Source: an uncultured Bacteroidales bacterium | GTDB lineage: Bacteria > Bacteroidota > Bacteroidia > Bacteroidales > JAUNSR01 | Direction of reading: 5' to 3' | Length of the DNA: 64,000 nt | Assembly: GCA_947074145.1 (NCBI GenBank) | Contig: CAMTOJ010000012.1 | Location: 5,079-69,078, forward strand | In this document: piece by piece, positions 1 through 64,000 of the stretch | Layout of the letters: the number at the start of each line of letters is the position of its first letter | Numbering within the stretch: the first letter of the stretch is position 1 | Translations under genes and position numbers: made by a program | The notes under the pieces: model-generated | What the model saw: only the letters and a program-made list of their open reading frames with translations | The model's database searches: none | Told to the model about the DNA's origin: nothing

Positions 1-1
1 A

Positions 2-1594
2 ACAAACCCAATTGGTTGGGAAACAGATAAAGGTCCTGAAGTAAAAAACATTACAGATGTTATCATTTACGAAATGCACTACCGTGATTTCTCTATGCAC
101 AAAAATTCAGGAATTACAAATAAGGGTAAATATGTTGCTCTTCTTGAAGATGGTACATTGTCTCTAAACGGAGAGAAAACCGGTATCGACCATATTAAAG
201 AGCTAGGCATCACTCATGTCCATATCCTTCCTTCTTATGACTACAATAGTATAGACGAATCTCAACTTCCGTCTAATCAATATAACTGGGGATACGACCC
301 TATCAACTACAATGTTCCTGAGGGTTCATACTCTACTAACCCTGTTGATCCTTATTCTCGAATAAGAGAAATGAAGCAGATGATAAAAGCTCTTCATGAT
401 GCAGGTATTGGTGTTATCATGGATGTGGTTTACAATCATACAGGTATAACAGAAGGATCAAACTTCGAACTTACTGCTCCGGGGTATTATTATCGCAAAC
501 GTCAGGACGGAACTTTTTCTGATGCCTCAGGTTGCGGAAATGAAACAGCTTCCGACAGACAACAAATGAGAAATTTCATTGTTAACTCCATTAAATATTG
601 GATGGAAGAATTTCATATCGACGGATTCCGTTTCGACCTTATGGCAATCCACGATATTGAAACAATGAATGAAGTTGCTAAAGTTGCCAAGTCTGTTAAT
701 CCGTCTGCTTTCATATACGGAGAGGGTTGGACGGCCGGAGATTCTCCTCTTCCAATCGAACATCGTGCTCTAAAAGAGAATGTTGATAAAATGACTAATA
801 TTGCCGTATTCAGCGATGATATTCGCGATGCTGTAAAAGGCCATTATTCAAATGAAAAAGACAGAGGTTTTGCTACAGGAAAAGAGGGTAACGAAGAAAC
901 TGTAAAAATCGGAATTGTAGCCGCGACTGCTCATCCTCAGGTAAACTACAAAAAAGGAAACAATTCTAAGTTTGCTTATGCCTCATCTCCTACTCAGATT
1001 ATCAATTATGTATCTTGTCACGACGATTTGACACTTACTGATAAACTTGCTATCTCTTTGGAAGGTGCTTCTGTTGAAGATCGAATAAGTGCTGCTAAAC
1101 TTGCTCAAACAATTGTATTTACTTCTCAGGGTACTCCATTTATGTTTGCCGGAGAAGAAGTATTCAGAGATAAACAGGGTGTTCACAACTCTTATAAATC
1201 ACCTGATTCAATTAATGCTATTGACTGGAATCAAAAGAAAGAATACCGCGATCTTTTCGATTACTACAAAAATCTTATAGCTCTTCGTAAAGCTCATCCT
1301 GCTTTTAGAATGACATCTGCAAAGGATGTTGCTAAGAATATTGTATTCGATAATGTCAAAGAACCTAATCTTATCTCTTATTCTATTAAGAATAATGCTA
1401 ATGGAGATGAATGGTATGAAATCAAACTTGTTTTCAACGGATCTGATAAAGATCAAAACGTGAAGATTTCAAAAGCAGATTGGACAATAATTGCAAATGA
1501 CGGACAACTTGACAAAGATGGAATTGGAACTACAAAAGGAGGATCTATCAAAGTCTCCCCTCGTTCTGCTCTTATTTTGGCAAGAAAAAAATAA
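2..1594 (+). CDS. pulA: Type I pullulanase (GH13), 5' part outside the window
   Basis: YNWGYDP motif, DVVYNH, GFRFDLM (nucleophile), YGEGW, YVSCHD; frame is open from position 2 (TNPIGWETDKGP...IIYEMH), so the true start lies upstream. Confidence 0.93.
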   Translation, partial: TNPIGWETDKGPEVKNITDVIIYEMHYRDFSMHKNSGITNKGKYVALLEDGTLSLNGEKTGIDHIKELGITHVHILPSYDYNSIDESQLPSNQYNWGYDPINYNVPEGSYSTNPVDPYSRIREMKQMIKALHDAGIGVIMDVVYNHTGITEGSNFELTAPGYYYRKRQDGTFSDASGCGNETASDRQQMRNFIVNSIKYWMEEFHIDGFRFDLMAIHDIETMNEVAKVAKSVNPSAFIYGEGWTAGDSPLPIEHRALKENVDKMTNIAVFSDDIRDAVKGHYSNEKDRGFATGKEGNEETVKIGIVAATAHPQVNYKKGNNSKFAYASSPTQIINYVSCHDDLTLTDKLAISLEGASVEDRISAAKLAQTIVFTSQGTPFMFAGEEVFRDKQGVHNSYKSPDSINAIDWNQKKEYRDLFDYYKNLIALRKAHPAFRMTSAKDVAKNIVFDNVKEPNLISYSIKNNANGDEWYEIKLVFNGSDKDQNVKISKADWTIIANDGQLDKDGIGTTKGGSIKVSPRSALILARKK

Positions 1595-1716
1595 ATAAAA
1601 GAGATTTCATAAATTAATAAAAACGAAAAACATAGCATATTCCGAAAATTATCTTTCATACACCTTAACCTAAACCTTAAACTTTACTAGAACGTTTTTA
1701 TTAATTAATTGAGTAA

Positions 1717-1756
1717 AGGGCTGTTGCGATGGATATCGCGGCAGCCTTGTTTTTTT
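1717..1756 (+). terminator. Intrinsic terminator
   Basis: Stem AGGGCTGTTGCGAT / ATCGCGGCAGCCTT (with G-U pairs) followed by a T-run. Confidence 0.75.
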
Positions 1757-1931
1757 GTTCTTATTCAATATATGTTTGTCGATGTTCGCTTTAATGAGGA
1801 ACTTGTCTATGTATTCCCTACTTCTACTGAGATGGATAACATTGTTACCATTTTATACTGAGCACTTAAAGGCATTTGTTAAATAGATTTATACAACCAA
1901 TAATACTAATATTATATTAGCATTTAGATGG

Positions 1932-2027
1932 ATATCCACCTGTATTAATACGTCATCCCCTTGAAGAAAGTTGCTCAAGGGGCAATTGTTTCAGGTATAT
2001 ATCCACCTGTATTAATACGTCATCCCC
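1932..2027. repeat. Two identical 29-bp direct repeats separated by 38 bp
   Basis: ATATCCACCTGTATTAATACGTCATCCCC at 1932-1960 and 1999-2027; contains the palindrome GTATTAATAC. Confidence 0.9.
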
Positions 2028-2149
2028 CCTGATGTTATCTTTAAATTCTCAGGAATGTTAATCAAAAAGCTATACACTCAAGTTAAATCATTATTAATTA
2101 AATTAAAACCAAGAAGATAATTATTCATTTTATTTATTACAATGGACTC

Positions 2150-2233
2150 TTTTTTTGCCTCCTTCTCCTTTTTTATATCCTTCTCCATTTTTTATTCTCT
2201 CCATCATTTTTTCATCTTTCTCTAGCATTTTTT
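2150..2233. repeat. Degenerate ~19-bp tandem repeat with phased T6-7 tracts
   Basis: T-tracts start at 2150, 2169, 2188, 2207 and 2228, separated by CCTTCTCC-like pyrimidine blocks. Confidence 0.65.
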
Positions 2234-2237
2234 CATT

Positions 2238-2380
2238 CCAAAGCTATAACCACAAAACTCGAAAGCTACTTCCGGATAGTACGTTAGCTATGACGGATTT
2301 GCTTATTAGCTAATGTGTAAGTCAATCGTAGCTTTGGTGTTTCTGATCATTGCTAACGAATATAACAGAGGTAGTTTTGG
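2238..2380. repeat. Phased array of AGCT-core sites with 22-bp period
   Basis: AGCT at 2242, 2264, 2286, 2308 and 2330 (exact 22-bp steps); degenerate copies TGCT at 2351 and AGTT at 2373. Confidence 0.8.
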
Positions 2381-2639
2381 TGGAGAAAAAGTGTAAGCAG
2401 AGATTTGAAAAGGTTTTCGGGTTTAGTAATTTCAGGTTAATGTTGTTGGATTTTAGATTGCGCTGAAATAAGGATCATATTAGAAAAGTATAGTATTATG
2501 GTTTAATTTTGTTGAATAGTAAATGATTTAAAGAAGATAAAATGAGTTATTATTTAATATGCGACGAGTTTAAGTAGAAGGTTTGTTATTATTTTCCTGA
2601 TAATATTTGAATATAGCGGTTATTTATCCTTGTACATAC

Positions 2640-2672
2640 AAAAAAGGCATCCCCTTTTTCGGGGATGCCTTT
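2640..2672 (-). terminator. Intrinsic terminator of ppiD
   Basis: AAAGGCATCCCC / GGGGATGCCTTT stem; A-run on + is the U-tract on -; 22 bp after the stop codon. Confidence 0.85.
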
Positions 2673-2694
2673 CTTATTCTTTTATAATTGCTTA

Positions 2695-4839
2695 TTAATA
2701 GAAATTGATTCTATTGTCTTCAATTTTTGCTTTATTTTTTAGAACTTCCATTGCTTGGTATTGCATTCTATAAGTCATGCTATTCTCAAGTGTTTTCTTT
2801 TCTTCTTCTTCATTAAATGTTGCTTCTGAAGGAGTCTTGTTATATACACTATATACATAAACAGCATTTTTACCTGCGATAGGTCCTTGTATTGTATTTT
2901 GTTTCACATAAGGAGCCAAACCTGATAAAACAGCCTCTGTACCAAGACCTGTAATACGAGTTGTATTGAAGTTTACAAATTTTGCGGTATCAATTGATGC
3001 ACCCATCTCTTTTGCATAAGCATCTAAAGATGTATATCCTTTAGCTTTAAGATCTTGTACTAGTTTAGCACCTTTCTTTTCTGATGCAATTTCATTTCTC
3101 AAATTATTCTCAACCTGAGCAAGAGGAGTATATCCAGCAGGAGTCTCACCAGTTAATGCTAAAACAAGAAATTTATTATCAATTTCAAAAATTTCAGAAA
3201 CAGAACCCACTTTTGAATGGAATGCCCAACGTACGGCCTGCCGTGCATTTTGAATATTTCCGATTGTAGCATCACTTGTCGATAATCTAGCTGCTGTCAT
3301 AAGATTAAATCCATTCTCTGCAGCATTTTTTTCTAATGCTTCTACATTGTTATTATTAGCAACAAACTGATTAACTCTACTATAAGTACTCTGGATAGTT
3401 CTACTTGACGGTGTAACACTAATAGAATATTCTGCTATGTTTGCCTTTTTAATATCTTTAGTCTTTTCAGTTACTTCAACAACATGTATTCCGTAATCTG
3501 TACGAATAGTAAAATAAGTTTTTAGTTTTGCATCAAAACAAGCATTTTTAAATATCTGTCCTACATTTCTTAGAGCAGTAAGTTCTGTGAACCAACCAAG
3601 ATTTCCACCATTGGCTGCTGAATTTCTATCGATCGAGAACTGATTTGCAAGTTCTGCAAAATTACCTTTCTTAGCCTGAAGTACATTTAAGATACTATCT
3701 GCAAGTGCTATACCTTGTGCTTCATTCTGAAGAGAAATCATAATATGTCTTGCTTGAATTGAGTCAGGACCATTCTTTCTTCCCATCAATCGATACATTC
3801 TGTACTCATCACTTTCCAAATAAGGACCGAAAACATCATTTATTGTAGCTGTTTCTGCAAATTGTTTCTCATCCGGAGAAAGAGTTGAAAGAGCAACATA
3901 AGCATCAATATATGGAGTTTCTGAACTTAAGTTTACAAAATCTGAGATTTCAGTTGTTGTAGCAAACTCTTCTCTAAGACTTGTTATCTCTTTCTCTGCA
4001 TCTTGATAATCTGCTTCACTTGGTAGAATATCAACATAGAAATATTTTGCAGAACGAGTTGCTCCTTGTTTGAAACGAGAATCTTTCAATTTTGCGTAAA
4101 GATCTGAAATTTCCGATTTCGAAACTGACACGATCGAATCTGGCACAGTCCTTAGACTCTGACGAACATATGCGAAATCACTATTGATTTTTCCTCCGTC
4201 AAAGTTCTGTTTTACATCAAGCTTATTTGGCATGATTGTTCTTGAAAGAAGTGTTGTATATTTATCTTCAAGTCTTTGTTTTTTGATTGTTTTTTCCCAA
4301 AACAACCAAAACTGTCTTGCCTGTATAAGTTCCTGGCTAGCTACTCCTCCCTGAGCTCCATCTTCAATGCTTGTAACGGTATTGACAAAATTGATTAACA
4401 TATTTCTATCAAATTCACCTGTTTGTTGGTTACGGAAAAACGGCATCTGCTGAAGAATAGGAGAAATATTATCTCCACTAACCATGTCTGTAAGCTCCTC
4501 TACGCTTACTGTCATTCCAAGTTTATCGGCTTCTTCGGTTACTAGAGTTTCACGAACAAGGTTATCATAGACCTGTGTATTTATCTGTTGGTAATATTCT
4601 GCCGGAAGATTGTTTTGTCCTGTCTGTAGTTGATAAATTTCAGTAAGATCGTTGACATTTTTCTGGAATGTTTCATAAGTGATTTTTTCACCATTGATTA
4701 CCATTACTTTGTTTTGTGACTGTTGCCACCATGCCTGACCTCCACTAAAAAGGTCTCCGATAATAAAAGCAAACAACGCCACCCCTATTGCCGTTACCAA
4801 AAGAGCTGCTTTGCTTCTAATTTTTTCTAATGTAGCCAT
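2695..4839 (-). CDS. ppiD: PpiD-like membrane-anchored peptidyl-prolyl isomerase/chaperone (SurA N-terminal plus parvulin domain)
   Basis: MATLEKIRSK N-terminus with TM helix; ARHIMI...FAELANQFSID...GGNLGW...YGIHVV rotamase motifs. Confidence 0.85.
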   Translation of the reverse strand: MATLEKIRSKAALLVTAIGVALFAFIIGDLFSGGQAWWQQSQNKVMVINGEKITYETFQKNVNDLTEIYQLQTGQNNLPAEYYQQINTQVYDNLVRETLVTEEADKLGMTVSVEELTDMVSGDNISPILQQMPFFRNQQTGEFDRNMLINFVNTVTSIEDGAQGGVASQELIQARQFWLFWEKTIKKQRLEDKYTTLLSRTIMPNKLDVKQNFDGGKINSDFAYVRQSLRTVPDSIVSVSKSEISDLYAKLKDSRFKQGATRSAKYFYVDILPSEADYQDAEKEITSLREEFATTTEISDFVNLSSETPYIDAYVALSTLSPDEKQFAETATINDVFGPYLESDEYRMYRLMGRKNGPDSIQARHIMISLQNEAQGIALADSILNVLQAKKGNFAELANQFSIDRNSAANGGNLGWFTELTALRNVGQIFKNACFDAKLKTYFTIRTDYGIHVVEVTEKTKDIKKANIAEYSISVTPSSRTIQSTYSRVNQFVANNNNVEALEKNAAENGFNLMTAARLSTSDATIGNIQNARQAVRWAFHSKVGSVSEIFEIDNKFLVLALTGETPAGYTPLAQVENNLRNEIASEKKGAKLVQDLKAKGYTSLDAYAKEMGASIDTAKFVNFNTTRITGLGTEAVLSGLAPYVKQNTIQGPIAGKNAVYVYSVYNKTPSEATFNEEEEKKTLENSMTYRMQYQAMEVLKNKAKIEDNRINFY

Positions 4840-4956
4840 TGTATTATTGTTAATTATTATTCATTTTTTCTATAAGGCGTACGAAGATACAAAAATAGAC
4901 AATAAAATCTGTATATAAATATAAAAAAATAGTCCCTGAGGCATGTTCAAAAGCAC

Positions 4957-6216
4957 TTATGCAATTTTCAAACGTACTAGATCAATCCTTGCAGTTGCAA
5001 TTTTCATTATCTTTATTTTAAAATTTCCTATTTCTAGATCGTCATGCAATTTAGGTATTGTTTTGTAGTAATGTAAGATGAAACCGGCAAGTGTTGAATA
5101 CTCATCAGACTCAGGAATTTCGAGATCAAAAAGCTCATTTATCTTCTCTATTTCCAATCGTCCGGAAAGTTCATACTCACCCTCTCCTATCTGTTTTGCT
5201 ACATAAAACTTATTGTCGTGCTCATCTTCAAAATCACCGAATATCTCTTCAAAGAGATCCTCCATCGTTATTACACCGGCAGTTCCTCCAAACTCATCAA
5301 CAACTGCTGCTATACTTTTCTTTTTTTCAAGTAGTTGCTTCATCAGTTTATTTGCCGACATGGTTTCGGGAACAATGGGAATTGTGATTATCTTCTGAGT
5401 CCACTCTTTGGGCCTTTTAAACATCTCAGAAGAGTGGATATAACCTATTATGTTGTCTATATTTCCTTTATATACCGGAATTTTTGAATATCCCGTTTCA
5501 ATAAAAATATTGCTTAAAACCGATAGCGAAGTTTCTATATTTACTGCAGTCAATTCAGTTCTGGGGATCATACAATCACGCACTTTCAAGGACGAAAAAT
5601 CAAGTGCGTTCTGAAACAATTTCACCTCATGATCATTTGGCGCTTCTGTAGTAGAATCATCAATACTTTTTTGTATAAAAAAATCAAGATCAACTCTCGT
5701 TATAAGCCTTGCATCTTTATCTTTCAACATTTTAACCCCAAGCATTTTTAATATACGCTTTGCTAAAAAAGTAGTAAAAATAGCAACGGGCCAAAGAATT
5801 ATATAGATTAGAAATAATGGTAAAGCAAAAATATTTAATGAAAAGTTTGGATTTATCTTAAACAACGTTTTGGGAAGAAATTCCGCAGTAACTAGTATTA
5901 TAAGTGTTGATATAATAGTTTGAATCACAACTATCACCGCATCATTGTTTATGATTTTAGCGATAGAAGGTTCAAGCAATAATGACATTAATATACCATA
6001 AATTACAAGTGCAATATTATTACCTACAAGCATAGTGGAAATAAAAACCTCGCTATTCTTATAAAATATCTCTAAAATAGAAGATGTGAAACCTTTCTTC
6101 TTCTTATCAAGCTCATACCTCACTTTATTCGATGAAACGAATGCTATTTCTATACCCGAAAAAAATCCGGAGAAAATAAGTGCGATTATTATATATATTA
6201 TATATCCCGTATCCAT
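4957..6216 (-). CDS. HlyC/CorC family (CNNM/DUF21-CBS-CorC) hemolysin-like transporter
   Basis: FFSGIEIAF, TMLVGNN, EFLPK, MIPR, VDEFGGTAG, EDLFEEIFG. Confidence 0.9.
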   Translation of the reverse strand: MDTGYIIYIIIALIFSGFFSGIEIAFVSSNKVRYELDKKKKGFTSSILEIFYKNSEVFISTMLVGNNIALVIYGILMSLLLEPSIAKIINNDAVIVVIQTIISTLIILVTAEFLPKTLFKINPNFSLNIFALPLFLIYIILWPVAIFTTFLAKRILKMLGVKMLKDKDARLITRVDLDFFIQKSIDDSTTEAPNDHEVKLFQNALDFSSLKVRDCMIPRTELTAVNIETSLSVLSNIFIETGYSKIPVYKGNIDNIIGYIHSSEMFKRPKEWTQKIITIPIVPETMSANKLMKQLLEKKKSIAAVVDEFGGTAGVITMEDLFEEIFGDFEDEHDNKFYVAKQIGEGEYELSGRLEIEKINELFDLEIPESDEYSTLAGFILHYYKTIPKLHDDLEIGNFKIKIMKIATARIDLVRLKIA

Positions 6217-6318
6217 CTGTCTTTTAAATTATTAAAAAATTATTTCAAATTTATTGATAATTTGAGTTCTATATATTTAAATTTGGAATATGTGCGATAA
6301 TACTACAGGAAAACACAA

Positions 6319-6921
6319 TTATTTATCATTACCAATCGTATCATTATTAATTGTATTCGTTTTATCAACTTCATCATTCACATATATGATTGCATTGGTA
6401 TTTAAAATCTGATAGTCACTCATCGATTCATCAGAAATAAAACCATATCCTTCTAGTATATACTCAATTGTTTCAATTCTGATAAATTTATCAGAATATA
6501 TCTTTTGTTTTTTTTGATCCCAAAAAAGCTCTTCTGTTAGGAATCTCTCGTGCTTTTGATTGAATACCTCTACATTTCCAACCAATCTCCAAAGCTTTTC
6601 ATTAGAAAAGAAATAAGCTGTATCTCCTGCAATACTTGCTTCAGCCTGATATACGGAATCGAATTTCTCAACAAATATTTTTTCCGGAAAATACCAATAT
6701 GGAGATACAGTTTTGTCGTAAACCTCCCAAATCTTTGCATTTATCCTGTACTTCGTAACTCCCGAATCAGAAATAAGTGTCACAACATCTTCACTATGTA
6801 ATGTTGGTTTAACCTCTTCTTCTTGGGTTACTATGTTTTGCTCTTTCTCAGGACCTTTACAACAGTAAATATACGGGATAAGCATCGCCACCATCCCTAT
6901 TGAAAAATATCGTGTAAACAT
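6319..6921 (-). CDS. lptC: LPS export ABC transporter periplasmic protein LptC (Bacteroidetes type)
   Basis: TLISDSGVTKYRI, LWRLVGNVEV, TEELFWDQ...IYSDKFIRI; conserved position in this cluster. Confidence 0.8.
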   Translation of the reverse strand: MFTRYFSIGMVAMLIPYIYCCKGPEKEQNIVTQEEEVKPTLHSEDVVTLISDSGVTKYRINAKIWEVYDKTVSPYWYFPEKIFVEKFDSVYQAEASIAGDTAYFFSNEKLWRLVGNVEVFNQKHERFLTEELFWDQKKQKIYSDKFIRIETIEYILEGYGFISDESMSDYQILNTNAIIYVNDEVDKTNTINNDTIGNDK

Positions 6922-6998
6922 TAATATATAACAAATTATTTAACCGATAGACCGGAAAACTAATGTTAATTCCAGGCTTCATAGACAAAAATAAACAT

Positions 6999-7052
6999 AA
7001 AAGCTATATATCTAACCATATTGAATAAATATGAATTAAATATATAGCTTTT
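6999..7052 (-). terminator. Stem-loop between the TPR gene and lptC
   Basis: Inverted repeat AAAAGCTATATAT ... ATATATAGCTTTT. Confidence 0.45.
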
Positions 7053-7090
7053 GTGCTTAAATATATAAAATATCTATTTTACTTATAGAA

Positions 7091-8446
7091 TTATCTTACT
7101 ACTGTTTTTTCTTGAATCCATCCTCCAATCGTAATTGTTTCTCCTTTTTTAAGATTTGGATGCATGAATACATCTTGATTGGAAGGAAAACGTGATCTGT
7201 AAGATGAAATCATAGAGTTGATTTCTGCAGTTTTTGAAGAATCCACAGATTTAGCTCTTTCCAATTTATCAACAGCAGCATAATATACAGTCTGAGCCAA
7301 AACATGATCTGAAGGATAAATATCTGAAGCTGAATTTGCATACATATTAGCTATCAAGATATATGGTGTAGATTGATTTGGATCTGCTTGAAGAGATTTA
7401 TTTGCGAATTCTCTTGCCTTAGAATATGCTCTTCTTTTATTGTATATCACAGCCATACTCAAATAAATATCAGCTTTTTCATCATCTGTTGTAGCTAGTT
7501 CGGCAGCTTCATTAAAGAAAGTAAGAGCTTGATCAAAATCATCTTTTTTCATTGATTGTCTTGCCATACCCATTGCTGATTCAGAAGTAGGTTCAATCTT
7601 GTGAGCATATTCAGATGCAATAAAGTAAGAATCACTTTCCTGACATTTAGATCTGCGAAGCAATGCTATAGTTTGTTTCAAGAATGCAACATTTTCTTTA
7701 TTTTCTTCAATTTTTGCTCCGAAAACACTTTCTAAAGCCTCACAATCAGCAGCTCCACTTTTGGCGTAAGACTCTGTAACGTAAGTTTTAACATTTTCAG
7801 TATATTCTATCATTTTATCTTTTGCAAGAGTATTAAGATATTCATCAAGATACTCTAATGATTTTAGATAATTATTGATATATATTTCTCTGTTTTCAGG
7901 ATTATTTTTATATCTTCTTTCAGAAACATCAACCCAAGCCTTTACAACCTCTGGACTTGACATTCCTAATCTGCTTTCTATTGAAATATTAAGCATTTCA
8001 TATGCTTGATCTAAATCAGCATCTTTTCCATATACAGCAACATAATCAACTCCTTTATTACCTAAAATTCTCTCAGTTGGATATTGTCTGTCATTACCGA
8101 AGTATTTGATACGTTGATCATAAACATTCATCAACTTTTCTTTAAGTGCAGCAAGTTTTGCAGGATCCTTTTCTTGAGAAATCTGCCATTTTACAATATT
8201 AACCCCATGAATATACAGGTTTTTTGAAGCTGCTGGACATTCAGAGAAAGCAAGCTCCCAATAATCTAATGCTTCTTTATAGTTTCTTTGTTTTGCATAA
8301 GGTTCATATAAGCTAATGTTCTGAATACAACGAAGACTATCTTCTCCCATACCAAATCTTGTACCAGAAGCTGCTCCCGTTTGAGCGAACAAAGACGAGC
8401 TGCCTAAAGTTAAGGCAATAGTCAATAAAATATTTCCGGATTTCAT
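7091..8446 (-). CDS. Secreted tetratricopeptide-repeat protein
   Basis: Signal peptide ending LFA|Q; alpha-helical TPR-like repeats; C-terminal GETITIGGWIQEKT. Confidence 0.8.
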   Translation of the reverse strand: MKSGNILLTIALTLGSSSLFAQTGAASGTRFGMGEDSLRCIQNISLYEPYAKQRNYKEALDYWELAFSECPAASKNLYIHGVNIVKWQISQEKDPAKLAALKEKLMNVYDQRIKYFGNDRQYPTERILGNKGVDYVAVYGKDADLDQAYEMLNISIESRLGMSSPEVVKAWVDVSERRYKNNPENREIYINNYLKSLEYLDEYLNTLAKDKMIEYTENVKTYVTESYAKSGAADCEALESVFGAKIEENKENVAFLKQTIALLRRSKCQESDSYFIASEYAHKIEPTSESAMGMARQSMKKDDFDQALTFFNEAAELATTDDEKADIYLSMAVIYNKRRAYSKAREFANKSLQADPNQSTPYILIANMYANSASDIYPSDHVLAQTVYYAAVDKLERAKSVDSSKTAEINSMISSYRSRFPSNQDVFMHPNLKKGETITIGGWIQEKTVVR

Positions 8447-8469
8447 ATCTCTAATTATATTTATTATTA

Positions 8470-9747
8470 TTATTTCAATCTATTTTTTAAGAACCACATC
8501 TCATTGAATGTTAATCCTATATTAAGCTTAAGATAGTTTTCTGACAAGAAATCTCTATTCCCAGGCTTTATAGTCGCATACTCAAGTGCTACATTCAAGG
8601 CAGATTTTTGACGCAAGATTGGAAGTCCTACACCTATCGAAATTCCATACTCATCATTCTTGCTATTTCTTACATTAATATAAGAGTTATTGTAATTGAA
8701 TCCTAAACGGTATTTCATTCTTTTATAATATTTGTCCCCATAAAAGCCATCAGGGCTATATTCTGCGCCTACTGCTATTTTTGTTCTGTCGAACAATGCA
8801 CCATTTTGCACTTGATAATCTTCATTATATGCTTTCACATCGGACCATAATTCTCTTTTAAAATCAGCTCCTACTGTAAGTTTATTATCATATACATAAC
8901 TTACTCCAATTCCAAATATCTGAGGTAAGTTAAGAGTATGAGTAGCTACTATTGTATCTGACTGTGTAAGAGTTTTCACATCCGACAACTCTGTCCAAAT
9001 ATCCATTTTAGGAGCATATGTCAAACCGATAGTTGCCTTCTGCTTTTTATTAATTTCCAATGTATACTGTACACCGAATGTCAAATCAAAACCTTTCACA
9101 TTCAAGGTATTTGTATTAGAGGATGTTGTTATCGATGTATTTGAATAAGCCATACTCCATCCTGTAGAAGTAACCCCCCAAATATACCCCGCATTAACAC
9201 CTACTGAAAGACTTTTTATGGGTGAATAAGCGAAACCTACCATTGCTTTGTTTAATCCTCCTGTACCTACATATTTTCTTGTTACTGATAGAGTATCAGA
9301 TCCGGCTATAAGATCAGATTCGTTTCCGTATGAATACCCCACATAACTATAAGGTAACAGACCAACTGTTGCAGCAAATTGTCGACCTAAAGGTACTTGG
9401 AAAGCAAGATAATCAATACCTCCACTCCAATCAGTCTTTGAAACTCCAGGTTCTTTAAACACACTCATCTGACCATTCATTCCGAAATCAAAAAGAAAAG
9501 TCAATGAATCTATCGATGTGTATGATGCCGGATTCAAGACATTTATTTGAGAATTATTTCTTAAACCGATGCCGATTCCTCCCATCCCTCTTGATGCTGT
9601 AAAAGCATTATCTGCTAAAGAACCATATCCATACCTCGAGTAAGGAGTGTTTCCATTATCACTCGGATTAAGATCCTGTGCCATCATCACTGTTTTACTC
9701 AAACACAAAACTAACATCAGCAATATTGCCTTCTTATTTCTCAACAT
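8470..9747 (-). CDS. Outer membrane beta-barrel protein (FadL-like superfamily)
   Basis: Signal peptide; PYSRYGYG, MGGIG...NPASY hatch motifs; C-terminal LTFNEMWF. Confidence 0.75.
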   Translation of the reverse strand: MLRNKKAILLMLVLCLSKTVMMAQDLNPSDNGNTPYSRYGYGSLADNAFTASRGMGGIGIGLRNNSQINVLNPASYTSIDSLTFLFDFGMNGQMSVFKEPGVSKTDWSGGIDYLAFQVPLGRQFAATVGLLPYSYVGYSYGNESDLIAGSDTLSVTRKYVGTGGLNKAMVGFAYSPIKSLSVGVNAGYIWGVTSTGWSMAYSNTSITTSSNTNTLNVKGFDLTFGVQYTLEINKKQKATIGLTYAPKMDIWTELSDVKTLTQSDTIVATHTLNLPQIFGIGVSYVYDNKLTVGADFKRELWSDVKAYNEDYQVQNGALFDRTKIAVGAEYSPDGFYGDKYYKRMKYRLGFNYNNSYINVRNSKNDEYGISIGVGLPILRQKSALNVALEYATIKPGNRDFLSENYLKLNIGLTFNEMWFLKNRLK

Positions 9748-10462
9748 TATAGTTCAATATTCTATTTAGACCTTTTAAAACCAAATTTTTATCCACAAAG
9801 ATGGGATAATTAATATTCTCTGACAAGAAAAAAGCATCACCTCCCGTTAAAAATACAAAAACCGAATCATATTTTTTTTGCATTTCTTCAATAAATCCTT
9901 CAATTTCATATACTAGTCCTTTTATTACTCCACATCTGATAGCAGTCTGGGTCGTATTTCCGAAATCCGGAAGTTCTCCTGTTTTGTCTACTAAGGGAAG
10001 TGCATCTGTAAATTCATTCAAAGATTTAAATCGCATCTGCATGCCCGGTGCTATATTGCCACCTCGATAAACTTTATGCCTATCCATAAAATCATAGGTT
10101 ATAGCGGTTCCGGCATCAATAACTATGATGTTGCTATCTTCTTTTTCTGCCTCAGCTCCGGCTATTGCCGCTATTCTATCGACACCGAGCGTATTTGGCG
10201 TTTTATATCCTATTTTAAAAGGTAAAGACGTATTTTGATTCAAATAAATCAAATTTAAGAAATTTTCTTGTATTTTTTCAATAACACTCCCCTCTATTTT
10301 TTTTACCGAAGATATAATTACATTCTCAATATTATATTTATGGCCCAAAGACAATAGTATTTCAGAACTCAAGTCCTCATATATTGTCTTTTCTATAATT
10401 ATATTTTTTTCAAAGACAGCAACCTTTGCTATCGTATTTCCCTGATCAATTATTAAGTTCAA
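9734..10462 (-). CDS. coaX: Type III pantothenate kinase
   Basis: IIDQGNT, LGVDR, VIDAGTAITYD, GGNIAPG, FLTGGD; start placed at the TTG at 10462 (the ORF track gives 10483). Confidence 0.92.
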   Translation of the reverse strand: MNLIIDQGNTIAKVAVFEKNIIIEKTIYEDLSSEILLSLGHKYNIENVIISSVKKIEGSVIEKIQENFLNLIYLNQNTSLPFKIGYKTPNTLGVDRIAAIAGAEAEKEDSNIIVIDAGTAITYDFMDRHKVYRGGNIAPGMQMRFKSLNEFTDALPLVDKTGELPDFGNTTQTAIRCGVIKGLVYEIEGFIEEMQKKYDSVFVFLTGGDAFFLSENINYPIFVDKNLVLKGLNRILNYNVEK

Positions 10463-10636
10463 ATCTATAATATTTAGTGACAAATGTATAAATTTTTATA
10501 CTTATACATTATAAATCTTTATTTATTTAATAGTAATTTGATATTAAGGGCTTTTTTAATTAGTTATTTATAAACACAATTATTAAATTTGTAATCAGTA
10601 TTTTAATCATAATACTATACTTGAATTCAAACCAAT

Positions 10637-10963
10637 ATGCCTATAAAATCCTTTTTTTATTCAGTAAAATCAAATACTTCTGATACTATCTCATTTGTAA
10701 AGCAATTGAGAATTATGAGAGTTATTATAGCTATATTTGCAATATATATATTGTTTGTTTCAGAAAATAGTTTTTGGAAAAGAGCTTCAAACCAATATAG
10801 AATAATAGGGTTGAAAAGAGAAATAAATATTCACAAAAAGGAGATTGAAGACTCAAAACAAAAACTTAATGAATTAAATTCAAATAAAACCAATCTCGAA
10901 AAATTTGCAAGAGAACAATATCTCATGAAAAAAACAAATGAAGATATTTTCCTGATTAAATAA
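10637..10963 (+). CDS. ftsB: Septum formation initiator (FtsB/DivIC family)
   Basis: TM helix, coiled coil, LEKFAREQYLMKKTNEDIF. Confidence 0.8.
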   Translation: MPIKSFFYSVKSNTSDTISFVKQLRIMRVIIAIFAIYILFVSENSFWKRASNQYRIIGLKREINIHKKEIEDSKQKLNELNSNKTNLEKFAREQYLMKKTNEDIFLIK

Positions 10964-10977
10964 TTAGTGTACATTCT

Positions 10978-11310
10978 ATGAAAGAAAAATTAAACTCTTA
11001 CATGTTTAGGGTATCGGCGATAGTAATTCTTATTTCTACTGTAGCTTATCTTTTTGAAAAAAATATTTCTCCTTATTTTTTTGCTGTTGCAGCTGCCGGT
11101 ATTGCCGTTTCTAAACTTAATCAACAATATAATGGTAATAATTTAAGAATTAAACGACTTTTTAGGCTTCAGAAGATGGCGGGAATACTATATGTTGGTG
11201 CCTCATATTTTATGTTTAAACCACACAACCAGTGGATACCTCTTCTTCTTTGTGCCGCGGCATTGGAATTATATACCAATACTATTATAAGCAAAGAATT
11301 GAATAAATAA
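10978..11310 (+). CDS. Small hypothetical membrane protein
   Basis: Four hydrophobic segments; 14 bp after ftsB and followed by a terminator. Confidence 0.75.
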   Translation: MKEKLNSYMFRVSAIVILISTVAYLFEKNISPYFFAVAAAGIAVSKLNQQYNGNNLRIKRLFRLQKMAGILYVGASYFMFKPHNQWIPLLLCAAALELYTNTIISKELNK

Positions 11311-11332
11311 TTGTATTTATATTTATTATAAG

Positions 11333-11370
11333 CAAAAAAAGAGATTGAATTACTTCAATCTCTTTTTTTG
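11333..11370 (+). terminator. Intrinsic terminator (bidirectional-type)
   Basis: Perfect 17-bp arms CAAAAAAAGAGATTGAA / TTCAATCTCTTTTTTTG. Confidence 0.85.
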
Positions 11371-11658
11371 TTTTATATATTAGAATCTATGAAAATCGTT
11401 AAGCCATAGTCTTTTTTAATCTCTCAAATCAATCTTGCAGTTTCTTTGATAATAAACTATATCTTTTTTAGTAGTATTAAAATGCATCAATTATTAAGAG
11501 TCAAATTAATATAGCGTTAAGTATTCTCATATTCATAAAAATCTATGCTAAGACTAATTTAAATCTTTATCTTATAAATTAACCTATTCTATTTAGACAT
11601 ATAAAAAAAATAAACTTTTAGTTAGAGATTATGTTCTAAGGTAAACGAACAGAATTAG

Positions 11659-12612
11659 TTGATGAGAGATGAGCTAAAAAATAAATTGATAGGCAATTTG
11701 TTGATTTTGGGAACTATTGTGATATATAGTTTTAACACCAATTATATGAAAACTGTTGTTCCTACCTGGATTGGACCTTTTGGTCTTGTTTTCTTTCGTT
11801 GCCTAGCTTCTTTTATAGGTTTTTTTATCATCATTCTTTTCCTTCCACGTAAAGAACTTGTTATTAGTAGCAAAAAAGAGAAAATATTTCTTTTGATAGG
11901 GGGAGTACTAGGAATGGGAGCCAATATGCTTTTTTATATTATAGGACTTGAAAAATCCGGGCCTATTGATGCTTTTATCATAAGAACTTCACAACCCATA
12001 ATAGTCTTAATATTATCTATTATATTTTTCAATGCTCATTTATATTGGAACAAAGTATTAGGTATAATTCTCGGTATAGGCGGAACAGTCTATATAACTG
12101 CTTTTCAAACTAAAACCGGTACATCTGATGGAATTCCATATTTAGGAGATCTTTATTTATTGATAAGCTCTATTTTTTATTCAACTTATCTTGTCTTGAT
12201 AAAAAGATATACTATGAAAATTAATCCGTTTGTCATTCTTACTTGGTTGGCTTTTTCGGGAACTATTTTAACTATGCCATTTGGATTGAAAGAGTTAATC
12301 GAGGCTCCATTATGGAGTAAACCTTTGGATATTGCAATAATGGGGGAAATTCTTTTCATATTGTTTTGTTCAACAATGATTGTAAATATTCTTATAGTTA
12401 AAGCCCTAAAATATGTTTCTTCATTTACAGCAAGTATTTATATATTTCTTCTGCCTATAACAGGATCTTTAATAACTATTTGGATGGGGCTTCAATCTTT
12501 GTCATTAAATAAGATCATAGCTTTTATTCTCATTCTATCAGGATTTGTTTTTATCAACATCAATAAGAGGTCGAAAAGGACCTCACCTCATTATCCACTC
12601 TATGACCATTAA
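11659..12612 (+). CDS. DMT/EamA family transporter
   Basis: About 10 TM helices in two repeats; PIIVLILS, KVLGIILGIGG, LGDLYLL. Confidence 0.85.
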   Translation: MMRDELKNKLIGNLLILGTIVIYSFNTNYMKTVVPTWIGPFGLVFFRCLASFIGFFIIILFLPRKELVISSKKEKIFLLIGGVLGMGANMLFYIIGLEKSGPIDAFIIRTSQPIIVLILSIIFFNAHLYWNKVLGIILGIGGTVYITAFQTKTGTSDGIPYLGDLYLLISSIFYSTYLVLIKRYTMKINPFVILTWLAFSGTILTMPFGLKELIEAPLWSKPLDIAIMGEILFILFCSTMIVNILIVKALKYVSSFTASIYIFLLPITGSLITIWMGLQSLSLNKIIAFILILSGFVFININKRSKRTSPHYPLYDH

Positions 12613-12624
12613 TATATAACAACT

Positions 12625-12975
12625 ATGGAAAAATATAAAATCGTCTTTTTAATTCGAGACAATAATAAATGGATTAATCTTTTTGGTAATATTGAAAATA
12701 TCTGCAAACAATCTCATAAAATAGAAAAAATATCAGTTGTTATTACAGACACAGCAGTTATGTCTTGCTTATTGGGTGCGAAGATTAATTGGTTCAACAA
12801 AGAGATAAAAAGTGCATTAGACAAAAAGGTAGAATTCTTTGTCTGCATTAATACAATGCATAAATACAATATCGATTTGAATTCAATTTTACCTGCTTTT
12901 TCTTTAGCTACCGAGGGTGGAATAATAAAAATTGTAGAGTTAGAATCAAAAGGATTTCATAAAATAGAATTATAA
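12625..12975 (+). CDS. DsrE family protein
   Basis: VEFFVCINTM and GGIIKIVELESKGF, typical DsrE-like motifs. Confidence 0.7.
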   Translation: MEKYKIVFLIRDNNKWINLFGNIENICKQSHKIEKISVVITDTAVMSCLLGAKINWFNKEIKSALDKKVEFFVCINTMHKYNIDLNSILPAFSLATEGGIIKIVELESKGFHKIEL

Positions 12976-13007
12976 TTTAGATAATGGTATCTCTTTTATA
13001 CTGAAAA

Positions 13008-13053
13008 AATATAAGAATAAAAGCATCATAATGACGATTTTTTATTCTTATAT
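13008..13053. terminator. AT-rich stem-loop between convergent genes
   Basis: AATATAAGAATAAAA ... TTTTATTCTTATATT. Confidence 0.5.
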
Positions 13054-13065
13054 TATTATATTCTT

Positions 13066-14502
13066 TTAGTATAAATGTTCAACAATTGAATTTAGATAGA
13101 TTTCAATATTTGTATAATGGTTATCAGAATCAATAGTTTTTAGAACAGAATCGTGGGCATCATTTTTATTCAAACCATTACTATCTTCCCAATAATCTGG
13201 AATTCCATCATTATCCGTATCTTGCTTGAGATCATAAGTATTATATTGAGGCCATCCCCCGACATCTTGTTGGGAGTCTATAATTCCGGGTTTACCGGAT
13301 TTGGAACCGGAAAATGTCACTGTTCCTGTTTTAACCTCTTCCACAATCCTTTTATCTACTATATCTCTTTTATTCGAGGTACCAGCATATAATAATACTT
13401 TTTCATATGCACTCAGCGCATCATCGGTAGGAATTGAGCATATTTCAAATTCGGTGTCTGATTTAATCTGTTGCTTTTCTACTCTATTATTATGTGGATG
13501 TATCCCTTTCCAGTTGTCAGAACTAACTTCATCATTTCCAATAACAACATTACCATCTACATAGAATTCTCCATAAATCCCCCCTTTTTCATAAGGTTCG
13601 AATATTCTGTGTCTCACATTATTGTTGGTAGCCGGACCATATTTGTAATAATTATTTATGATGTTATAACTACCTCCTTCGGCTGCATATCCGCTATTAT
13701 ATCCCCAATTGTAAATCACATTATTTCTAAAATCAACTTGTTCAAGATCGGGACGGTCGGTATATCGACTTCCACAAAGACGAGGATTTCGACTATTGTG
13801 ATGAGCTATGAGGTTGTGATGAAATGTAGCTTTCTGGCCTCCCCAAATAGCTCCATAGCCATGATCTCCTTTTATATGTGCAGAACTGTTAAGGCTCTCT
13901 GATAATATACACCACTGCATAGTGAAATTTTTGTTATCATAGAAAGAAGAACATTCATCGGTACTCCAACTCATTGAGCAATGATCTATAATGATATTAG
14001 ATTGGCGTCTACCCCATAAAGCATCATCTTCAACTTGATATAGATCACCCATCCTGAATCTGATAAATCGGATTATCACATTATCCGATTTTACTTGGAC
14101 AGAATTACCGGACAGACAGATACCGTCCCCGGGGGCACTCTGACCGGCTATTGTCAAATCGCCATTGCTAATCTCCAATCGACTTTTTAAATCTATTTTC
14201 CCGGATACAGAAAAAACAATTATTCTCGGATAATCCTGATTAACAGCCCATCTCAAAGACCCCTCCTTTTCATCATCTTCCAAACGAGTAACTTTCAATA
14301 CGATTCCATCTCTTCCCCCTTTAGTAAATTTCCCGGCACCTTGAGCCCCGGGAAAAGCGACAGTCTTATTAGTATGCTCTTTTACCGAAGTTGACTCATA
14401 TTGTTTTTCTTCGGTTTTATGTGTTTTGCATGAATATGAAGCGATACATGAAATGATAGATATAAAAATCAATTTTCTCTTGACTATTTTAGACCTTAAC
14501 AT
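13066..14502 (-). CDS. Pectate lyase (PL1), probable lipoprotein
   Basis: AFPGAQGAG...GGR, GSLRWA, TIAGQSAPG, IIDHCSMSWSTDE, SRNPR, DNDGIPD. Confidence 0.88.
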   Translation of the reverse strand: MLRSKIVKRKLIFISIISCIASYSCKTHKTEEKQYESTSVKEHTNKTVAFPGAQGAGKFTKGGRDGIVLKVTRLEDDEKEGSLRWAVNQDYPRIIVFSVSGKIDLKSRLEISNGDLTIAGQSAPGDGICLSGNSVQVKSDNVIIRFIRFRMGDLYQVEDDALWGRRQSNIIIDHCSMSWSTDECSSFYDNKNFTMQWCILSESLNSSAHIKGDHGYGAIWGGQKATFHHNLIAHHNSRNPRLCGSRYTDRPDLEQVDFRNNVIYNWGYNSGYAAEGGSYNIINNYYKYGPATNNNVRHRIFEPYEKGGIYGEFYVDGNVVIGNDEVSSDNWKGIHPHNNRVEKQQIKSDTEFEICSIPTDDALSAYEKVLLYAGTSNKRDIVDKRIVEEVKTGTVTFSGSKSGKPGIIDSQQDVGGWPQYNTYDLKQDTDNDGIPDYWEDSNGLNKNDAHDSVLKTIDSDNHYTNIEIYLNSIVEHLY

Positions 14503-14649
14503 CTTTGGTTTTGTTTATATTAATAATGTGTTAATCATTGACTGATAATTTTCTAAATATAATTATTAGGATCTGAACTTACACATCATATTCGTTAGAT
14601 TTTGATAAAATTTATTTTCAATATTGATTACTTATTAAACATTATAATT

Positions 14650-14994
14650 ATGGAACTATTCATCTCTTCCATTTTTAAGTATTTCACCCATTTATCTGCA
14701 TCAGATATTATTGGGTATATAGCTTCCATTTGTTTGATATTTGGTTATCTACCTCAAACAATTCATACTATAAAAACACGAAAAACAGATGATATTGCTG
14801 TTGGGACATTTCTTCTAATGGGAATTGGAAGTTTATTTTTTGGAATACAAGGAATAATGCTTTCCAATATACCTCTTATTGTTACCAATTTTATAACATT
14901 TTCCTTAAGCTCAATTATATTCGCTATAAAAATGTATAACGATCATTTCAAAATTACAGACAGTGATGTAGATAGAAAGAAAAAGAAATATTAA
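14650..14994 (+). CDS. SemiSWEET / PQ-loop family transporter
   Basis: IGYIA...GYLPQTIHTIKTRKTDDI, PLIVTN; 3 TM; start placed at the ATG at 14650. Confidence 0.8.
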   Translation: MELFISSIFKYFTHLSASDIIGYIASICLIFGYLPQTIHTIKTRKTDDIAVGTFLLMGIGSLFFGIQGIMLSNIPLIVTNFITFSLSSIIFAIKMYNDHFKITDSDVDRKKKKY

Positions 14995-15009
14995 ACATTA
15001 ATGAGATAT

Positions 15010-15064
15010 AAAAAAAAAGCAGAATTCCTTTTATTTAGCATTAAAGTAGGAATTCTGCTCTTTT
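15010..15064. terminator. Bidirectional terminator ending the oxalate operon and SemiSWEET
   Basis: GCAGAATTCCT ... AGGAATTCTGC with flanking A-run and T-run. Confidence 0.75.
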
Positions 15065-15068
15065 ATTA

Positions 15069-18000
15069 TTAGCAATTATTTCTGTTTTTCAATATCTCAA
15101 ATAACTTCTCACAAGTATCACTCAAAGCAGACTGAAGTATCTTTGATTCTTTAGGCAAAGTCTCCTCAAGATCTGCATAGCGATCCTCTCCGTCAAGATA
15201 TTGAGACAAAGTACCATCTGGTTTCTGGTAATCGATTGTTAGAGGATCTTTACCTGTTGCGTTATTTTCAGGATTATATCTATACAAAGGCCAATAACCG
15301 GAAGCTACAGCCCTAGATTCCTCAATAATATTCATTCCCATACCTTTTCTCAAACCATGGTTAATACATGGACAATATGCTATTACAATGGAAGGACCAT
15401 TATAATTTTCGGCCTCGGTTAAGGCCTGTATTGTATGTTCTTTGTTTGCTCCTATTGAAACCGAGGCTACATAAACTGAGCCATAAACCATTGCCATACG
15501 ACCAAGATCTTTCTTATTTGTACGTTTACCAACAGATGAAAATTTCGCTATTGCTCCTAATGGTGTGGCTTTAGAAGTTTGACCGCCTGTATTGGAATAA
15601 CATTCTGTATCAAGAACTAGAATATTAACATTTTCTCCCGAAGCCAAAACATGATCAAGACCTCCATATCCAATATCGTAAGCCCAACCGTCACCCCCGA
15701 TTATCCATATGCTCTTTTTTCCTAAAAGATCGGAACTATCCAAAATATCTGCGATTATCTTAATAGATGAATATTTATTCAAGTTCTCTTTTAATTTATT
15801 TCCTATAACAATTGATTTTTCTGGATCTTCCTTATCAACAAGCCATTCATTCAACATTTCACATGTATCCTTATCCAGACCTGCTTGATTTACAGCCTGA
15901 GTGATTAATATTTCAAGTTTATCTCTTCTTTGTTTAATAGCTGTCGCTATACCGTATCCATACTCTGCTGCATCCTCAAATAAAGAATTACCCCATGCCG
16001 GGCCTTGCCCGTTTTTATTGATAGTATAGGGCATACTAGGCATACTTGCACCCCAGATAGAACTACAACCGGTAGCATTTGCCACTATCATCCGTTCTCC
16101 GAAAAGTTGAGTTACAAGTTTCACATAAGGTGTCTCTCCACATCCGGCACAACATCCTGAGAACTCTAACAGAGGTTGTTGAAATTGAGATCCTCTTATA
16201 CTGTTTCGTGGTACAAGATTATCTTTCACAGTTATATTAGCCTTGGCAAAATCGAGATTTATCTTTTGTGTATCAATAAGCTCATCATAAGGTTTCATAC
16301 TTAAAGCCTTTACAGGACAAACATTCACACAAGATTCGCACCCGACACAATCTTCTGGATATATTTGAATTCGATAATTAAGATTTAAGAAAACATCTCC
16401 TCCTTTTGCTTTTTTGACAATGAATGACTGTGGAGCTTTAGCTAATTCTTCTGCAGTGGCAAGATATGGTCTTATTGCGGCATGAGGACAAACGAACGAA
16501 CATTGGGTACATTCAATGCATATCTTATCATCCCATTCTGGTAAAGATACTGCGACACCCCTTTTCTCATAAGCGGTTGTTCCGGGTGGAACTTTTCCGT
16601 CCGCAGCAAAAAGAGATACCGGTAAACTATTACCTTTTAAAGCCAATATTGGTTTTGCTACATTCTTAATGAAATCCGGTATCTTTTCTGTTTCATTATT
16701 TTTTTCTTCAGCTTGTAGCCAGGAAGAAGGATATTTGATTTCCTGAATTGCTGTAATAGTCATATCTACAGCTTTTATGTTTTTTAAAACTATATCATCA
16801 CCCTCTTTTTCATAGATTTTTTTAATATCTGTTTTTAGAAGTGATATTGCTTTATCAAAATCAAGAACATTTGATAATTTAAAAAACACAGTCTGCATTA
16901 TCATATTGATTCTTATTCCTAATCCTACTTCTGAGGCTATTTTTTCTGCATCTATATTATAAAATTTCAAGTTCTTATTTGCAATCTCTCTTCTCATGTT
17001 TGCAGGAAGCTTTTGTTCCATTTCTTGCAATGTCCATGATGAATTAAGAATAAAAACACCATTTTCTTTTATACCCTCAAGAATATCAAACTTGTTTACA
17101 TAACTATCCTTATGACATGCTATATAATCGGCATCAGTGATTAGATATGCAGATTTTATAGGTGTGTTTCCAAACCTCAAATGAGAAACAGTATATCCTT
17201 CAGACTTCTTTGAGTCATATGAGAAATATGCCTGTACATATAGATCTGTGTTATCTCCAATGATATTTGAGGCTTGTTTATTTGCCCCGACTGTACCATC
17301 AGATCCGATACCAAAAAATTTACATTGAATAGTTCCTTCTGGCGTGGTTTCTATTTTTTCTGTAATTTCCAATGATAATTTGGAGACGTCATCATTTATT
17401 CCTACTGTAAATCGCAATTTTGGAGTTTCACTCTTCATATTTTCATACACAGCCTTCACCATTGAAGGTGTCAAGTCCTTAGAGCTTAACCCATAGCGAC
17501 CACCTATTACTTTGATAAATTTTTCTTTTGTTAATAAAGCTGTACATATATCCTGAAATAGAGGTTCTCCTTGCGATCCTGGTTCCTTTGTTCTGTCAAG
17601 TACTGTAATCAATTTTACAGAATCAGAAATAACAGATATAAAGGAATCAACAGAAAAGGGACGATATAATCTTACCTTTATCAGACCTATCTTTTCACCT
17701 TTTTTAAGAAGATAATCAATCGTCTCTTCAATTACATCACAGCTTGAACCCATTGAGACGATTAAAAACTCTGCCTCTTTATCTCCTACGTAGTCAAATA
17801 AACCATATTTTCTTCCTGTTATCCGGTATACATCATTCATCTTATTCTCAACTATTTCCGGAAATGTATCATATATGAGATTAGCTGCTTCTCTATTTTG
17901 AAAATACACATCAGGGTCTTGAGCGGTTCCTCTTATTTCCGGATGTTCCGGATTCATTGCTCTTTTTCTAAAATCTTTTATTTTATCATAATTAATCAAT

Positions 18001-18593
18001 GGAGCTATATCATCATACTCTATTGTTTCAATAGTTTCCATTTCACTTGATGTTCTCATTCCATCAAAAAAATGGCAGACCGGTATTGACCCTTCAATTG
18101 CCGCGAGATGAGCAACAAGAGCAAGATCCATACATTCCTGAACAGATGAAGAAGCAAGAAATGCAAAACCGGTTTGACGACAAGCCATCACATCCTGATG
18201 ATCCCCAAAAATCGATAAAGCATGCGTTGATAAAGAACGAGTTGTTACATGAAAAACTGCCGGAAGTAACTCTCCGGCAATTTTATACATATTAGGTATC
18301 ATTAACATTAATCCTTGTGAGGCTGTATAAGTAGTAGCAAGCGCTCCTCCACATAAACTGCCATGAACTGCACCTGCTGCACCCAGTTCAGATTCCATCT
18401 CTCTTACAACCATAGGTTGTCCGTATAGATTTTTAATCCCATTGTTTGCCCACATATCAGCAAGTTCTCCCATATCCGAAGCTGGAGATATGGGATAGAT
18501 GGTCGCTACATCTGACAACGCATATGATATATATGTAGTTGCAGTACAACCATCCATCACACTCTTTTTAGATTTCATAAATATCAGATTCAA
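15069..18593 (-). CDS. nifJ: Pyruvate:ferredoxin (flavodoxin) oxidoreductase family enzyme, divergent, in the oxalate operon
   Basis: Single-chain PFOR architecture: YPISP, SELGAAGAVHG, GSDGTVGANK, two CxxCxxCxxxCP motifs, CAGCGE, GDGWAYDIG, YSNTGGQ; start may be the ATG at 18578. Confidence 0.85.
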   Translation of the reverse strand: MNLIFMKSKKSVMDGCTATTYISYALSDVATIYPISPASDMGELADMWANNGIKNLYGQPMVVREMESELGAAGAVHGSLCGGALATTYTASQGLMLMIPNMYKIAGELLPAVFHVTTRSLSTHALSIFGDHQDVMACRQTGFAFLASSSVQECMDLALVAHLAAIEGSIPVCHFFDGMRTSSEMETIETIEYDDIAPLINYDKIKDFRKRAMNPEHPEIRGTAQDPDVYFQNREAANLIYDTFPEIVENKMNDVYRITGRKYGLFDYVGDKEAEFLIVSMGSSCDVIEETIDYLLKKGEKIGLIKVRLYRPFSVDSFISVISDSVKLITVLDRTKEPGSQGEPLFQDICTALLTKEKFIKVIGGRYGLSSKDLTPSMVKAVYENMKSETPKLRFTVGINDDVSKLSLEITEKIETTPEGTIQCKFFGIGSDGTVGANKQASNIIGDNTDLYVQAYFSYDSKKSEGYTVSHLRFGNTPIKSAYLITDADYIACHKDSYVNKFDILEGIKENGVFILNSSWTLQEMEQKLPANMRREIANKNLKFYNIDAEKIASEVGLGIRINMIMQTVFFKLSNVLDFDKAISLLKTDIKKIYEKEGDDIVLKNIKAVDMTITAIQEIKYPSSWLQAEEKNNETEKIPDFIKNVAKPILALKGNSLPVSLFAADGKVPPGTTAYEKRGVAVSLPEWDDKICIECTQCSFVCPHAAIRPYLATAEELAKAPQSFIVKKAKGGDVFLNLNYRIQIYPEDCVGCESCVNVCPVKALSMKPYDELIDTQKINLDFAKANITVKDNLVPRNSIRGSQFQQPLLEFSGCCAGCGETPYVKLVTQLFGERMIVANATGCSSIWGASMPSMPYTINKNGQGPAWGNSLFEDAAEYGYGIATAIKQRRDKLEILITQAVNQAGLDKDTCEMLNEWLVDKEDPEKSIVIGNKLKENLNKYSSIKIIADILDSSDLLGKKSIWIIGGDGWAYDIGYGGLDHVLASGENVNILVLDTECYSNTGGQTSKATPLGAIAKFSSVGKRTNKKDLGRMAMVYGSVYVASVSIGANKEHTIQALTEAENYNGPSIVIAYCPCINHGLRKGMGMNIIEESRAVASGYWPLYRYNPENNATGKDPLTIDYQKPDGTLSQYLDGEDRYADLEETLPKESKILQSALSDTCEKLFEILKNRNNC

Positions 18594-18605
18594 TTTTATT
18601 TATTT

Positions 18606-19628
18606 CTATCCCGCGACGAGCCGCGCTAACCATATCCAAAGTGGAGCAGTACCCATAAAAAGCAATGTACTAAATGCTAAAGAGGATGTGCCCGTTCTGA
18701 CATAAGTTTGAAAACGACTTCCTATGATAATTCCTGAAAAAACAGGAGGTAATGCACCCGCCAAAACTACCATTTGAAGTTTTTCTGCATCAAGACCTAT
18801 TAGTTTGCCCAACAATAAGAAAAGAGCAGGCATAATAAAAAGTTTCACAATAGAATTATAAATCACTTCCTTATCAAACTCAATGCTTGTTGCCGATAAA
18901 GTCAAACCGGCCGCAAACACTGCCACTCCGGCATTTGCTTTACCAATGAGAACAAATGAAGGCTCTGCAATTGGAGGAAATTTTATCCCGCACAAAACAA
19001 TTATCACGGCTATAATTGGCGACCAAACTACAGGTTCTTTCATTGCGTTTAGAAATGCACTACCATGATGAACTTTTTGTGGTGCTGTTGCTGTAGCAGT
19101 GCCGGCTGAAGTCGCTGTTGCAGTTCCAGAAGAAGTAGCTTCTTTTGCATGCAGCTCAGCTAATGCTTTTTGAGGATTAAGAATCACCAATGCTATAGGT
19201 ATTGCTATGGCATTTACTACAATCGCAACAATTGCAACAACAAGACCGGTTGATGCACTTGCTCCGTAAATAGGCTCAAGTATAGCATAACCAAGGAAAC
19301 CTATTGTAGGTGCCCCTCCTATTAATCCGCATATTGCTGATTCGCCGGTGGTATGCTTAAAAAACTTTTTACAGGAAAAATATGACCAGAAATAACATCC
19401 TATAATTACAACAAGACTGACAAGTGATAATCTTGCATCTTGAAATAACATCTCTCTATCAGCTTTAACGATTGAAACAAATAAAGCCGCAGGAAGACAG
19501 TAATTTAGAACAAGTTTATTAAAACTTCGTGATGTACCTGGCTGGAATACTTTTCTTTTTCCGGCTATATAACCTAAAATCATGATTATATATATCGGTA
19601 ATAAGTCAGTTAATATAATTTTTAGCAT
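18606..19628 (-). CDS. AEC-family transporter, YfdV-like putative oxalate/formate transporter
   Basis: [52 protein letters not shown] match YfdV-type proteins; lies directly after oxc. Confidence 0.85.
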
Positions 19629-19647
19629 AAACTTTTCATTTGATTAT

Positions 19648-21369
19648 TTAATCCTTAAGTATGGTTTTAGGATTTAAACTACTTATATGACCACTCTCTG
19701 TTCCATCTTTGGGATCAATAACGCAGTTTATTAATGTTGGTTTTCCTGAACTTATACCATCAGAAAGTGCTTTCGTTAATTCTTCAGGTGTAGTCGCATT
19801 ATAAGGAGTACCACCGAAAGCTTCAATTAATTTATCATATCTTGCATCTGCCATCAGTGTAGTTGGTGAAGGATCAGGACCTCCTCCAAGATTAGTATGC
19901 CAGCCATTGTAAATACCACCATTGTTAAAAACAACAACTGTTATAGGTAGCTTGAATCGACAGATTGTTTCTATCTCCATTCCACTAAAACCGAAAGCAC
20001 TATCTCCCTCTATAGCAACTACAGGTTTTCCTGTTGTGATAGCTGCACCTATTGCAAATCCCATTCCTATACCCATGACTCCCCAAGTTCCACAATCCAA
20101 ACGATGACGTGGATAATATATGTTTACAACATTTCTTGTATCATCAAGAGTATTTGCTCCTCCATTAACAAGATAAATATCCTTATTCTGTTCAAGAACA
20201 GATTTAACTGCTTTAAGAGCATTAAAGAAATTCATCGGCGATGTATTATTATTTAGTTTTATCGCCATTTTTGCATCATTCTTTTGTTTATCTTGATTGA
20301 TACCTTCCATCCATGATGGTTGAGGTTTTATATTATATTTTGACAATCCTTTAACCATCAAATCCATACTTGAAACAATATCTCCCACTACAGGAGCTTC
20401 AATTGGCCTATTGCTGTCAATCTCTTGAGGATCAATGTCAAGTTGAATAAAACGCACGTTAGGATTCCAATGTTTTCCTTTTCCATGAGCCAACAGCCAG
20501 TTGAGTCGGGCACCTAATAATACAACAACATCTGCATTTTCCAAAACATAGGAACGAGCAGCTGCTGCACTCTGAGGATGATCATCAGGTAATAATCCTT
20601 TAGCCATAGACATTGGAAGGAAAGGTATTCCGGTTTTTTCTATAAACTCTTTTATATCATCATCTGCTTGAGCATAAGCAGCTCCTTTACCCAATATTAT
20701 TAATGGATTTTTTGCCGTAGACAAAAGGTGTAATGCCTTATCCACAGATTCACAAGATGGTATTACTTTAGGTGATGGATCTTCAACTTTAAACAGTGTT
20801 TTTGCTGCTTCATCCTTATCCATAATACTACTTAATAAAGCAGTCGTAAGATCAAGATAAACACCACCCGGGCGACCTGAAACCGCAGCTCGAATAGCCC
20901 TGGCTAATCCTATTGCGATATCTTCTGGTTTGTTAATTCTATAAGATGCTTTAACAAAAGGTTTGGCAATATTCATTTGATCTAACTCTTCATAATCACC
21001 CTGTTGTAAGTCGATTATAGATCTTGTACTTGATCCGCTTATTTGAATCATTGGGAAACCATTTGTTGTTGCATTAGCAAGAGCTGTTAATCCGTTTAGA
21101 AAACCGGGAGCTGAAACTGTTAGGCATATTCCTGGTTTTTTTGTTAGAAAGCCTGTTATTGCAGCTGCATTTCCGGCAGATTGTTCATGACGAAAAGCAA
21201 TATAACGAATTCCTTCTTCTTGTAAATGACGAGCAAGATCAGTTACAGGGATTCCGCATACTCCATATACTACTTCAATATCATTTTTCTTAAGTGCGTC
21301 CACAACAATGTGCATACCGTCAGTAAGGTTTTGAGCTTGTGGTTGTGTCTGAGGTTTTATATTATCCAT
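19648..21369 (-). CDS. oxc: Oxalyl-CoA decarboxylase
   Basis: LTDGMH, GIPVTDLAR, FRHEQSAG, DLQQGDYEELDQ, RLDCGTWGVMGIGMG, EGDSAFGFSGME, GTESGHI. Confidence 0.95.
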   Translation of the reverse strand: MDNIKPQTQPQAQNLTDGMHIVVDALKKNDIEVVYGVCGIPVTDLARHLQEEGIRYIAFRHEQSAGNAAAITGFLTKKPGICLTVSAPGFLNGLTALANATTNGFPMIQISGSSTRSIIDLQQGDYEELDQMNIAKPFVKASYRINKPEDIAIGLARAIRAAVSGRPGGVYLDLTTALLSSIMDKDEAAKTLFKVEDPSPKVIPSCESVDKALHLLSTAKNPLIILGKGAAYAQADDDIKEFIEKTGIPFLPMSMAKGLLPDDHPQSAAAARSYVLENADVVVLLGARLNWLLAHGKGKHWNPNVRFIQLDIDPQEIDSNRPIEAPVVGDIVSSMDLMVKGLSKYNIKPQPSWMEGINQDKQKNDAKMAIKLNNNTSPMNFFNALKAVKSVLEQNKDIYLVNGGANTLDDTRNVVNIYYPRHRLDCGTWGVMGIGMGFAIGAAITTGKPVVAIEGDSAFGFSGMEIETICRFKLPITVVVFNNGGIYNGWHTNLGGGPDPSPTTLMADARYDKLIEAFGGTPYNATTPEELTKALSDGISSGKPTLINCVIDPKDGTESGHISSLNPKTILKD

Positions 21370-21404
21370 AATAATTTTAATATGATTATCACAAAATATT
21401 GAAT

Positions 21405-21444
21405 AACGGTCTTATGATAATAAAATTATTATCATAAGACCGTT
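21405..21444 (-). promoter_or_regulatory. Intercistronic perfect stem-loop between frc and oxc
   Basis: 19-bp perfect arms AACGGTCTTATGATAATAA / TTATTATCATAAGACCGTT; only a weak U-tract in the sense (-) direction. Confidence 0.6.
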
Positions 21445-21448
21445 TTTT

Positions 21449-22720
21449 TTATTTGCAAACAATATGTCCTGTTCTGAATTTATCGATATCTGCATCGGTA
21501 TATCCTATTTCTTTTAAGATCTCATTTGTATGCTCACCTAACAAAGGTGCTGACTTCACCTCAGGTGTAAAGTCTGAGAATTTAGGAGGACATCCTATGG
21601 TTACATATTTACCTCGAATCGGTTGATCAACTTCAACAAGGGTACCGCATTTATATAAAGATTCATCTTTTTCAATCTCTAACATACTTAAAACAGGACC
21701 ACAAGGAACACCTTTCTTTCCTAGTTCATCAACTATTTCGTGTTTATCTTTATTTATAGTATACTCTTCAACACCTTTATAAATTTCCTGTTTTACAAGA
21801 TTGCGAGCTTCAGGTGTATTAAATTTAGGATCAGTTATCCATTCAGGTTTTCCTAATGCCTGACAAGCTTCATCAAATGCTTTGGCTTCATTTTGAAGAA
21901 CGATATATACATATGCATTTGGATCTGTTTCCCAACCTTTACATTTATAACACCATCCAAGTACCTGTCCACCTTCAACATTACCGGCACGTGGCACAGT
22001 ATCTCCAAATTTTTCAGAAGGATATTCAGGAAGATGTTTAAGGACACCTATATTCTGAAGCATTAACTGGTCACGTAGTTTTATTCGACAAAGATTCAAT
22101 ACAGCATCCTGCATTGATTGTTGTACAAAACATCCCTCTCCTGTCTTTTCTCTTTTGAGCAAAGCTGCAAGTAATCCGATAGCAAGATGCATACCAGTGT
22201 TACTATCTCCAAGTGCAGCTCCTGATTGAGTAGGAATATTATATTCACCATCCCACCATCCTGTTGTTGCAGCAGCGCCTCCGGCACATTGAGCAACTGG
22301 TTCAAAAGCCTTTACGCTTGCATAAGGAGAGTCGTCGTTAAATCCCTTAATTGTCCCATAAATAACACGAGGATTCATTTTATGAACCTCTTCCCAAGAA
22401 AAGCCTAAACTATCCGCTGCACCTGGGTGAAGATTTTCCACAAATATATCTGCACCCTTTATAAGTTTGGTAAGAATCTCTTTTCCTTCAGGTGTCTTGA
22501 CATTCAATTCTATTGAGCGTTTATTACTATTTAATTGAAGAAAATACAAACTGTCCATTCCTTCAAAATCAAGTAATTCGTTTCTTGTTGGATCTCCACT
22601 TCCAACTCTCTCGATTTTAATGACATCTGCTCCTAACCATGCTAAAAGTTGAGTACATGACGGACCTGACTGCACTTGTGTCCAGTCTATAATTTTAATT
22701 CCTTGCAATGGTGAAACCAT
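21449..22720 (-). CDS. frc: Formyl-CoA:oxalate CoA-transferase (class III)
   Basis: [29 protein letters not shown] (catalytic Asp), [31 protein letters not shown]. Confidence 0.93.
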
Positions 22721-22726
22721 AATAAT

Positions 22727-22735
22727 TCCTCCTTA
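22727..22735 (-). promoter_or_regulatory. Strong Shine-Dalgarno sequence before frc
   Basis: The minus strand reads TAAGGAGGA-ATTATT-ATG. Confidence 0.7.
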
Positions 22736-23177
22736 ATCAATTTTTTAGTTTCTTAAAAATGAAAAACAAAAAAAGATCTTCTCTCTGTTCATTATAATTG
22801 AAAATCCTCTTTTATTCGATTAATATATAATCATTCCCTATTTTAACAACTCCGGTTTAATATAGTTCAGATTGGTTTTTTTATAATTTGAGTAAAAACC
22901 ATGTGTTATTTATCTATAGTTTAAAAATGGACACTTTATCCTATTACCTATAGTAATTAGTTTATATACAAGGATTTTACATTTGTTATTATTTAAAAAA
23001 TAGTATAGGTCAAGAAAATGAAAACAAATTATAATAACTAAATTATATCATCTCTTCGATAAAGAATAAGATTTTCGTTTTCAGAAATATTATTCATGAT
23101 TTACATATGGTAGGGTTACAAAATATGATAAAAACATAGAGGACTAACTGATAATCGGATTATTATGAATAGGAATT

Positions 23178-23228
23178 AAAAAAAGTCCCATTCCGGATAT
23201 TCATAAGAATTTTACGGTATGGGACTTT
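23178..23228 (-). terminator. Terminator of the TonB receptor-DUF4374 operon
   Basis: AAAGTCCCAT ... ATGGGACTTT stem; preceding A-run is the U-tract on -. Confidence 0.7.
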
Positions 23229-23280
23229 AATAAAATATGAAATGAAATTTTAACAAAGAAAGTCTTTTGACCTATATCAA

Positions 23281-24573
23281 TTATTTTACGATGTTAACTG
23301 ATTTCAAAAGTTCATTCTTTTCAAACGTCATTAAAGACGTAGCAACTCCTGTAGCTGCATCAATAGCATATATAGTTGGATGATCCAAGGCTGTTGTACC
23401 AGAAGAACTTGACATTGATGTTGCAGCAGCCAATGGTAGATAGAATACACCATCATATCCGTCACCCCATCCTATAGAAAATGAATAAACAGAAGGATTG
23501 GGTAATCCACTTACCCATTTAAATGATTTGTCACTCATCTTAACAACAGCCATTAATCCTGACTCAGCCATGTTACCATAAGCACCTTTATTTGTAAAGA
23601 ATTCCAATAAAAAATAATCGTCACTTATATAGAAAGCCTTACGAAAACGATAACCATCAGATTGTGCTAGAATATCGAAATGATAATCAGTATCAAATGA
23701 TTTTGTTCCTGATTTTATTCTTATGGCTCCAACTTTGGAATCATCACTACTAGAACCTGAAAATATATAAACATTTCCATTCTCATCTGCTGCACTTTGT
23801 GTATAACGTACGCTTCTCATAGCTCCCACAGAACTGCCGATACGCTCATCTGTTATAAACTTTTGTGAATCTATATTCAGGCTATAATCGGTAAATGCTA
23901 CGGCTGCCAAATCCTGATCTGAATAATTCACAACGACAGCTACCTGATTATTTCCCATATCTACGATATTAGAAAAAGTCGGAGTTGTTTCATTGATTGC
24001 TATAGAAGGAAGATTAACTGCTATATTATTACTTGAAATAATATCATTATTATTTCCAACGACCATAGCAAAAGGATTTGAGATTTGTGCAGCATAAGAA
24101 TAATTTCCGAATATCCCCGTATTTCCAAAAGAAGCAACAACAACCGGTTCACCTATTTCTGAAAGCTCTTGATTAGTTAATTTATATGATCTCAGACCTG
24201 CTGTAGAAGAACCTATGCCTCCGTTTTCTACAGAAGCTGCGCCTCTTGCATAAATATATCCGGTAAGAGTTGATGTATTTTCATTATAGGTCAACTGGGT
24301 AAAAGTATCCGGTACTTTTAATGCCGATTCATCATTATATACAGTTTCGTTATATCGAGGTAATAAGATATCTGAATATACTTTCATTCCGACACCTGCA
24401 ACAAGATCATTTTCTGGATCTCCGGATGTCACTATCATAAAAACATCTTTTGCCTGTTCATCAGGTTGCTGTGATTGTAATACATCTGAATCATTGTCAT
24501 CACTACATGAAACTGTTATAAAACCGACACAACATACTATTATTGAGCGCTTTACCAAAGTAAGTTTTTTCAT
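23281..24573 (-). CDS. Surface lipoprotein, DUF4374-like (XusB-like) paralog
   Basis: Lipobox TVS|C followed by acidic export signal SDDNDSD; DENGNVYIFS, GAIRIKSG...FDTDYHFDI, KWVSGLP, IYAIDAATG. Confidence 0.7.
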   Translation of the reverse strand: MKKLTLVKRSIIVCCVGFITVSCSDDNDSDVLQSQQPDEQAKDVFMIVTSGDPENDLVAGVGMKVYSDILLPRYNETVYNDESALKVPDTFTQLTYNENTSTLTGYIYARGAASVENGGIGSSTAGLRSYKLTNQELSEIGEPVVVASFGNTGIFGNYSYAAQISNPFAMVVGNNNDIISSNNIAVNLPSIAINETTPTFSNIVDMGNNQVAVVVNYSDQDLAAVAFTDYSLNIDSQKFITDERIGSSVGAMRSVRYTQSAADENGNVYIFSGSSSDDSKVGAIRIKSGTKSFDTDYHFDILAQSDGYRFRKAFYISDDYFLLEFFTNKGAYGNMAESGLMAVVKMSDKSFKWVSGLPNPSVYSFSIGWGDGYDGVFYLPLAAATSMSSSSGTTALDHPTIYAIDAATGVATSLMTFEKNELLKSVNIVK

Positions 24574-24604
24574 TCTACGTTTTTTAATAATTAATAATTG
24601 ATTG

Positions 24605-25900
24605 TTATTTATAGTTCAAATATCCTATTGTTCTTATTTCATAAACACCTTTCAATGTGATCCCTTTTGTAGCCTGAGCTGATTCTGGATCAACAATATA
24701 AATAGAAGCATCTTCACCGAAACTAGTAATCGGCATATATAATTTCCCGTCATTAAACATCGGTACCCCTCCTGTTTCTGCGCCCGAAAGGATAAGACTC
24801 TTATTTGGAAGGCCGGAAATCCATTTAAATGATTTCTCCTCCATATCGACGATTGCGAACTGATGCCCGGGAGTTATTGTTGAGATATTGATATCATTAT
24901 ATATTTCAAGACAAAACTTGTTGTCGGTCATATGCCATAAACGTCTGATAGTATATCCTCCTGTCTGTTCTTCAATATTGAAATAATAATCCTTGTCAAA
25001 TTCAGATGATCCGGTAGTTATTCGAAGAGCACCACAGGCTTTTGTCGTATTTTTGTCAAATGAACCGGAAAAAACATATACAGTTCCATTATCTGTTTTT
25101 CCTAACTGAGAGAAAACTTGTGATCTGTATTGACCTGCACTATAGCTAATTCTGTCATCTCTATATATGTTTTTTATTTTCAAATCCTTATCCATATGAG
25201 CAACCCAAACACTATCAGGAAAAGCAACATCTCCTATACTCGAACCATTACCTGTTCCTGTCTGATTGAATGAAGATTGAACCATACTTGAAAGAAATTC
25301 ACCGTTACCAAGATCAACAACACCGGCAAAGGTTATCTGCTCATCATTTGATGTTATATCTTCTGTCCAGATTGTTGTGGTTCGCTCTAATGAAACAGAA
25401 TTATCATTTATATCCCAAAAAGAGAAAGTGGCGCCGTCGTTTCTTGTTCCGTCAGCCGAAACCTGACCGGCAACACTTGTCATAAGTTGGCTACCAAAGA
25501 ATCCGTAATTTGAAAAACGGCTCGATATCTTGAATTCCCCCAATTTTTCAAGAGAAGAATCCTTTTTATATCGAAAACCATATCCTATACCGGCAAATTG
25601 TTGTTGGTAGACCATTCCTATTGCTACATCTTCTTTGAATATCCAAGTATATTCGGTTTGTGGGAGTTCCATTATATTGGAACTTATATTAAGATCACCT
25701 TCCTCCAGGGATTCTGCCTGCATTATATATTCGGTTCCACTACTTGCTTTTACTGCAATAAAATATGGACCGGTTCCACTTTGAAGAACATCTCCATTCG
25801 ATATATTCTCATCTTTTTCACACGAAGAAAATAATGAGACAGAGCCTATCAGAAAACTGAATCTGAATAATCTCTTAAATAATAAACTCTTTTGATTCAT
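24605..25900 (-). CDS. Surface lipoprotein, DUF4374 (XusB-like)
   Basis: Lipobox FSS|C-EKDE; PDSVWVA, DDRISYSAGQYRSQ, VYVFS, GALRI...FDKDYYFNIE, KWISGLP. Confidence 0.78.
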   Translation of the reverse strand: MNQKSLLFKRLFRFSFLIGSVSLFSSCEKDENISNGDVLQSGTGPYFIAVKASSGTEYIMQAESLEEGDLNISSNIMELPQTEYTWIFKEDVAIGMVYQQQFAGIGYGFRYKKDSSLEKLGEFKISSRFSNYGFFGSQLMTSVAGQVSADGTRNDGATFSFWDINDNSVSLERTTTIWTEDITSNDEQITFAGVVDLGNGEFLSSMVQSSFNQTGTGNGSSIGDVAFPDSVWVAHMDKDLKIKNIYRDDRISYSAGQYRSQVFSQLGKTDNGTVYVFSGSFDKNTTKACGALRITTGSSEFDKDYYFNIEEQTGGYTIRRLWHMTDNKFCLEIYNDINISTITPGHQFAIVDMEEKSFKWISGLPNKSLILSGAETGGVPMFNDGKLYMPITSFGEDASIYIVDPESAQATKGITLKGVYEIRTIGYLNYK

Positions 25901-25910
25901 TTTTTTATAA

Positions 25911-28283
25911 TTAGTTGTTAAGTTGTTTATGAAAGAAATAGCGAAATTTTAGAGAGAAATTCCGCCCCGGTTTCTGTAAACTATAATTATCATATAAAAG
26001 AGCATCTGTTATATTACCTGCTTGCACAGCAATGTTAAACCTCCCATTATTTATCGAATAAGTCATATTTATATCATGTGACATCTGTCTTGGAATATAA
26101 AGTTTAGCTCCTTCGCCTGCCCATGAACGAAAAAATTTCTCTGTAAAAAGTAAATTATATCCCAATGTCAGGTTATTTTTCTTGCCGAATAATCTATAGA
26201 AAGTATAAGAGGCATCTGCATTTCCAAACAAGTAGGGAAGATTTGGAACACGATTATTATAAGTTACGGATTCAGAACCAATAGCAGTATATAATTCTTT
26301 ATCCCTCATATCATGATAAGAAAAATTGGATCCGACCACTAAAATATTTTTATAGTAATATCTCAATGTTATATCCGTACCTAATCCTAAAACTTTTCCG
26401 TGATTCGCGCTTGTAGCTATACCTTTTGACCCAATAGTTCTGATTATATAATCAGTAACATATCTGGAAAATGCTCCAAAATCGATAGTAAAAGAATGTT
26501 TCTTATCAAAATAATGAGAGTAAGAAAGATTCATATTAAAATTGTTGCTGTTTTCAGGTCTTATATTTGCTGCGCCGTTTTCATAATCACCGTCACCGAA
26601 AAGTTCTGTATCTGTCGGTAATCTATATGTCTTTTCATAAGAAATCTTATATTGAAGGTCTGAAGTGAAGAAATATGTTCCGGCCACTCCATAACCGAAA
26701 ACATCACTATTTCGGGTTTGTTCTTCATACTGATCTCTTCCGGTTATTGCAACGTTAACAGGACCACAAACATTAGTGTAATAATATTTACCGAATAATG
26801 ATGCATTCCATTTATCACTGTGTACATATTTATATGATAAACCAAGTATATTCTTTTCATTCTTTCTTCTCATAAAGGTTGCAGCACTACTCTGCATTGA
26901 ATTAGCAGCTGAATTCGTGGTCTTACGCACATAATGGCTATACATATTATTCAACGAGAAAAAATGATTCTCTCCTATTCGATATTTTAGATTAGCAACA
27001 CTATAACCGGTTTTCCCATGAAATTCGGCAAGAGTAGCAACCCCTTCTCCTTGAGTATCCTTGTCTATATATTCACCACTCCAGTTATATTCACGCGCTA
27101 CTGTATCAACGTTATTTGTAGAGACATCGGAATATCTCACACTCAGATCCACATCCAGATTTTTTATAATGAAATTTTTCTTTTCGTAATTCAAAGAGGG
27201 TGTTATTGCATTTGAAGTACGATATTTACCACCGAAAACGATAGTCATCAGATTTGCATTCTGTATTTGTGCATATTCGCGACTATAATTTAAGCCTACG
27301 ATAAAACGGTTAGCCCACCTCTTATTTTCTACTCCTGTCTGAAATATCACAGCCTCATTATGATATTTATCATGAAAGCGGCGAAACCAATCCTCTTGTT
27401 GTGACACACTGCTGGTCATAAGATCGGTATATTTGGTTTTTATCTTATAATCATTATCTGAATAGTTTTGATATGCATTAAGCTGGAGAATAAAACCTTT
27501 TTTTGATGTATATCCGAAGTTCAAATTTGATTTATGTGTATTAAATGAACCATAAGAATATGAAGCATCAAGATATGTATTGGATGTTTTAGATGTCACT
27601 ATATTTATAGCTCCACCTAATGCATCACCACCAAACTCGACCGGAACTACTCCTTTATAGATTTCGATCCTTTCCGCTATATTGACAGGAATATTATTTA
27701 ATTTAAAAGATGAACCCGACCCTTCCATCGGTACTCCATCTATAAAGATTTTAATATGTCTTCCTGTAAAACCATTAAGATTTATCTGAGTACCAGAACC
27801 AAGTCCCCCTTCTTCTCTTAATCTTACTCCTGATACTGTATTAAGGATATGAGCAAGATCAAGAGATGTATTACTTAATTTTTTTGTATCAATTGCGACG
27901 GCATTATAAGCTGAGTTGTTAATAACATCAACAGCCTTTCCCAATATCTCGACTTCTTCTATCTCCTCAATTTTTGGGATTAATGTTAAATTCATTTTTA
28001 TGCGTTCACCGTCTAATAATGTCAAATCTTTTTCGACCGTTTCATACCCCAACGCAGAAACAACAAGAGTATAATGTCCCTGTTTAGCTACTATGTGATA
28101 AAGCCCTTCTGAATTGCTGGCACTCCCGAATCCTGTATTTTTAAGATATACGGTAGCGAACTCGACAATTCCATTTTCTATTGAAAATATCCTACCTGAA
28201 ATGACAGCTTCTTTTTTATGGGCAAAAGCAGATAATGAATTCACCAAAACAACCAAAACCAACACTAAACTCCTAAATTTCAT
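25911..28283 (-). CDS. TonB-dependent receptor, probably iron/xenosiderophore uptake (XusA-like)
   Basis: N-terminal carboxypeptidase-regulatory-like domain, GVRLREEGGLGS plug, IEIYKGVVP...DALGGAINIVT, RFHDKY, LYDNYSLQKPGR. Confidence 0.88.
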   Translation of the reverse strand: MKFRSLVLVLVVLVNSLSAFAHKKEAVISGRIFSIENGIVEFATVYLKNTGFGSASNSEGLYHIVAKQGHYTLVVSALGYETVEKDLTLLDGERIKMNLTLIPKIEEIEEVEILGKAVDVINNSAYNAVAIDTKKLSNTSLDLAHILNTVSGVRLREEGGLGSGTQINLNGFTGRHIKIFIDGVPMEGSGSSFKLNNIPVNIAERIEIYKGVVPVEFGGDALGGAINIVTSKTSNTYLDASYSYGSFNTHKSNLNFGYTSKKGFILQLNAYQNYSDNDYKIKTKYTDLMTSSVSQQEDWFRRFHDKYHNEAVIFQTGVENKRWANRFIVGLNYSREYAQIQNANLMTIVFGGKYRTSNAITPSLNYEKKNFIIKNLDVDLSVRYSDVSTNNVDTVAREYNWSGEYIDKDTQGEGVATLAEFHGKTGYSVANLKYRIGENHFFSLNNMYSHYVRKTTNSAANSMQSSAATFMRRKNEKNILGLSYKYVHSDKWNASLFGKYYYTNVCGPVNVAITGRDQYEEQTRNSDVFGYGVAGTYFFTSDLQYKISYEKTYRLPTDTELFGDGDYENGAANIRPENSNNFNMNLSYSHYFDKKHSFTIDFGAFSRYVTDYIIRTIGSKGIATSANHGKVLGLGTDITLRYYYKNILVVGSNFSYHDMRDKELYTAIGSESVTYNNRVPNLPYLFGNADASYTFYRLFGKKNNLTLGYNLLFTEKFFRSWAGEGAKLYIPRQMSHDINMTYSINNGRFNIAVQAGNITDALLYDNYSLQKPGRNFSLKFRYFFHKQLNN

Positions 28284-28300
28284 CTACTTAAATGATTATT

Positions 28301-28323
28301 TTATTTTTATCGTGTCTAAATAA
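28301..28323. promoter_or_regulatory. Putative Fur box
   Basis: Minus strand TTATTTAGACACGATAAAAATAA, an imperfect palindrome resembling the Bacteroidetes TTATTTAGA-N5-TCTAAATAA box; lies between promoter and start codon. Confidence 0.6.
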
Positions 28324-28337
28324 GACTTTAATGAGCG

Positions 28338-28368
28338 CAAAAGTATACTCTTTTAGAAACCAAACAAA
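28338..28368 (-). promoter_or_regulatory. Bacteroidetes housekeeping promoter of the TonB receptor
   Basis: TTTG-N19-TACTTTTG on the minus strand (-33/-7 consensus). Confidence 0.7.
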
Positions 28369-28703
28369 TATTTTGAAGTAGATCAAATGCTATAAAAATT
28401 GGGGTTTAATAACAGAAAAATAATAGATGAATCTCAAGTTTTTTCTCTTCACGCTGGCAATTACAAATTCGATATTTTTAAATAGTTATCATTCAAAACA
28501 TTAGTACTGACTTTAAAGAAAGATTGAATAAAAATCAAGCTCTTAAAGTTTAATAACTTCAAGATGGTAGAAATTTCATTTTAGATATATATTATTTTTA
28601 TTTATTCTAAATTAAAATTGAACTTGCAAGAGTATTATATAACTTTGCGTGGGGAAAATGAAGATGAAATAAAATAAAAAAATATAGGATTTACTGATTA
28701 TTT

Positions 28704-29618
28704 ATGAAGACAAACTTAGAATGGCTTAGAACTTTTAAAGCAATATATGAATTAGGTACAATGAGCGATGCAGCAAAAGAACTTAATATTTCTCAACCTG
28801 GGGTCAGTCTACATCTTAATTCACTTGAGGCTTACGTCGGTCATCCTTTATTTGAACGCGGAACAAGAAAGATGATTCCCAACGAAAGAGCAAAACTTCT
28901 ATATATAGAAATACTTAGTTCTATTTCAAAACTGGAGGAAGTTGAAAATACTTTTCGTAACAAATCAGAAAAAAGAAAACTTACCGTTAGCATCGGAATG
29001 TATCCCGGATTATTCCGGCAACTTCTTGAACCTCATATTCCTAATCTTGATTTTAATCTGATTCTTCACCTTGAGAATAATGATAAAATGAGGCCTTTAC
29101 TCGAAAACGGATCAGTAGATATGATTATAACGACCGATCATCTTCCTTGTAAGAATACTATTTATGAAGTTCTGGGTAAATCTCAATTCATTCTTGTAGC
29201 TGGTAAGAATACCAATATATCAGATTTTCAAACTCTTAATTTTGAGAATAAAAAACAGATAAGCAGATGGCTTCAGTCCCAAATCTGGTACACGACATCT
29301 GATAGGGAAAAATTTATCAAATTCTGGAAATTAAACTTTAAAAGGGACCCTGACTTCGCTCCTAATTATACCGTTCCCGATAAATTTTCTATTTTAAGAT
29401 GCCTAAGCAATGGTGACGGAATAGCTGTCTTACCGGCTTCAATATGTCATGATGCTATAACAACGGGGGATATAAAATTTCTTTGGAAAGGTTATGTGGA
29501 TATGAAAAATACTTTATATTTCGGACAACGAAAAAAAAGTCTTCTTCATGATGAATTACTCCATCTTAAAGAGATTATCATTCCTGAATTTGAAAAAAGT
29601 CATCCCGAAATTTATTGA
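28704..29618 (+). CDS. LysR family transcriptional regulator
   Basis: NLEWLRTFKAIYE...AAKELNISQPGVSLHLNSLE...LFER; -7 box TAACTTTG at 28640-28647. Confidence 0.92.
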   Translation: MKTNLEWLRTFKAIYELGTMSDAAKELNISQPGVSLHLNSLEAYVGHPLFERGTRKMIPNERAKLLYIEILSSISKLEEVENTFRNKSEKRKLTVSIGMYPGLFRQLLEPHIPNLDFNLILHLENNDKMRPLLENGSVDMIITTDHLPCKNTIYEVLGKSQFILVAGKNTNISDFQTLNFENKKQISRWLQSQIWYTTSDREKFIKFWKLNFKRDPDFAPNYTVPDKFSILRCLSNGDGIAVLPASICHDAITTGDIKFLWKGYVDMKNTLYFGQRKKSLLHDELLHLKEIIIPEFEKSHPEIY

Positions 29619-29621
29619 ACT

Positions 29622-29676
29622 AAAAAAGCGAACTCATAAGATGTCATAATTCTACTTATGGGTTCGCTTTATTTTT
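29622..29676. terminator. Bidirectional terminator
   Basis: AAAGCGAACTCATAAG ... CTTATGGGTTCGCTTT between convergent genes. Confidence 0.75.
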
Positions 29677-29693
29677 CTATAAATTTAATATTA

Positions 29694-31754
29694 CTACTTT
29701 TCTATTCTTAATCTCGCATCCACTGCTATAACATCTTCTTCTGAACCCAAAAGAGGATTAATATCGAGCTCTTTTATTTCAGTAGCAAACCTTAATAATG
29801 AAGATAATCTAACGATTATTTCTGCAAACATAAATTCATTCACGCTTTTCTGACCTCTTGTACCTTTTATGATTTTATAAGCTCTTAACGAATGGATCAT
29901 AGATTCGGCTTCATTAAATGATAAAGGAGCAAGACCCGAAGCTATATCTTTAAGTACTTCGACAAATATACCCCCGAGACCGCAAAGTATGATATGACCG
30001 AAACGTGGTTCATATTTTGCTCCGATAAACAATTCTGTTCCTTTTATCATAGGCTGAATCATAACTTCTGTAGCTCCATCAATTGACATGAGCCTATCGA
30101 ATTCAAATGCAAGATGCTCAGAAGAATGAATATTAAGAACTACACCTCCGACATCTGTCTTATGTATAGGTCCGACTACTTTAGCCACTATCGGATAGCC
30201 GATATTTTCAGCTTCATTAATTACTTCATCTTTTGAGCAAGAAACAAAATCAGGAATCATTGGAATATTAGCACAAGCAAATATCTGTTGTACAACTTCG
30301 GGATTTACATATCCGTCTTTATCTATTGAATCGATTATTTTTCGAAGCCTCGGGACATCGACACCTGTCAGTTGCGGCCCCTCATTACTTGGTGGTGGAA
30401 CATTATAAACACGGCTGATGGCAGTTGCAAGGGTTACCTCATCAGAGAAATTCACATTTCCTTTTTCAATAAACATCTTTACCTCATCACCGGCTGTTAT
30501 TATTGAAGGTAGAATAGGAAATATTGGTTTTTTAGAACTCCTTATCTTTTCATCCAGCACCTTATAGGCATCATAAACCTGCACAAGCCCCGGACTTCCG
30601 AAAATTACTGCTATGGCATCAATATTCTCAAATTTGTTTTCACAATAATCTATCGCAAGAGCCAAATGTTCAGGTGTCCCTGTTGCAAGAATATCTATCG
30701 GGTTTGATACGGCTGAGCCGGGATAAAGTCCGGCTTTCAACTCCTCGGCAATTGGTCCGTGAAGATCGGGAACTTCAAGTCCCCCCTTTGATAAAGCATC
30801 TGTAAGCATCACTGCCGGGCCCCCAGCATGTGTAATTATGGCTATATTTTTACCTTTTATCTCTTTAAGAGTAAAAATTGCGGCAACAGTGGTCAGCTCT
30901 TCTCGACTGAAACATCTCACAATTCCGGCTTTACGAAACAAAGCTTCTACAGCTAGATCACTACTTGCTATTGCTCCCGTGTGAGAAGATGCAGCTCTTG
31001 CGCCCGATTCTGAAGAACCTGATTTAATAGCTGCAATCTTGCACCCTTTTCTTATCAGAGAAGAAGCATGAAGCAATAGTTTGTCAGGGTCTTTTATATT
31101 TTCGATATATAGGAGTTTTATCTTCGAACTTTCACCCTCCTTATAATTGACATCCATATATTCGAGGATATCCTCAACACCTATTTGAGTTGCATTACCA
31201 ACCGACCAAATAGAATTGAAAACAAGCCCTTTTGCAACCGATGATTCAAGTATATAAACCACTGTTGCTCCTGAACTTGATATAAGATCGGCTCCTTGAT
31301 GTTTGAATTTTGGTATAGGCAAAGTAAATACACCATGATAATTGCTATTCATTATTCCTATGCAATTAGGACCAATCAGCGATGCTTTATATATGTTACA
31401 TATATCTTTAATCCTTTCTTCAAGCAATTTCCCCTCTGGCGTCTCCTCTGAAAATCCGGCTGACAGGATTATAAACGCTCTGACTTTCTTATCGCGGGCA
31501 AGTGTTTCAACTGCATCAGGACAAGCCGCAGCAGGTATAGCTATTATAGCCAGATCTGCTTCAGGAACAGTAGAAACATCTTCGTAGCATTTTATACCCT
31601 GAACCTCCTTTTCTTTTGGATTAACTGCATAAAGTTTGCCTTTATATTTTCCTTCTTTAAGATTTCGGATAACCTTTCCTCCGGGTTTTCGGATATTGTC
31701 TGATCCTCCAACAACAATTATGGATTCAGGATTAATCAATTGCCTATTTATCAT
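29694..31754 (-). CDS. Acetate/acyl-CoA ligase (ADP-forming) family, fused alpha-beta
   Basis: NPESIIVVGGS, ILSAGFSE, IGPNCIG, AASSHTGA (phospho-His), HKTDVGGV, ELDINPL. Confidence 0.9.
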   Translation of the reverse strand: MINRQLINPESIIVVGGSDNIRKPGGKVIRNLKEGKYKGKLYAVNPKEKEVQGIKCYEDVSTVPEADLAIIAIPAAACPDAVETLARDKKVRAFIILSAGFSEETPEGKLLEERIKDICNIYKASLIGPNCIGIMNSNYHGVFTLPIPKFKHQGADLISSSGATVVYILESSVAKGLVFNSIWSVGNATQIGVEDILEYMDVNYKEGESSKIKLLYIENIKDPDKLLLHASSLIRKGCKIAAIKSGSSESGARAASSHTGAIASSDLAVEALFRKAGIVRCFSREELTTVAAIFTLKEIKGKNIAIITHAGGPAVMLTDALSKGGLEVPDLHGPIAEELKAGLYPGSAVSNPIDILATGTPEHLALAIDYCENKFENIDAIAVIFGSPGLVQVYDAYKVLDEKIRSSKKPIFPILPSIITAGDEVKMFIEKGNVNFSDEVTLATAISRVYNVPPPSNEGPQLTGVDVPRLRKIIDSIDKDGYVNPEVVQQIFACANIPMIPDFVSCSKDEVINEAENIGYPIVAKVVGPIHKTDVGGVVLNIHSSEHLAFEFDRLMSIDGATEVMIQPMIKGTELFIGAKYEPRFGHIILCGLGGIFVEVLKDIASGLAPLSFNEAESMIHSLRAYKIIKGTRGQKSVNEFMFAEIIVRLSSLLRFATEIKELDINPLLGSEEDVIAVDARLRIEK

Positions 31755-31862
31755 ATGATATTAATGTTAAGATTCGGTTTACGTCATTTGTATATACAAA
31801 TGTAAACAAGTTCTTTCTATTAACATATAAATGAAACTTATTGCTTTTTGTTTAAATAATAT

Positions 31863-32462
31863 CTATACTATAGCCTGACTCGGACAATTCTTAACACACT
31901 TCATACATTGATGGCAGAACAGCGCATTAGTTGCCTTAACTTGTTTATTCTGTATAACGAAAACCTGTGCAGGGCAACGTTTCACACATTTAGCACATTT
32001 GATACATTTTTCATTATCTACATTCGGCATAAACGCTTTACCATTTTTACGATTGTGAAACCATCCGAATCGCTTATGGATATGAAAAACAGAGATTGCA
32101 ATAACAATTAAACCGAATTTTCCGTGAATACCTCCAAGAGGATTATGTTCTGCTCCTATAATGAAAATAACAGCTACTATAATTCCTGATATAAATGTAA
32201 TAAAAGATAACCATGATAACCATTTTGTTGCTTTAGCATTAAGTTTTCTGACTCTTTTCAACCAGTTTCCCAAACCACCCCAATGAATATAAAGATGATA
32301 TATTACAGCCGACATACATAAAAGGCAAACAATTATATGGGTCCATACCCATGTGCGAAATTCTATTCCGATAAATGCATTATTGCCAATAATCTCTAAA
32401 AGAATTGAACTGACAGCAGTCAGCACTCCGAGAATCAATAAAATGATATTAAAACTATACAT
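31863..32462 (-). CDS. Membrane protein (DUF4405-like, His-containing helices) fused to a 2x[4Fe-4S] ferredoxin domain
   Basis: HII...HLYIHW and IHGKFG...FHIH helices; CIKCAKCVKRCP and CHQCMKCVKNCP. Confidence 0.75.
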   Translation of the reverse strand: MYSFNIILLILGVLTAVSSILLEIIGNNAFIGIEFRTWVWTHIIVCLLCMSAVIYHLYIHWGGLGNWLKRVRKLNAKATKWLSWLSFITFISGIIVAVIFIIGAEHNPLGGIHGKFGLIVIAISVFHIHKRFGWFHNRKNGKAFMPNVDNEKCIKCAKCVKRCPAQVFVIQNKQVKATNALFCHQCMKCVKNCPSQAIV

Positions 32463-32553
32463 ATATTATGTCTTTATTTATTATGTAAAAATATGTCTTA
32501 AAGCACATATTTACATTCTTAATATTTGCAGATACATATTCTATATTTGCTGA

Positions 32554-33432
32554 ATGAAAAAAGAACCTATAAATAACAACATTGCCGACAATATCTCTTC
32601 TATTGCCGAAATCAGAATACTAAGCGCAAAAAAGAATCCAGATCATTACCCGAAAGGTTATCATCGCCACAATTGCTATCAATTAGTAATAGTAGAAAAA
32701 GGTTATCTTGAAATAATGGTAAACTGTTTATTACAAAGGATTGAAAAAAACACCATCGTAATGCTTGGAAATGATTTACCGCATGGTTCGATAGTTTATT
32801 CTAATGATATAAAAGTAACTTTAATCCATATTCCTTATTCTTCGGTCTCATGGTGCGCATCTATTCCTGATCTTGAATTAAAGTTTAGATTTATAAAGGA
32901 AAGTAGTGCAGGTTATCTTTTCACATCTGAAAAATCGACAAAAAAGATTATTGGTTTGAGTAAAAAAATGCTTAAAAGTGAAGGTTTCGGAAAAGTTTCT
33001 TTTCTATTTGAACTACTTGATATCTTAAGTAATGAATCTGATATTAAAAAGATAATATATGATACTTCTTCTGATATAGCAATTACAAATTTGAAACATC
33101 AAAGCCCTATTGATAGAACATTTGATTATATATACAAACACTATACCGATACATTTACACTCGATGAAATAGCATCATATGCCGGACAAAACCCGACAGC
33201 TTTATGTCGGGCGTTCAAAAAACGTTCCGGCTTTGCAATATTCAGTTTTATAAATCGTATTCGAATAGAACAAGCTTGTCGCTTACTTCTCGATTATGAA
33301 CTGTCTATCTCTCAAATTGCGTTTGTGGTGGGGTATAACTCTTTTTCCCATTTCAGCACTCAGTTTCAACGTATAGTTAATCTTTCACCTACTGAATATC
33401 GTCAGAAAAAAATGATTAGGAAAATCAATTAA
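32554..33432 (+). CDS. AraC family regulator with cupin sensor domain
   Basis: HRHNCYQL...LPH; LCRAFKK...RIEQACRLL...IAFVVGYNSFSHFS. Confidence 0.9.
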   Translation: MKKEPINNNIADNISSIAEIRILSAKKNPDHYPKGYHRHNCYQLVIVEKGYLEIMVNCLLQRIEKNTIVMLGNDLPHGSIVYSNDIKVTLIHIPYSSVSWCASIPDLELKFRFIKESSAGYLFTSEKSTKKIIGLSKKMLKSEGFGKVSFLFELLDILSNESDIKKIIYDTSSDIAITNLKHQSPIDRTFDYIYKHYTDTFTLDEIASYAGQNPTALCRAFKKRSGFAIFSFINRIRIEQACRLLLDYELSISQIAFVVGYNSFSHFSTQFQRIVNLSPTEYRQKKMIRKIN

Positions 33433-34333
33433 ACAATATCTCTACACGATATTGATTGGGGGTTTTACCTACATTCTGTTTGAACAGTCTTGTAAAATGT
33501 TGAGGATATTGAAATCCCAAACCATAAGCGATTTCACTTATGGTTTTGGTTGTTGATGCTATTTGTTCTTTAGCCCTATCTATCAGTTTTAACTGAATAT
33601 ATTCCTGAGCTGATTTTCCGGTTTCTTTCTTTATAAGATCACCAAAATAATTAGGAGAAAGAAACACCTTTTCTGCAAAATACTTCACTGTGGGCAATCC
33701 CTTTTCAAGCTGAATATTATTCTCAAAGTATTCATTAAGATTCATCTCAAATTTCTGAATTATATCAAGATTGACATCCTCTCGTGTTACAAACTGTCGC
33801 TCATAAAAACGCATACAATAATTCAACAAAAGCTCAATATTCATTGCTATAAGAATCTTGCTATGCTTATCTATAGCATGTGTCAATTCCTGACTAATCT
33901 GTTGAAGTAGTTCCATTATCAAACTCTTTTCTCTTTCTGAAAGATGCAAGGCTTCATAAGATGAATAAGAAAAGAAATTGAATTTTCCAATATTATGACC
34001 TAATGAAGTTCGTCTAATAAGATCGGGATGAAATAATATTCCATAAACTTCAGGTTTCACTTCATCCTGTACTGTAACCACATCAACGATTTGTCCCGGA
34101 GCGAAACTTACTATTGTACCCTCTTGATAATCATATTTTTGACGTCCGTATTTAATATCGCATGATTTTGAACATTTTAGATATAAAGCATAGATGCCAT
34201 AATGCATTCTGATATTATTGACAACTTTGGTCGCTTTTGTCAGATCTATCACCGAAACTAAAGGATGAAGAGTTTCAAGACCATAAAGTTTATTATATGC
34301 ATCTACACTATCAAGATGAATTACATTTTCCAT
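33425..34333 (-). CDS. AraC family regulator
   Basis: HPLVSVIDL, YGRQKYDYQEG, LSPNYFGDLIKKETG, LGFQYPQHFTRLFK. Confidence 0.92.
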   Translation of the reverse strand: MENVIHLDSVDAYNKLYGLETLHPLVSVIDLTKATKVVNNIRMHYGIYALYLKCSKSCDIKYGRQKYDYQEGTIVSFAPGQIVDVVTVQDEVKPEVYGILFHPDLIRRTSLGHNIGKFNFFSYSSYEALHLSEREKSLIMELLQQISQELTHAIDKHSKILIAMNIELLLNYCMRFYERQFVTREDVNLDIIQKFEMNLNEYFENNIQLEKGLPTVKYFAEKVFLSPNYFGDLIKKETGKSAQEYIQLKLIDRAKEQIASTTKTISEIAYGLGFQYPQHFTRLFKQNVGKTPNQYRVEILFN

Positions 34334-34540
34334 ACTATTTTTCTGTTTTATGTAAAGGTATAATGTTTTATGAATGTGTCTAATATGACCGGATAATTAT
34401 CAGTAATTATGGTAATGAACTCTGTAATATATATACAATGCATGGCAAAATCTGACAATAATTTTGTACAGAACAAAAAGATATGATAAGAGATTATCAA
34501 TCTTATAATAACAAGTCAGAATAAATCAAAACAGAAAACT

Positions 34541-35104
34541 ATGGAATTAAAAGATTTTTTAGACAAAGTCGACAATAGGGAAATGATTGTATGGGGAACG
34601 GAAGAATATAAATTTATGGCAAATATTAGCCAAGAAGCAATGAAAATAACTTGCAAGTTGAATAATTCCTATAATACGCCTGAGCAGATAATATCTCTGT
34701 TTTCCGAATTAACAGGCAGAATGATTGATGAGAATTTCGGACTTTTCCCACCTTTTTATACAGATTTCGGGAAAAATATTAAGTTAGGCAAAAACGTGTT
34801 CATTAATTCGGGTTGTCAGTTTCAGGATCAGGGTGGTATATATATAGGAGATTATTCTCTCATAGGACCTAAAACTGTGCTTGCGACTTTAAATCATTGC
34901 TTCGCTCCTGAAGATCGGGGTTCTCTAATTCCGGCTCCTATAAGAATCGGGAAATGCGTCTGGATTGGTGCTAATGTCACTATTGTTCCGGGTATAACAA
35001 TCGGTGATAATGCAATAATTGGAGCCGGTGCTGTAGTTACTAAAGATGTACCTGAAAATACTATTTATGCTGGTGTTCCTGCTAAACAGATTGGAATAAT
35101 ATAA
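34541..35104 (+). CDS. Sugar O-acetyltransferase (maltose/galactoside acetyltransferase family)
   Basis: PPFYTDFGKNI, hexapeptide repeats, WIGANVTIVPG, GAGAVVTKDVP, AGVPA; -7 box TAATTTTG at 34459-34466. Confidence 0.88.
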   Translation: MELKDFLDKVDNREMIVWGTEEYKFMANISQEAMKITCKLNNSYNTPEQIISLFSELTGRMIDENFGLFPPFYTDFGKNIKLGKNVFINSGCQFQDQGGIYIGDYSLIGPKTVLATLNHCFAPEDRGSLIPAPIRIGKCVWIGANVTIVPGITIGDNAIIGAGAVVTKDVPENTIYAGVPAKQIGII

Positions 35105-35204
35105 AGAAACTCTTTCTCCTATAAAAGCGCTATATTTCAACCAGTTAGCTTTATAACCATTTGGTTTAATGCTACATTTATTTTGAAAAAGAGTTATATA
35201 ATAA

Positions 35205-35241
35205 AATTAGCATCAATACATTTATTGTATTGATGCTAATT
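35205..35241. terminator. Perfect 16-bp hairpin between convergent genes
   Basis: AATTAGCATCAATACA / TGTATTGATGCTAATT. Confidence 0.65.
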
Positions 35242-35315
35242 GAAATACTCTTTATTATCAATGGTAAAAAGAATATTTTTAAATTATGCCTTTATATTTA
35301 TAATTCAAATAATTA

Positions 35316-36143
35316 TTATCCCGGAAATTTTGGAAATTTCTGGAAATCCGGATCCCTTTTTTCAAGAAATGCATGTTTTCCTTCCTGTGCTTCCTCCATA
35401 AGATAATACATCATTGTTGCATCTCCGGCAAACTCCATAAGACCTCTTTGTCCATCAAGTTCTGCATTAAGACCTCTCTTTATCATTCTAAGAGCCATAG
35501 GACTTCTTTGAAGCATTATTTTGCACCACTCCACGGTGGTATCCTCCAGTTCATCTAAAGTAACAACTTTATTCACCATTCCCATTGCTTCTGCTTCAGC
35601 TGCGGTATATTGTTGACATAGATACCAAATCTCACGAGCTTTTTTCTGACCTACACAGCGTGCAAGATAAGATGATCCGAAACCGGCATCAAAACTTCCC
35701 ACTTTAGGACCTGTTTGTCCGAATTTTGCATTATCGGAAGCAATAGTTAGATCACACACAACATGAAGAACATGCCCTCCACCAATTGCATAACCGTTGA
35801 CCATAGCAACTACTGGTTTGGGAATAGAGCGTATAGCTTTATGAAGATCAAGCACATTAAGTCGTGGCACTCCGTTTGCATCTACATATCCGCCTACACC
35901 TTTTACCTTCTGATCTCCACCTGAACAAAAAGCTTTTGTTCCTGCACCGGTTAATACAATAACACCTATATCCTCGCTTTCACGACAGATTGACATAGCG
36001 TCAAGCATATCAAAAATTGTCTGTGGTCTGAAGGCATTATAAACTTCAGGACGGTTAATGGTGATCTTGGCTATACCTTCAAATATTTCAAATTTGATAT
36101 CAGAATATTCCTTCAACGGAATCCATTCTCTTTCGTTATTCAT
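35316..36143 (-). CDS. menB: 1,4-dihydroxy-2-naphthoyl-CoA synthase
   Basis: [40 protein letters not shown]. Confidence 0.96.
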
Positions 36144-36170
36144 ATATTTTATATTATTTATAGTCTGTTT

Positions 36171-37862
36171 CTATTTAAAATAAGATCTTAAAATCTCATC
36201 ATTAATTTCTCGTGGTGTAAAAACTTCAAGTATAGTAGGTTTATCCCAGGCATAAATAATTTTCATTGCTCTTTTTAACTCTTTCTCATTTTGAGCCGAT
36301 ATATAATTTAAACCGTATGCTTCTGAGAGCTTTGAGATATCAATATTGTGGGTCGCCTCGAAATACTCCTCCATTTCAGGAAGTGTTGAAGGACCTTTTA
36401 TAAATCTAAAAATTCCTCCCCCATTATTATTAATGACAATAATTTTAATATTGGAAGAAAGTTTTTTATTCCATAAAGCATTTATATCATATAGAAAACT
36501 CAAATCTCCAGTGATCAACGTTGTATCGCCATAATAAGTAGAAGCCGCACCTATTGCAGTAGATGTTGATCCGTCAATACCACTTGTTCCTCTGTTTGCA
36601 TCAACTCTTACTACTCTGTTATTCTTAAAGAGTTGATGATATCTTACGGATGTTCCGTTAGATAACTGAAGCTTTGATTCTTTTGGTAGCATAGGTAAAA
36701 TTATCGAGAAAGCTTTAAAATCGCTCCATACAAGATTTTTTAAAAATTGGCTATGGTGCTCTTCGGCTTTCTTATTAAGTTGCACCCATTTATCAGCATA
36801 TTTAGATTTATTTCCTTGAATATGTGGCAAAAGGGAATGAAGGAAATTTACAGGTTTACTACATATTTTGTGAGTTAATACAGAATATGTATCAATCGTA
36901 TAATTCTCTTCTCCTATATGCCAATGCTGTGAAGGTGGATATTCTCGAATAAATTTCTTAATAAACTTAGATATAAGAGGGCCTCCAAAACTTATCAGAA
37001 GATCTGGTCGATATGTCTTAATTTGATTTGCTGTCAAACGAGATATTGTACGATCGATATTAGCAATAAGTTTATCACCACGCATATTTGATATACTTTC
37101 ACTCAAAACAGCAATCTGTGGTTGTCCGGCTAAAGAATTAAGTATTTTATTAAGTTCTTCATCTGGGACCTGCATCGAAACCAAAATCATTACTTTCAAA
37201 GAACAATTAATCGATTGTGCATACTCAATCGCATCCTCTTTAGACAAGTTCTTCAGCGGAGATATTTGTGTGAGAATACGTGGAATAACCGAAGTAGCCT
37301 CTGATATTTTGCAAAGCGGTTCCTCCAATGGTACATTTATATGGACAGGACCTTTGGCTGCTGACATTGAAATATTAATCGCCTCGTTTACTATTCGGTT
37401 ATTATACCATATATCAGATTCTTTATCTGACTCAGATCGATATTGACAACTATATTTTACAATTTTGTCGAAGATATTCTCTTGTCTGATAGTCTGACTA
37501 TCATTTTGATCAATCCATTCTTTGGGTCTGTCAGCAGAAATAACAATTAATGGAATTTGTTGATAATAAGCCTCTGCTATGGATGGAGAAAGGTTTAATA
37601 ATGCAGTTCCCGAAGTACATACAATAACAACTGGTTCCCCTGTTTGCTGAGCCACACCCAAAGCATAAAATCCTGCACTACGCTCGTCAACCAGAGAGAT
37701 GCACTCAATTCCCGACTCGCGATTGAACGCAACTGATAAGGGTGCATTTCTTGATCCCGGCGATATCACAGCTCTTTTTACTCCTTTCATTTTACAAAGT
37801 CGTGTTAATAGCTGAATATTTGTCTTATCAGTACTTTTATTAGAAATCTTTCTTGTTGCCAT
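36171..37862 (-). CDS. menD: SEPHCHC synthase
   Basis: ISPGSRNAPL, VDERSAGF, CTSGTA, SADRP, NRGTSGIDG, GDLSFLYD, NNNGGGIF. Confidence 0.95.
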   Translation of the reverse strand: MATRKISNKSTDKTNIQLLTRLCKMKGVKRAVISPGSRNAPLSVAFNRESGIECISLVDERSAGFYALGVAQQTGEPVVIVCTSGTALLNLSPSIAEAYYQQIPLIVISADRPKEWIDQNDSQTIRQENIFDKIVKYSCQYRSESDKESDIWYNNRIVNEAINISMSAAKGPVHINVPLEEPLCKISEATSVIPRILTQISPLKNLSKEDAIEYAQSINCSLKVMILVSMQVPDEELNKILNSLAGQPQIAVLSESISNMRGDKLIANIDRTISRLTANQIKTYRPDLLISFGGPLISKFIKKFIREYPPSQHWHIGEENYTIDTYSVLTHKICSKPVNFLHSLLPHIQGNKSKYADKWVQLNKKAEEHHSQFLKNLVWSDFKAFSIILPMLPKESKLQLSNGTSVRYHQLFKNNRVVRVDANRGTSGIDGSTSTAIGAASTYYGDTTLITGDLSFLYDINALWNKKLSSNIKIIVINNNGGGIFRFIKGPSTLPEMEEYFEATHNIDISKLSEAYGLNYISAQNEKELKRAMKIIYAWDKPTILEVFTPREINDEILRSYFK

Positions 37863-37964
37863 TATTCATTATTATCTTCAGAAAAAAACATTTTTATTAA
37901 GAACTCTTGTAAAATAACTATTAAACAATCAATGTTGTTCTTTTAAATTGGATATTTTTCGATT

Positions 37965-39125
37965 TTATTTAAATACAGAGAGTATAGTTTGCGATTTTAT
38001 ACATGTTTCCTCCCATTCATTCTCCGGTATTGAATCTTGCGTAATACCTCCTCCGACAAATATATATGATTTGTTTTTTAGTAAAAGCGAAGATCTTAGA
38101 TTTACAAAAAGTTTGAATCCTTGGTTAGAGTTGTGAGATTCTTTCGTGCTATCAGAGTTAATTATCCCAATAAATCCACCGTAGTAAAGTCTGGAATGTT
38201 TCTCTGTTTTTATTATTAATTCATAAGATTTTTCCTTTGGATATCCGCATAAAGCAGGTGTAGGATTCAGATCTTTTACCAAAGAGACTATTCTCTTTTT
38301 TTCAGGTTTTGCTGATATTTGTGTCATTAAATGTTCAAAATCTCCGGCTCTTACACTGAGTCTTTCCCCTATTTTTACTGATTGACATTCATTCTTTTTA
38401 AAAATATCAACAATATAATTGGTCACAAGCTCTTGTTCATAATACTCTTTTGATGTCCATTTTTTTTCAGGTTTCTTTGTTCCCGCAAGGGAAACTGAAG
38501 TAAATACGCCTTTAGAATAATCAGCCAACAACTCTGGTGAAGCACCTATCCATGTCAAAGTACCTTGTATATTTATAAGAAAAATGAATGCATGATCATA
38601 TTTACATTCAAGTTTAAAAAATAATTGCGAAGCATCTTTAACACTATTATTTTCATTTTTTATGACTCTAGATAGAATCATTTTATCGATTTCTCCATTT
38701 TTAATTTTATCCACCACTTCTTGACATTGATTGATATATTCAGTTTTATCAATCTGATAAAAATCATCATCCTGAAATGTGATTAATTTCTGAACTGATT
38801 CTTTTTCATATTCAAATTTTTCGATATGGTTCAATATAATCTCTTCGGTTATTTTTATAGAGGTTATATCATTAAGAGAGAAATCAACTGTAATATCTTG
38901 TGGTAATAAAATCGTCGGATAAGCACTTTTTTGTGAAGATTCATTGCTTTCAATTTGAAACGGAGAGATAACAAATCCGCTTTTTGTAATCAGGTCATCT
39001 GTCTTTATTATGACTGGATAAGATGAAATACCTATTGTAATATTGGTGGAGAAAGGTTCTCTATATAAATAAAAGGATATATTTTTTTCGATTAATTTAT
39101 TTATTGCATTAATAATACCTACCAT
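37965..39125 (-). CDS. menF: Isochorismate synthase
   Basis: KMILSR, WIGASPELL, SLAGT, KEYYEQ, PTPALCG, YYGGFIG, FVNLR, GGGIT...EWEET; start moved to the ATG at 39125 because the track's TTG overlaps the -7 box TATATTTG (39144-39151). Confidence 0.88.
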   Translation of the reverse strand: MVGIINAINKLIEKNISFYLYREPFSTNITIGISSYPVIIKTDDLITKSGFVISPFQIESNESSQKSAYPTILLPQDITVDFSLNDITSIKITEEIILNHIEKFEYEKESVQKLITFQDDDFYQIDKTEYINQCQEVVDKIKNGEIDKMILSRVIKNENNSVKDASQLFFKLECKYDHAFIFLINIQGTLTWIGASPELLADYSKGVFTSVSLAGTKKPEKKWTSKEYYEQELVTNYIVDIFKKNECQSVKIGERLSVRAGDFEHLMTQISAKPEKKRIVSLVKDLNPTPALCGYPKEKSYELIIKTEKHSRLYYGGFIGIINSDSTKESHNSNQGFKLFVNLRSSLLLKNKSYIFVGGGITQDSIPENEWEETCIKSQTILSVFK

Positions 39126-39151
39126 TTTCAACTTATTAGAATGCAAATATA

Positions 39152-39184
39152 AATTATTCCATGCTTTATAAGCATGGAATAATT
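39152..39184 (-). terminator. Hairpin downstream of aspA, overlapping the menF promoter region
   Basis: Perfect 15-bp arms AATTATTCCATGCTT / AAGCATGGAATAATT. Confidence 0.6.
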
Positions 39185-39298
39185 CATCAATTTTTCAATC
39201 AAAAGATCGAATAAAATCATTACTCTAAGATATGATATTAATATTCAGATATTATGCACGGATATTAATAACGGTTGATTAATAATATCTATATGATT

Positions 39299-40732
39299 TT
39301 ATTTTAACATTGATCTATTTGGTTTAGTCATATTCTCAGGTTGAAGAATATTATCCAACTCTTGTTTTGGCATTATATTTTCTTCAAGAATCAAATCATA
39401 AATACCTTTTCCTGTTTCCATCGCTTTTCTAGCAAGACGTGAGCAAACTTCATATCCAAGATATGGAAGAAGAGATGTTACAATACCAATACTATTATAA
39501 ACAAGATCTTTACAATGTTTTTCATTTGCAGTGATGCCAATAATACATTTATCTCTTAATGTATTCATTCCCTTTGTAAGCATCTCTATAGATTGGAACA
39601 TGCAATAAACAATGATAGGTTCCATTACATTAAGCTCAAGCTGTCCTGCCTCTGCAGCAAAAGTCACTGTAAGGTCATTACCGAAAACTAAGAATGCTAT
39701 TTGATTCACTACTTCAGGTATAACAGGGTTTACCTTTCCCGGCATAATAGATGATCCGGGCTGCATTGGAGGCAAATTTATTTCATTAAATCCTGCACGA
39801 GGGCCGCTTGATAGCAAACGAAGGTCATTACATATTTTAGATAATTTTACTGCAAGTCTTTTAACCGCAGAGCTATACATTACAAATGAACCGGTATCAT
39901 TTGTAGCTTCGATAAAGTTTTGTGCTGCAACAATGGGGAATTGTGTAATTTCTGCTAAATATTTTATACAAAGTGCTGAATATTGGGGATTTGCAGCAAT
40001 ACCTGTACCAATAGCTGTAGCTCCCATATTTACCTCAAGAAAAAGGTTTACATTCTGCTCTAAACGTGGTATCTCTTCAGAAAGATTAGTTGCATAAGCA
40101 TCAAACTCCTGACCTAAAGTCATTGGCACCGCATCCTGCAACTGAGTTCTACCCATTTTCAATATATTTGAAAATTGAACACCTTTAACCGTAAATGCCT
40201 CAATAAGGTAGTTTAATGCACTGACAAGTTTTCGATTAGCTAAATAAAGTGCAATTTTAACTGCTGTTGGATAGACATCATTAGTTGATTGTGATTTATT
40301 GACATCATCATTTGGATGAAGGAATTTATATTCTCCCTTCTGATGTCCCATTATTTCGAGAGCTCTATTGGTTATAACCTCATTTGCATTCATATTGGTG
40401 GATGTTCCTGCACCACCTTGAACCATATCTACAACAAACTGATCGTTAAACTTACCCATTCTTATCTCTTTACAAGCTTCGATAATAGCATTTGCTTTCT
40501 CTTTACTTATCTCACCCAGGTCTCTGTTTGCCATTGCTGCAGCCTGCTTCACCATAGCGAGTGCCTGAATAAGTTCAGGAAAGAAATCCAATGTTACTCC
40601 GCTTATATTGAAATTTTCTAAAGCTCTATAGGTCTGTACTCCGAAATAATATTGATCAGGAATCTCTTTTTCTCCCAAAAAGTCATGTTCAATACGTGAC
40701 TTTCCTTGGCCATTGTTCAAATTTATCATCAT
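39299..40732 (-). CDS. aspA: Aspartate ammonia-lyase
   Basis: RIEHDFLG, QGGAGTSTNMNANE, SQSTND, KMGRTQLQDA, GSSIMPGKVNP, GQLELNVMEP. Confidence 0.95.
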   Translation of the reverse strand: MMINLNNGQGKSRIEHDFLGEKEIPDQYYFGVQTYRALENFNISGVTLDFFPELIQALAMVKQAAAMANRDLGEISKEKANAIIEACKEIRMGKFNDQFVVDMVQGGAGTSTNMNANEVITNRALEIMGHQKGEYKFLHPNDDVNKSQSTNDVYPTAVKIALYLANRKLVSALNYLIEAFTVKGVQFSNILKMGRTQLQDAVPMTLGQEFDAYATNLSEEIPRLEQNVNLFLEVNMGATAIGTGIAANPQYSALCIKYLAEITQFPIVAAQNFIEATNDTGSFVMYSSAVKRLAVKLSKICNDLRLLSSGPRAGFNEINLPPMQPGSSIMPGKVNPVIPEVVNQIAFLVFGNDLTVTFAAEAGQLELNVMEPIIVYCMFQSIEMLTKGMNTLRDKCIIGITANEKHCKDLVYNSIGIVTSLLPYLGYEVCSRLARKAMETGKGIYDLILEENIMPKQELDNILQPENMTKPNRSMLK

Positions 40733-40884
40733 ATCTTTCTTGCTTTAAATGTTTGTAAAAGCATCATCGATAGTAAAACAATAGTCTTTTTTTTAAGTTC
40801 AATTTTAAGGATTAGTTTGTAAATAAATGTTCGTTTTTTTTAAGTACAGAGTTTAATTTTCTAAATTTTTGTTTTTTAAATCTG

Positions 40885-41637
40885 TTACAATATTCTACTC
40901 GATAAAAAAAGATGAAATTGTTCTTTATAAGAATCTGAAATCGGAATATATTCAGTACCAAAAACTATTCTGTTACGCTCAATAACTTTAATTTTATCTT
41001 TTCTTACAATAAAAGATCTATGTACTCTTATAAATTCATTTTCGTCTAATGTTTCCTCGATTTGCTTCATCGAAATTTTTGAGATTATCGGATGTTTCTC
41101 CCCCTCAATATATATTTTGACATAATCTTTCAAACCTTCTACATATAATATTTTGTTGATCTCGATTTTAACAAGCTTATATTCTGTTTTAACAAAAATG
41201 AATTCGTTATTTTCTTTAAGAATAATTTCTTTTTTATTATTATTATTTTCGTTTGCTTTTATGAGCAATTCTTTATGCCGCAAACCTTTATTTGCGGAAT
41301 TAAGAAATTCGGCATAATTGATAGGTTTAAGCAAATAATCTACTGCATTTACCTTAAATCCCTCAAGGGCATACTGCTGGAAAGCGGTTACAAAAATCAC
41401 CTGTGTCTTATCCGAAATTATTTTAGCTAATTCAATTCCGTTTAGATCCGGCATCTGAATATCCAGAAAAACGATATCCGGTTCACTTTTTTCAATCGCA
41501 CTTACAGCTTCTACGGAAGAATCATATTTACCTATAAGCTCAAGAAACGGAGTTTTTATAACATAAGATTCTAAAAGAGCCAAAGCCAATGGTTCATCAT
41601 CAACAATTATTGTCTTTAGTTTTATATTCTCTTTCAT
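40885..41637 (-). CDS. LytTR family response regulator
   Basis: VDDEPLA, FLDIQMP, DYLLKP, EGLKDYVK, FIRVHRSFIV. Confidence 0.93.
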   Translation of the reverse strand: MKENIKLKTIIVDDEPLALALLESYVIKTPFLELIGKYDSSVEAVSAIEKSEPDIVFLDIQMPDLNGIELAKIISDKTQVIFVTAFQQYALEGFKVNAVDYLLKPINYAEFLNSANKGLRHKELLIKANENNNNKKEIILKENNEFIFVKTEYKLVKIEINKILYVEGLKDYVKIYIEGEKHPIISKISMKQIEETLDENEFIRVHRSFIVRKDKIKVIERNRIVFGTEYIPISDSYKEQFHLFLSSRIL

Positions 41638-41652
41638 AACTATTGAATAACG

Positions 41653-42714
41653 TTATTTCTGTTTTATGATTATTATTTCTGCTTCAAATTGATCTATATT
41701 TCTTTCTGCTATAAACTTGGCATTCTTTCCATAGATTAATGACAACCTTTTTTGTAGGTTATCCAAACCTATTCCGGATCCGCTTCTGTCATCATTGCTT
41801 TTTTCAAAATAACTATTTATGACACGAAATATCAATTGATTTTCATTGAGGGTTAATTTTATATGAACATATGATTTTCCAATACTGTTTATTCCATGCT
41901 TAAAGGCATTTTCTATCAGAGAAATAAAAATCATTGGTGCAATTTGCCAATCTTTGGTTTCTCCCTCTATGGAAAATGTTATTTCAACTTTCGATGAAAA
42001 ACGAAGTTTTACAAGATCGAGATAGTTGTTTATAAAATCAATCTCTTTCACAAGATCTACCTCTTCTTGATCATTATCATATAAGACATAGCGTAAAAGT
42101 TTACTTAACTGATGTATAGCCGACTGTGCATGATCTTGAGATATTGCAACAAGTGAGTATATGTTATTTAAAGTATTAAACAGAAAATGAGGATTAAGCT
42201 GACTTTTAAGATTTTTGAGTTCTGCTTCATAGTGATTTTTCATCATTTCCTTCCTTTTTGATTCGAATTGATACCATTGCGAACTCATTTTTATCGCTAC
42301 AGATAATGCTGCCGTAAGAACATAAAAAATAGAATCTCTTCCAATCTTAAGCATCCAACCCAATCTCATTGGAGGTTTATGTCCCTCTGGTCCGGGACGA
42401 AACTCTTTGAAGGGTATAAAAATATCATCAACGAGAAACATTAGTATCGAGCCTATAATAATCACAATGATGTTAATTGTCAAGAAGGTGCTCACTCTGC
42501 GGTTAAAAAGATACTTATTAATAAGAAAAAAATAATTGAAATAAAATATGATTATAATGATAAGTTGGCTAAAACAGAATCTGATATAAAACAATAACCA
42601 ATTATCATCAATATCATTTGGCATAAAAAGAATAGGTGAAGAAAATAAAATCATCCATATTATAAGATGAATAAGTATTTCTACATATTTTGATGGTCTT
42701 TTATCTGTAAACAT
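41653..42714 (-). CDS. LytS/YehU-type sensor histidine kinase
   Basis: 4 TM helices; LKSQLNPHFLFNTLNNIY, ENAFKHG, SGIGLDN. Confidence 0.93.
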   Translation of the reverse strand: MFTDKRPSKYVEILIHLIIWMILFSSPILFMPNDIDDNWLLFYIRFCFSQLIIIIIFYFNYFFLINKYLFNRRVSTFLTINIIVIIIGSILMFLVDDIFIPFKEFRPGPEGHKPPMRLGWMLKIGRDSIFYVLTAALSVAIKMSSQWYQFESKRKEMMKNHYEAELKNLKSQLNPHFLFNTLNNIYSLVAISQDHAQSAIHQLSKLLRYVLYDNDQEEVDLVKEIDFINNYLDLVKLRFSSKVEITFSIEGETKDWQIAPMIFISLIENAFKHGINSIGKSYVHIKLTLNENQLIFRVINSYFEKSNDDRSGSGIGLDNLQKRLSLIYGKNAKFIAERNIDQFEAEIIIIKQK

Positions 42715-42782
42715 TTTAGTTAGATTTTAGGAGTGAAAATATAACTTTTTCACATCATTATATAATATTCGGAATTTTCTTT

Positions 42783-42836
42783 AAAAAGATAGAGCTTGCA
42801 TCACCTGTTTCACAACAGATTACGGCAAACTCTATC
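42783..42836 (-). terminator. Terminator after the efflux operon (possibly the 3' end of an sRNA)
   Basis: Minus strand GATAGAGTTTGC...CTGTTGTGAAACAG...GCAAGCTCTATC followed by TTTTT. Confidence 0.65.
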
Positions 42837-42942
42837 GACTCTACTTACTAACTACTAATTGTAACTTTGAATTAAAGTTAAAAAAGTTTCTTCTTGAATA
42901 ATTAGCTTCTACTCAACCATTTTTAATAACTTAAAATCTTTT

Positions 42943-44163
42943 TTATTCATATCTTATTGCTTCAATAGGATCCAAACTTGCAGCTTTCTTTGCCGGATAC
43001 CATCCGAAAAAAATACCAGTAAGAGAACATACTGCAAAAGAAAGCAATACAGACCATGGCTGTATAAGAACCGGCCAACCTGCTGCAAATTTTACAATGA
43101 ACGTTACAGATACTCCCAGAAATATTCCGATAATTCCACCTACAAAGCTCAATAAAATTGCCTCTATCAGGAATTGCATAAGAATATCTTTTCCCTTGGC
43201 TCCTATTGACATTCTCAATCCAATCTCTCGAGTCCTTTCAGTCACGGATACATACATTATATTCATAATTCCTATACCTCCAACCAAAAGTGAAATACCG
43301 GCAATGCAAGATAATAATAATGTCATAAGATCTGTTGTCGAGGTCAACATTGAAGTTAATTCTTCCTGTGATCTAACTTCAAAATTATCATCTGCTCCCT
43401 CTTTTATCTTATGATTAAATCTTAAGATCTCTTCAATTTCTTCAACAGCCTTGGGTGACATCTCTTCATTTATTGCAGAGGCATAAATTCCTTGCAGATA
43501 ATTTATGGCCAAAACTCTTTTTTGTACCGTAGTATAAGGAGCAATAAGCAGATCATCCTGATCCATTCCCATGCTATTGTAACCTTTCGACTCCAGTATT
43601 CCTATAATTTTAAAAGGCGTCTTGTTAAATCTTATATATCGTCCAAGGGGAGATTCTCCATTTGGAAAAAGATTATCTGATACAGTTTTTCCAATAAGAC
43701 AGACCTTTGCAAAAGTCTTTATATCTTGCTCAGAGAAAACATCACCCTCACTAACCTTATATTTTCTAATCTCAAGATAATCAGGATTTACGCCATATAA
43801 TGTAGTAGGTGTATTATTTGAAGAATATATTGCCTGTCCAGAACTTGTTACCGATGGTGAAACTGCAGCAACATATCGACTTTTGTTTACTATTGCTTTA
43901 TAATCTTCAATCTTCAGACTCTGCATACTAGAAGCATCTTGTCTGACCCCTCCCATTCTCATACTTCCGGGATGAATCATAAGCATATTAGAGCCCATTT
44001 CTGATATCTGTGACCGTATACTTTGTTTTGAACCCTGACCGATGGCAAGCATCGTTATAACCGATGCAACCCCGATAATGATACCAAGCATCGTCAGAAA
44101 TCCCCTGAACTTATTGGTATTTAGTGCCCTTAAAGCTATTTTAAAGAGGTTTGCAAAATTCAT
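42943..44163 (-). CDS. MacB-type ABC transporter permease
   Basis: LTMLGIIIGVASVI, GGIGIMNIMYVSVTERTREIG, PAKKAASLDPIEAIRYE. Confidence 0.93.
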   Translation of the reverse strand: MNFANLFKIALRALNTNKFRGFLTMLGIIIGVASVITMLAIGQGSKQSIRSQISEMGSNMLMIHPGSMRMGGVRQDASSMQSLKIEDYKAIVNKSRYVAAVSPSVTSSGQAIYSSNNTPTTLYGVNPDYLEIRKYKVSEGDVFSEQDIKTFAKVCLIGKTVSDNLFPNGESPLGRYIRFNKTPFKIIGILESKGYNSMGMDQDDLLIAPYTTVQKRVLAINYLQGIYASAINEEMSPKAVEEIEEILRFNHKIKEGADDNFEVRSQEELTSMLTSTTDLMTLLLSCIAGISLLVGGIGIMNIMYVSVTERTREIGLRMSIGAKGKDILMQFLIEAILLSFVGGIIGIFLGVSVTFIVKFAAGWPVLIQPWSVLLSFAVCSLTGIFFGWYPAKKAASLDPIEAIRYE

Positions 44164-44216
44164 ATATTATATCTCATTTATTAATATCAATTCGGGTTCT
44201 ATGCTCCGATTTTATA

Positions 44217-44975
44217 TCATTTTTCAACTATTACATCATCTTGTTTTGGCAAGGCGGCAAGCTCTACTCTGGCATCTTTTATATTTGCATTCCTTGTATC
44301 GCTAATAACCATTCCATCTCTCAAAGATATTGTTCGACTGCTAAACTCACTCATTTCCGGATTATGTGTAACGAAAAGAATTGTTCTCCCTGCTTTATAC
44401 AAATCCTGAAACAATGCCAATATTTCAAGAGATGTTCGCGTATCAAGATTTCCGGTTGCCTCATCTGCAAGAAGTATTACAGGATCATTTACCAAAGCTC
44501 TGGCAATTGCCACACGTTGTTGTTGTCCACCTGACATCTGATTTGATTTATGATCAAGTCTATCACCTAGACCCACAAGTTTTAATGCTTCTATAGCTTT
44601 TTCACGACGTTGTTTTGCTGGAATACGAGGATTATAAATCAATGGAAGTTCTACATTTTCAATTGATGTTGTCTTTGGCAAAAGATTGTAGTTCTGAAAT
44701 ATGAATCCGATTTTACTGTTTCTTATCTCAGCTCTTTTATCCTTGCTCATCGTATCTGTCCTAATTCCATCTAGATAATACTCTCCGGATGTTGGAGTAT
44801 CCAGACAACCTAATATGTTAAGCAACGTCGATTTTCCGGAACCACTGGTACCCATAATAGTTACAAATTCTCCGGCATCCACACTGAAACTTACTCCTCT
44901 AAGCGCCTTTACGACCTCATTACCTACTGTAAATCTGCGCTTTATATCAACAAGTCTTATTATCTCTTTTTTCAT
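44217..44975 (-). CDS. MacB-type ABC transporter ATP-binding protein
   Basis: GTSGSGKST, MSGGQQQRVAIARA, LADEATGNLD, VTH. Confidence 0.95.
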   Translation of the reverse strand: MKKEIIRLVDIKRRFTVGNEVVKALRGVSFSVDAGEFVTIMGTSGSGKSTLLNILGCLDTPTSGEYYLDGIRTDTMSKDKRAEIRNSKIGFIFQNYNLLPKTTSIENVELPLIYNPRIPAKQRREKAIEALKLVGLGDRLDHKSNQMSGGQQQRVAIARALVNDPVILLADEATGNLDTRTSLEILALFQDLYKAGRTILFVTHNPEMSEFSSRTISLRDGMVISDTRNANIKDARVELAALPKQDDVIVEK

Positions 44976-44997
44976 ACCTTATTTTTATAAGGAACAT

Positions 44998-46140
44998 TTA
45001 TTTTTTTCTTGATGGAGGTCCTTGCATAAAAGGACTCTTTTCTCCATTCATTTGAGGCGCGCCTGCTCCGGGTGTTTGTAAAGATTCATCTACTACTACA
45101 ACATCACCTTCTTTTAGTCCCTTCACAATTTCAACATTTATTCTATCATCATATCCCACCGTAACAGGCACTCTCAATTGTTTTTCTGCATTCTTAACCC
45201 AGACCCCTGTCTGATTATTTTCAACGTCTGCTTTATACTTTAAAGCTTTTGATGGTATGGCAAGAACATTATTTTTTTCTAAAGTTTTTATAGTAACATT
45301 TGCTGTCAATCCCGGTTTTAATTTCAGGTCAGGATTAGGTGCTGCTATTACGACCTGATAAGTCACTACATTTGAAGTCGTTGTAGCTTCAAGTCTTACT
45401 TGAGTAACATAACCGGTAAACTTATCATTTGGATATGCATCTACATCAAAACTAACATTTTGTCCTTCTGCAACTTCACCTATATCTGCTTCATCAACAT
45501 CAGCAATTACCTGCATTTTTGTTAAATCGTTTGCAATAGTAAATAGTGTAGGTGTAGAAAAGCTTGCAGCAACAGTCTGACCTTCATCGACTGCTCTCGA
45601 CAGCACTATTCCATCAATTGGCGAATATATGGTGGCAAATCCCAAATTAGTTTTTGATTTAACCATATCTGAACGGCTTTTATCATAACTATTCTTTGAT
45701 TTGAGATAATTGTATTCGGCAAGTTCGTATTCAGTATCTGAGACCATCTGCTTTTCATGCAACTCTTTGGAACGATTAAATAAACGTGTCTGATACTCAT
45801 ATTCCACTTTTGCAGCAAGCATATTCGATGTCTGCGACTCTAGTTCTGCTTCAAGTGTTGTTTTATCAAGCTCTGCTAGTATCTGTCCTTTTTTTACCTC
45901 TGAATTATAATCAACATATATTTTTGAGATAATACCCGAAACCTGAGTACCAACCTCTACATTAGTTATCGGTTCAAGAGTTCCTGTAGCTGTTACCTCT
46001 CTCGACATATTGATTTTTTTAGCTACAGCAGTTTCAATCATTTTTTTTGATTCACCTCCTTGTTTACAATTGGTAAAAGAAAAAAGCATTACAAAAGCTG
46101 CTGCACTTAAGACGAAATTTTTATTCATCATTATATTCAT
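44998..46140 (-). CDS. Efflux periplasmic adaptor subunit (MacA-like)
   Basis: ATGTLEP...VGTQVSG, IYSPIDG, EGQTVAASF, VDEADIG, LKPGLTA. Confidence 0.92.
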   Translation of the reverse strand: MNIMMNKNFVLSAAAFVMLFSFTNCKQGGESKKMIETAVAKKINMSREVTATGTLEPITNVEVGTQVSGIISKIYVDYNSEVKKGQILAELDKTTLEAELESQTSNMLAAKVEYEYQTRLFNRSKELHEKQMVSDTEYELAEYNYLKSKNSYDKSRSDMVKSKTNLGFATIYSPIDGIVLSRAVDEGQTVAASFSTPTLFTIANDLTKMQVIADVDEADIGEVAEGQNVSFDVDAYPNDKFTGYVTQVRLEATTTSNVVTYQVVIAAPNPDLKLKPGLTANVTIKTLEKNNVLAIPSKALKYKADVENNQTGVWVKNAEKQLRVPVTVGYDDRINVEIVKGLKEGDVVVVDESLQTPGAGAPQMNGEKSPFMQGPPSRKK

Positions 46141-46180
46141 TTTCTTATATTCTTTTTTTATTATCCTATCTTACAATACA

Positions 46181-47494
46181 TTAGTCTGACAAACCGATAT
46201 TATTGTAAAATTCAAGAAGTTTTATATCAAGTAAAGCACTATATTTTGCCTGTATTCTATCTTGCATGGCACTCAATAATGAATTTTTTTCCACAAGAAG
46301 ATCCACTGCATTAAGCATTCCCAGATTAAACTTCTGTTGTACTAAATCGTAACTTTCCTCTGCAGCTGCTAATTGGGCAAGTGAAGCTTCGTATTGACTT
46401 TGTGCAGAAATAGCATCAAGGTGAATTGTCGTTATCGTATTTGTAATCTCAAGTATTATATTTTCATAATATAATTCAGAATCAATTATCGATATTCCCG
46501 CTCTTTCTACTCTCGATTTTGTCTGTCGATTATTAAAAATAGGAACAGATACGGTTATTCCGATATTCTCATTAAACCCCTTACCTATCTGTTTCCCGAA
46601 ATTGTTAGAAGAAATAGAGTTATGCCCCGTCGTAATCGAACCATTAAGTGAGATTGTAGGGATCCATTCTCCTGCCGCTATTTTCTTTTCAAGCTGAGAT
46701 ATACGCATCTGAGCTGACGCTCCTTTTATCTCAGGCATATTAATAAGTGCATTATCCAAAACTTCTGTAAGACCCGGTATAAGAGGCAATTGTGTTTGTT
46801 CATCAATAGGAAAGTCAACTTCAAATTCGTTATCATTACCAAGTTGAAGCAACTGCTTCAAAGTCAATAAAGCCTCTGACTCTCCTGTTTTAGCCATCAC
46901 TAACTGATAATTATCTTTTTTATATTGACTTTCAACCTGAGCTAAATCCACTTTACTTATCATTCCCGATCTAAACAATTCGGTTGAACGTTCAAGTTCC
47001 TTTGCCGAAGTAGCAAGAATCTGTTCATTTGTAATTACCGATTCACGAGTATAAAGCAACTGATAATATTGACGTATAATCTGAATCTTTATATTATTGC
47101 TTGTTGTCAAAAACTCCCACAACGCATATTCCCGACTTACTTTTGATTGTTCAATCGTATTAAGACGTCTTCCTCCATTATACAATGTCATTCCAGCCGA
47201 TAGATTATAAGTTCCGGAATAAATGACATTTTCATCTGCGACATTATCAAAATTTACATTTTGGCTGGTATTGAAAGTCAATGATGGAAAAAGTGCAGCC
47301 TTAGACTCTTTTAGATTAACTTCCGCTTCATCTATCCGAAGCCCGGAACGCAGAATACTAATATTGTTTTCAGAAGCATATGAGAGACAATCGTCAAGAT
47401 TCCATGACTCTCCATCATTCGCCAAAAGAGAGAATGACGACCATATTCCGCCAATAACCAACAATAATTTATATTTCATTTTATTAACCCTCAT
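46181..47494 (-). CDS. TolC family outer membrane channel
   Basis: WNLDDCLSYASENN, ALFPSL, SVPIFN; two OEP repeats. Confidence 0.9.
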   Translation of the reverse strand: MRVNKMKYKLLLVIGGIWSSFSLLANDGESWNLDDCLSYASENNISILRSGLRIDEAEVNLKESKAALFPSLTFNTSQNVNFDNVADENVIYSGTYNLSAGMTLYNGGRRLNTIEQSKVSREYALWEFLTTSNNIKIQIIRQYYQLLYTRESVITNEQILATSAKELERSTELFRSGMISKVDLAQVESQYKKDNYQLVMAKTGESEALLTLKQLLQLGNDNEFEVDFPIDEQTQLPLIPGLTEVLDNALINMPEIKGASAQMRISQLEKKIAAGEWIPTISLNGSITTGHNSISSNNFGKQIGKGFNENIGITVSVPIFNNRQTKSRVERAGISIIDSELYYENIILEITNTITTIHLDAISAQSQYEASLAQLAAAEESYDLVQQKFNLGMLNAVDLLVEKNSLLSAMQDRIQAKYSALLDIKLLEFYNNIGLSD

Positions 47495-47516
47495 CTCTTT
47501 TTGAATTTCTATACAC

Positions 47517-47580
47517 CAAAACTACAGATGAGCGATTGCTTTGAAAAAAATATTAGACGGATCACCCTTTTTCGTAGACG
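47517..47580 (-). promoter_or_regulatory. tolC operon promoter with putative LytTR direct-repeat site
   Basis: -7 box TAGTTTTG (47517-47524); TAGACG direct repeats at 47554 and 47575 (21-bp period) just upstream. Confidence 0.55.
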
Positions 47581-47636
47581 AAAAGAAAAAATCCGATATT
47601 AATAATTTTTCATTATCAATATCGGATCACTATTTT

Positions 47637-49256
47637 TTAAAATTCCGGATTCTTCGAGACATATATCTTTTGTCCTGTAAAAGGATGAATAAATCTCATT
47701 GAAAACGAATGAAGATACAATCGTTTATCCTTTTTTCCATAAAGTTCATCTCCCTTTATCGGCACATTAAGTCCGTCTTTATGTGCACTATGCATTCTAA
47801 GTTGATGAGTTCTTCCGGTAATAGGATTAAAATCTATTCGTGTTATATTATTTAAATGTTCAATTACTTTAAAATAAGTAATTGACTCTTTTCCATTTTC
47901 ATAATCAACCTTTTGCTTTGGTCTCTCTATGTAGTCGGACGATAAAGGCAGTTTGATTACTCCACTTTCAACGCTTATATTACCATCCAGCAAAGCTATA
48001 TAATGTTTCTCTATCGAGTGGGAAGAGAAAAGCTGTTGAAACATCTTATAATTTACCTCCCCTTTTGCAAACATCAACAATCCGGAAGTTGCCATATCAA
48101 GACGATGTACCGCTTTTAAATCAGATCTTCCGAATTCCGACTTCAAAATATCCTCGACCGATTCACTCTTTATCTTTCCCGGTACTGAAAGTATCGCCTG
48201 CGGTTTATTCACTATAATAATATAATCATCTTCAAACACTTTTTCAATTGTCTGAAGCGATACTGATTGCTCAAGAGGATTATCTTCTACATCAAGCCCC
48301 TGTAACATATACCCCAGAATCGGCCCACATTTACCCGAACAAGAAGGATAAAACTCCATTTCTTTTCTGATTATCGAAACAGGCGATTTACCAATCCAAA
48401 ACTCTGCCATTGCCACAGGTTTCAACCCATTAGCATAAGCAAACTGCAATAACTTAGGAGCACAACATTCTCCTGATCCACCGGGAGGAAATTTTAATAC
48501 CGTCTTTATGAATATCTCTGTAAGAGTAGATTTTTCACCTAACGCATTGAGCACAATATAACTATCAAAAAGCCTCTTTTGAAGATCTGCAGATCTTTGT
48601 TTACGTTCTCTTTTTAGATCCTCGATAATATTCTGAAATTGTTCAAGTTCCAGCTTTTTGTGCATTATATCTTCGTTGATATTCGATTGAATTCTTTTTA
48701 ATTCAGCCTTATAAAACTGACTCTCTTTTATCAATTTCTCTTTATCGACAACATCTCTCATCTCATCTCTTAATCTCTTTTTTTCTTTCATTAGAATTTT
48801 GAATTCGGAGATACGCGTGATACCATCTTTTTCGGTTCTACTTAGAGATAATTTGAGTTCTTCATGCTCCATAGAATGTTCCAACTTATCTATATTCAAA
48901 CTTAAGCCAGAAATCACAGATTCCTCTTTTTTGAAATAACCGCCAGGATTAAGAAGATTATAAATAGGTGGTACGAAATATTTATGTTGATTTTTGTTAT
49001 TAAGAAGTCCTGAATATGCAGCAAGAAAACCGGGTGTCCCCGTATCATCAAGGACAATTAAAACTCCGAACATTTTACCTTCCGAAACATCCGGAAAAAG
49101 TGGTATATTTTCTTTTATATATTCATAAACTTCGTTTGCTGCATATCGACATAAAATATGCGGTTCATAACAAAAAGGAAAAGTAAATTTAATAGGGAGT
49201 TCGATTCCCGATATATCCTCTTTGAAAAAATGTATTTTATCTGAAATAGACTCCAC
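47637..49256 (-). CDS. RluA family pseudouridine synthase with long N-terminal extension
   Basis: GKMFGVL, GECCAPKLLQ, NKP...SVPG, VHRLDMATSG, TGRTHQLRMH. Confidence 0.92.
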   Translation of the reverse strand: MESISDKIHFFKEDISGIELPIKFTFPFCYEPHILCRYAANEVYEYIKENIPLFPDVSEGKMFGVLIVLDDTGTPGFLAAYSGLLNNKNQHKYFVPPIYNLLNPGGYFKKEESVISGLSLNIDKLEHSMEHEELKLSLSRTEKDGITRISEFKILMKEKKRLRDEMRDVVDKEKLIKESQFYKAELKRIQSNINEDIMHKKLELEQFQNIIEDLKRERKQRSADLQKRLFDSYIVLNALGEKSTLTEIFIKTVLKFPPGGSGECCAPKLLQFAYANGLKPVAMAEFWIGKSPVSIIRKEMEFYPSCSGKCGPILGYMLQGLDVEDNPLEQSVSLQTIEKVFEDDYIIIVNKPQAILSVPGKIKSESVEDILKSEFGRSDLKAVHRLDMATSGLLMFAKGEVNYKMFQQLFSSHSIEKHYIALLDGNISVESGVIKLPLSSDYIERPKQKVDYENGKESITYFKVIEHLNNITRIDFNPITGRTHQLRMHSAHKDGLNVPIKGDELYGKKDKRLYLHSFSMRFIHPFTGQKIYVSKNPEF

Positions 49257-49265
49257 TATGATTCA

Positions 49266-49835
49266 TTAAAATTTACCACAAACTTTATTATAGATTTCAC
49301 GACAAAGAGTCAGATCATAATTAGCATCATGAAGCAGTGAGTCATCAACATTGACTCCAAGATATTTGGCTACTGTCGATTGTTTAAAATCTGGCATATT
49401 ATTTCTTACATCCGACAAAAACGGAGTGGCAAGTACCATTACATCTATAGAGTTTGACCAAAACCATGATCCGAAATAGTTATCGCTGTTCTGAAGAAAA
49501 AATCCGCGAAGAAAATTGTTATCAAAAGAGGAATTATTATACCCTGCAAGAAAATACTTATCTCCTTTATCATAGCGATTTACATAACGTTCTAAAATCA
49601 CTATAAGCTGATCATAGATCTTCTTCATTGGTGGATAACTCATTATTTGTTCTTGGGTGACATTACAAACTTTTAATGCCTCCGGTTCAATTTGCGCTTT
49701 CGGATTAGGTTGAACAAAAAGATTAAACTCCTCTTTTGTTTCTCCATCGATCACAATCTGTCCACTTATCTGATGTATTCCATGTCGTCCCGGATTGGTA
49801 CCGGTGGTCTCAAGATCGAAAAATAATATTTTCAT
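49266..49835 (-). CDS. DEDDh 3'-5' exonuclease (DnaQ-like)
   Basis: FFDLETTG, GYNNSSFD, LHDANYD. Confidence 0.85.
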   Translation of the reverse strand: MKILFFDLETTGTNPGRHGIHQISGQIVIDGETKEEFNLFVQPNPKAQIEPEALKVCNVTQEQIMSYPPMKKIYDQLIVILERYVNRYDKGDKYFLAGYNNSSFDNNFLRGFFLQNSDNYFGSWFWSNSIDVMVLATPFLSDVRNNMPDFKQSTVAKYLGVNVDDSLLHDANYDLTLCREIYNKVCGKF

Positions 49836-49991
49836 TTTTATCCCGTTTTTTTGACAAATATATCATTCAATATCATTTTAAGCCACTAAAATCGTATCAA
49901 AACTTTCAATTTTACCAATAAATAATATTTATGATTAACTCATAAAAGAAACACAAATCAATATATTATCTATTTTTACAAAAAAACAATT

Positions 49992-50405
49992 ATGATTTTT
50001 CAAACAGAATTCTCGCTTAAAGCTCGCACTCGTGGTTTTCATCTTATAACAGATGAAATCTTAAGAAAAATAGAAAAGTTTCCCGCAACAGGTATCGTTA
50101 ATATATTTATTAAGCACAGCTCTGCTGCTCTTTCAATCAATGAAAATGCCGATCCTTCAGTAAGAGAAGATATGGAGGCTATCTTCAATCGTCTGATTAA
50201 GGAACGCGAACCATACTACCGACATAATTACGAGGGAGACGACGATATGCCGGCACATGCCAAAACATCGATTATCGGTCCATCAATCTCTATCCCTATT
50301 ACTAATCATAAATTAAACATGGGTATTTGGCAAGGAATATATCTATGTGAGTTCCGTGATTATGGAGGTGCCCGAAAAATTGTGATTACAGTAATGGGTG
50401 AATAA
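49992..50405 (+). CDS. yjbQ: YjbQ/UPF0047 family protein
   Basis: HSSAALSINENADPSVREDM, EGDDDMPAHAK, GIWQGIYLCEFR. Confidence 0.9.
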   Translation: MIFQTEFSLKARTRGFHLITDEILRKIEKFPATGIVNIFIKHSSAALSINENADPSVREDMEAIFNRLIKEREPYYRHNYEGDDDMPAHAKTSIIGPSISIPITNHKLNMGIWQGIYLCEFRDYGGARKIVITVMGE

Positions 50406-50411
50406 AATTAT

Positions 50412-50465
50412 TAAAAAGTAAAAAAGGATCTTTCCCATACAAGAAAGATCCTTTTTTACTTTTTA
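50412..50465. terminator. Bidirectional terminator ending the B12 operon and yjbQ
   Basis: Perfect 23-bp arms TAAAAAGTAAAAAAGGATCTTTC / GAAAGATCCTTTTTTACTTTTTA. Confidence 0.85.
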
Positions 50466-50473
50466 TTCTAAAT

Positions 50474-53400
50474 TTATTTGAAAACTTTAATCGTTTTGTT
50501 TCCTACTTTAATGAAATAAATCCCATGTTCAATATTTATTGTCTCAATTCTATTTTGTCCGCTATAAATTTGTTGACTAATTACCAATTCTCCGCTTAAA
50601 CTATAGATATAAATCATTGTCGTTTCATGACTATTTATAAATATATAATCTTTGAAAGGATTAGGATAAGCGCTTAAATTTAGCTCAACATCATCTGTTC
50701 CGGTAATTGTTGATTCGGTATATTTTACAAAAAGATTAGAGTCTTTTTCAACTTCATAAATTTCTTCTCCATCTATCGATTCTAACCAAACAGCCATATA
50801 TCCATCAATATTCATCACAGGAAGAACTCCATTTGTAAAAATTGTAGAAGATTCTTGAATCAAATTATCAGAATAATCCACCTTAAAAACCTTCTCACCT
50901 TTTAATACAGGATACTTTTCATTATTTAAGTCCTGACCGAAAGCTTCACCAAGTTTCCATGCAATTTCCCCTAATTCAAGAGTTTCATTATTTACGATTG
51001 TCTGCTTATCTTCACTATCATCCCCATATCCTGTTTCCGATTTAATACTATAACAGTTCTCATTCACAGAAATAGATATATTACCGTTTATTGCATTTCC
51101 GATGTAAGTCTGACTATTCGTAATAATATTACCTATATTCAAAGCATTCTGAATTGACCCATCAGCTGATGTATTAGATGATATGCCTGCAACATAATTT
51201 GTATTACCTTTAATATTTCCTGTATTTATAACATTCGAAATTTTGGTAGCTGCAGCACTACCAACTATACCCCCAACATTATTAGAAGAACTTGTTATAT
51301 TTCCGCTATTTGAAGCGATATCAATAATACTTGTTGTTCCTGTCTGTATTTGCCCGGCAATACCTCCTATTGTTGACGAAGTAGCTGTTATATTTCCCTT
51401 GTTATGGCAATTGATAATTGTAGTATTATTATTTATATATCCGAATAACCCGGCTGTATATTGAGCTCCTGAAACATTCACTTCATTAATACAATTTTCA
51501 AATTTTGTTGCACCGTTTACATAACCTACAAGTCCGGCTGTATAATTCTTAGTATTAATAATATCTCCTTCAACTGTTATATTCTTTATATTTCCTTCAT
51601 TCATATAACCGAACAAAGCCTGATAAGTAGCATTTGCATTAATATATAATCCTTCAATTCTGTATCCGAAGCCATCAAATGTTCCACCGTAACGATTCGA
51701 AGAAGTACTATTACCAATCGGTGTCCATTCAAAATTCCCCAGATCAATATCTGAAGTAAGAATTGCGCAAGCCAAGCGATTTCCACTATTCACATGAATT
51801 GCAAACCATGCAAGCTCACTTGCTTTTGAAATTTTATAGTAATCAACCAGTCCATTATAAATACCACCTGTTTCATCAGACTCTTCCTGCGAAACAATCA
51901 TAGGTTCAGAGATAGATATTCCATCCCATAGATTTTCATCACCGGGTTTCAAATCTATTTTAAAGCTCTGCACTTCCTGACCATCTGATAATACATAAAA
52001 ACTATTTCGGTAAATACTATATCCATCACTTTTTACATAAACATCATACTTCCCATATTGAACAATAGATTGAAAATTATCATCAATCTCAATCTCTTCT
52101 CCATCTTTATTTTTCACAATAAACTCGGCTCCGGCCGGAACACCTTCAAAAACAACTTTGAAATATTTTGTTGTAACAACACTAATTGAGATATCCGGTA
52201 AAGCACCAAAATAATTATGACGTGAAAGAGCTGTAAAATTAGCTCCAATTCCATGTAAGGGATTCACCTCTCTATGCGCACCAAATTCTGAACCATATCC
52301 TTTCATTTGAAGTGCTCCTTTTTTCAAATCAATTGTTTTCTCAACATTCCACTCTTTTTCAACCTTTGATTTAATAATCTGTATTTCAGGAGAACCTGCA
52401 AATTTATATTGGCTCGAGCTTGAAATCAGAGATGAGCCATTTGGTGTATCATTATAAACAATGGATGTTGACATATTATATATTCCTGCCAGTTTATTTG
52501 CAGGACTGAATAAACCATAAAACTGCACCTGATACTCATCTCCCGGCTGAAGGGTAAATCCGGGATTTGAAACATTCTCTATTTCATATTTGACCGGTTT
52601 TGCTGTTGCCACCTGATATTCTGATGCTCCTGTTTCTGATGTAAGTTTTATTATGTTTCGCCCCAAAGTCAATAAGACAGTATAACTACCATCTGCATTT
52701 TGTTCTATATTTTTGAACCCTTCATATTTAGAAATATTGACATCCATTTGAGGATTTGCAATACTTACATTAGATACACCCTCGGGTGTAAATGTATATT
52801 CATATCCGTTAAGTTCACTCAGATAATAGAACACATCATGCTCTGAATCAATAGAAAGATTAGTATCCGGCACCCTATTATCTTGAGGTATAAACATATT
52901 TCTTTTTATTGATTCTTCATTATCTTGATCAACAGTCAACACAAATGTACCTGTATTCTCTGGCCATATGGCGCTCCATAAATTACCTCCATAAAAAGAT
53001 GCAGGTATTTCTGTTGTTGTTGAATTGTAAATCTGAAGGTTAATAGCATCATAAGTAACCTGCACTATTACGCTTCCCTTTCCTTTTGCCGTAATTAACC
53101 CATTCTTATCAATCTCTACTATATCACTACATGGATCTCCATTCATATCTATTATAGTATAATGATAATCGGGCTCAATAAAATAGTTACCGACAGTATT
53201 ATTTGTCAATTGCCAGCTTCGTAAATTCAACAATTGATAACTGTCCCCCTTTTTCATCTTCAATTCACCCTCCCTATTGACATTCAAAAGAATATCCGCA
53301 ACATTTGTAGCGGTATTAGATGTTACATCATAATCTATAAATTTAGGAGTTCTAAGATTCAGCATCTCTTCACTAATTACCATTGGTGATATATTCGTAG

Positions 53401-54178
53401 TCATTGTAAAAATTCCACCATTAGTTAATTTTCCCGGCTGAGACACCTTGAAATTATATGTACAAGCTGACCCAAGAGTAAAAATATACTCCTTTTTATT
53501 ATCTTTTATAATCGAATCCTTTGGTGAAATTTCAGTGAAAGGAGCATAATGCATACTACCTGATTTCAACCCTACAAACAAGTGTGCCTCTGTTGGCACT
53601 GTTATGGAATATTCTCGTTCCATTGGTATAACGAAACCTGCATTTAAACTTGTAGCTGTTACTGTATTACAATTATTGAAAGAACTCATATATCCTTCCT
53701 TAACTTTCTCTTCGCTTTGATCGGATGTTATTCTAAAACTATCCCCAAGGTTAATCAAAAAAGTTTCTCTTCCGGCTGTTGTTGACTCACCTGTTGTGAT
53801 AACTCGAACCTTCCCCTCATTGCTATTTGCATTAATTGTGAGAAAATAATCCTGATTCATTATCCACCCGCTATTAGATATCCAAGTAGTGATTGTACTA
53901 ATACTGAAAGTCTGTGAAGACTCTTCCGTTATTTCTATCTCCAAAGTACCATTAGAAACTCCATTTGTATTAAACCCCGTAACAATATACTCTCCTGGTT
54001 CTGTTTCAAAATTATAACTATATGTAACAGCAGAGCCTACCTCTACTTTTTCATTTGTAGTCTTATTAATCAGCTCCATTGTCCGACTGATTGAATTCAT
54101 CTTTATCGTGACATCGACAGCCAGCATATTTATCGTATTTATAACTACGATAAATATGGCTAAGTAAAATTTTCTCAT
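50474..54178 (-). CDS. Large T9SS-secreted protein with unknown N-terminal region, GLUG-type beta-helix and type A CTD
   Basis: Signal peptide without lipobox; LTSDIDLG..WTPIG...GTFDG, GGIVG repeats; CTD AYPNPF...IYSLSG...GIYFIK...KVFK. Confidence 0.8.
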   Translation of the reverse strand: MRKFYLAIFIVVINTINMLAVDVTIKMNSISRTMELINKTTNEKVEVGSAVTYSYNFETEPGEYIVTGFNTNGVSNGTLEIEITEESSQTFSISTITTWISNSGWIMNQDYFLTINANSNEGKVRVITTGESTTAGRETFLINLGDSFRITSDQSEEKVKEGYMSSFNNCNTVTATSLNAGFVIPMEREYSITVPTEAHLFVGLKSGSMHYAPFTEISPKDSIIKDNKKEYIFTLGSACTYNFKVSQPGKLTNGGIFTMTTNISPMVISEEMLNLRTPKFIDYDVTSNTATNVADILLNVNREGELKMKKGDSYQLLNLRSWQLTNNTVGNYFIEPDYHYTIIDMNGDPCSDIVEIDKNGLITAKGKGSVIVQVTYDAINLQIYNSTTTEIPASFYGGNLWSAIWPENTGTFVLTVDQDNEESIKRNMFIPQDNRVPDTNLSIDSEHDVFYYLSELNGYEYTFTPEGVSNVSIANPQMDVNISKYEGFKNIEQNADGSYTVLLTLGRNIIKLTSETGASEYQVATAKPVKYEIENVSNPGFTLQPGDEYQVQFYGLFSPANKLAGIYNMSTSIVYNDTPNGSSLISSSSQYKFAGSPEIQIIKSKVEKEWNVEKTIDLKKGALQMKGYGSEFGAHREVNPLHGIGANFTALSRHNYFGALPDISISVVTTKYFKVVFEGVPAGAEFIVKNKDGEEIEIDDNFQSIVQYGKYDVYVKSDGYSIYRNSFYVLSDGQEVQSFKIDLKPGDENLWDGISISEPMIVSQEESDETGGIYNGLVDYYKISKASELAWFAIHVNSGNRLACAILTSDIDLGNFEWTPIGNSTSSNRYGGTFDGFGYRIEGLYINANATYQALFGYMNEGNIKNITVEGDIINTKNYTAGLVGYVNGATKFENCINEVNVSGAQYTAGLFGYINNNTTIINCHNKGNITATSSTIGGIAGQIQTGTTSIIDIASNSGNITSSSNNVGGIVGSAAATKISNVINTGNIKGNTNYVAGISSNTSADGSIQNALNIGNIITNSQTYIGNAINGNISISVNENCYSIKSETGYGDDSEDKQTIVNNETLELGEIAWKLGEAFGQDLNNEKYPVLKGEKVFKVDYSDNLIQESSTIFTNGVLPVMNIDGYMAVWLESIDGEEIYEVEKDSNLFVKYTESTITGTDDVELNLSAYPNPFKDYIFINSHETTMIYIYSLSGELVISQQIYSGQNRIETINIEHGIYFIKVGNKTIKVFK

Positions 54179-54189
54179 TTGCTAAATTC

Positions 54190-55842
54190 TTATTTGATTA
54201 TTGATTTTGTTGTTACACCTATTTTAATGATATAGAACCCACGAGGTAAATCTGAAATATTTATCTCACTCATTCCCTTTTCAAGTTTTTCAGTACGAAT
54301 CACTTTCCCTGAACTTGAATAAATAACCAATTCATCCTCCTGATATTCAGTTTCAATTATAATAGAGTTTGCATCTTTTAGATATTTGAAACTTATTATT
54401 TCTTTATGATTATCGTTTTCCAAATCTGTGATATTAGATGATTGTGTTTTAATATATGCAGCTGTTTTTTCTGATCTGTTTCCTGCATAATCAACAGCTT
54501 CAATCTCTACAAGATATTCTGTACCTGATTCCAAACCTGTTAATGTATACTCGGTAGTAGAAACCCTTTTCTGTTTCTCTCCATTGAGATAGATATTATA
54601 CTCTTTTACTCCGAAATTATCAGAAGATACATCCCATGTTAAAGTAATCGTGTATAAAGAAGTTTCACCTTCAAGGTTCATTGGCTTAGTTGGAGCTGTA
54701 ATATCTGTTGTGTTTATAGTTATAGATGCTCTATCAGATATCTCTCCATCGATTGCTATTGCCTCAATTCCCAACAGATATTCAGTAAATGGTTTAAGAT
54801 CTTCTATTAAATATTCGGTTACATTTTCAACTCTCATTAATAATTCTTCATTCACATAAATGTTATAACCCGATATTACTATATCAGAAACAGCTTCATT
54901 CCATGAAAAAAGGATATTAGATTCTGAAGCCTCTGCTATTAGCCCCGTGGGGCGATTAGGTATAATAGATTGTTGAACCTCTTTTACCTGCAACTTATCC
55001 ATACAAAAATAAACGGCCGTATTAGGTCCAAGCCCGTCAAATTCACTTACATCTGTCGATTCCATTGTAAAGTATATCCCCGTAACTGCACCAAGAGAAG
55101 AAAGATCTACCCATTGCCAATCAGGACTTTGTTTCAATTCACCATCTTTAAACTCGGCAAGAATATGATCAACCTTAATACCTATATCCTTTCCATCCTC
55201 ATTAAATCCGTGAATCGTTAGTTTAAACATATCTCCTTCCTTTTTAAAAGGTGATGCAAACCCGTCACCATAAAGAGTTCCATAATAAGGCCAAGGGTGA
55301 TTACAGATATAAATACCTTGGGGTTTGTACATCTTTCCGTTATTAAATCTAACCTGTAAACAAGGATCGCCACCCATAAACAGTTCCATCCAATAGCCCC
55401 AATTTGCCACCAGGTAAGGAATACCGGCCTGGGCTATTACTTTCCCGTTTTCATCCATCATCACATTCCCCAGTTCATCGGTTTTTATTCCGCCTCCTGC
55501 CATACATCCCCACTGATTGGATATCCATCCATCGGAACTATCAAGCATTCCATAGTTTTTCGTATCTCCACTTGTACAATATGTAAATCCATCCCAGTAA
55601 TAGCCCTCCGAACTGTCTTCTTCACTGAAGCTTCCGGGATTATGTGTTAGCGAAAAAAAATCAAAATCAATTTTTCTGAACTTCTTTGATCCATTATAAG
55701 TTTCAACCCAATGACCTTTATCTTGAAAAACATCAAATTTAACAGGGTTAGTAGGTTTCTGTAAATCAAGTGTGATAATATCATCTGCATTTGCTTTAAA
55801 AAAGAGAGATGCAGCAAAAAGAAAAAGTAATGTTTTTTTCAT
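54190..55842 (-). CDS. DUF4465 (BtuJ-like) protein with two FN3 domains and T9SS CTD
   Basis: YWDGFTY, MAGGG, DWQWVDLSSLG, FTMESTD, YFCMD; FN3 motifs LKPFTEY and LESGTEY...VDYAGNRS; CTD IYSSSG...LPRGFYIIK. Confidence 0.75.
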   Translation of the reverse strand: MKKTLLFLFAASLFFKANADDIITLDLQKPTNPVKFDVFQDKGHWVETYNGSKKFRKIDFDFFSLTHNPGSFSEEDSSEGYYWDGFTYCTSGDTKNYGMLDSSDGWISNQWGCMAGGGIKTDELGNVMMDENGKVIAQAGIPYLVANWGYWMELFMGGDPCLQVRFNNGKMYKPQGIYICNHPWPYYGTLYGDGFASPFKKEGDMFKLTIHGFNEDGKDIGIKVDHILAEFKDGELKQSPDWQWVDLSSLGAVTGIYFTMESTDVSEFDGLGPNTAVYFCMDKLQVKEVQQSIIPNRPTGLIAEASESNILFSWNEAVSDIVISGYNIYVNEELLMRVENVTEYLIEDLKPFTEYLLGIEAIAIDGEISDRASITINTTDITAPTKPMNLEGETSLYTITLTWDVSSDNFGVKEYNIYLNGEKQKRVSTTEYTLTGLESGTEYLVEIEAVDYAGNRSEKTAAYIKTQSSNITDLENDNHKEIISFKYLKDANSIIIETEYQEDELVIYSSSGKVIRTEKLEKGMSEINISDLPRGFYIIKIGVTTKSIIK

Positions 55843-55852
55843 ATTCGTATTA

Positions 55853-57040
55853 TTATTGTTTTATAAATCTTATTATTTCATCTCCCGAAATCAATATATA
55901 GATCCCTTTATTCATAAATCCACACTCGATTTCCGAAGTCCCTGCCATTACATTAGTGTTAATCATCAATAACCCACACGATGAATAAACATAAATATCT
56001 CTTTCTTCAGAAGATGTCAAGATCAATTTATCGGTTACAGAACTTCGTAAAACAGAGATCACCGATCTATTTTTCTCTTCTATTATATTATTTGGTTCTT
56101 TTTTCAAAAGATGCAAATCTTGTGCGCCAACAATTTCGGTTGATGTTTCACCCAACCCTCCACAATATTGATTTACTCCTGTATAAACCTTTATAAAGTG
56201 AACTCCCGGTAATTCTACCGAATCTCCATTTTTATCGACAGCCCATTCAATCTTGAAATTCGATCGTTCGTCAAAATTGGGATGATTATCAGCATATCCC
56301 CAGGCATAAGAATATAATACATAATATGAACCCTCTCCGCTCTCATCAATATAATTGTCAGCCAATTTTGTACCCTCAAATGTTATCTCCTCATCATCAA
56401 TCCAAAGTGGATAATATGATTGATTATGAAAAATATTACGAGCCATATAACCGTTCTTTCCCTGATTTGATTCCCATCGTATATATGTTGTATCATTCAA
56501 AAAAGGATAACTATTATCAGGAGTTTTTATCTTATTCTCATCAGGTTTGTAATAAGTAATCTTATAATTATGAATGGTTTGAGAACTTCTATATTCACTT
56601 CCTGCAAGTTCGTACCATTCATCATCAGGTTTTCCGTTTCCATTGGCATCATAAGAGACCATCACAATCCCCGGTTCGCAACTTCCTCCGCCGGAATGAG
56701 CATCAGCATTCGGATTAGTATTTGCATAAAACGCATTTCCCAATATCTTAAAATCGTATTCCCCTTTTACATTTTCCACCATATGATCGAAACCGAAAGT
56801 GATATAACCGCCATAACCACCCAAAGAAACAATTACACCGGTTTCACCCTCTATCGATTCCTCAGCCTTTAGCCTCATATCATTTTTTGTATCGCCCTGT
56901 TCATACAAAGGAAGTTTATTGACAAACTGCCCCGGAGCAGGCATATACTCATACACTTTATAGATATATGGAGATTGCGAATATGCATCAAAACCAACTC
57001 CACATATCACTAACAACAGACCTCTTGCTAACAATTTCAT
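55853..57040 (-). CDS. BtuH-like B12-binding domain protein with T9SS CTD
   Basis: VYEYMPAPGQFVN, VSLGGYGGYI, EPGIVMVS, WYELAGSE, WGYADN, GETSTE; signal AYS|Q; CTD VYSSCG...KGIYIL...RFIKQ. Confidence 0.75.
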   Translation of the reverse strand: MKLLARGLLLVICGVGFDAYSQSPYIYKVYEYMPAPGQFVNKLPLYEQGDTKNDMRLKAEESIEGETGVIVSLGGYGGYITFGFDHMVENVKGEYDFKILGNAFYANTNPNADAHSGGGSCEPGIVMVSYDANGNGKPDDEWYELAGSEYRSSQTIHNYKITYYKPDENKIKTPDNSYPFLNDTTYIRWESNQGKNGYMARNIFHNQSYYPLWIDDEEITFEGTKLADNYIDESGEGSYYVLYSYAWGYADNHPNFDERSNFKIEWAVDKNGDSVELPGVHFIKVYTGVNQYCGGLGETSTEIVGAQDLHLLKKEPNNIIEEKNRSVISVLRSSVTDKLILTSSEERDIYVYSSCGLLMINTNVMAGTSEIECGFMNKGIYILISGDEIIRFIKQ

Positions 57041-57051
57041 ATTGAATTATT

Positions 57052-58794
57052 TTATAATATTATTTTATAATTATCCGATCCAGCCCTCACTAAATAGCAC
57101 TTTCCTCTATTCAGATTTTTGAAACTATGATCTTCATCAGTTATCAGTCTTTCTATAAGATTTCCTGAGAGGTCATAAAGAGATATCTCAACTGGCGAAC
57201 ATATTCCTTCTATTTTGATCTGATTATTAACACCTATAACCCTTATATTCAAATTATTACTCTCATCAATCCCTGTTTCAGAATTAACAATCACATTCAA
57301 CACCTTATCCTCATACTTTCCATTTGAATTAAATCGTACAGTAATAGTGATATTATCTTTTATTAAATCTTCACCGGCAGATAATTTCAACTCATCATTT
57401 TCAATTCTTGCGTTGATTTTCTTATTACTAATGCCCACTATCCTCTTTGTTATAGCTGCATCATTATTATCCTTATCTTTTGCCATCGAGGAAAGATCAA
57501 TGGAAACCTCCTCATTTGTCGATAAGAAAACCTGGTTAAAATCATCAATTTCAGGAGAATGGATATCCGGAAAAATAAATAATGAAGGAAACCAGTATCT
57601 CTTTATCGGCTCATATTGTTTAAGCTTGTTCCCTTCATTATCGAGCTGATAGAAAAAATATGATTGATTGACATTATCTATAAATAGCGAAGCATAAATC
57701 TTATCATCATACGGATTAATTCTTATGGCACATCCTAAGAAATAGCGACTCTCCTTACTACTATCATAAATCGTTGTAAATGTTTCGGTATCTATATCAT
57801 ACATAAACATTGTCGATGTTGTAAACCAGCTCCATTTGTTAGAGTTATAGGTGAAATACAATCTATTTTGATTAAATGATGCACATAGCGAACCCGCACT
57901 CCAGGCATACCATGACTGATTAATACCATACTCTTGAGGCATCTCTATGATCTTTGTTTCAAGAGTTTTTGGATCGATTTTTAATAATTGATCCCCCTGC
58001 CACATCTCTCCCGTAGATCCGAATACTCCATAAGGAAAATTCTGATACGACATATTCGAATTTCTACCTACCCAGATACATCCATCCTTACTTTGCGTCA
58101 TTGTACTGAAACAACCCTCTATTATAGTTTCTATTTTATCTTTTTCAGGATTTATTACAAGCACGCCTTTATCCTGCTGAATAGCGAAAACATAATCATG
58201 GCTACGAATCATCATTCCTATCTGATTACGGTATAAAGGACCCAATCCGTCAGATTTATCTTCCTTTCCTGTTACTAAAGGATTTTCCGAACCTTCAATC
58301 CTTCCTTTTATCTCATACGAATTAAGATCCATAATAAAGATCCCATTGGATGTACCCAGATAACCCTTATCCTCTCTTACCCCCACAAAGCTCCTGCCAT
58401 CAGCAGCCGATTTACCATTGAGTTCATATATCACAGGTATAGTTTTCTTAATTTTCATAGTTGACGCATCTGCGACAACTATTCTGCCACCTGTCAGTTT
58501 TCCCTCTGCTTTATCCTGATCCTGCTTGGAAATGATATAAATATTATCTCCATATATAGCTCCATATTGTGCAGTACAACCTAATGACAGATTTCCATTA
58601 TCATTATTATTCTGTACTATCAGATAATCGAATTCACTTGTTTGGGTATTAAGAAAATTGATTGTACTGTTATTATTTCCAAACCGATCTTCGTTCAAAA
58701 CAAAAACTCCCGTTTCATATTTTAACTGCGCTTCGACATTAGATAAACCGGTTACAGCTATCAATGACCATATCAATAATTTTTCTAATCTCAT
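57052..58794 (-). CDS. DUF5074/BtuG-like beta-propeller protein with Ig-like domain and T9SS CTD
   Basis: GVFVLNED, LGCT.Q...IYIISKQ, YWFPS; signal VEA|Q; CTD LYDLSG...GKCYLVR...KIIL. Confidence 0.7.
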   Translation of the reverse strand: MRLEKLLIWSLIAVTGLSNVEAQLKYETGVFVLNEDRFGNNNSTINFLNTQTSEFDYLIVQNNNDNGNLSLGCTAQYGAIYGDNIYIISKQDQDKAEGKLTGGRIVVADASTMKIKKTIPVIYELNGKSAADGRSFVGVREDKGYLGTSNGIFIMDLNSYEIKGRIEGSENPLVTGKEDKSDGLGPLYRNQIGMMIRSHDYVFAIQQDKGVLVINPEKDKIETIIEGCFSTMTQSKDGCIWVGRNSNMSYQNFPYGVFGSTGEMWQGDQLLKIDPKTLETKIIEMPQEYGINQSWYAWSAGSLCASFNQNRLYFTYNSNKWSWFTTSTMFMYDIDTETFTTIYDSSKESRYFLGCAIRINPYDDKIYASLFIDNVNQSYFFYQLDNEGNKLKQYEPIKRYWFPSLFIFPDIHSPEIDDFNQVFLSTNEEVSIDLSSMAKDKDNNDAAITKRIVGISNKKINARIENDELKLSAGEDLIKDNITITVRFNSNGKYEDKVLNVIVNSETGIDESNNLNIRVIGVNNQIKIEGICSPVEISLYDLSGNLIERLITDEDHSFKNLNRGKCYLVRAGSDNYKIIL

Positions 58795-58798
58795 TTCT

Positions 58799-60037
58799 TT
58801 AAAGAATTGGTATATAATTTTTAAAATCCTCTACATGCAGATCTTCCGCTCTTGACAATTCGGTAGATGTTTCACCTAACCAGCCACATTGTTGATTTAC
58901 ACCGGTATAAACTCTTATAAAATCTACTCCCGGCAACCTTACTTTATTTCCTTTATCATCTACTGCCCAATCTATCTTGAAACTGCTTTTGTTTTCTATA
59001 TCATTCGGATGATTATCTACATATCCCCAATCATAAGCATACTGAACATAAAATGATCCGTTTCCACTCTTATCCACATAATTATTGGCAAGACGTGTTC
59101 CCTTGAAAGTAAGTTCATTATTTGTTACCCATTTTGGGTAATAATCCTGGAGATGAAAACTGTTTTTTACAATATATCCCTGCTCATTCATATTGCTTAT
59201 CCATCTTACATATGTGGTATCGATGAAAGGGGAATTAGGCTGCGGTGTTGCCGTTTTTTCTATATCCGGTCTGTAATATTTAATAGTGTAATCATACTGT
59301 GTCTCCTCTTTATAAAACTCACTTCCCGCCAATTCATACCACTCATCATCTGCGATACCATTCCCATTTACATCAAGCGAAACCATCACAATCCCCGGCT
59401 CCGAACTTCCTGCACTTTCTGATGCATTAGGATTAGGATTTGCAGCAGCATAGAAAGCATTTCCTAAAATCTTAAAATCATATTCTCCCTCTACATTTAC
59501 CACGGTGTGATCAAATCCAAAAGTGATATAACCTCCATAACCTCCAAGAGAAACCAATATATCGTTGGTTCCGGATATGCTCTCTTCCGCTTTTTTTATC
59601 ATATCAGATTCCGTATCTCCTGTCTCGTAAAAAGGAAGAGAATTGACAAATTGTCCCGGTGCCGGGCAATACTCATAAACCTTTGTTATATATCTGCTAT
59701 AAGCAACTTGCTCTTCCCAAACCACAAAAAGAATATCACATTCATATGGATTCATATCATCTATGATTCTCATTTTTACAGTATATTCTCCCGGACGGGC
59801 AGACAGAAATATAAAATCACGTTTACCGGATATTATTGAATCTTTACCCTCTATATCTTTCATGCTCCATTCATATACACCGTCGAATTCAGGTTTTACA
59901 ATCACCTTCTTCATCCTCTCAACAACATAAATATCATCCACACCTATGTTTATCATAGATATTTCACTACCGGTACAACCGATTAAAAAATAGCCGATTA
60001 TACAAGACAAATAATATATTAATCCTCTTCTTACCAT
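58799..60037 (-). CDS. btuH: BtuH-like surface lipoprotein (PKD-like plus B12-binding domain)
   Basis: Lipobox LIG|C; VYEYCPAPGQFVN, SLGGYGGYI, EPGIVMVS, WYELAGSE, GWLGETSTE; start placed at the ATG at 60037, which overlaps the btuG stop. Confidence 0.75.
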   Translation of the reverse strand: MVRRGLIYYLSCIIGYFLIGCTGSEISMINIGVDDIYVVERMKKVIVKPEFDGVYEWSMKDIEGKDSIISGKRDFIFLSARPGEYTVKMRIIDDMNPYECDILFVVWEEQVAYSRYITKVYEYCPAPGQFVNSLPFYETGDTESDMIKKAEESISGTNDILVSLGGYGGYITFGFDHTVVNVEGEYDFKILGNAFYAAANPNPNASESAGSSEPGIVMVSLDVNGNGIADDEWYELAGSEFYKEETQYDYTIKYYRPDIEKTATPQPNSPFIDTTYVRWISNMNEQGYIVKNSFHLQDYYPKWVTNNELTFKGTRLANNYVDKSGNGSFYVQYAYDWGYVDNHPNDIENKSSFKIDWAVDDKGNKVRLPGVDFIRVYTGVNQQCGWLGETSTELSRAEDLHVEDFKNYIPIL

Positions 60038-61218
60038 AGAAAGCACATATGAGCGGGAATGTCGCCTGTACGCACACTCCATTTTTTAATACCGTTTCTG
60101 TTGTAGCAATGCAGCTGACCGCTGGAAACATAATTTTTGGCATCAGTAACATAAATATCTCCATTATGCGGATCTATCTGTAATCCGTAAGGGATCACAA
60201 TATTCTTATCTGTTCCGTCTTTTATGAAATTATCTGTTATAAGCTCTTTGGTCCTTATATCTATTATGCCATACGAAACATGGTTTTTCTCTGTTGTGCT
60301 GTTAAACTCAACACTATAGAAATAGAGTGAATCACCTGATATCACCATATCACTACAAGCAATATTAAGAGTATCTGTAACAACCATTTCCCTTGAATTA
60401 GCACTCTTGCGTTCAAGAACAAAAAGATTTGATGCCACATCCTTATAGTTACCCCTTGATGAAACCCATAACCTTCCATAGTTATCTTTCTTTATTCTGT
60501 GAAGGTTTAGCCCTACCGGTATTTGTTGTATTTGCTTCATGGCATACATCTCAACCACAGAAATTGTATAATCGTAATCTGGCACTCTATATCCTCCTGA
60601 ATTTGCCACATATATATATTCACCGATTATCTCAAGTTCATCGGGCTGATATCCAACAGTTGCCCTGTCAACCACTGTCAAAGAGGTGGTATCAATCTTA
60701 AACACTGCCCCCAATTGAGCATCAGGATCTATCGCGACAGGACCAACATAAGATGAGACATAAGCATATCCCTTTGAAAATTTTATATACCTGCAATTCG
60801 GTATATCTATCTGACCTAATCTTTCACATGTTTTTGCATCCATTACCTCAACCTTATGTGAACAATTGATTACTGCGTATAGCTTATTTCCATATATGGC
60901 AATATCATTGCCCACATCGCCAAGTTCCATTATTACATTGGGATTCATTTCAGAATAGATATTTCTTACATACAGCATAGATCTGAAATCAACAAAATCA
61001 ATTGTCGATTTATTACTACCCATATTACCCTCATTCAAAAGATACATTCTCAAAGGAGCATTATCATCAAAGATTTCTCCCGGTAATATCTCATATTCTG
61101 TCGGTACAACAAGCTCTATTTCACGACATCCGATCAGACACATAAGCACAAAGAAAATCGCCATTCCCGGGTAAATCTTCTGTGTGCTTTCTTTCGGATA
61201 TTTAATATTTACAGACAT
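60031..61218 (-). CDS. btuG: BtuG-like YncE/DUF5074 beta-propeller surface lipoprotein
   Basis: Lipobox LIG|C; YLLNEGNMGSN, LGDVGND, IPNCRYI, YVANSGG, YVTDAKNYVSSG, GDIP; directly after btuB. Confidence 0.85.
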   Translation of the reverse strand: MSVNIKYPKESTQKIYPGMAIFFVLMCLIGCREIELVVPTEYEILPGEIFDDNAPLRMYLLNEGNMGSNKSTIDFVDFRSMLYVRNIYSEMNPNVIMELGDVGNDIAIYGNKLYAVINCSHKVEVMDAKTCERLGQIDIPNCRYIKFSKGYAYVSSYVGPVAIDPDAQLGAVFKIDTTSLTVVDRATVGYQPDELEIIGEYIYVANSGGYRVPDYDYTISVVEMYAMKQIQQIPVGLNLHRIKKDNYGRLWVSSRGNYKDVASNLFVLERKSANSREMVVTDTLNIACSDMVISGDSLYFYSVEFNSTTEKNHVSYGIIDIRTKELITDNFIKDGTDKNIVIPYGLQIDPHNGDIYVTDAKNYVSSGQLHCYNRNGIKKWSVRTGDIPAHMCFLW

Positions 61219-61261
61219 GAACTTATTAGAACTATTTATTTAAAAAATATTTGATATTGAA

Positions 61262-63253
61262 CTAAAGAGTGATAGATATTACGAAACGATAGTTTCGTTT
61301 TGGCATCGGATAATTGAGAATTACATCATAATCCTGACCCAAAAGATTGTTTATCTCTGCCGAAAATCTTATTTCCGATCTTTTAAATTTTAGATTCTTT
61401 GAGACTGAAACGTCATGAGTGTACCATGGCTGAGTATGATTGTATCTGATATTTTCCTGTTGATTATATCTCTCACCCACATAGATAAAGCTGTAATTAA
61501 GTCCCCAACTTTTCCAGCTCAACATCCCTATTGCCGAGCCACTATGCCATGGTATGTAAGGTATCTGATGCTTATAATAGTTGTCCGCCTCATAGGTTAT
61601 ATCAATAGCCTCCTGATAAGTATATTGCATCTTTCCTGTCAATGACAGATTGTGATTAAAATCAAAAGTCATCATCATAGTAGCATCTATACCTCTGATA
61701 TCCACCTTGCCAAGATTAAGCATTGTCCATCTGAACTGTTGTCCTTTAGGATAAGCCACTATCTTATCCTTAACAAGATTATAATATGCATCAACTCCTA
61801 TATGAAAATTAGAAAGGAAACAGTTTTCTCTATGTTTATCATATAGTATTCCGAAATTATACTGATCTGCAATTTCTGGATTCAGATAAGCATTTCCCAT
61901 ATCTGTATAATAAAGGTCATTGAAGGTTGGCATTCTGAATGAGCGTTTATAAAATGCTCGCATCACCAGATCATATCTATTAAGAGGTTGATATGACATA
62001 AAAATGGCAGGTGTAAGTTTCTTTCTTATAGGAGATGATTCTCTTTCACGTGATTCCTCATTTATTACACAAGCAAGAATACTTGCTTGCGTTTTAAACT
62101 TATCTGCAATGGTAAAGGCTGTTGCAAGCGACCCCCATTGACTAAGCCTAGTAACATCGGCAAATTCCGATAACCCATTCCATTGAACATCATATGCAAA
62201 CGATAGATCCCAATTCTTTACAATAGAATATTTATTGGCAAATGATCCGTAAACCTCTTTTTGTTTATAAATATTATCTACACTAATCAGTTTATTGTCA
62301 TTATTCACATAGTGAGTAAAGTCATTCGCATATTTCATATTCAACTTATATGAATATCCAAAATCAAACTCCTTTGTTAGCGAACACTGAATGAATGAAT
62401 TCTTATCCCAAAGGCGTTCACCTCGACGCCAAACATTATTGACTATTGCCCCGGGGATACCTCTTTCCGATTCATAATTATAAACATATATTTTCCAACT
62501 ACCGGCGTGGATATAACCATTAAGACTCCCCTCCATCCTTACAGCATCAATTTCTCCGTTATTTCTAACCGCAGTGGTATCATAAGCTATCTCACCATAA
62601 GGAGTGACACGCTGATATCTGAATTTATATTTTCCGCTCGAACTTATCCATTCGCAATTGAATGTAGCAACCAAATTATCGTTTATCTTATAATCAAAAA
62701 GAACGGAAGGATTCAAAAGATCAAATGATCCGAACCTTACTCCGGCTTTAAGATTAGCGCTCTTGCCATCCTTAAATCGTGGTCGTCGTGTGGTCAGATA
62801 TATACTTCCGGCCGAACCAAACTCTTTAGCGGATTGAAATATTTCACTTTTCTGACCATTATAAAGCGAAATCTCCTCTATATTATCAAGCGAGAATTTA
62901 CCTAAATCTATCTGACCGTTTTGTGCATTACCAAGTTGGATCCCATTATAAAAGACTCCCATATGATTGGTACCCATACTACGGATATTTACAGTCTTAA
63001 GACCGCCAACCCCTCCATAGTCCTTTATCTGAACTCCGGCAAAATATCTTATAGCATCTGAAACGGAAAAGCTATTGAGACGTTGAAGTTCTTTCCCTTC
63101 AAGCTTTTGAGCCGGTATAACTTCTGTATATTTTTTTGCCACCACTTCAACTTCCTTAAGATGCAATATGGTATCGTTCAGGTTTTGTGAAAAAACATGA
63201 GAATGAAAAAAAAGAGATAAAGAGATGAAAAATACCGTTAAAAGCCGTTTCAT
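61262..63253 (-). CDS. btuB: TonB-dependent cobalamin receptor
   Basis: GVQIKDYGGVGGLKTVNIRS, QNGQIDLG, FRMPTFNDLYY, NYPMPKRNYR; first gene below a cobalamin riboswitch; start at 63253 or 63271. Confidence 0.9.
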   Translation of the reverse strand: MKRLLTVFFISLSLFFHSHVFSQNLNDTILHLKEVEVVAKKYTEVIPAQKLEGKELQRLNSFSVSDAIRYFAGVQIKDYGGVGGLKTVNIRSMGTNHMGVFYNGIQLGNAQNGQIDLGKFSLDNIEEISLYNGQKSEIFQSAKEFGSAGSIYLTTRRPRFKDGKSANLKAGVRFGSFDLLNPSVLFDYKINDNLVATFNCEWISSSGKYKFRYQRVTPYGEIAYDTTAVRNNGEIDAVRMEGSLNGYIHAGSWKIYVYNYESERGIPGAIVNNVWRRGERLWDKNSFIQCSLTKEFDFGYSYKLNMKYANDFTHYVNNDNKLISVDNIYKQKEVYGSFANKYSIVKNWDLSFAYDVQWNGLSEFADVTRLSQWGSLATAFTIADKFKTQASILACVINEESRERESSPIRKKLTPAIFMSYQPLNRYDLVMRAFYKRSFRMPTFNDLYYTDMGNAYLNPEIADQYNFGILYDKHRENCFLSNFHIGVDAYYNLVKDKIVAYPKGQQFRWTMLNLGKVDIRGIDATMMMTFDFNHNLSLTGKMQYTYQEAIDITYEADNYYKHQIPYIPWHSGSAIGMLSWKSWGLNYSFIYVGERYNQQENIRYNHTQPWYTHDVSVSKNLKFKRSEIRFSAEINNLLGQDYDVILNYPMPKRNYRFVISITL

Positions 63254-63472
63254 ATTTTTTATAAAATTCAATAACAGCTTTCAGGGTATAAGAACAGGTA
63301 GGTTCTTATTGAAAACATCAGGACATATACGAAATTTGTGAAAAGTACGTAATACTTCACACTAATTCATATAGCAAGACATTCGTATAAAAAATTGGGA
63401 TAAACAGAATCAGGTGTTCAGACCATTCATGTTTGTCTCAAGCTCTATTCCTCGAAAGCTTTAAACTATAGA

Positions 63473-63655
63473 TGTTCTGGCAGGTATCCTGACTTACTTC
63501 ATCTTTTGAACTACCTTCCCAATCCTTTTCGAATCAGTGGTTAAGAGCTTTGTCAAAAGACTGTTTTGAAGCTTACAGTAGCGGGTCTGTTCAGGATTTT
63601 CACCTGATTCCCTTTTAAACGATTTTCTAAGAGTAAGAATCTCGTCACCAAAACT
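63473..63655 (-). ncRNA. Cobalamin riboswitch
   Basis: Minus strand TTTGGT...AAAAGGGAATCAGGTGAAAATCCTGAACAGACCCGCTACTGTAA...CCACTG...GGGAAGG...AAGTCAGGATACCTGCC (B12 box). Confidence 0.93.
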
Positions 63656-63659
63656 TTTG

Positions 63660-63667
63660 CAAAAATA
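63660..63667 (-). promoter_or_regulatory. -7 promoter box for the riboswitch-btu transcript
   Basis: TATTTTTG on the minus strand immediately 5' of the aptamer. Confidence 0.65.
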
Positions 63668-63739
63668 TGTTGTTATAATTGACAATTAGCAGATTTAATG
63701 TTAAATATAGTTTATAAAATAGAGATAAATCCTATTAAT

Positions 63740-64000
63740 TAGTCAATCCTTAAAAAAGCAATATTAAAAATTAGATCCATGATAGATTACTCTATGATTA
63801 AATAAGATTTTGTTATCTATTATGGATTTTAAAATTATAAGCAGCGGCAGCTAACATTAAGTTCACAGCATCTCCAACCATACCCTTATAGAAGTTACGG
63901 CCAAGTCTATAATCTCTCTTTAAATGTCCTATTGTTGGTTCTATTCCGGCTCTTTTATAGAAGATTTTATGTTTTTTTCTTTTTTGATAAATACTGTCTT
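63740..64000 (-). mobile_element. Right end of an IS5-family element; transposase C-terminus at 63813-63998, running off the window
   Basis: Minus-strand translation DSIYQKRKKHKIFYKRAGIEPTIGHLKRDYRLGRNFYKGMVGDAVNLMLAAAAYNFK carries the IS5 R..IEP.IGHLK signature; putative terminal IR TTTTTAAGGATTGACTA near 63740-63757. Confidence 0.8.

Follow-up and report, generated by a model that had tools for sequence, protein, structure and literature searches.

The closest described gene arrangement is yfdXWUVE of Escherichia coli, an oxalate-induced acid-tolerance operon in which YfdE serves as an acetyl-CoA:oxalate CoA-transferase. In E. coli K-12 the order frc-oxc-yfdV-yfdE occupies one strand, as an initial sequence-only reading of the locus described here had stated. 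A different enzyme tied to oxalate is the oxalate oxidoreductase (OOR) of Moorella thermoacetica, which the passages of PMC5020499 on this enzyme describe as a three-subunit, CoA-independent protein with Arg in a YPIRP motif; the same passages agree with the earlier remark that PFORs carry Thr, which binds the carboxylate, at this position (YPITP). For the Muribaculaceae (S24-7), the passages of PMC6381624 on the oxalate genes name oxc, frc and K07088 (an uncharacterized protein there) among the family-specific features. Those passages contain no mention of ferredoxin, and thus a second PFOR beside the cluster is not described in them; a literature search likewise returned no description of a link between PFOR and oxalate genes.

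The window, meaning the whole 64,000-nucleotide stretch of DNA that was analysed, comes from a gut Bacteroidales bacterium. On its minus strand, between positions 15069 and 22720, four genes lie head to tail. The first, frc (21449–22720; 423 aa), encodes a formyl-CoA:oxalate CoA-transferase (TIGR03253, 664.8 bits, cut-off 504.2; PF02515), and the second, oxc (19648–21369; 573 aa), encodes an oxalyl-CoA decarboxylase that passes both NF006721 (992.6 bits) and TIGR03254 (953.1 bits, cut-off 739.4). These are followed by the gene for a YfdV-like AEC-family transporter (18606–19628; 340 aa; PF03547, 207.1 bits), whose pass for NF007384 is borderline (404.9 bits, cut-off 404), and by a full-length nifJ-type PFOR gene (15069–18593; an ORF of 1174 aa; TIGR02176, 1779.5 bits, cut-off 911.35). 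The ORF coordinates and family models bear out the earlier account of four genes on one strand separated by gaps of 79, 19 and 12 bp. For the PFOR, the ATG at 18578 (MKSKK...) is the more probable start, which matches its relatives and would bring the last gap to 27 bp. With frc and oxc equivalogs adjacent at 79 bp and a YfdV-type AEC transporter of borderline score, the locus has these components of a type II oxalate degradation cluster. Like yfdXWUVE, it presents frc, oxc and the AEC transporter gene in this order on one strand, whereas its fourth gene encodes a PFOR where E. coli has YfdE, and neither yfdX nor evgAS is seen adjoining the operon.

The PFOR gene is probably co-transcribed with the oxalate genes. 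Direct reading of the minus strand reveals a terminator-like hairpin followed by nine T (15010–15058) 3′ of the PFOR stop codon, with 10-bp arms at 15058–15049 and 15028–15019 and a 20-nt loop; the automatic hairpin scan, whose pattern admits loops of 3–8 nt only, does not list it. This structure agrees with the earlier claim of one terminator after the last gene, but that description is too simple because the sequence scan also places a perfect inverted repeat of 18 bp between frc and oxc (21405–21444). Only a weak T-rich stretch follows this second hairpin on the operon strand, and it may act as an attenuator or an mRNA stabiliser.

Judged by its sequence, the window PFOR is a real single-chain PFOR-type 2-oxoacid:ferredoxin oxidoreductase. 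Residues 12–1166 align to positions 3–1160 of the 1167 in TIGR02176, and the Pfam domains comprise POR_N, PFOR_II, POR (domain III), EKR, two copies of Fer4 and TPP_enzyme_C (domain VI). The ferredoxin domain holds two 4Fe-4S motifs of the CxxCxxCxxxCP pattern, CIECTQCSFVCP and CVGCESCVNVCP, the proximal-cluster cysteines (equivalents of C812, C815 and C840) are kept, and the TPP motif GDGW...DTECYSN is present with its N retained. The sequence-only reading had called this protein divergent, pointing to MDGCTA, YPISP, MESELG, KKSEG and DTECYSN. All five motifs are there, together with intact Fe-S and TPP motifs, but the term holds in a relative sense only, given a score far over the PFOR cut-off and 1543.5 bits to the closest solved structure, Moorella PFOR 6cin.

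This enzyme is not the housekeeping PFOR of its host, as had been proposed. A second, canonical YPITP nifJ (1986.3 bits) resides on another contig of the same genome (G000:C6), and the two proteins are 51% identical. In phylogenetic trees the window PFOR falls outside the Bacteroidales housekeeping PFORs and inside an oxalate-linked clade of 70 members, which has 100% support in FastTree analyses with 76 and 117 rows and in an IQ-TREE analysis with 42 rows. Most members are in Bacteroidales, and others are in Eggerthellaceae and Turicimonas (Sutterellaceae); beyond the clade, its closest relatives are PFORs from Desulfobacterota, Myxococcota and Christensenellaceae MAGs. On these sequence comparisons, the lineage is a separate paralog whose closer kin are the Desulfobacterota/Moorella-type PFORs rather than the housekeeping enzyme of Bacteroidales. 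Two substitutions, N16C and V998C, are found in the 66 Bacteroidota members, three more (Q67E, A70L and L96M) are shared by 87% or more of clade members, and the window PFOR carries all five residues (C16, E67, L70, M96 and C998). The clade-specific substitutions flank TPP-binding motifs, adjoining the TPP-activating Glu and lying in the Mg/TPP loop, where the Asn that contacts the substrate follows three residues later.

Apart from one position, the pyruvate pocket is conserved. In the passages of PMC5020499 on the pyruvate site, the Desulfovibrio africanus enzyme (DaPFOR) contributes Thr31, Arg114, Leu121, Ala219, Ile843 and Asn996, which alignment to 1b0p and 7plm maps onto S36, R119, L126, A224, I846 and N1001, respectively, of the window PFOR. 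The single change is a conservative Thr-to-Ser (S36) that retains the hydroxyl, and DaPFOR Met1202 falls within a C-terminal extension that the window PFOR lacks. These residues are kept clade-wide, with R119, L126 and N1001 invariant in 70 of 70 members. Nor does YPISP mark the oxalate-linked group: it is confined to the subclade of the window PFOR (11 members), YPITP is found in the remaining 59 clade members, and Ser also occupies this position in 2 of 46 other PFORs. KKSEG is narrower still as a group departure, being present in just 3 of the 11 subclade members.

Among 80 related loci, 42 have frc, oxc or AEC genes beside the PFOR, and such neighbours are found at 0 of 6 loci outside the clade. 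The linked loci fall into at least six gene arrangements, among them ones with divergent transcription or with other genes inserted, and are distributed over Bacteroidota, Actinomycetota and Pseudomonadota; conservation of the linkage to oxc, a check that the sequence-only reading had called for, thus extends across three phyla. Unlinked copies of the paralog have no other neighbourhood in common. The PFOR had also been described as standing in place of yfdE. As to position this is correct, and a search of the window's genome (95% complete) for CoA_transf_3 yielded frc as the sole family III CoA-transferase and no yfdE. In two sister loci, however, yfdE lies between the transporter and PFOR genes: L012 has an equivalog (584.7 bits, cut-off 522) immediately upstream of the PFOR, and L014 has a 75%-identical copy in that position. 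The PFOR is therefore not simply a yfdE substitute.

In a sample of 401 genomes of the order, six (the window's own included) are oxc-positive, and in all six the paralog and oxc share a contig and a strand and lie no more than about 3 kb apart. Presence of the block varies inside a single genus: both oxc-positive genomes of the window's genus have the paralog, and the two oxc-negative ones have the housekeeping type only. Within the Muribaculaceae-like family f21, oxc is present in 27 of the 28 genomes that carry the paralog, and in 19 of those 27 the genes are adjacent. The corresponding counts are 7 of 8 (all 7 adjacent) for the family of genome G005 and 2 of 2 (both adjacent) for that of the Turicimonas genome G004. 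Across these three family samples the paralog occurs without oxc in 2 of 38 paralog-positive genomes, one 82% complete (G473) and one of 1.5 Mb (G539), and all five genomes tested that have an unlinked paralog carry oxc elsewhere. The paralog is missing from 25 of 52 oxc-positive f21 genomes, or about half, which identifies it as an accessory gene. In G004 no other single-chain PFOR exceeds the cut-off, and thus any pyruvate conversion by an enzyme of this type would there fall to the linked one alone.

We tentatively favour, at somewhat less than an even chance, a PFOR isoenzyme of pyruvate type that is specialised for running alongside the formyl-CoA/oxalyl-CoA cycle. Most likely it would still interconvert pyruvate + CoA + oxidised ferredoxin and acetyl-CoA + CO2 + reduced ferredoxin. 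The lineage would have spread jointly with frc-oxc-AEC, and its retention almost only in oxc-bearing genomes argues for an accessory enzyme of the cycle. Its job might be to sustain acetyl-CoA formation at times when oxalate, oxalyl-CoA and formyl-CoA accumulate in the cell and sequester CoA, and to recharge the CoA-thioester cycle through YfdE if present or else through a promiscuous Frc, with the five clade substitutions tuning kinetics or inhibitor tolerance, not substrate choice. Several observations weigh against this proposal. A generic pyruvate enzyme should be of use to cells that lack oxc, but genomes that carry the paralog nearly always have oxc as well, a pattern that a pathway-specific substrate fits at least equally well. 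Acetyl-CoA is already supplied by the housekeeping PFOR, so that priming gives no clear reason for a further one, and 25 of the 52 oxc-positive f21 genomes do without the paralog. The window's genome lacks YfdE, and a second family III CoA-transferase gene appears in a single genome of the f21 sample (G458; a 395-aa reading frame). Finally, the smaller glyoxylate would also enter a pyruvate-sized pocket.

Glyoxylate was the substrate suggested by the sequence-only reading, under which the clade would be a glyoxylate:ferredoxin oxidoreductase producing formyl-CoA and CO2 or, in reverse, a formyl-CoA-carboxylating ‘glyoxylate synthase’. Such an enzyme would add to or draw on the formyl-CoA pool of the Frc/Oxc cycle and couple it to ferredoxin, and a presence almost wholly dependent on oxc in three phyla is what would be expected of a pathway substrate or product. 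The location of the clade substitutions beside catalytic motifs is consistent with this role, most members lack yfdE and could use an alternative source of formyl-CoA or oxalyl-CoA, and Table 1 of PMC13768988 includes OFORs that accept glyoxylate as well as pyruvate. We nevertheless consider it unlikely, if by no means negligible, as no listed DaPFOR pocket residue is changed so as to fill the methyl pocket and the Thr-to-Ser change is limited to one subclade. Furthermore, L012 and L014 carry both yfdE and PFOR, the only single-chain PFOR over the cut-off in Turicimonas is this enzyme, and neither a glyoxylate source nor a sink for extra formyl-CoA was identified. What is supported of the earlier interpretation is a separate paralog linked to oxc; YPISP and KKSEG as marks of the group, and a simple yfdE substitute, are not supported.

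Enzymes of this kind are proposed in section 6.3-6.4 of the review PMC13768988 to run in both directions, and a reversed PFOR might act as an anabolic pyruvate synthase that joins Oxc-released CO2 to acetyl-CoA, oxalate being too oxidised for biomass; we regard this as rather improbable. The kinship with Desulfobacterota, Myxococcota, Christensenellaceae and Moorella PFORs would suit such a role, as would the formate-tetrahydrofolate ligase gene located just upstream, on the opposite strand, in L084. So would the clade members in Eggerthellaceae and Turicimonas, groups not known to ferment sugars. Most members, however, belong to Bacteroidales that already possess a housekeeping PFOR, and these are sugar fermenters, hence with ample pyruvate. 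A search of the window's genome (95% complete) yielded no formate dehydrogenase alpha subunit, and so a low-potential electron source is not evident.

It is quite doubtful that this is an ordinary PFOR with no oxalate-specific property, riding a mobile frc-oxc-AEC block or co-induced under acid stress. A very high PFOR family score, a conserved active site, the variability of the block within one genus and the absence of the paralog from about half of the oxc-positive f21 genomes are all consistent with a passenger. Yet the linkage persists through the different arrangements, unlinked copies remain in oxc-positive genomes without any other shared neighbourhood, the clade retains its own conserved substitutions, and the paralog lacks oxc in so few genomes, one of them incomplete.

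A cycle of reversed pyruvate formate-lyase (PFL) and PFOR could convert oxalate-derived formate to CO2 while reducing ferredoxin. The window's genome is suited to this, having PFL (1076.9 bits, over the cut-off), an FNT formate channel and no detected formate dehydrogenase alpha subunit, but PFL occurs in 5 of 101 f21 genomes and in one (G426) of the 28 paralog carriers. With PFL so rare, formate disposal cannot account for the linkage in general, is largely refuted in that capacity, and is highly improbable. Direct oxidation of oxalate to two CO2 without CoA is scarcely credible despite the shared superfamily and oxalate context, as the OOR model NF045791 gives 76 bits (cut-off 500) and NF045792 gives 65.7 bits (cut-off 590), Ser or Thr stands in place of the OOR Arg, one chain replaces three subunits, and PFOR structures are far closer (1543.5 bits) than OOR (67.4 bits).

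Because the clade is found almost only with oxalate genes in three phyla, oxalate breakdown seems to have a fourth, unrecognised enzyme. Like the Moorella thermoacetica OOR (5c4i), this protein is a TPP- and Fe-S-containing 2-oxoacid:ferredoxin oxidoreductase tied to oxalate use, but it is a single chain with Ser for Arg and scores far under the OOR cut-offs. Its resemblance is to single-chain PFORs of the NifJ/YdbK type, with full-length alignments to 6cin of M. thermoacetica and 1b0p of D. africanus (1529.7 bits), and with shared domains, three Fe-S cluster motifs, the TPP motif, the carboxylate-binding Arg and the methyl-pocket residues. It differs from them in forming its own clade with distinctive substitutions, in the Ser that replaces Thr31 in the window's subclade and, relative to the D. 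africanus enzyme, in lacking the C-terminal extension (the alignment stops at chain residue 1161 of 1231). The oxalate genes reported for Muribaculaceae form the same cluster in f21 genomes. A genomic context of oxalate catabolism further sets the window PFOR apart from the NifJ/YdbK type.

The oxalate operon of the window consists of four minus-strand genes arranged head to tail and separated by spacers of 79, 19 and 12 bp. The first, frc (21449–22720; 423 aa), encodes a formyl-CoA transferase (TIGR03253, 664.8 bits against a cut-off of 504.2) and is followed by the oxalyl-CoA decarboxylase gene oxc (19648–21369; 573 aa; TIGR03254, 953.1 bits, cut-off 739.4; NF006721, 992.6 bits). The third gene (18606–19628; 340 aa) specifies a transporter whose assignment as YfdV (AEC) is borderline (NF007384, 404.9 bits, cut-off 404) and which also matches Pfam Mem_trans (207.1 bits). 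The last (15069–18593; 1174 aa) carries the full domain set of a pyruvate:ferredoxin (flavodoxin) oxidoreductase (PFOR; TIGR02176, 1779.5 bits, cut-off 911.35), likely starts at an ATG at 18578 when judged against its relatives, and is followed by a hairpin and a run of T. Most of the spacer between frc and oxc is occupied by an inverted repeat (21405–21444) with perfect 18-bp arms and a 4-nt loop, after which a T run is present on the plus strand and only a weak T-rich stretch on the operon strand; this element could set the ratio of frc to oxc expression. Promoter-like sites gave no signal (45 versus 40.2 ± 6.2 expected from shuffled sequence). Among public sequencing runs, four DNA runs from a single study emerged as possible sources of this DNA, and no RNA run did.

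Curated models and Pfam indicate that the genes flanking the operon are unrelated to it on either side. Immediately upstream, the minus strand (23281–28283) encodes a TonB-dependent receptor that contains a CarboxypepD_reg domain and, after it, a tandem pair of DUF4374 proteins of 430 and 431 aa, which together look like a putative uptake locus; the top named match of the receptor is a myxochelin receptor model (396 bits versus a cut-off of 925). Downstream (13066–14994) are a 478-aa protein with an N-terminal half like the pectate lyase PelZ (121 bits, far below cut-off) and, on the opposite strand, an adjoining 130-aa SemiSWEET/PQ-loop protein.

The window PFOR is not the only such enzyme in its genome (3.7 Mb, 106 contigs, 95% complete). 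Two single-chain PFORs exceed the family cut-off, the second being a nifJ gene on contig C6 (1986.3 bits) whose product shares 51% identity with the window PFOR (594 of 1170 residues) and has the motifs DGNQAAAH...YPITPSS. The second, canonical copy that the sequence-only reading named as a check is present, and every PFOR motif listed in that reading was found in the window protein. One genome of the Muribaculaceae-like family sample f21 (G166, 100% complete) showed the oxalate-linked PFOR alone, with no housekeeping-type match at E ≤ 1e-100, and the paralog may have taken over from the housekeeping enzyme there, or the other gene may have been missed.

Phylogeny places the window PFOR in a lineage of its own. 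One genome per species was scanned for relatives, and the best 80 of 417 loci were used. A FastTree phylogeny of 76 full-length proteins puts the window protein within a 70-member clade with support of 100, whereas its own housekeeping enzyme and the PFORs of Desulfobacterota, Myxococcota and Christensenellaceae records fall outside. The clade is again a single branch with support of 100 in a FastTree phylogeny of 117 rows, to which 36 of 151 library representatives (1130–1260 aa) were added, and has an SH-aLRT value of 100 in a 42-row IQ-TREE analysis; Bacteroidales housekeeping PFORs form a group apart. The library consists of 50%-identity representatives, with top full-length matches at most 53% identical, and served for outgroup diversity only. 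Seven representatives in the size range were omitted from the larger tree: six that were truncated or odd, and P0018 (1233 aa), which was placed separately. The latter has a roughly 40-residue N-terminal extension, a DGC motif and Val at the position of clade residue C998, and sits on a long branch outside the clade; thus, the DGC motif by itself is not diagnostic of the clade.

To assess linkage to the oxalate genes, all loci were searched by tblastn with the window's Frc, Oxc and AEC proteins. In 42 of the best 80 loci of 417, one or more of the three genes lies beside the PFOR gene; this holds for none of the six loci outside the clade. Another 22 clade loci, each with 2.5 kb or more of sequence upstream, have none of the three genes, and 10 loci are too short to judge. 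Of the clade's three parts, Turicimonas plus Coriobacteriia has 4 rows, all linked; the window's subclade has 11, of which 10 are linked; and a part mostly labelled Muribaculaceae has 55 (28 linked, 19 unlinked, 8 unknown). Nested in this last part are PFORs from five metagenome-assembled genomes labelled Clostridium sp. or Staphylococcus sp. (L039, L046, L052, L066 and L071), whose organism labels are probably wrong judging from these sequences.

Most linked loci share the order frc–oxc–AEC–PFOR. Variants are frc–oxc–PFOR (L015), AEC–oxc–frc divergent from PFOR (L020, L051 and L058), oxc–AEC–PFOR with frc on the opposite strand (L084, L067 and L068) and frc–PFOR with oxc–AEC divergent (L063). 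Oxygen-defence genes occur in or beside the cluster at some Muribaculaceae loci: a flavodiiron-type gene (5494–6681) lies between the AEC and PFOR genes in L032, and probably also in L037, whose spacing is the same and whose PFOR is near-identical; in L026, a rubrerythrin gene (13737–14318) is found just downstream. In the Turicimonas record L084, oxc is preceded at a distance of about 1 kb by a formate-tetrahydrofolate ligase gene (4470–6113), which is encoded on the other strand and separated from oxc by a 172-aa ORF; this Turicimonas genome has no further single-chain PFOR over the family cut-off. Unlinked clade copies have no other common neighbourhood that hints at function.

Genome-wide surveys tie the paralog to oxc even where the two genes are apart. 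All five 'unlinked' genomes tested have an Oxc homolog elsewhere (700–926 bits), which in four falls slightly short of the equivalog cut-off, a feature shared with other f21 genomes. Six of 401 genomes sampled across the order, including the window's own, are oxc-positive, and in all six the paralog is no more than about 3 kb away, on the same strand of the same contig. Within the window's genus, the window's genome and G221 have both genes, and G091 and G328 (99% and 90% complete) carry neither, only a housekeeping-type PFOR that is 52% identical. In a comparison aimed at insertion or deletion of the operon as one unit within this genus, the flanks had no usable match in G091 and G328, and only the downstream flank was syntenic in G221.

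The f21 sample (101 genomes) contains 52 oxc-positive genomes and 28 carrying the paralog, defined as at least 58% identity to the L026 enzyme (housekeeping types reach 44–48% over full length). Twenty-seven of the 28 carriers are oxc-positive, the exception (G473) being 82% complete; the two genes are adjacent on the same strand in 19 of these 27, and 25 oxc-positive genomes lack the paralog. The family of G005, the genome holding the Eggerthellaceae-labelled locus L067, comprises 81 genomes, with oxc in eight, a clade-type PFOR (61–100% identity) in eight and both in seven, always adjacent; G539 has the PFOR with no oxc found, and G558 has oxc with no PFOR match. In the family of the Turicimonas genome G004 (81 genomes), two of the seven oxc-positive genomes have a clade PFOR, adjacent to oxc in both, and none of the 74 oxc-negative genomes does. 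The pattern is one-way and is repeated in three phyla: the paralog implies oxc, and oxc does not imply the paralog. These counts, from three families and one order, come from related, non-independent genomes and carry no P value. Clade matches in G491 and G539 were reported with in-frame stops; because the open frames extend beyond the matched regions, these stops probably lie at an end, and a pseudogene label was withheld.

What the paralog contributes was approached through its active site. In the Desulfovibrio africanus enzyme (DaPFOR), the pyruvate carboxylate is bound by Thr31 and Arg114, and Leu121, Ala219, Ile843, Asn996 and Met1202 form a narrow methyl pocket (PMC5020499, in part). Alignment to 1b0p and 7plm equates Thr31, Arg114, Leu121, Ala219, Ile843 and Asn996 with window residues S36, R119, L126, A224, I846 and N1001; Met1202 sits in an extension that the window PFOR does not have. 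In all 70 members of the clade R119, L126 and N1001 are invariant, and A224 and I846 seldom vary. YPISP and KKSEG, both noted by the sequence-only reading, do not mark the clade: S36 occurs in all 11 members of the window's subclade and in none of the other 59, and E465 of KKSEG in three of those 11 only.

Nineteen other positions do separate the clade, each with one residue in at least 85% of members and at most 12% of 46 other PFORs, and several flank catalytic motifs. Among them are L96M; N16C, inside the DGN motif; Q67E and A70L, which bracket the counterpart of DaPFOR Glu64 (which we take to be the TPP-activating Glu); and V998C, aligned with Val993 three residues ahead of Asn996. Residues C16 and C998 (minus-strand codons near 18546 and 15600) co-vary: both are present in 66 of 66 Bacteroidota members and are replaced by M16 and G998 in the four Coriobacteriia and Turicimonas members, and other PFORs mostly have N and V, G or I. 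The co-variation may reflect a single event, and the two cysteines may pair close to the TPP site.

First-shell residues point to a pyruvate-type substrate, and the exclusive tie to oxc suggests a benefit only when the Frc/Oxc cycle runs. For these two reasons, we favour the reading that the clade PFOR is a specialised isoenzyme that would retain pyruvate/acetyl-CoA chemistry and be adapted to an oxalate-using cell. Such an enzyme would interconvert pyruvate and acetyl-CoA in a cell holding oxalate, oxalyl-CoA and formyl-CoA, and could help to recharge the thioester cycle. Also counted in favour of this isoenzyme are the acetyl-CoA-using primer activity of YfdE and the 1.9 h half-life of formyl-CoA in quenched reaction mixtures (both PMC3720670, in part), as well as the order frc–oxc–AEC–yfdE–PFOR in L012 and L014. 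The E. coli K-12 order frc–oxc–yfdV–yfdE is as the sequence-only reading had it, but its proposal that the PFOR stands in place of yfdE does not hold for L012 and L014, where the two adjoin. A scheme in which yfdE and PFOR are alternatives was rejected, as the frc-type gene is the sole family III CoA-transferase in f21 oxc-positive genomes, except in G458, which has a second family III gene; paralog-free genomes with one frc-type transferase therefore have no yfdE as a substitute. A cycle based on pyruvate formate-lyase (PFL) reversal or formate back-pressure was largely rejected as a general explanation, with PFL found in five of 101 f21 genomes; the window's genome has PFL and FocA, and Fdh-alpha was not found in this 95% complete assembly.

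The facts behind the isoenzyme reading would also suit a pathway-specific substrate. Glyoxylate would fit the same pocket, and the clade PFOR might in vivo be a ferredoxin-dependent C1/C2 enzyme belonging to the oxalate pathway and interconverting glyoxylate + CoA and formyl-CoA + CO2, not a pyruvate enzyme, with C16 and C998 as part of the adaptation; we consider this unlikely. A pyruvate-synthase role is possible for the Eggerthellaceae and Turicimonas members. A function like that of Moorella oxalate oxidoreductase (OOR), for which YPIRP is the motif (PMC5020499, in part), finds no support in any of the features tested, and the window PFOR scores 1543.5 and 1529.7 bits against the Moorella PFOR 6cin and DaPFOR 1b0p but only 67.4 and 55.7 bits against the OOR subunits.

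If the role of the clade PFOR is limited to tuning pyruvate metabolism to oxalate stress, it would explain why some oxalate degraders may outperform others. Were it instead to act on glyoxylate or formyl-CoA, it would represent a new reaction in anaerobic C2 metabolism and an oxalate–ferredoxin link. Interconversion of glyoxylate and formyl-CoA would provide anaerobic gut bacteria with a redox branch of the Frc/Oxc cycle that was not known before, used for priming, for glyoxylate use or to assimilate oxalate carbon. Because the linked cluster is also present in a record that bears the label of a named strain, Adlercreutzia agrestimuris DSM 109821 (L067), a direct test may be feasible. Functional profiling would presumably be blind to the difference between clade and housekeeping PFORs if both receive the same orthology label.

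No description of an oxc/frc operon linked to a ferredoxin oxidoreductase was found among the papers listed, which were drawn from non-subscription literature, covered without supplements and judged in part by title and the opening of the abstract; the one paper retrieved for Turicimonas and oxalate was unrelated. In the parts covered of a 2026 PFOR review (PMC13768988), the terms oxalyl, formyl-CoA, neighborhood and Bacteroid do not occur, and oxalate does not come up where multiple PFOR genes are discussed. The covered text of PMC6381624 gives oxc, frc and K07088 as specific to Muribaculaceae, and ferredoxin occurs neither there nor in the portions covered of two eLife papers on oxalate degraders. 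Thus, within this literature, the link between PFOR and the oxalate operon is undescribed.

Microbial oxalate degradation is relevant to kidney-stone disease and, as now described, comprises frc and oxc, optionally joined by a transporter and yfdE. To this system the dedicated PFOR lineage adds a fourth recurrent component, a known enzyme family in a new and conserved pathway context.

Follow-up and report, generated by a model that had tools for sequence, protein, structure and literature searches.

A cobalamin-riboswitch operon of an uncultured Bacteroidales bacterium with probable type IX-exported corrinoid-capture proteins

Bacteroides thetaiotaomicron is proposed to capture corrinoids with the lipoproteins BtuH and BtuJ, which would hand them on to BtuG-BtuB. 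A seven-gene operon in an uncultured Bacteroidales bacterium provokes a question: might homologues of such B12 binders be sent to the cell exterior by the type IX secretion system (T9SS) instead of being lipid-anchored? An earlier note on this DNA had proposed as much, adding that it knew of no such system being characterised. Full-text literature searches agree with the latter statement: they found no paper joining the T9SS to B12 binders, and "type IX secretion" goes unmentioned in the accessible parts of the published Btu work searched, PMC12751083 included. The operon lies in a stretch of 64,000 nucleotides (the window). We judge that it probably serves corrinoid uptake under the control of a cobalamin riboswitch, in a bacterium of the Bacteroidales that has a T9SS, and that its distal products are putative T9SS-exported capture proteins. 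Its features are listed below, with genes g1 to g7 counted from the riboswitch; gene coordinates are those of the listed ORFs except for g3, listed as 58799-60082.

63462-63667, minus strand: cobalamin riboswitch aptamer (RF00174, 107 bits, E 8.1e-26, full model 1-189)
61262-63271, minus strand: g1, TonB-dependent transporter of 669 aa, BtuB by context (Plug 52.3 bits, TonB_dep_Rec_b-barrel 108.8 bits)
60031-61218, minus strand: g2, BtuG, surface lipoprotein propeller (8blw_B residues 17-359, E 2.6e-40; lipobox LIGC)
58799-60037, minus strand: g3, BtuH-type lipoprotein (probable start 60037, listed ORF reaching 60082; lipobox LIGC)
57052-58794, minus strand: g4, BtuK-like propeller of seven blades (residues 29-409), then a linker domain and a weak, probable type A C-terminal domain (CTD, ~515-580) (DUF5074 381.7 bits)
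55853-57040, minus strand: g5, BtuH B12-binding domain (20-313) and probable type A CTD (~325-395) (8blw_B, 7biz_A)
54190-55842, minus strand: g6, DUF4465/BtuJ-type jelly-roll (81-283), two FN3 domains (~291-470) and type A CTD (495-548) (PF14717 100.4 bits against a cut-off of 25)
50474-54178, minus strand: g7, 1234 aa, of a family without a Pfam model (PF18962, TIGR04183)
50415-50462, both strands: bidirectional intrinsic terminator with a 20-bp stem and a T-run on both strands

The front of the operon had been read as btuB followed by the lipoproteins btuG and btuH, and the domain matches bear this out. The plug and barrel domains of g1 follow an SPI-like leader ending ...VFS/Q (signal-peptide types were assigned by eye and regex throughout). 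Its top NCBIfam match was TIGR01779 TonB-B12, scoring 94.8 against a cut-off of 599.7, and the equivalog NF007926 scored 57 against 836; both models fit proteobacterial BtuB, and g1 was assigned as BtuB because of the riboswitch and its BtuG neighbour. That neighbour, g2, sits 43 nt past g1 and also matched PDB 8ptf/8ptd (E about 1e-39) and DUF5074 (62.3 bits). In g3, the 16th codon of the listed ORF lies directly before the lipobox, which is followed by a ~95-aa N-terminal beta domain and a BtuH B12-binding domain; a CTD is absent. It is thus the lipoprotein form, as in B. thetaiotaomicron BtuH, and it shares 64% identity with g5 across 294 aa. The description of the operon as a "duplicate set" of B12 binders does not hold, as a lipoprotein twin exists here for BtuH only (g3/g5).

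Do the distal proteins carry folds that bind corrinoids? For g5, the proposed BtuH-like domain was recovered with 8blw_B (E 7.8e-83) and 7biz_A (E 5.2e-46). Both g3 and g5 resemble the globular B12-binding domain of BtuH2 (BT_1956, PDB 7BIZ) and the BtuH domain of BtuGH (BT_1490, 8BLW chain B), with most contact residues kept and a riboswitch-led btuB-btuG operon as their setting. Of the eight residues that PMC8941943 names as BtuH2 contacts, six are identical in g5 (Q333, N399, F401, H476, Y510 and L578); Trp511 is replaced by Tyr and Trp577 by Gly. The latter Trp is retained in g3 and in all eight of the CTD-type BtuH ORFs (of 12) in which the position could be located by pattern. In place of the lipobox and PKD domains of B. 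thetaiotaomicron BtuH, g5 shows an SPI-type leader, ending ...AYS/Q and lacking a good lipobox when read by eye, and a probable T9SS CTD. The leader does contain a Cys (residue 13), but its surroundings make a poor lipobox.

The jelly-roll and FN3 stalk proposed for g6 were recovered as well, the latter at 61.1 bits (fn3), together with the CTD. This protein matches the PDB DUF4465 entries 4jqr, 9qpm, 9fct_B and 9hmu. It shares the jelly-roll, the HI-loop tyrosine and the B12-uptake context with BtuJ1/BtuJ2 (9FCT, 9I2L) and other DUF4465 structures (9HMU, 9QPM, 4JQR), and differs from BtuJ in its length of 550 aa, its pair of FN3 domains, its T9SS CTD and in not being a lipoprotein. Its HI-loop tyrosine motif reads NTAVYF, compared with NTPAY/GTPAYF in the accessible part of PMC13398666. 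The published DUF4465 survey labels non-lipoprotein members "periplasmic targeting", with the T9SS unmentioned.

The propeller g4 had been called BtuG-like; this call was rejected, as its family profile lies nearer to BtuK1 (9s6c, E 1.3e-15) than to the BtuG-type 8ptf (E 0.005). With BtuK1 (BT_1486, PDB 9S6C) the g4 family shares a propeller and the N-terminal B12 loop motif NE-W--H. Unlike BtuK1, g4 has an SPI-like leader (ending ...VEA/Q) without a lipobox, lacks the PKD domain and carries a weak, probable CTD. In its loop, NEDRFGN, the equivalent of Glu23 is kept, but Trp25 is replaced by Arg (R37) and His28 by Asn (N40). The Trp/His pair occupies these positions in 104 of 120 homologues, and the Arg/Asn pair was found in g4 alone. 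BtuK2, according to the accessible text of PMC13616437, is a natural variant of the BtuK1 B12 loop that does not bind B12. With its degraded loop, g4 may likewise be a B12 non-binder.

The largest product, g7, had been described as a 1234-aa unknown. It indeed lacks a Pfam model, but the family around it is large, with 838 homologues at E<=1e-3. Behind an SPI-like leader, g7 comprises an all-beta module of ~740 aa (residues 20-760; 51899-54121), a GLUG-like beta-helix (~770-1150; Glug 18.1 bits against 20.5) and a type A CTD (residues 1171-1232; 50477-50671). Its fold was predicted with a pLDDT of 86.7 and a pTM of 0.81. Structure comparison recognised no ligand-binding fold, returning generic beta-sandwiches of the adhesin, pilin or S-layer kind with Z <8. 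In a survey of 80 metagenome loci picked by likeness to g7 alone, btuG lay upstream on the same strand in 71 and was directly adjacent in 66, and a cobalamin riboswitch was found upstream in at least 34 of the 43 testable loci. Elsewhere, a member of this family regularly occupies third place in btuB-btuG operons. Because a DUF4465 domain is fused to the g7-type protein in 32 of the 80 loci, we tie the family to corrinoid handling, most likely as a capture or hand-off platform; it is without a counterpart among the named Btu proteins of B. thetaiotaomicron.

Conceivably, g4-g7 share the regulation of B12 uptake without being mainly corrinoid binders, only g6 and perhaps g5 binding; their roles may then lie in adhering to organisms that produce B12 or to material of the host, in vesicle formation or in another function at the surface. 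The two BtuK1 contacts missing from g4 and the missing Trp577 equivalent of g5 fit this explanation, as does the fact that g7 matches only adhesin-, pilin- or S-layer-like beta-sandwiches and a GLUG-like beta-helix. There are precedents, too: BtuL and BtuK2 are both encoded in btu operons, yet reportedly lack B12 binding, and BtuL of B. thetaiotaomicron has a role in vesicle formation. We nonetheless consider this explanation unlikely, given the BtuH2 contacts kept in g5, the DUF4465 fusions of the g7 family and the accessible part of PMC13398666, in which every DUF4465 member assayed bound B12. The preferred reading thus remains that of capture proteins.

We then considered whether the seven genes form one unit. 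The earlier note had described seven same-strand genes running from a riboswitch to one terminator, and this description stands. The aptamer, ~190 nt upstream of g1, scored far above the gathering score of 31.5 bits, and at its 5' edge (63660-63667) lies what we take to be a Bacteroides-type -7 box (TAnnTTTG). Downstream follow seven tightly spaced minus-strand ORFs, with gaps from g1 to g7 of 43, -52, 4, 11, 10 and 11 nt, so that the five distal genes (g3-g7) lie 4-11 nt apart; moving the g3 start to codon 16 of the ORF would cut the 52-nt overlap of g2 and g3 to 7 nt. The single hairpin terminator at the end is shared with a convergent UPF0047 gene (49992-50405, plus strand; UPF0047 131 bits). 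Other minus-strand terminator-like matches within the operon (53599, 51756, 56222 and 52141) have stems of 5-8 bp and all fall inside coding sequences. As the note had also stated, btuFCD genes are absent from the seven: a Peripla_BP_2 gene was found at a different riboswitch locus of the genome, and FecCD permeases on contigs C60 and C48.

Co-transcription is uncertain here because internal promoters exist in the btu operons of B. thetaiotaomicron, as reported in the accessible part of PMC12751083. Genes g4-g7, in whole or in part, could be a separate, B12-independent transcription unit that merely looks like part of the operon through close packing. The region does contain many promoter-like hexamers, though no more than shuffled sequence (89 vs. 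72 +/- 10). The short distal gaps, the absence of a strong internal terminator and the same gene order downstream of a riboswitch in further genomes argue against a separate unit, as does genome G161, in which a g7-type gene comes first after a riboswitch; we regard such a unit as improbable and favour expression of all seven genes together.

Are the distal products plausible T9SS cargo? In Porphyromonas, Tannerella and Prevotella, type A cargo includes the gingipains, anchored to anionic lipopolysaccharide (A-LPS), and the haem-binding HBP35. The genome examined here encodes translocon and attachment-complex components of the kind that the note had proposed looking for: SprA (2763 bits), PorU (1137), PorM/GldM (527), PorV (521) and PorQ (367) all exceeded their cut-offs, and there is a PorZ-like ORF of 802 aa. 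CTD matches over cut-off number 49 genome-wide. All four distal proteins have SPI-like leaders, as the note had stated. The claim that they also have type A CTDs was borne out by the curated models for g7 (PF18962 38.7-45.6, TIGR04183 41.4 bits) and g6 (PF18962 27.8-31.5, TIGR04183 30.8-32.4 bits), but not for g4 (PF18962 13.7 bits vs. a cut-off of 27) or g5 (TIGR04183 12.8 bits vs. 23), neither of which appears in the whole-genome TIGR04183 list at E<=0.01. A further model, made for this analysis from 46 of the genome's own CTDs with g6 and g7 left out, was run against 3916 ORF C-termini. It scored g7 at 58.6, g6 at 43.9, g5 at 30.5 (E 5.6e-8) and g4 at 22.9 bits (E 1.3e-5), and gave zero match to the lipoproteins g2 and g3. 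The CTDs of orthologues reached E 8e-8 to 9.8e-15 for BtuH+CTD and down to 6.4e-14 for BtuK-like proteins. Moreover, a C-terminal CTD match is present in 114 of the 120 nearest g4 homologues, and the C-terminal extension is kept in length.

That the weak CTDs of g4 and g5 are non-functional, these two proteins being periplasmic or taking another route and the T9SS cargo being g6 and g7 only, is very improbable: the sub-threshold curated scores and the Cys within the g5 leader would suit it, but the own-genome model, silent on g2 and g3, the stronger orthologue tails and the conserved extension all oppose it. The distal proteins resemble type A cargo in their Sec leader and C-terminal beta-sandwich sorting domain, the latter probable in g4 and g5, in a genome with PorU, PorV, PorQ and a PorZ-like protein; like such cargo, they would take up nutrients on the cell surface and on vesicles. 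They differ from known cargo in being homologues of B12 binders encoded with a TonB-dependent transporter under a riboswitch, and an A-LPS link is at most predicted.

The operon type is found across several Bacteroidales families and is not peculiar to this genome. All nine loci retrieved from relatives and encoding a BtuH ORF (eight picked via g5 matches, plus L042) have a CTD-bearing BtuH; five of them have a BtuK-like gene with a CTD, two (L034 and L041) a DUF4465 protein with a CTD, and L042 a DUF4465 domain within a g7-like fusion. The Rfam riboswitch was found in seven of the nine loci searched, namely five of seven BtuH loci and the pair of g7-type loci in G161; the contigs of the two negative loci are truncated. 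On Paludibacter and Paludibacteraceae contigs, the order is TonB-dependent transporter, BtuG, BtuH with CTD, DUF4465 with CTD and g7-like with CTD. The co-occurrence survey thus returned CTD-tailed BtuH, BtuK-like and DUF4465 proteins repeatedly in riboswitch-led btuB-btuG operons.

The earlier note had spoken of B12-binding folds re-routed to the T9SS. Homologues of BtuH, DUF4465/BtuJ and BtuK type do have SPI-like leaders and CTDs here (probable CTDs for the BtuH and BtuK types), but a local re-routing is contradicted: g5 falls in a clade of 35 BtuH domains (98% support) with zero lipoproteins, the CTD form is the usual state of this old clade, and the operon type occurs in several families. 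SprA was present in five of five tested genomes with CTD forms and in five of five others, the latter defined by shorter or split BtuH matches and not by BtuH form. Because lipoprotein forms also occur in T9SS-positive genomes, the presence of a T9SS does not set the secretion route.

From the sequence we infer expression control, export, anchoring, binding and transfer for the distal products as follows. At low intracellular B12, the riboswitch would be unliganded and all seven genes would be expressed together. BtuB, with BtuG as its lid, would form the outer-membrane import core, with lipid-anchored BtuH (g3) alongside. Proteins g4-g7 would cross the inner membrane by Sec, be cut by signal peptidase I, have their type A domain recognised and pass through the SprA translocon; the PorU/PorV/PorQ/PorZ attachment complex would then process them, removing the CTD. 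The mature products would be either released or attached, through anionic LPS, to cells and vesicles, two outcomes that sequence alone cannot separate. Outside, g5 with its BtuH domain and g6 with its DUF4465 domain on a two-FN3 stalk would bind corrinoids and relay them to BtuG-BtuB, with g7, a large beta-sandwich and beta-helix, as a capture or hand-off platform.

Known folds (BtuH, BtuJ/DUF4465 and BtuK) thus occur here with a clear or probable T9SS tail in place of a lipid anchor, an arrangement that recurs in many gut Bacteroidales. More tentatively, and with somewhat less than even confidence, we suggest that the g7-type core of ~650-1050 aa (beta-sandwich domains with or without a beta-helix) may belong to the core of cobamide uptake in gut Bacteroidales of the Prevotella type, the Paludibacteraceae and their relatives, as a new component displayed by the T9SS. 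Its role would be that of a platform, often with a BtuJ domain joined to it, that captures corrinoids or corrinoid carriers and works directly with BtuG-BtuB, and T9SS display over lipidation would be, broadly, the main design of the extracellular B12 relay in these lineages.

The Rfam scan of the window returned a single match, a full-length cobalamin riboswitch, and on the same strand 3' of it lie seven open reading frames of 669, 395, 427, 580, 395, 550 and 1234 aa (g1 to g7, in that order), spaced by 43, −52, 4, 11, 10 and 11 nt. The −52 spacing between g2 and g3 is an artefact, because the first ATG had been taken as the g3 start. Codon 16 of g3 is a Met directly before a signal peptide with the lipobox LIGC; a start there reduces the overlap with g2 to 7 nt, and this Met, at 60037, is probably the true one. 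The apparent “conservation” of the extension upstream of it among relatives comes solely from its overlap, in another frame, with the 3' end of btuG. One hairpin, common to g7 and a convergent UPF0047 gene, was the only strong terminator-like structure. The motif TAnnTTTG, which we take to be a Bacteroides-type −7 box, sits at the 5' edge of the riboswitch match. An earlier note had described a close-packed, same-strand run of seven genes from riboswitch to terminator, and this layout is confirmed. The features are as follows.

63462-63667, minus strand: cobalamin riboswitch (Rfam, 107 bits)
60038-60082, minus strand: 15-codon N-terminal extension of g3
58684-58704, minus strand: NEDRFGN loop of g4 (residues 31-37), aligned to NEGWFGH of BtuK1
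50415-50462, both strands: bidirectional terminator hairpin with a 20-bp stem, 12 nt past the g7 stop

At the window edge, 63813-63998 (minus strand) encodes the last 61 aa of a DDE transposase (PF01609, 28.2 bits). Roughly 145 nt separate the end of this fragment from the riboswitch downstream of it; a mobile element thus borders the operon. The sequencing runs listed as containing this DNA were three DNA runs of a single study, with no RNA run among them.

The g1 protein has Plug and TonB-barrel domains, and its best NCBIfam match is a B12 receptor, far under the equivalog cut-off. The lipoprotein g2 is BtuG (E 2.6e-40 against the BtuG portion of PDB 8blw_B, the BtuGH of B. thetaiotaomicron). 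The g5 protein matched the BtuH domain of the same chain (E 7.8e-83) and BtuH2 (7biz_A; E 5.2e-46), and g3 and g5 share 64% identity over 294 aa, making them paralogues; both are BtuH-like, as had been proposed. Relative to g5, g3 is extended at its N-terminus by a lipobox and an approximately 95-aa beta domain; g5 has a plain leader (...AYS/Q) and about 80 additional C-terminal residues. The g6 protein, expected to be DUF4465/BtuJ-like with an FN3 stalk, indeed consists of DUF4465 (100.4 bits), two FN3 domains and a Por_Secre_tail. The identity proposed for g4, a BtuG-like propeller, had to be revised. Its DUF5074 propeller is strong (381.7 bits), and when a profile of g4 and 53 homologues was compared with the PDB, BtuK1 (9s6c) scored E 1.3e-15 and BtuG-type chains just 0.005. 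We therefore call g4 BtuK-like.

Do the last four proteins carry type A C-terminal sorting domains (CTDs) of the type IX secretion system (T9SS), as the earlier note held? For g6 and g7 the claim stood on both curated models (PF18962 and TIGR04183), whereas g4 (PF18962, 13.7 bits) and g5 (TIGR04183, 12.8 bits) fell under the curated cut-offs. Neither was among the 57 matches of a whole-genome TIGR04183 scan (E ≤ 0.01), 49 of which were above cut-off. From these 49, all ending at most nine residues from the stop, we removed g6, g7 and one duplicate, built a hidden Markov model of the remaining 46, and ran it on the last 90 aa of every genomic ORF that is 100 aa or longer (3916 in total). All four proteins matched this model.

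Matches of the genome-derived CTD model to the operon's proteins
g7: 58.6 bits, E 9.5e-17, rank 16
g6: 43.9 bits, E 3.8e-12, rank 39
g5: 30.5 bits, E 5.6e-8, rank 54
g4: 22.9 bits, E 1.3e-5, rank 63
g2 and g3 (lipoproteins): no match (E above 10), unranked

The BtuH ORFs in loci from relatives had C-terminal CTD matches in nine of nine cases (E 8e-8 to 1e-14), as did 114 of the 120 nearest g4 homologues, about 20 of which also had PF18962 in precomputed annotation. One g4 homologue is named [quoted passage not shown] in the database, so annotators see the CTD as well. On these sequence comparisons we regard g4, g5, g6 and g7 all as type A CTD proteins, tentatively so for g4 and g5, which are under the curated cut-offs.

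A T9SS is present in the genome: SprA (2763 bits), PorU (1137), PorM/GldM (527), PorV (521) and PorQ (367) all scored above cut-offs, and an 802-aa ORF combines a PorZ-type propeller with a weak CTD. The SprA model had no match in 14 control genomes, B. thetaiotaomicron among them; to our knowledge, Bacteroides is a genus without T9SS. Because SprA was present in all five tested genomes whose BtuH matches were shorter or split, its presence does not separate the forms of BtuH. In Porphyromonas, PorU cleaves the CTD, T9SS cargo is attached to A-LPS, and pyroglutamate forms on an N-terminal Gln.

The arrangement recurs. A g5 search of 41 relatives gave matches in 14, this genome counted, and 11 regions from relatives were annotated with phmmer and the genome-derived CTD model. 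A locus of the same genus (L034) reads TBDT-BtuG-BtuH(lipoprotein)-BtuK-like[CTD]-BtuH[CTD]-DUF4465[CTD], the order of the window operon without g7. Three others have TBDT-BtuG-BtuH[CTD] followed by a BtuK-like[CTD] protein of 1300-1490 aa, one has TBDT-BtuG-BtuH[CTD]-BtuK-like[CTD], and one has DUF4465[CTD]-BtuH[CTD]-TBDT-BtuG. By Rfam, a cobalamin riboswitch heads the cluster in seven of the nine loci searched; the remaining two are on truncated contigs. Among 80 loci from named genomes, found with g5 as query, TBDT-BtuG-BtuH[CTD]-DUF4465[CTD]-g7-like[CTD] occurred in a Paludibacter sp., in an MAG of Paludibacteraceae and in a contig labelled “Bacteroidetes bacterium”; in Bacteroides species, BtuGH fusions and DUF4465 were both lipoproteins. 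Giant CTD proteins thus occur in btuB-btuG operons, with BtuK-like propellers inside 1300-1490 aa (L036, L037, L039) and with BtuH inside 1438-1443 aa in Muribaculaceae (L060-L063).

Tail and leader classes in the 80 named loci (crude: regular expressions, not SignalP; loci biased to g5-like proteins)
BtuH, 83 ORFs: CTD by model 12; short CTD-like tail 21; lipoprotein-like 23; unclassified 26; open at contig end 1
DUF4465, 50 ORFs: CTD by model 6; short CTD-like tail 21; lipoprotein-like 16; unclassified 7; open 0
g7-like, 15 ORFs: CTD by model 5; short CTD-like tail 7; lipoprotein-like 0; unclassified 0; open 3

The short tails (50 unique) aligned to the genome's CTD alignment in hhalign with 93.7% probability (E 2e-7) over 31 columns spanning an 11-residue deletion, and thus look like shortened type A CTDs. 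Prevotella-type homologues (L125-L204 and many of L055-L123) have such a tail of about 30-40 aa, which lines up with the final strands of a type A CTD.

The earlier note had also supposed that B12-binding folds were re-routed to the T9SS here. For BtuH, a recent event of this kind is not borne out. In a tree of 68 BtuH domains (quick method, midpoint root), g5 belonged to a 35-row clade (SH-aLRT 98; 19 tailed, 16 unclassified, 0 lipoprotein), and g3 to another (97), together with 409-aa Muribaculaceae proteins that have lipoboxes by eye. The two are therefore old paralogue lines.

Apart from the CTD, Pfam and NCBIfam had nothing over cut-off for g7 or its parts. Residues 20-760 of g7 nevertheless define a large family: of 7995 proteins scored, 838 reached E ≤ 1e-3. 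In the best 120 of these 838, PF14717 (DUF4465) is present in 23, by the precomputed column, and the genome-derived CTD in 39; most listed homologues have the same mature N-terminus directly after a signal peptidase I-like leader. Across 51 aligned sequences, mean column identity was 37%, with invariant clusters including W-P-E-N, E-H-D and H-R. The predicted fold of the module is confident, all-beta and multi-domain (pLDDT 86.7, pTM 0.81). With the whole module, Foldseek returned just chains of Ig or MG domains (TM ≤ 0.16), a wide VIA search generic beta-sandwiches (best Z 7.9; Big_2-like at residues 271-399, FN3-like at 400-510, transthyretin/CnaB-like at 651-730), and the ESM Atlas no useful lead (score at most 0.83). 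Residues 20-295, folded alone (pLDDT 93.5), reached a best Z of 6.5 and a Foldseek TM of ≤ 0.28; neither Foldseek nor VIA found a functional fold. Identity with BtuL, a lipoprotein containing a receptor-L-domain-like repeat, is unlikely (compared by description only). Complex prediction for the g7 core (alignment residues 1-650) with the g6 DUF4465 domain scored 0.00 against a mark of 0.32, a “no answer” that is evidence neither way.

The genomic company of g7 was more informative. In an even sample of the order, the module occurred in three of 301 genomes, this one counted, and its distribution is therefore patchy. Another genome, G161, has one copy after riboswitch-TBDT-BtuG and a second that is itself the leading gene of a riboswitch-headed cluster, with DUF4465 next. 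We then took 80 metagenome loci picked by likeness to the g7 module alone: 71 had a same-strand btuG upstream (adjacent in 66), and 59 of the 71 had a TBDT too. Eight of the 80 lacked both btuG and TBDT, five of these with less than 1500 bp upstream. Fusion to DUF4465 was found in 32 of the 80; the fusions retain residues 1-648, which therefore mark the conserved core. Upstream sequence and a complete TBDT were available at 43 loci. A regular expression detected a riboswitch in 26 of these, and such counts are lower bounds, because Rfam found diverged copies in all eight regex-negative loci tested. The 80 loci held 84 g7-type ORFs, 76 with complete 3' ends; by our own rules 59 of these 76 have a CTD or short CTD-like tail, and by eye the same seems true of several among the remaining 17. 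Four loci (L152, L167, L168, L171) have two g7-type genes in tandem, the first a combined BtuG and g7-type match.

Predicted B12 binding can be graded from contact residues kept or lost. BtuH2 contacts were taken from the excerpted text of PMC8941943, with 7biz residue numbers equal to chain index plus 100, as verified on an adjacent Tyr-Trp pair in the alignment. In g5, Q333, N399, F401, H476, Y510 and L578 are kept, W511 is Tyr and W577 is Gly; g3 retains Trp at position 577, and g6 its HI-loop tyrosine motif. The BtuK1 loop, as excerpts describe it, contributes Glu23, Trp25 and His28. Trp and His occupy the latter two positions in 104 of the 120 nearest g4 homologues, Arg and Asn in g4 alone; the same-genus orthologue retains the Trp. 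Judged by these residues, g6 is likely to bind B12, g5 and g3 would probably do so, and binding by g4 is doubtful.

Two more riboswitch-led btuB-btuG loci lie on other contigs of this genome, C32 (L006) and C5 (L007), and the window operon is therefore one of three uptake systems. A Peripla_BP_2 (BtuF-like) gene is part of one of them, and the other begins with a gene for a 409-aa protein that no Pfam family matched. A fourth cobalamin riboswitch (C4:63452-63650, 112.8 bits) heads not a transporter but a biotin carboxylase/biotin carrier/carboxyltransferase operon (acyl-CoA carboxylase), which is unusual as an operon under B12 control.

Competition for vitamin B12 shapes gut communities, and the model of this competition in Bacteroidota comes almost wholly from B. 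thetaiotaomicron lipoproteins. BtuG, H, J, K and L are all lipoproteins in the excerpted text of PMC13616437 (a review of September 2026), PMC13398666, PMC12751083 and PMC8941943, and likewise in that of bioRxiv 10.1101/2025.07.01.662609. In the three Btu papers searched for these words, T9SS, type IX, secretion and sorting had no relevant occurrence, and full-text searches found none joining type IX secretion with B12-binding, or with BtuG/BtuH in substance. T9SS and DUF5074 were co-mentioned only as “Secretion protein: DUF5074” in a transcriptome table; T9SS with vitamin B12 and cargo gave nothing on topic by title and abstract. We thus found no functional link between T9SS and B12 binders in print, on which signal-type tables in supplements may bear. 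A published DUF4465 survey, in its excerpted text, files non-lipoprotein members as periplasmic.

The best reading of these sequences is a riboswitch-controlled BtuB-BtuG importer, around which T9SS-displayed homologues of B12 binders would form an outer layer on the surface, on vesicles, or released. What lipidation does in the B. thetaiotaomicron btu system, the CTD is proposed to do here, as far as sequence alone can tell. If Prevotella-type bacteria, Paludibacteraceae, Muribaculaceae and related lineages use T9SS display, lipoprotein-only surveys miscount B12 binders. T9SS mutants should then have B12-uptake defects, and the large, very common and unnamed g7 family would be a candidate new player in cobamide capture.
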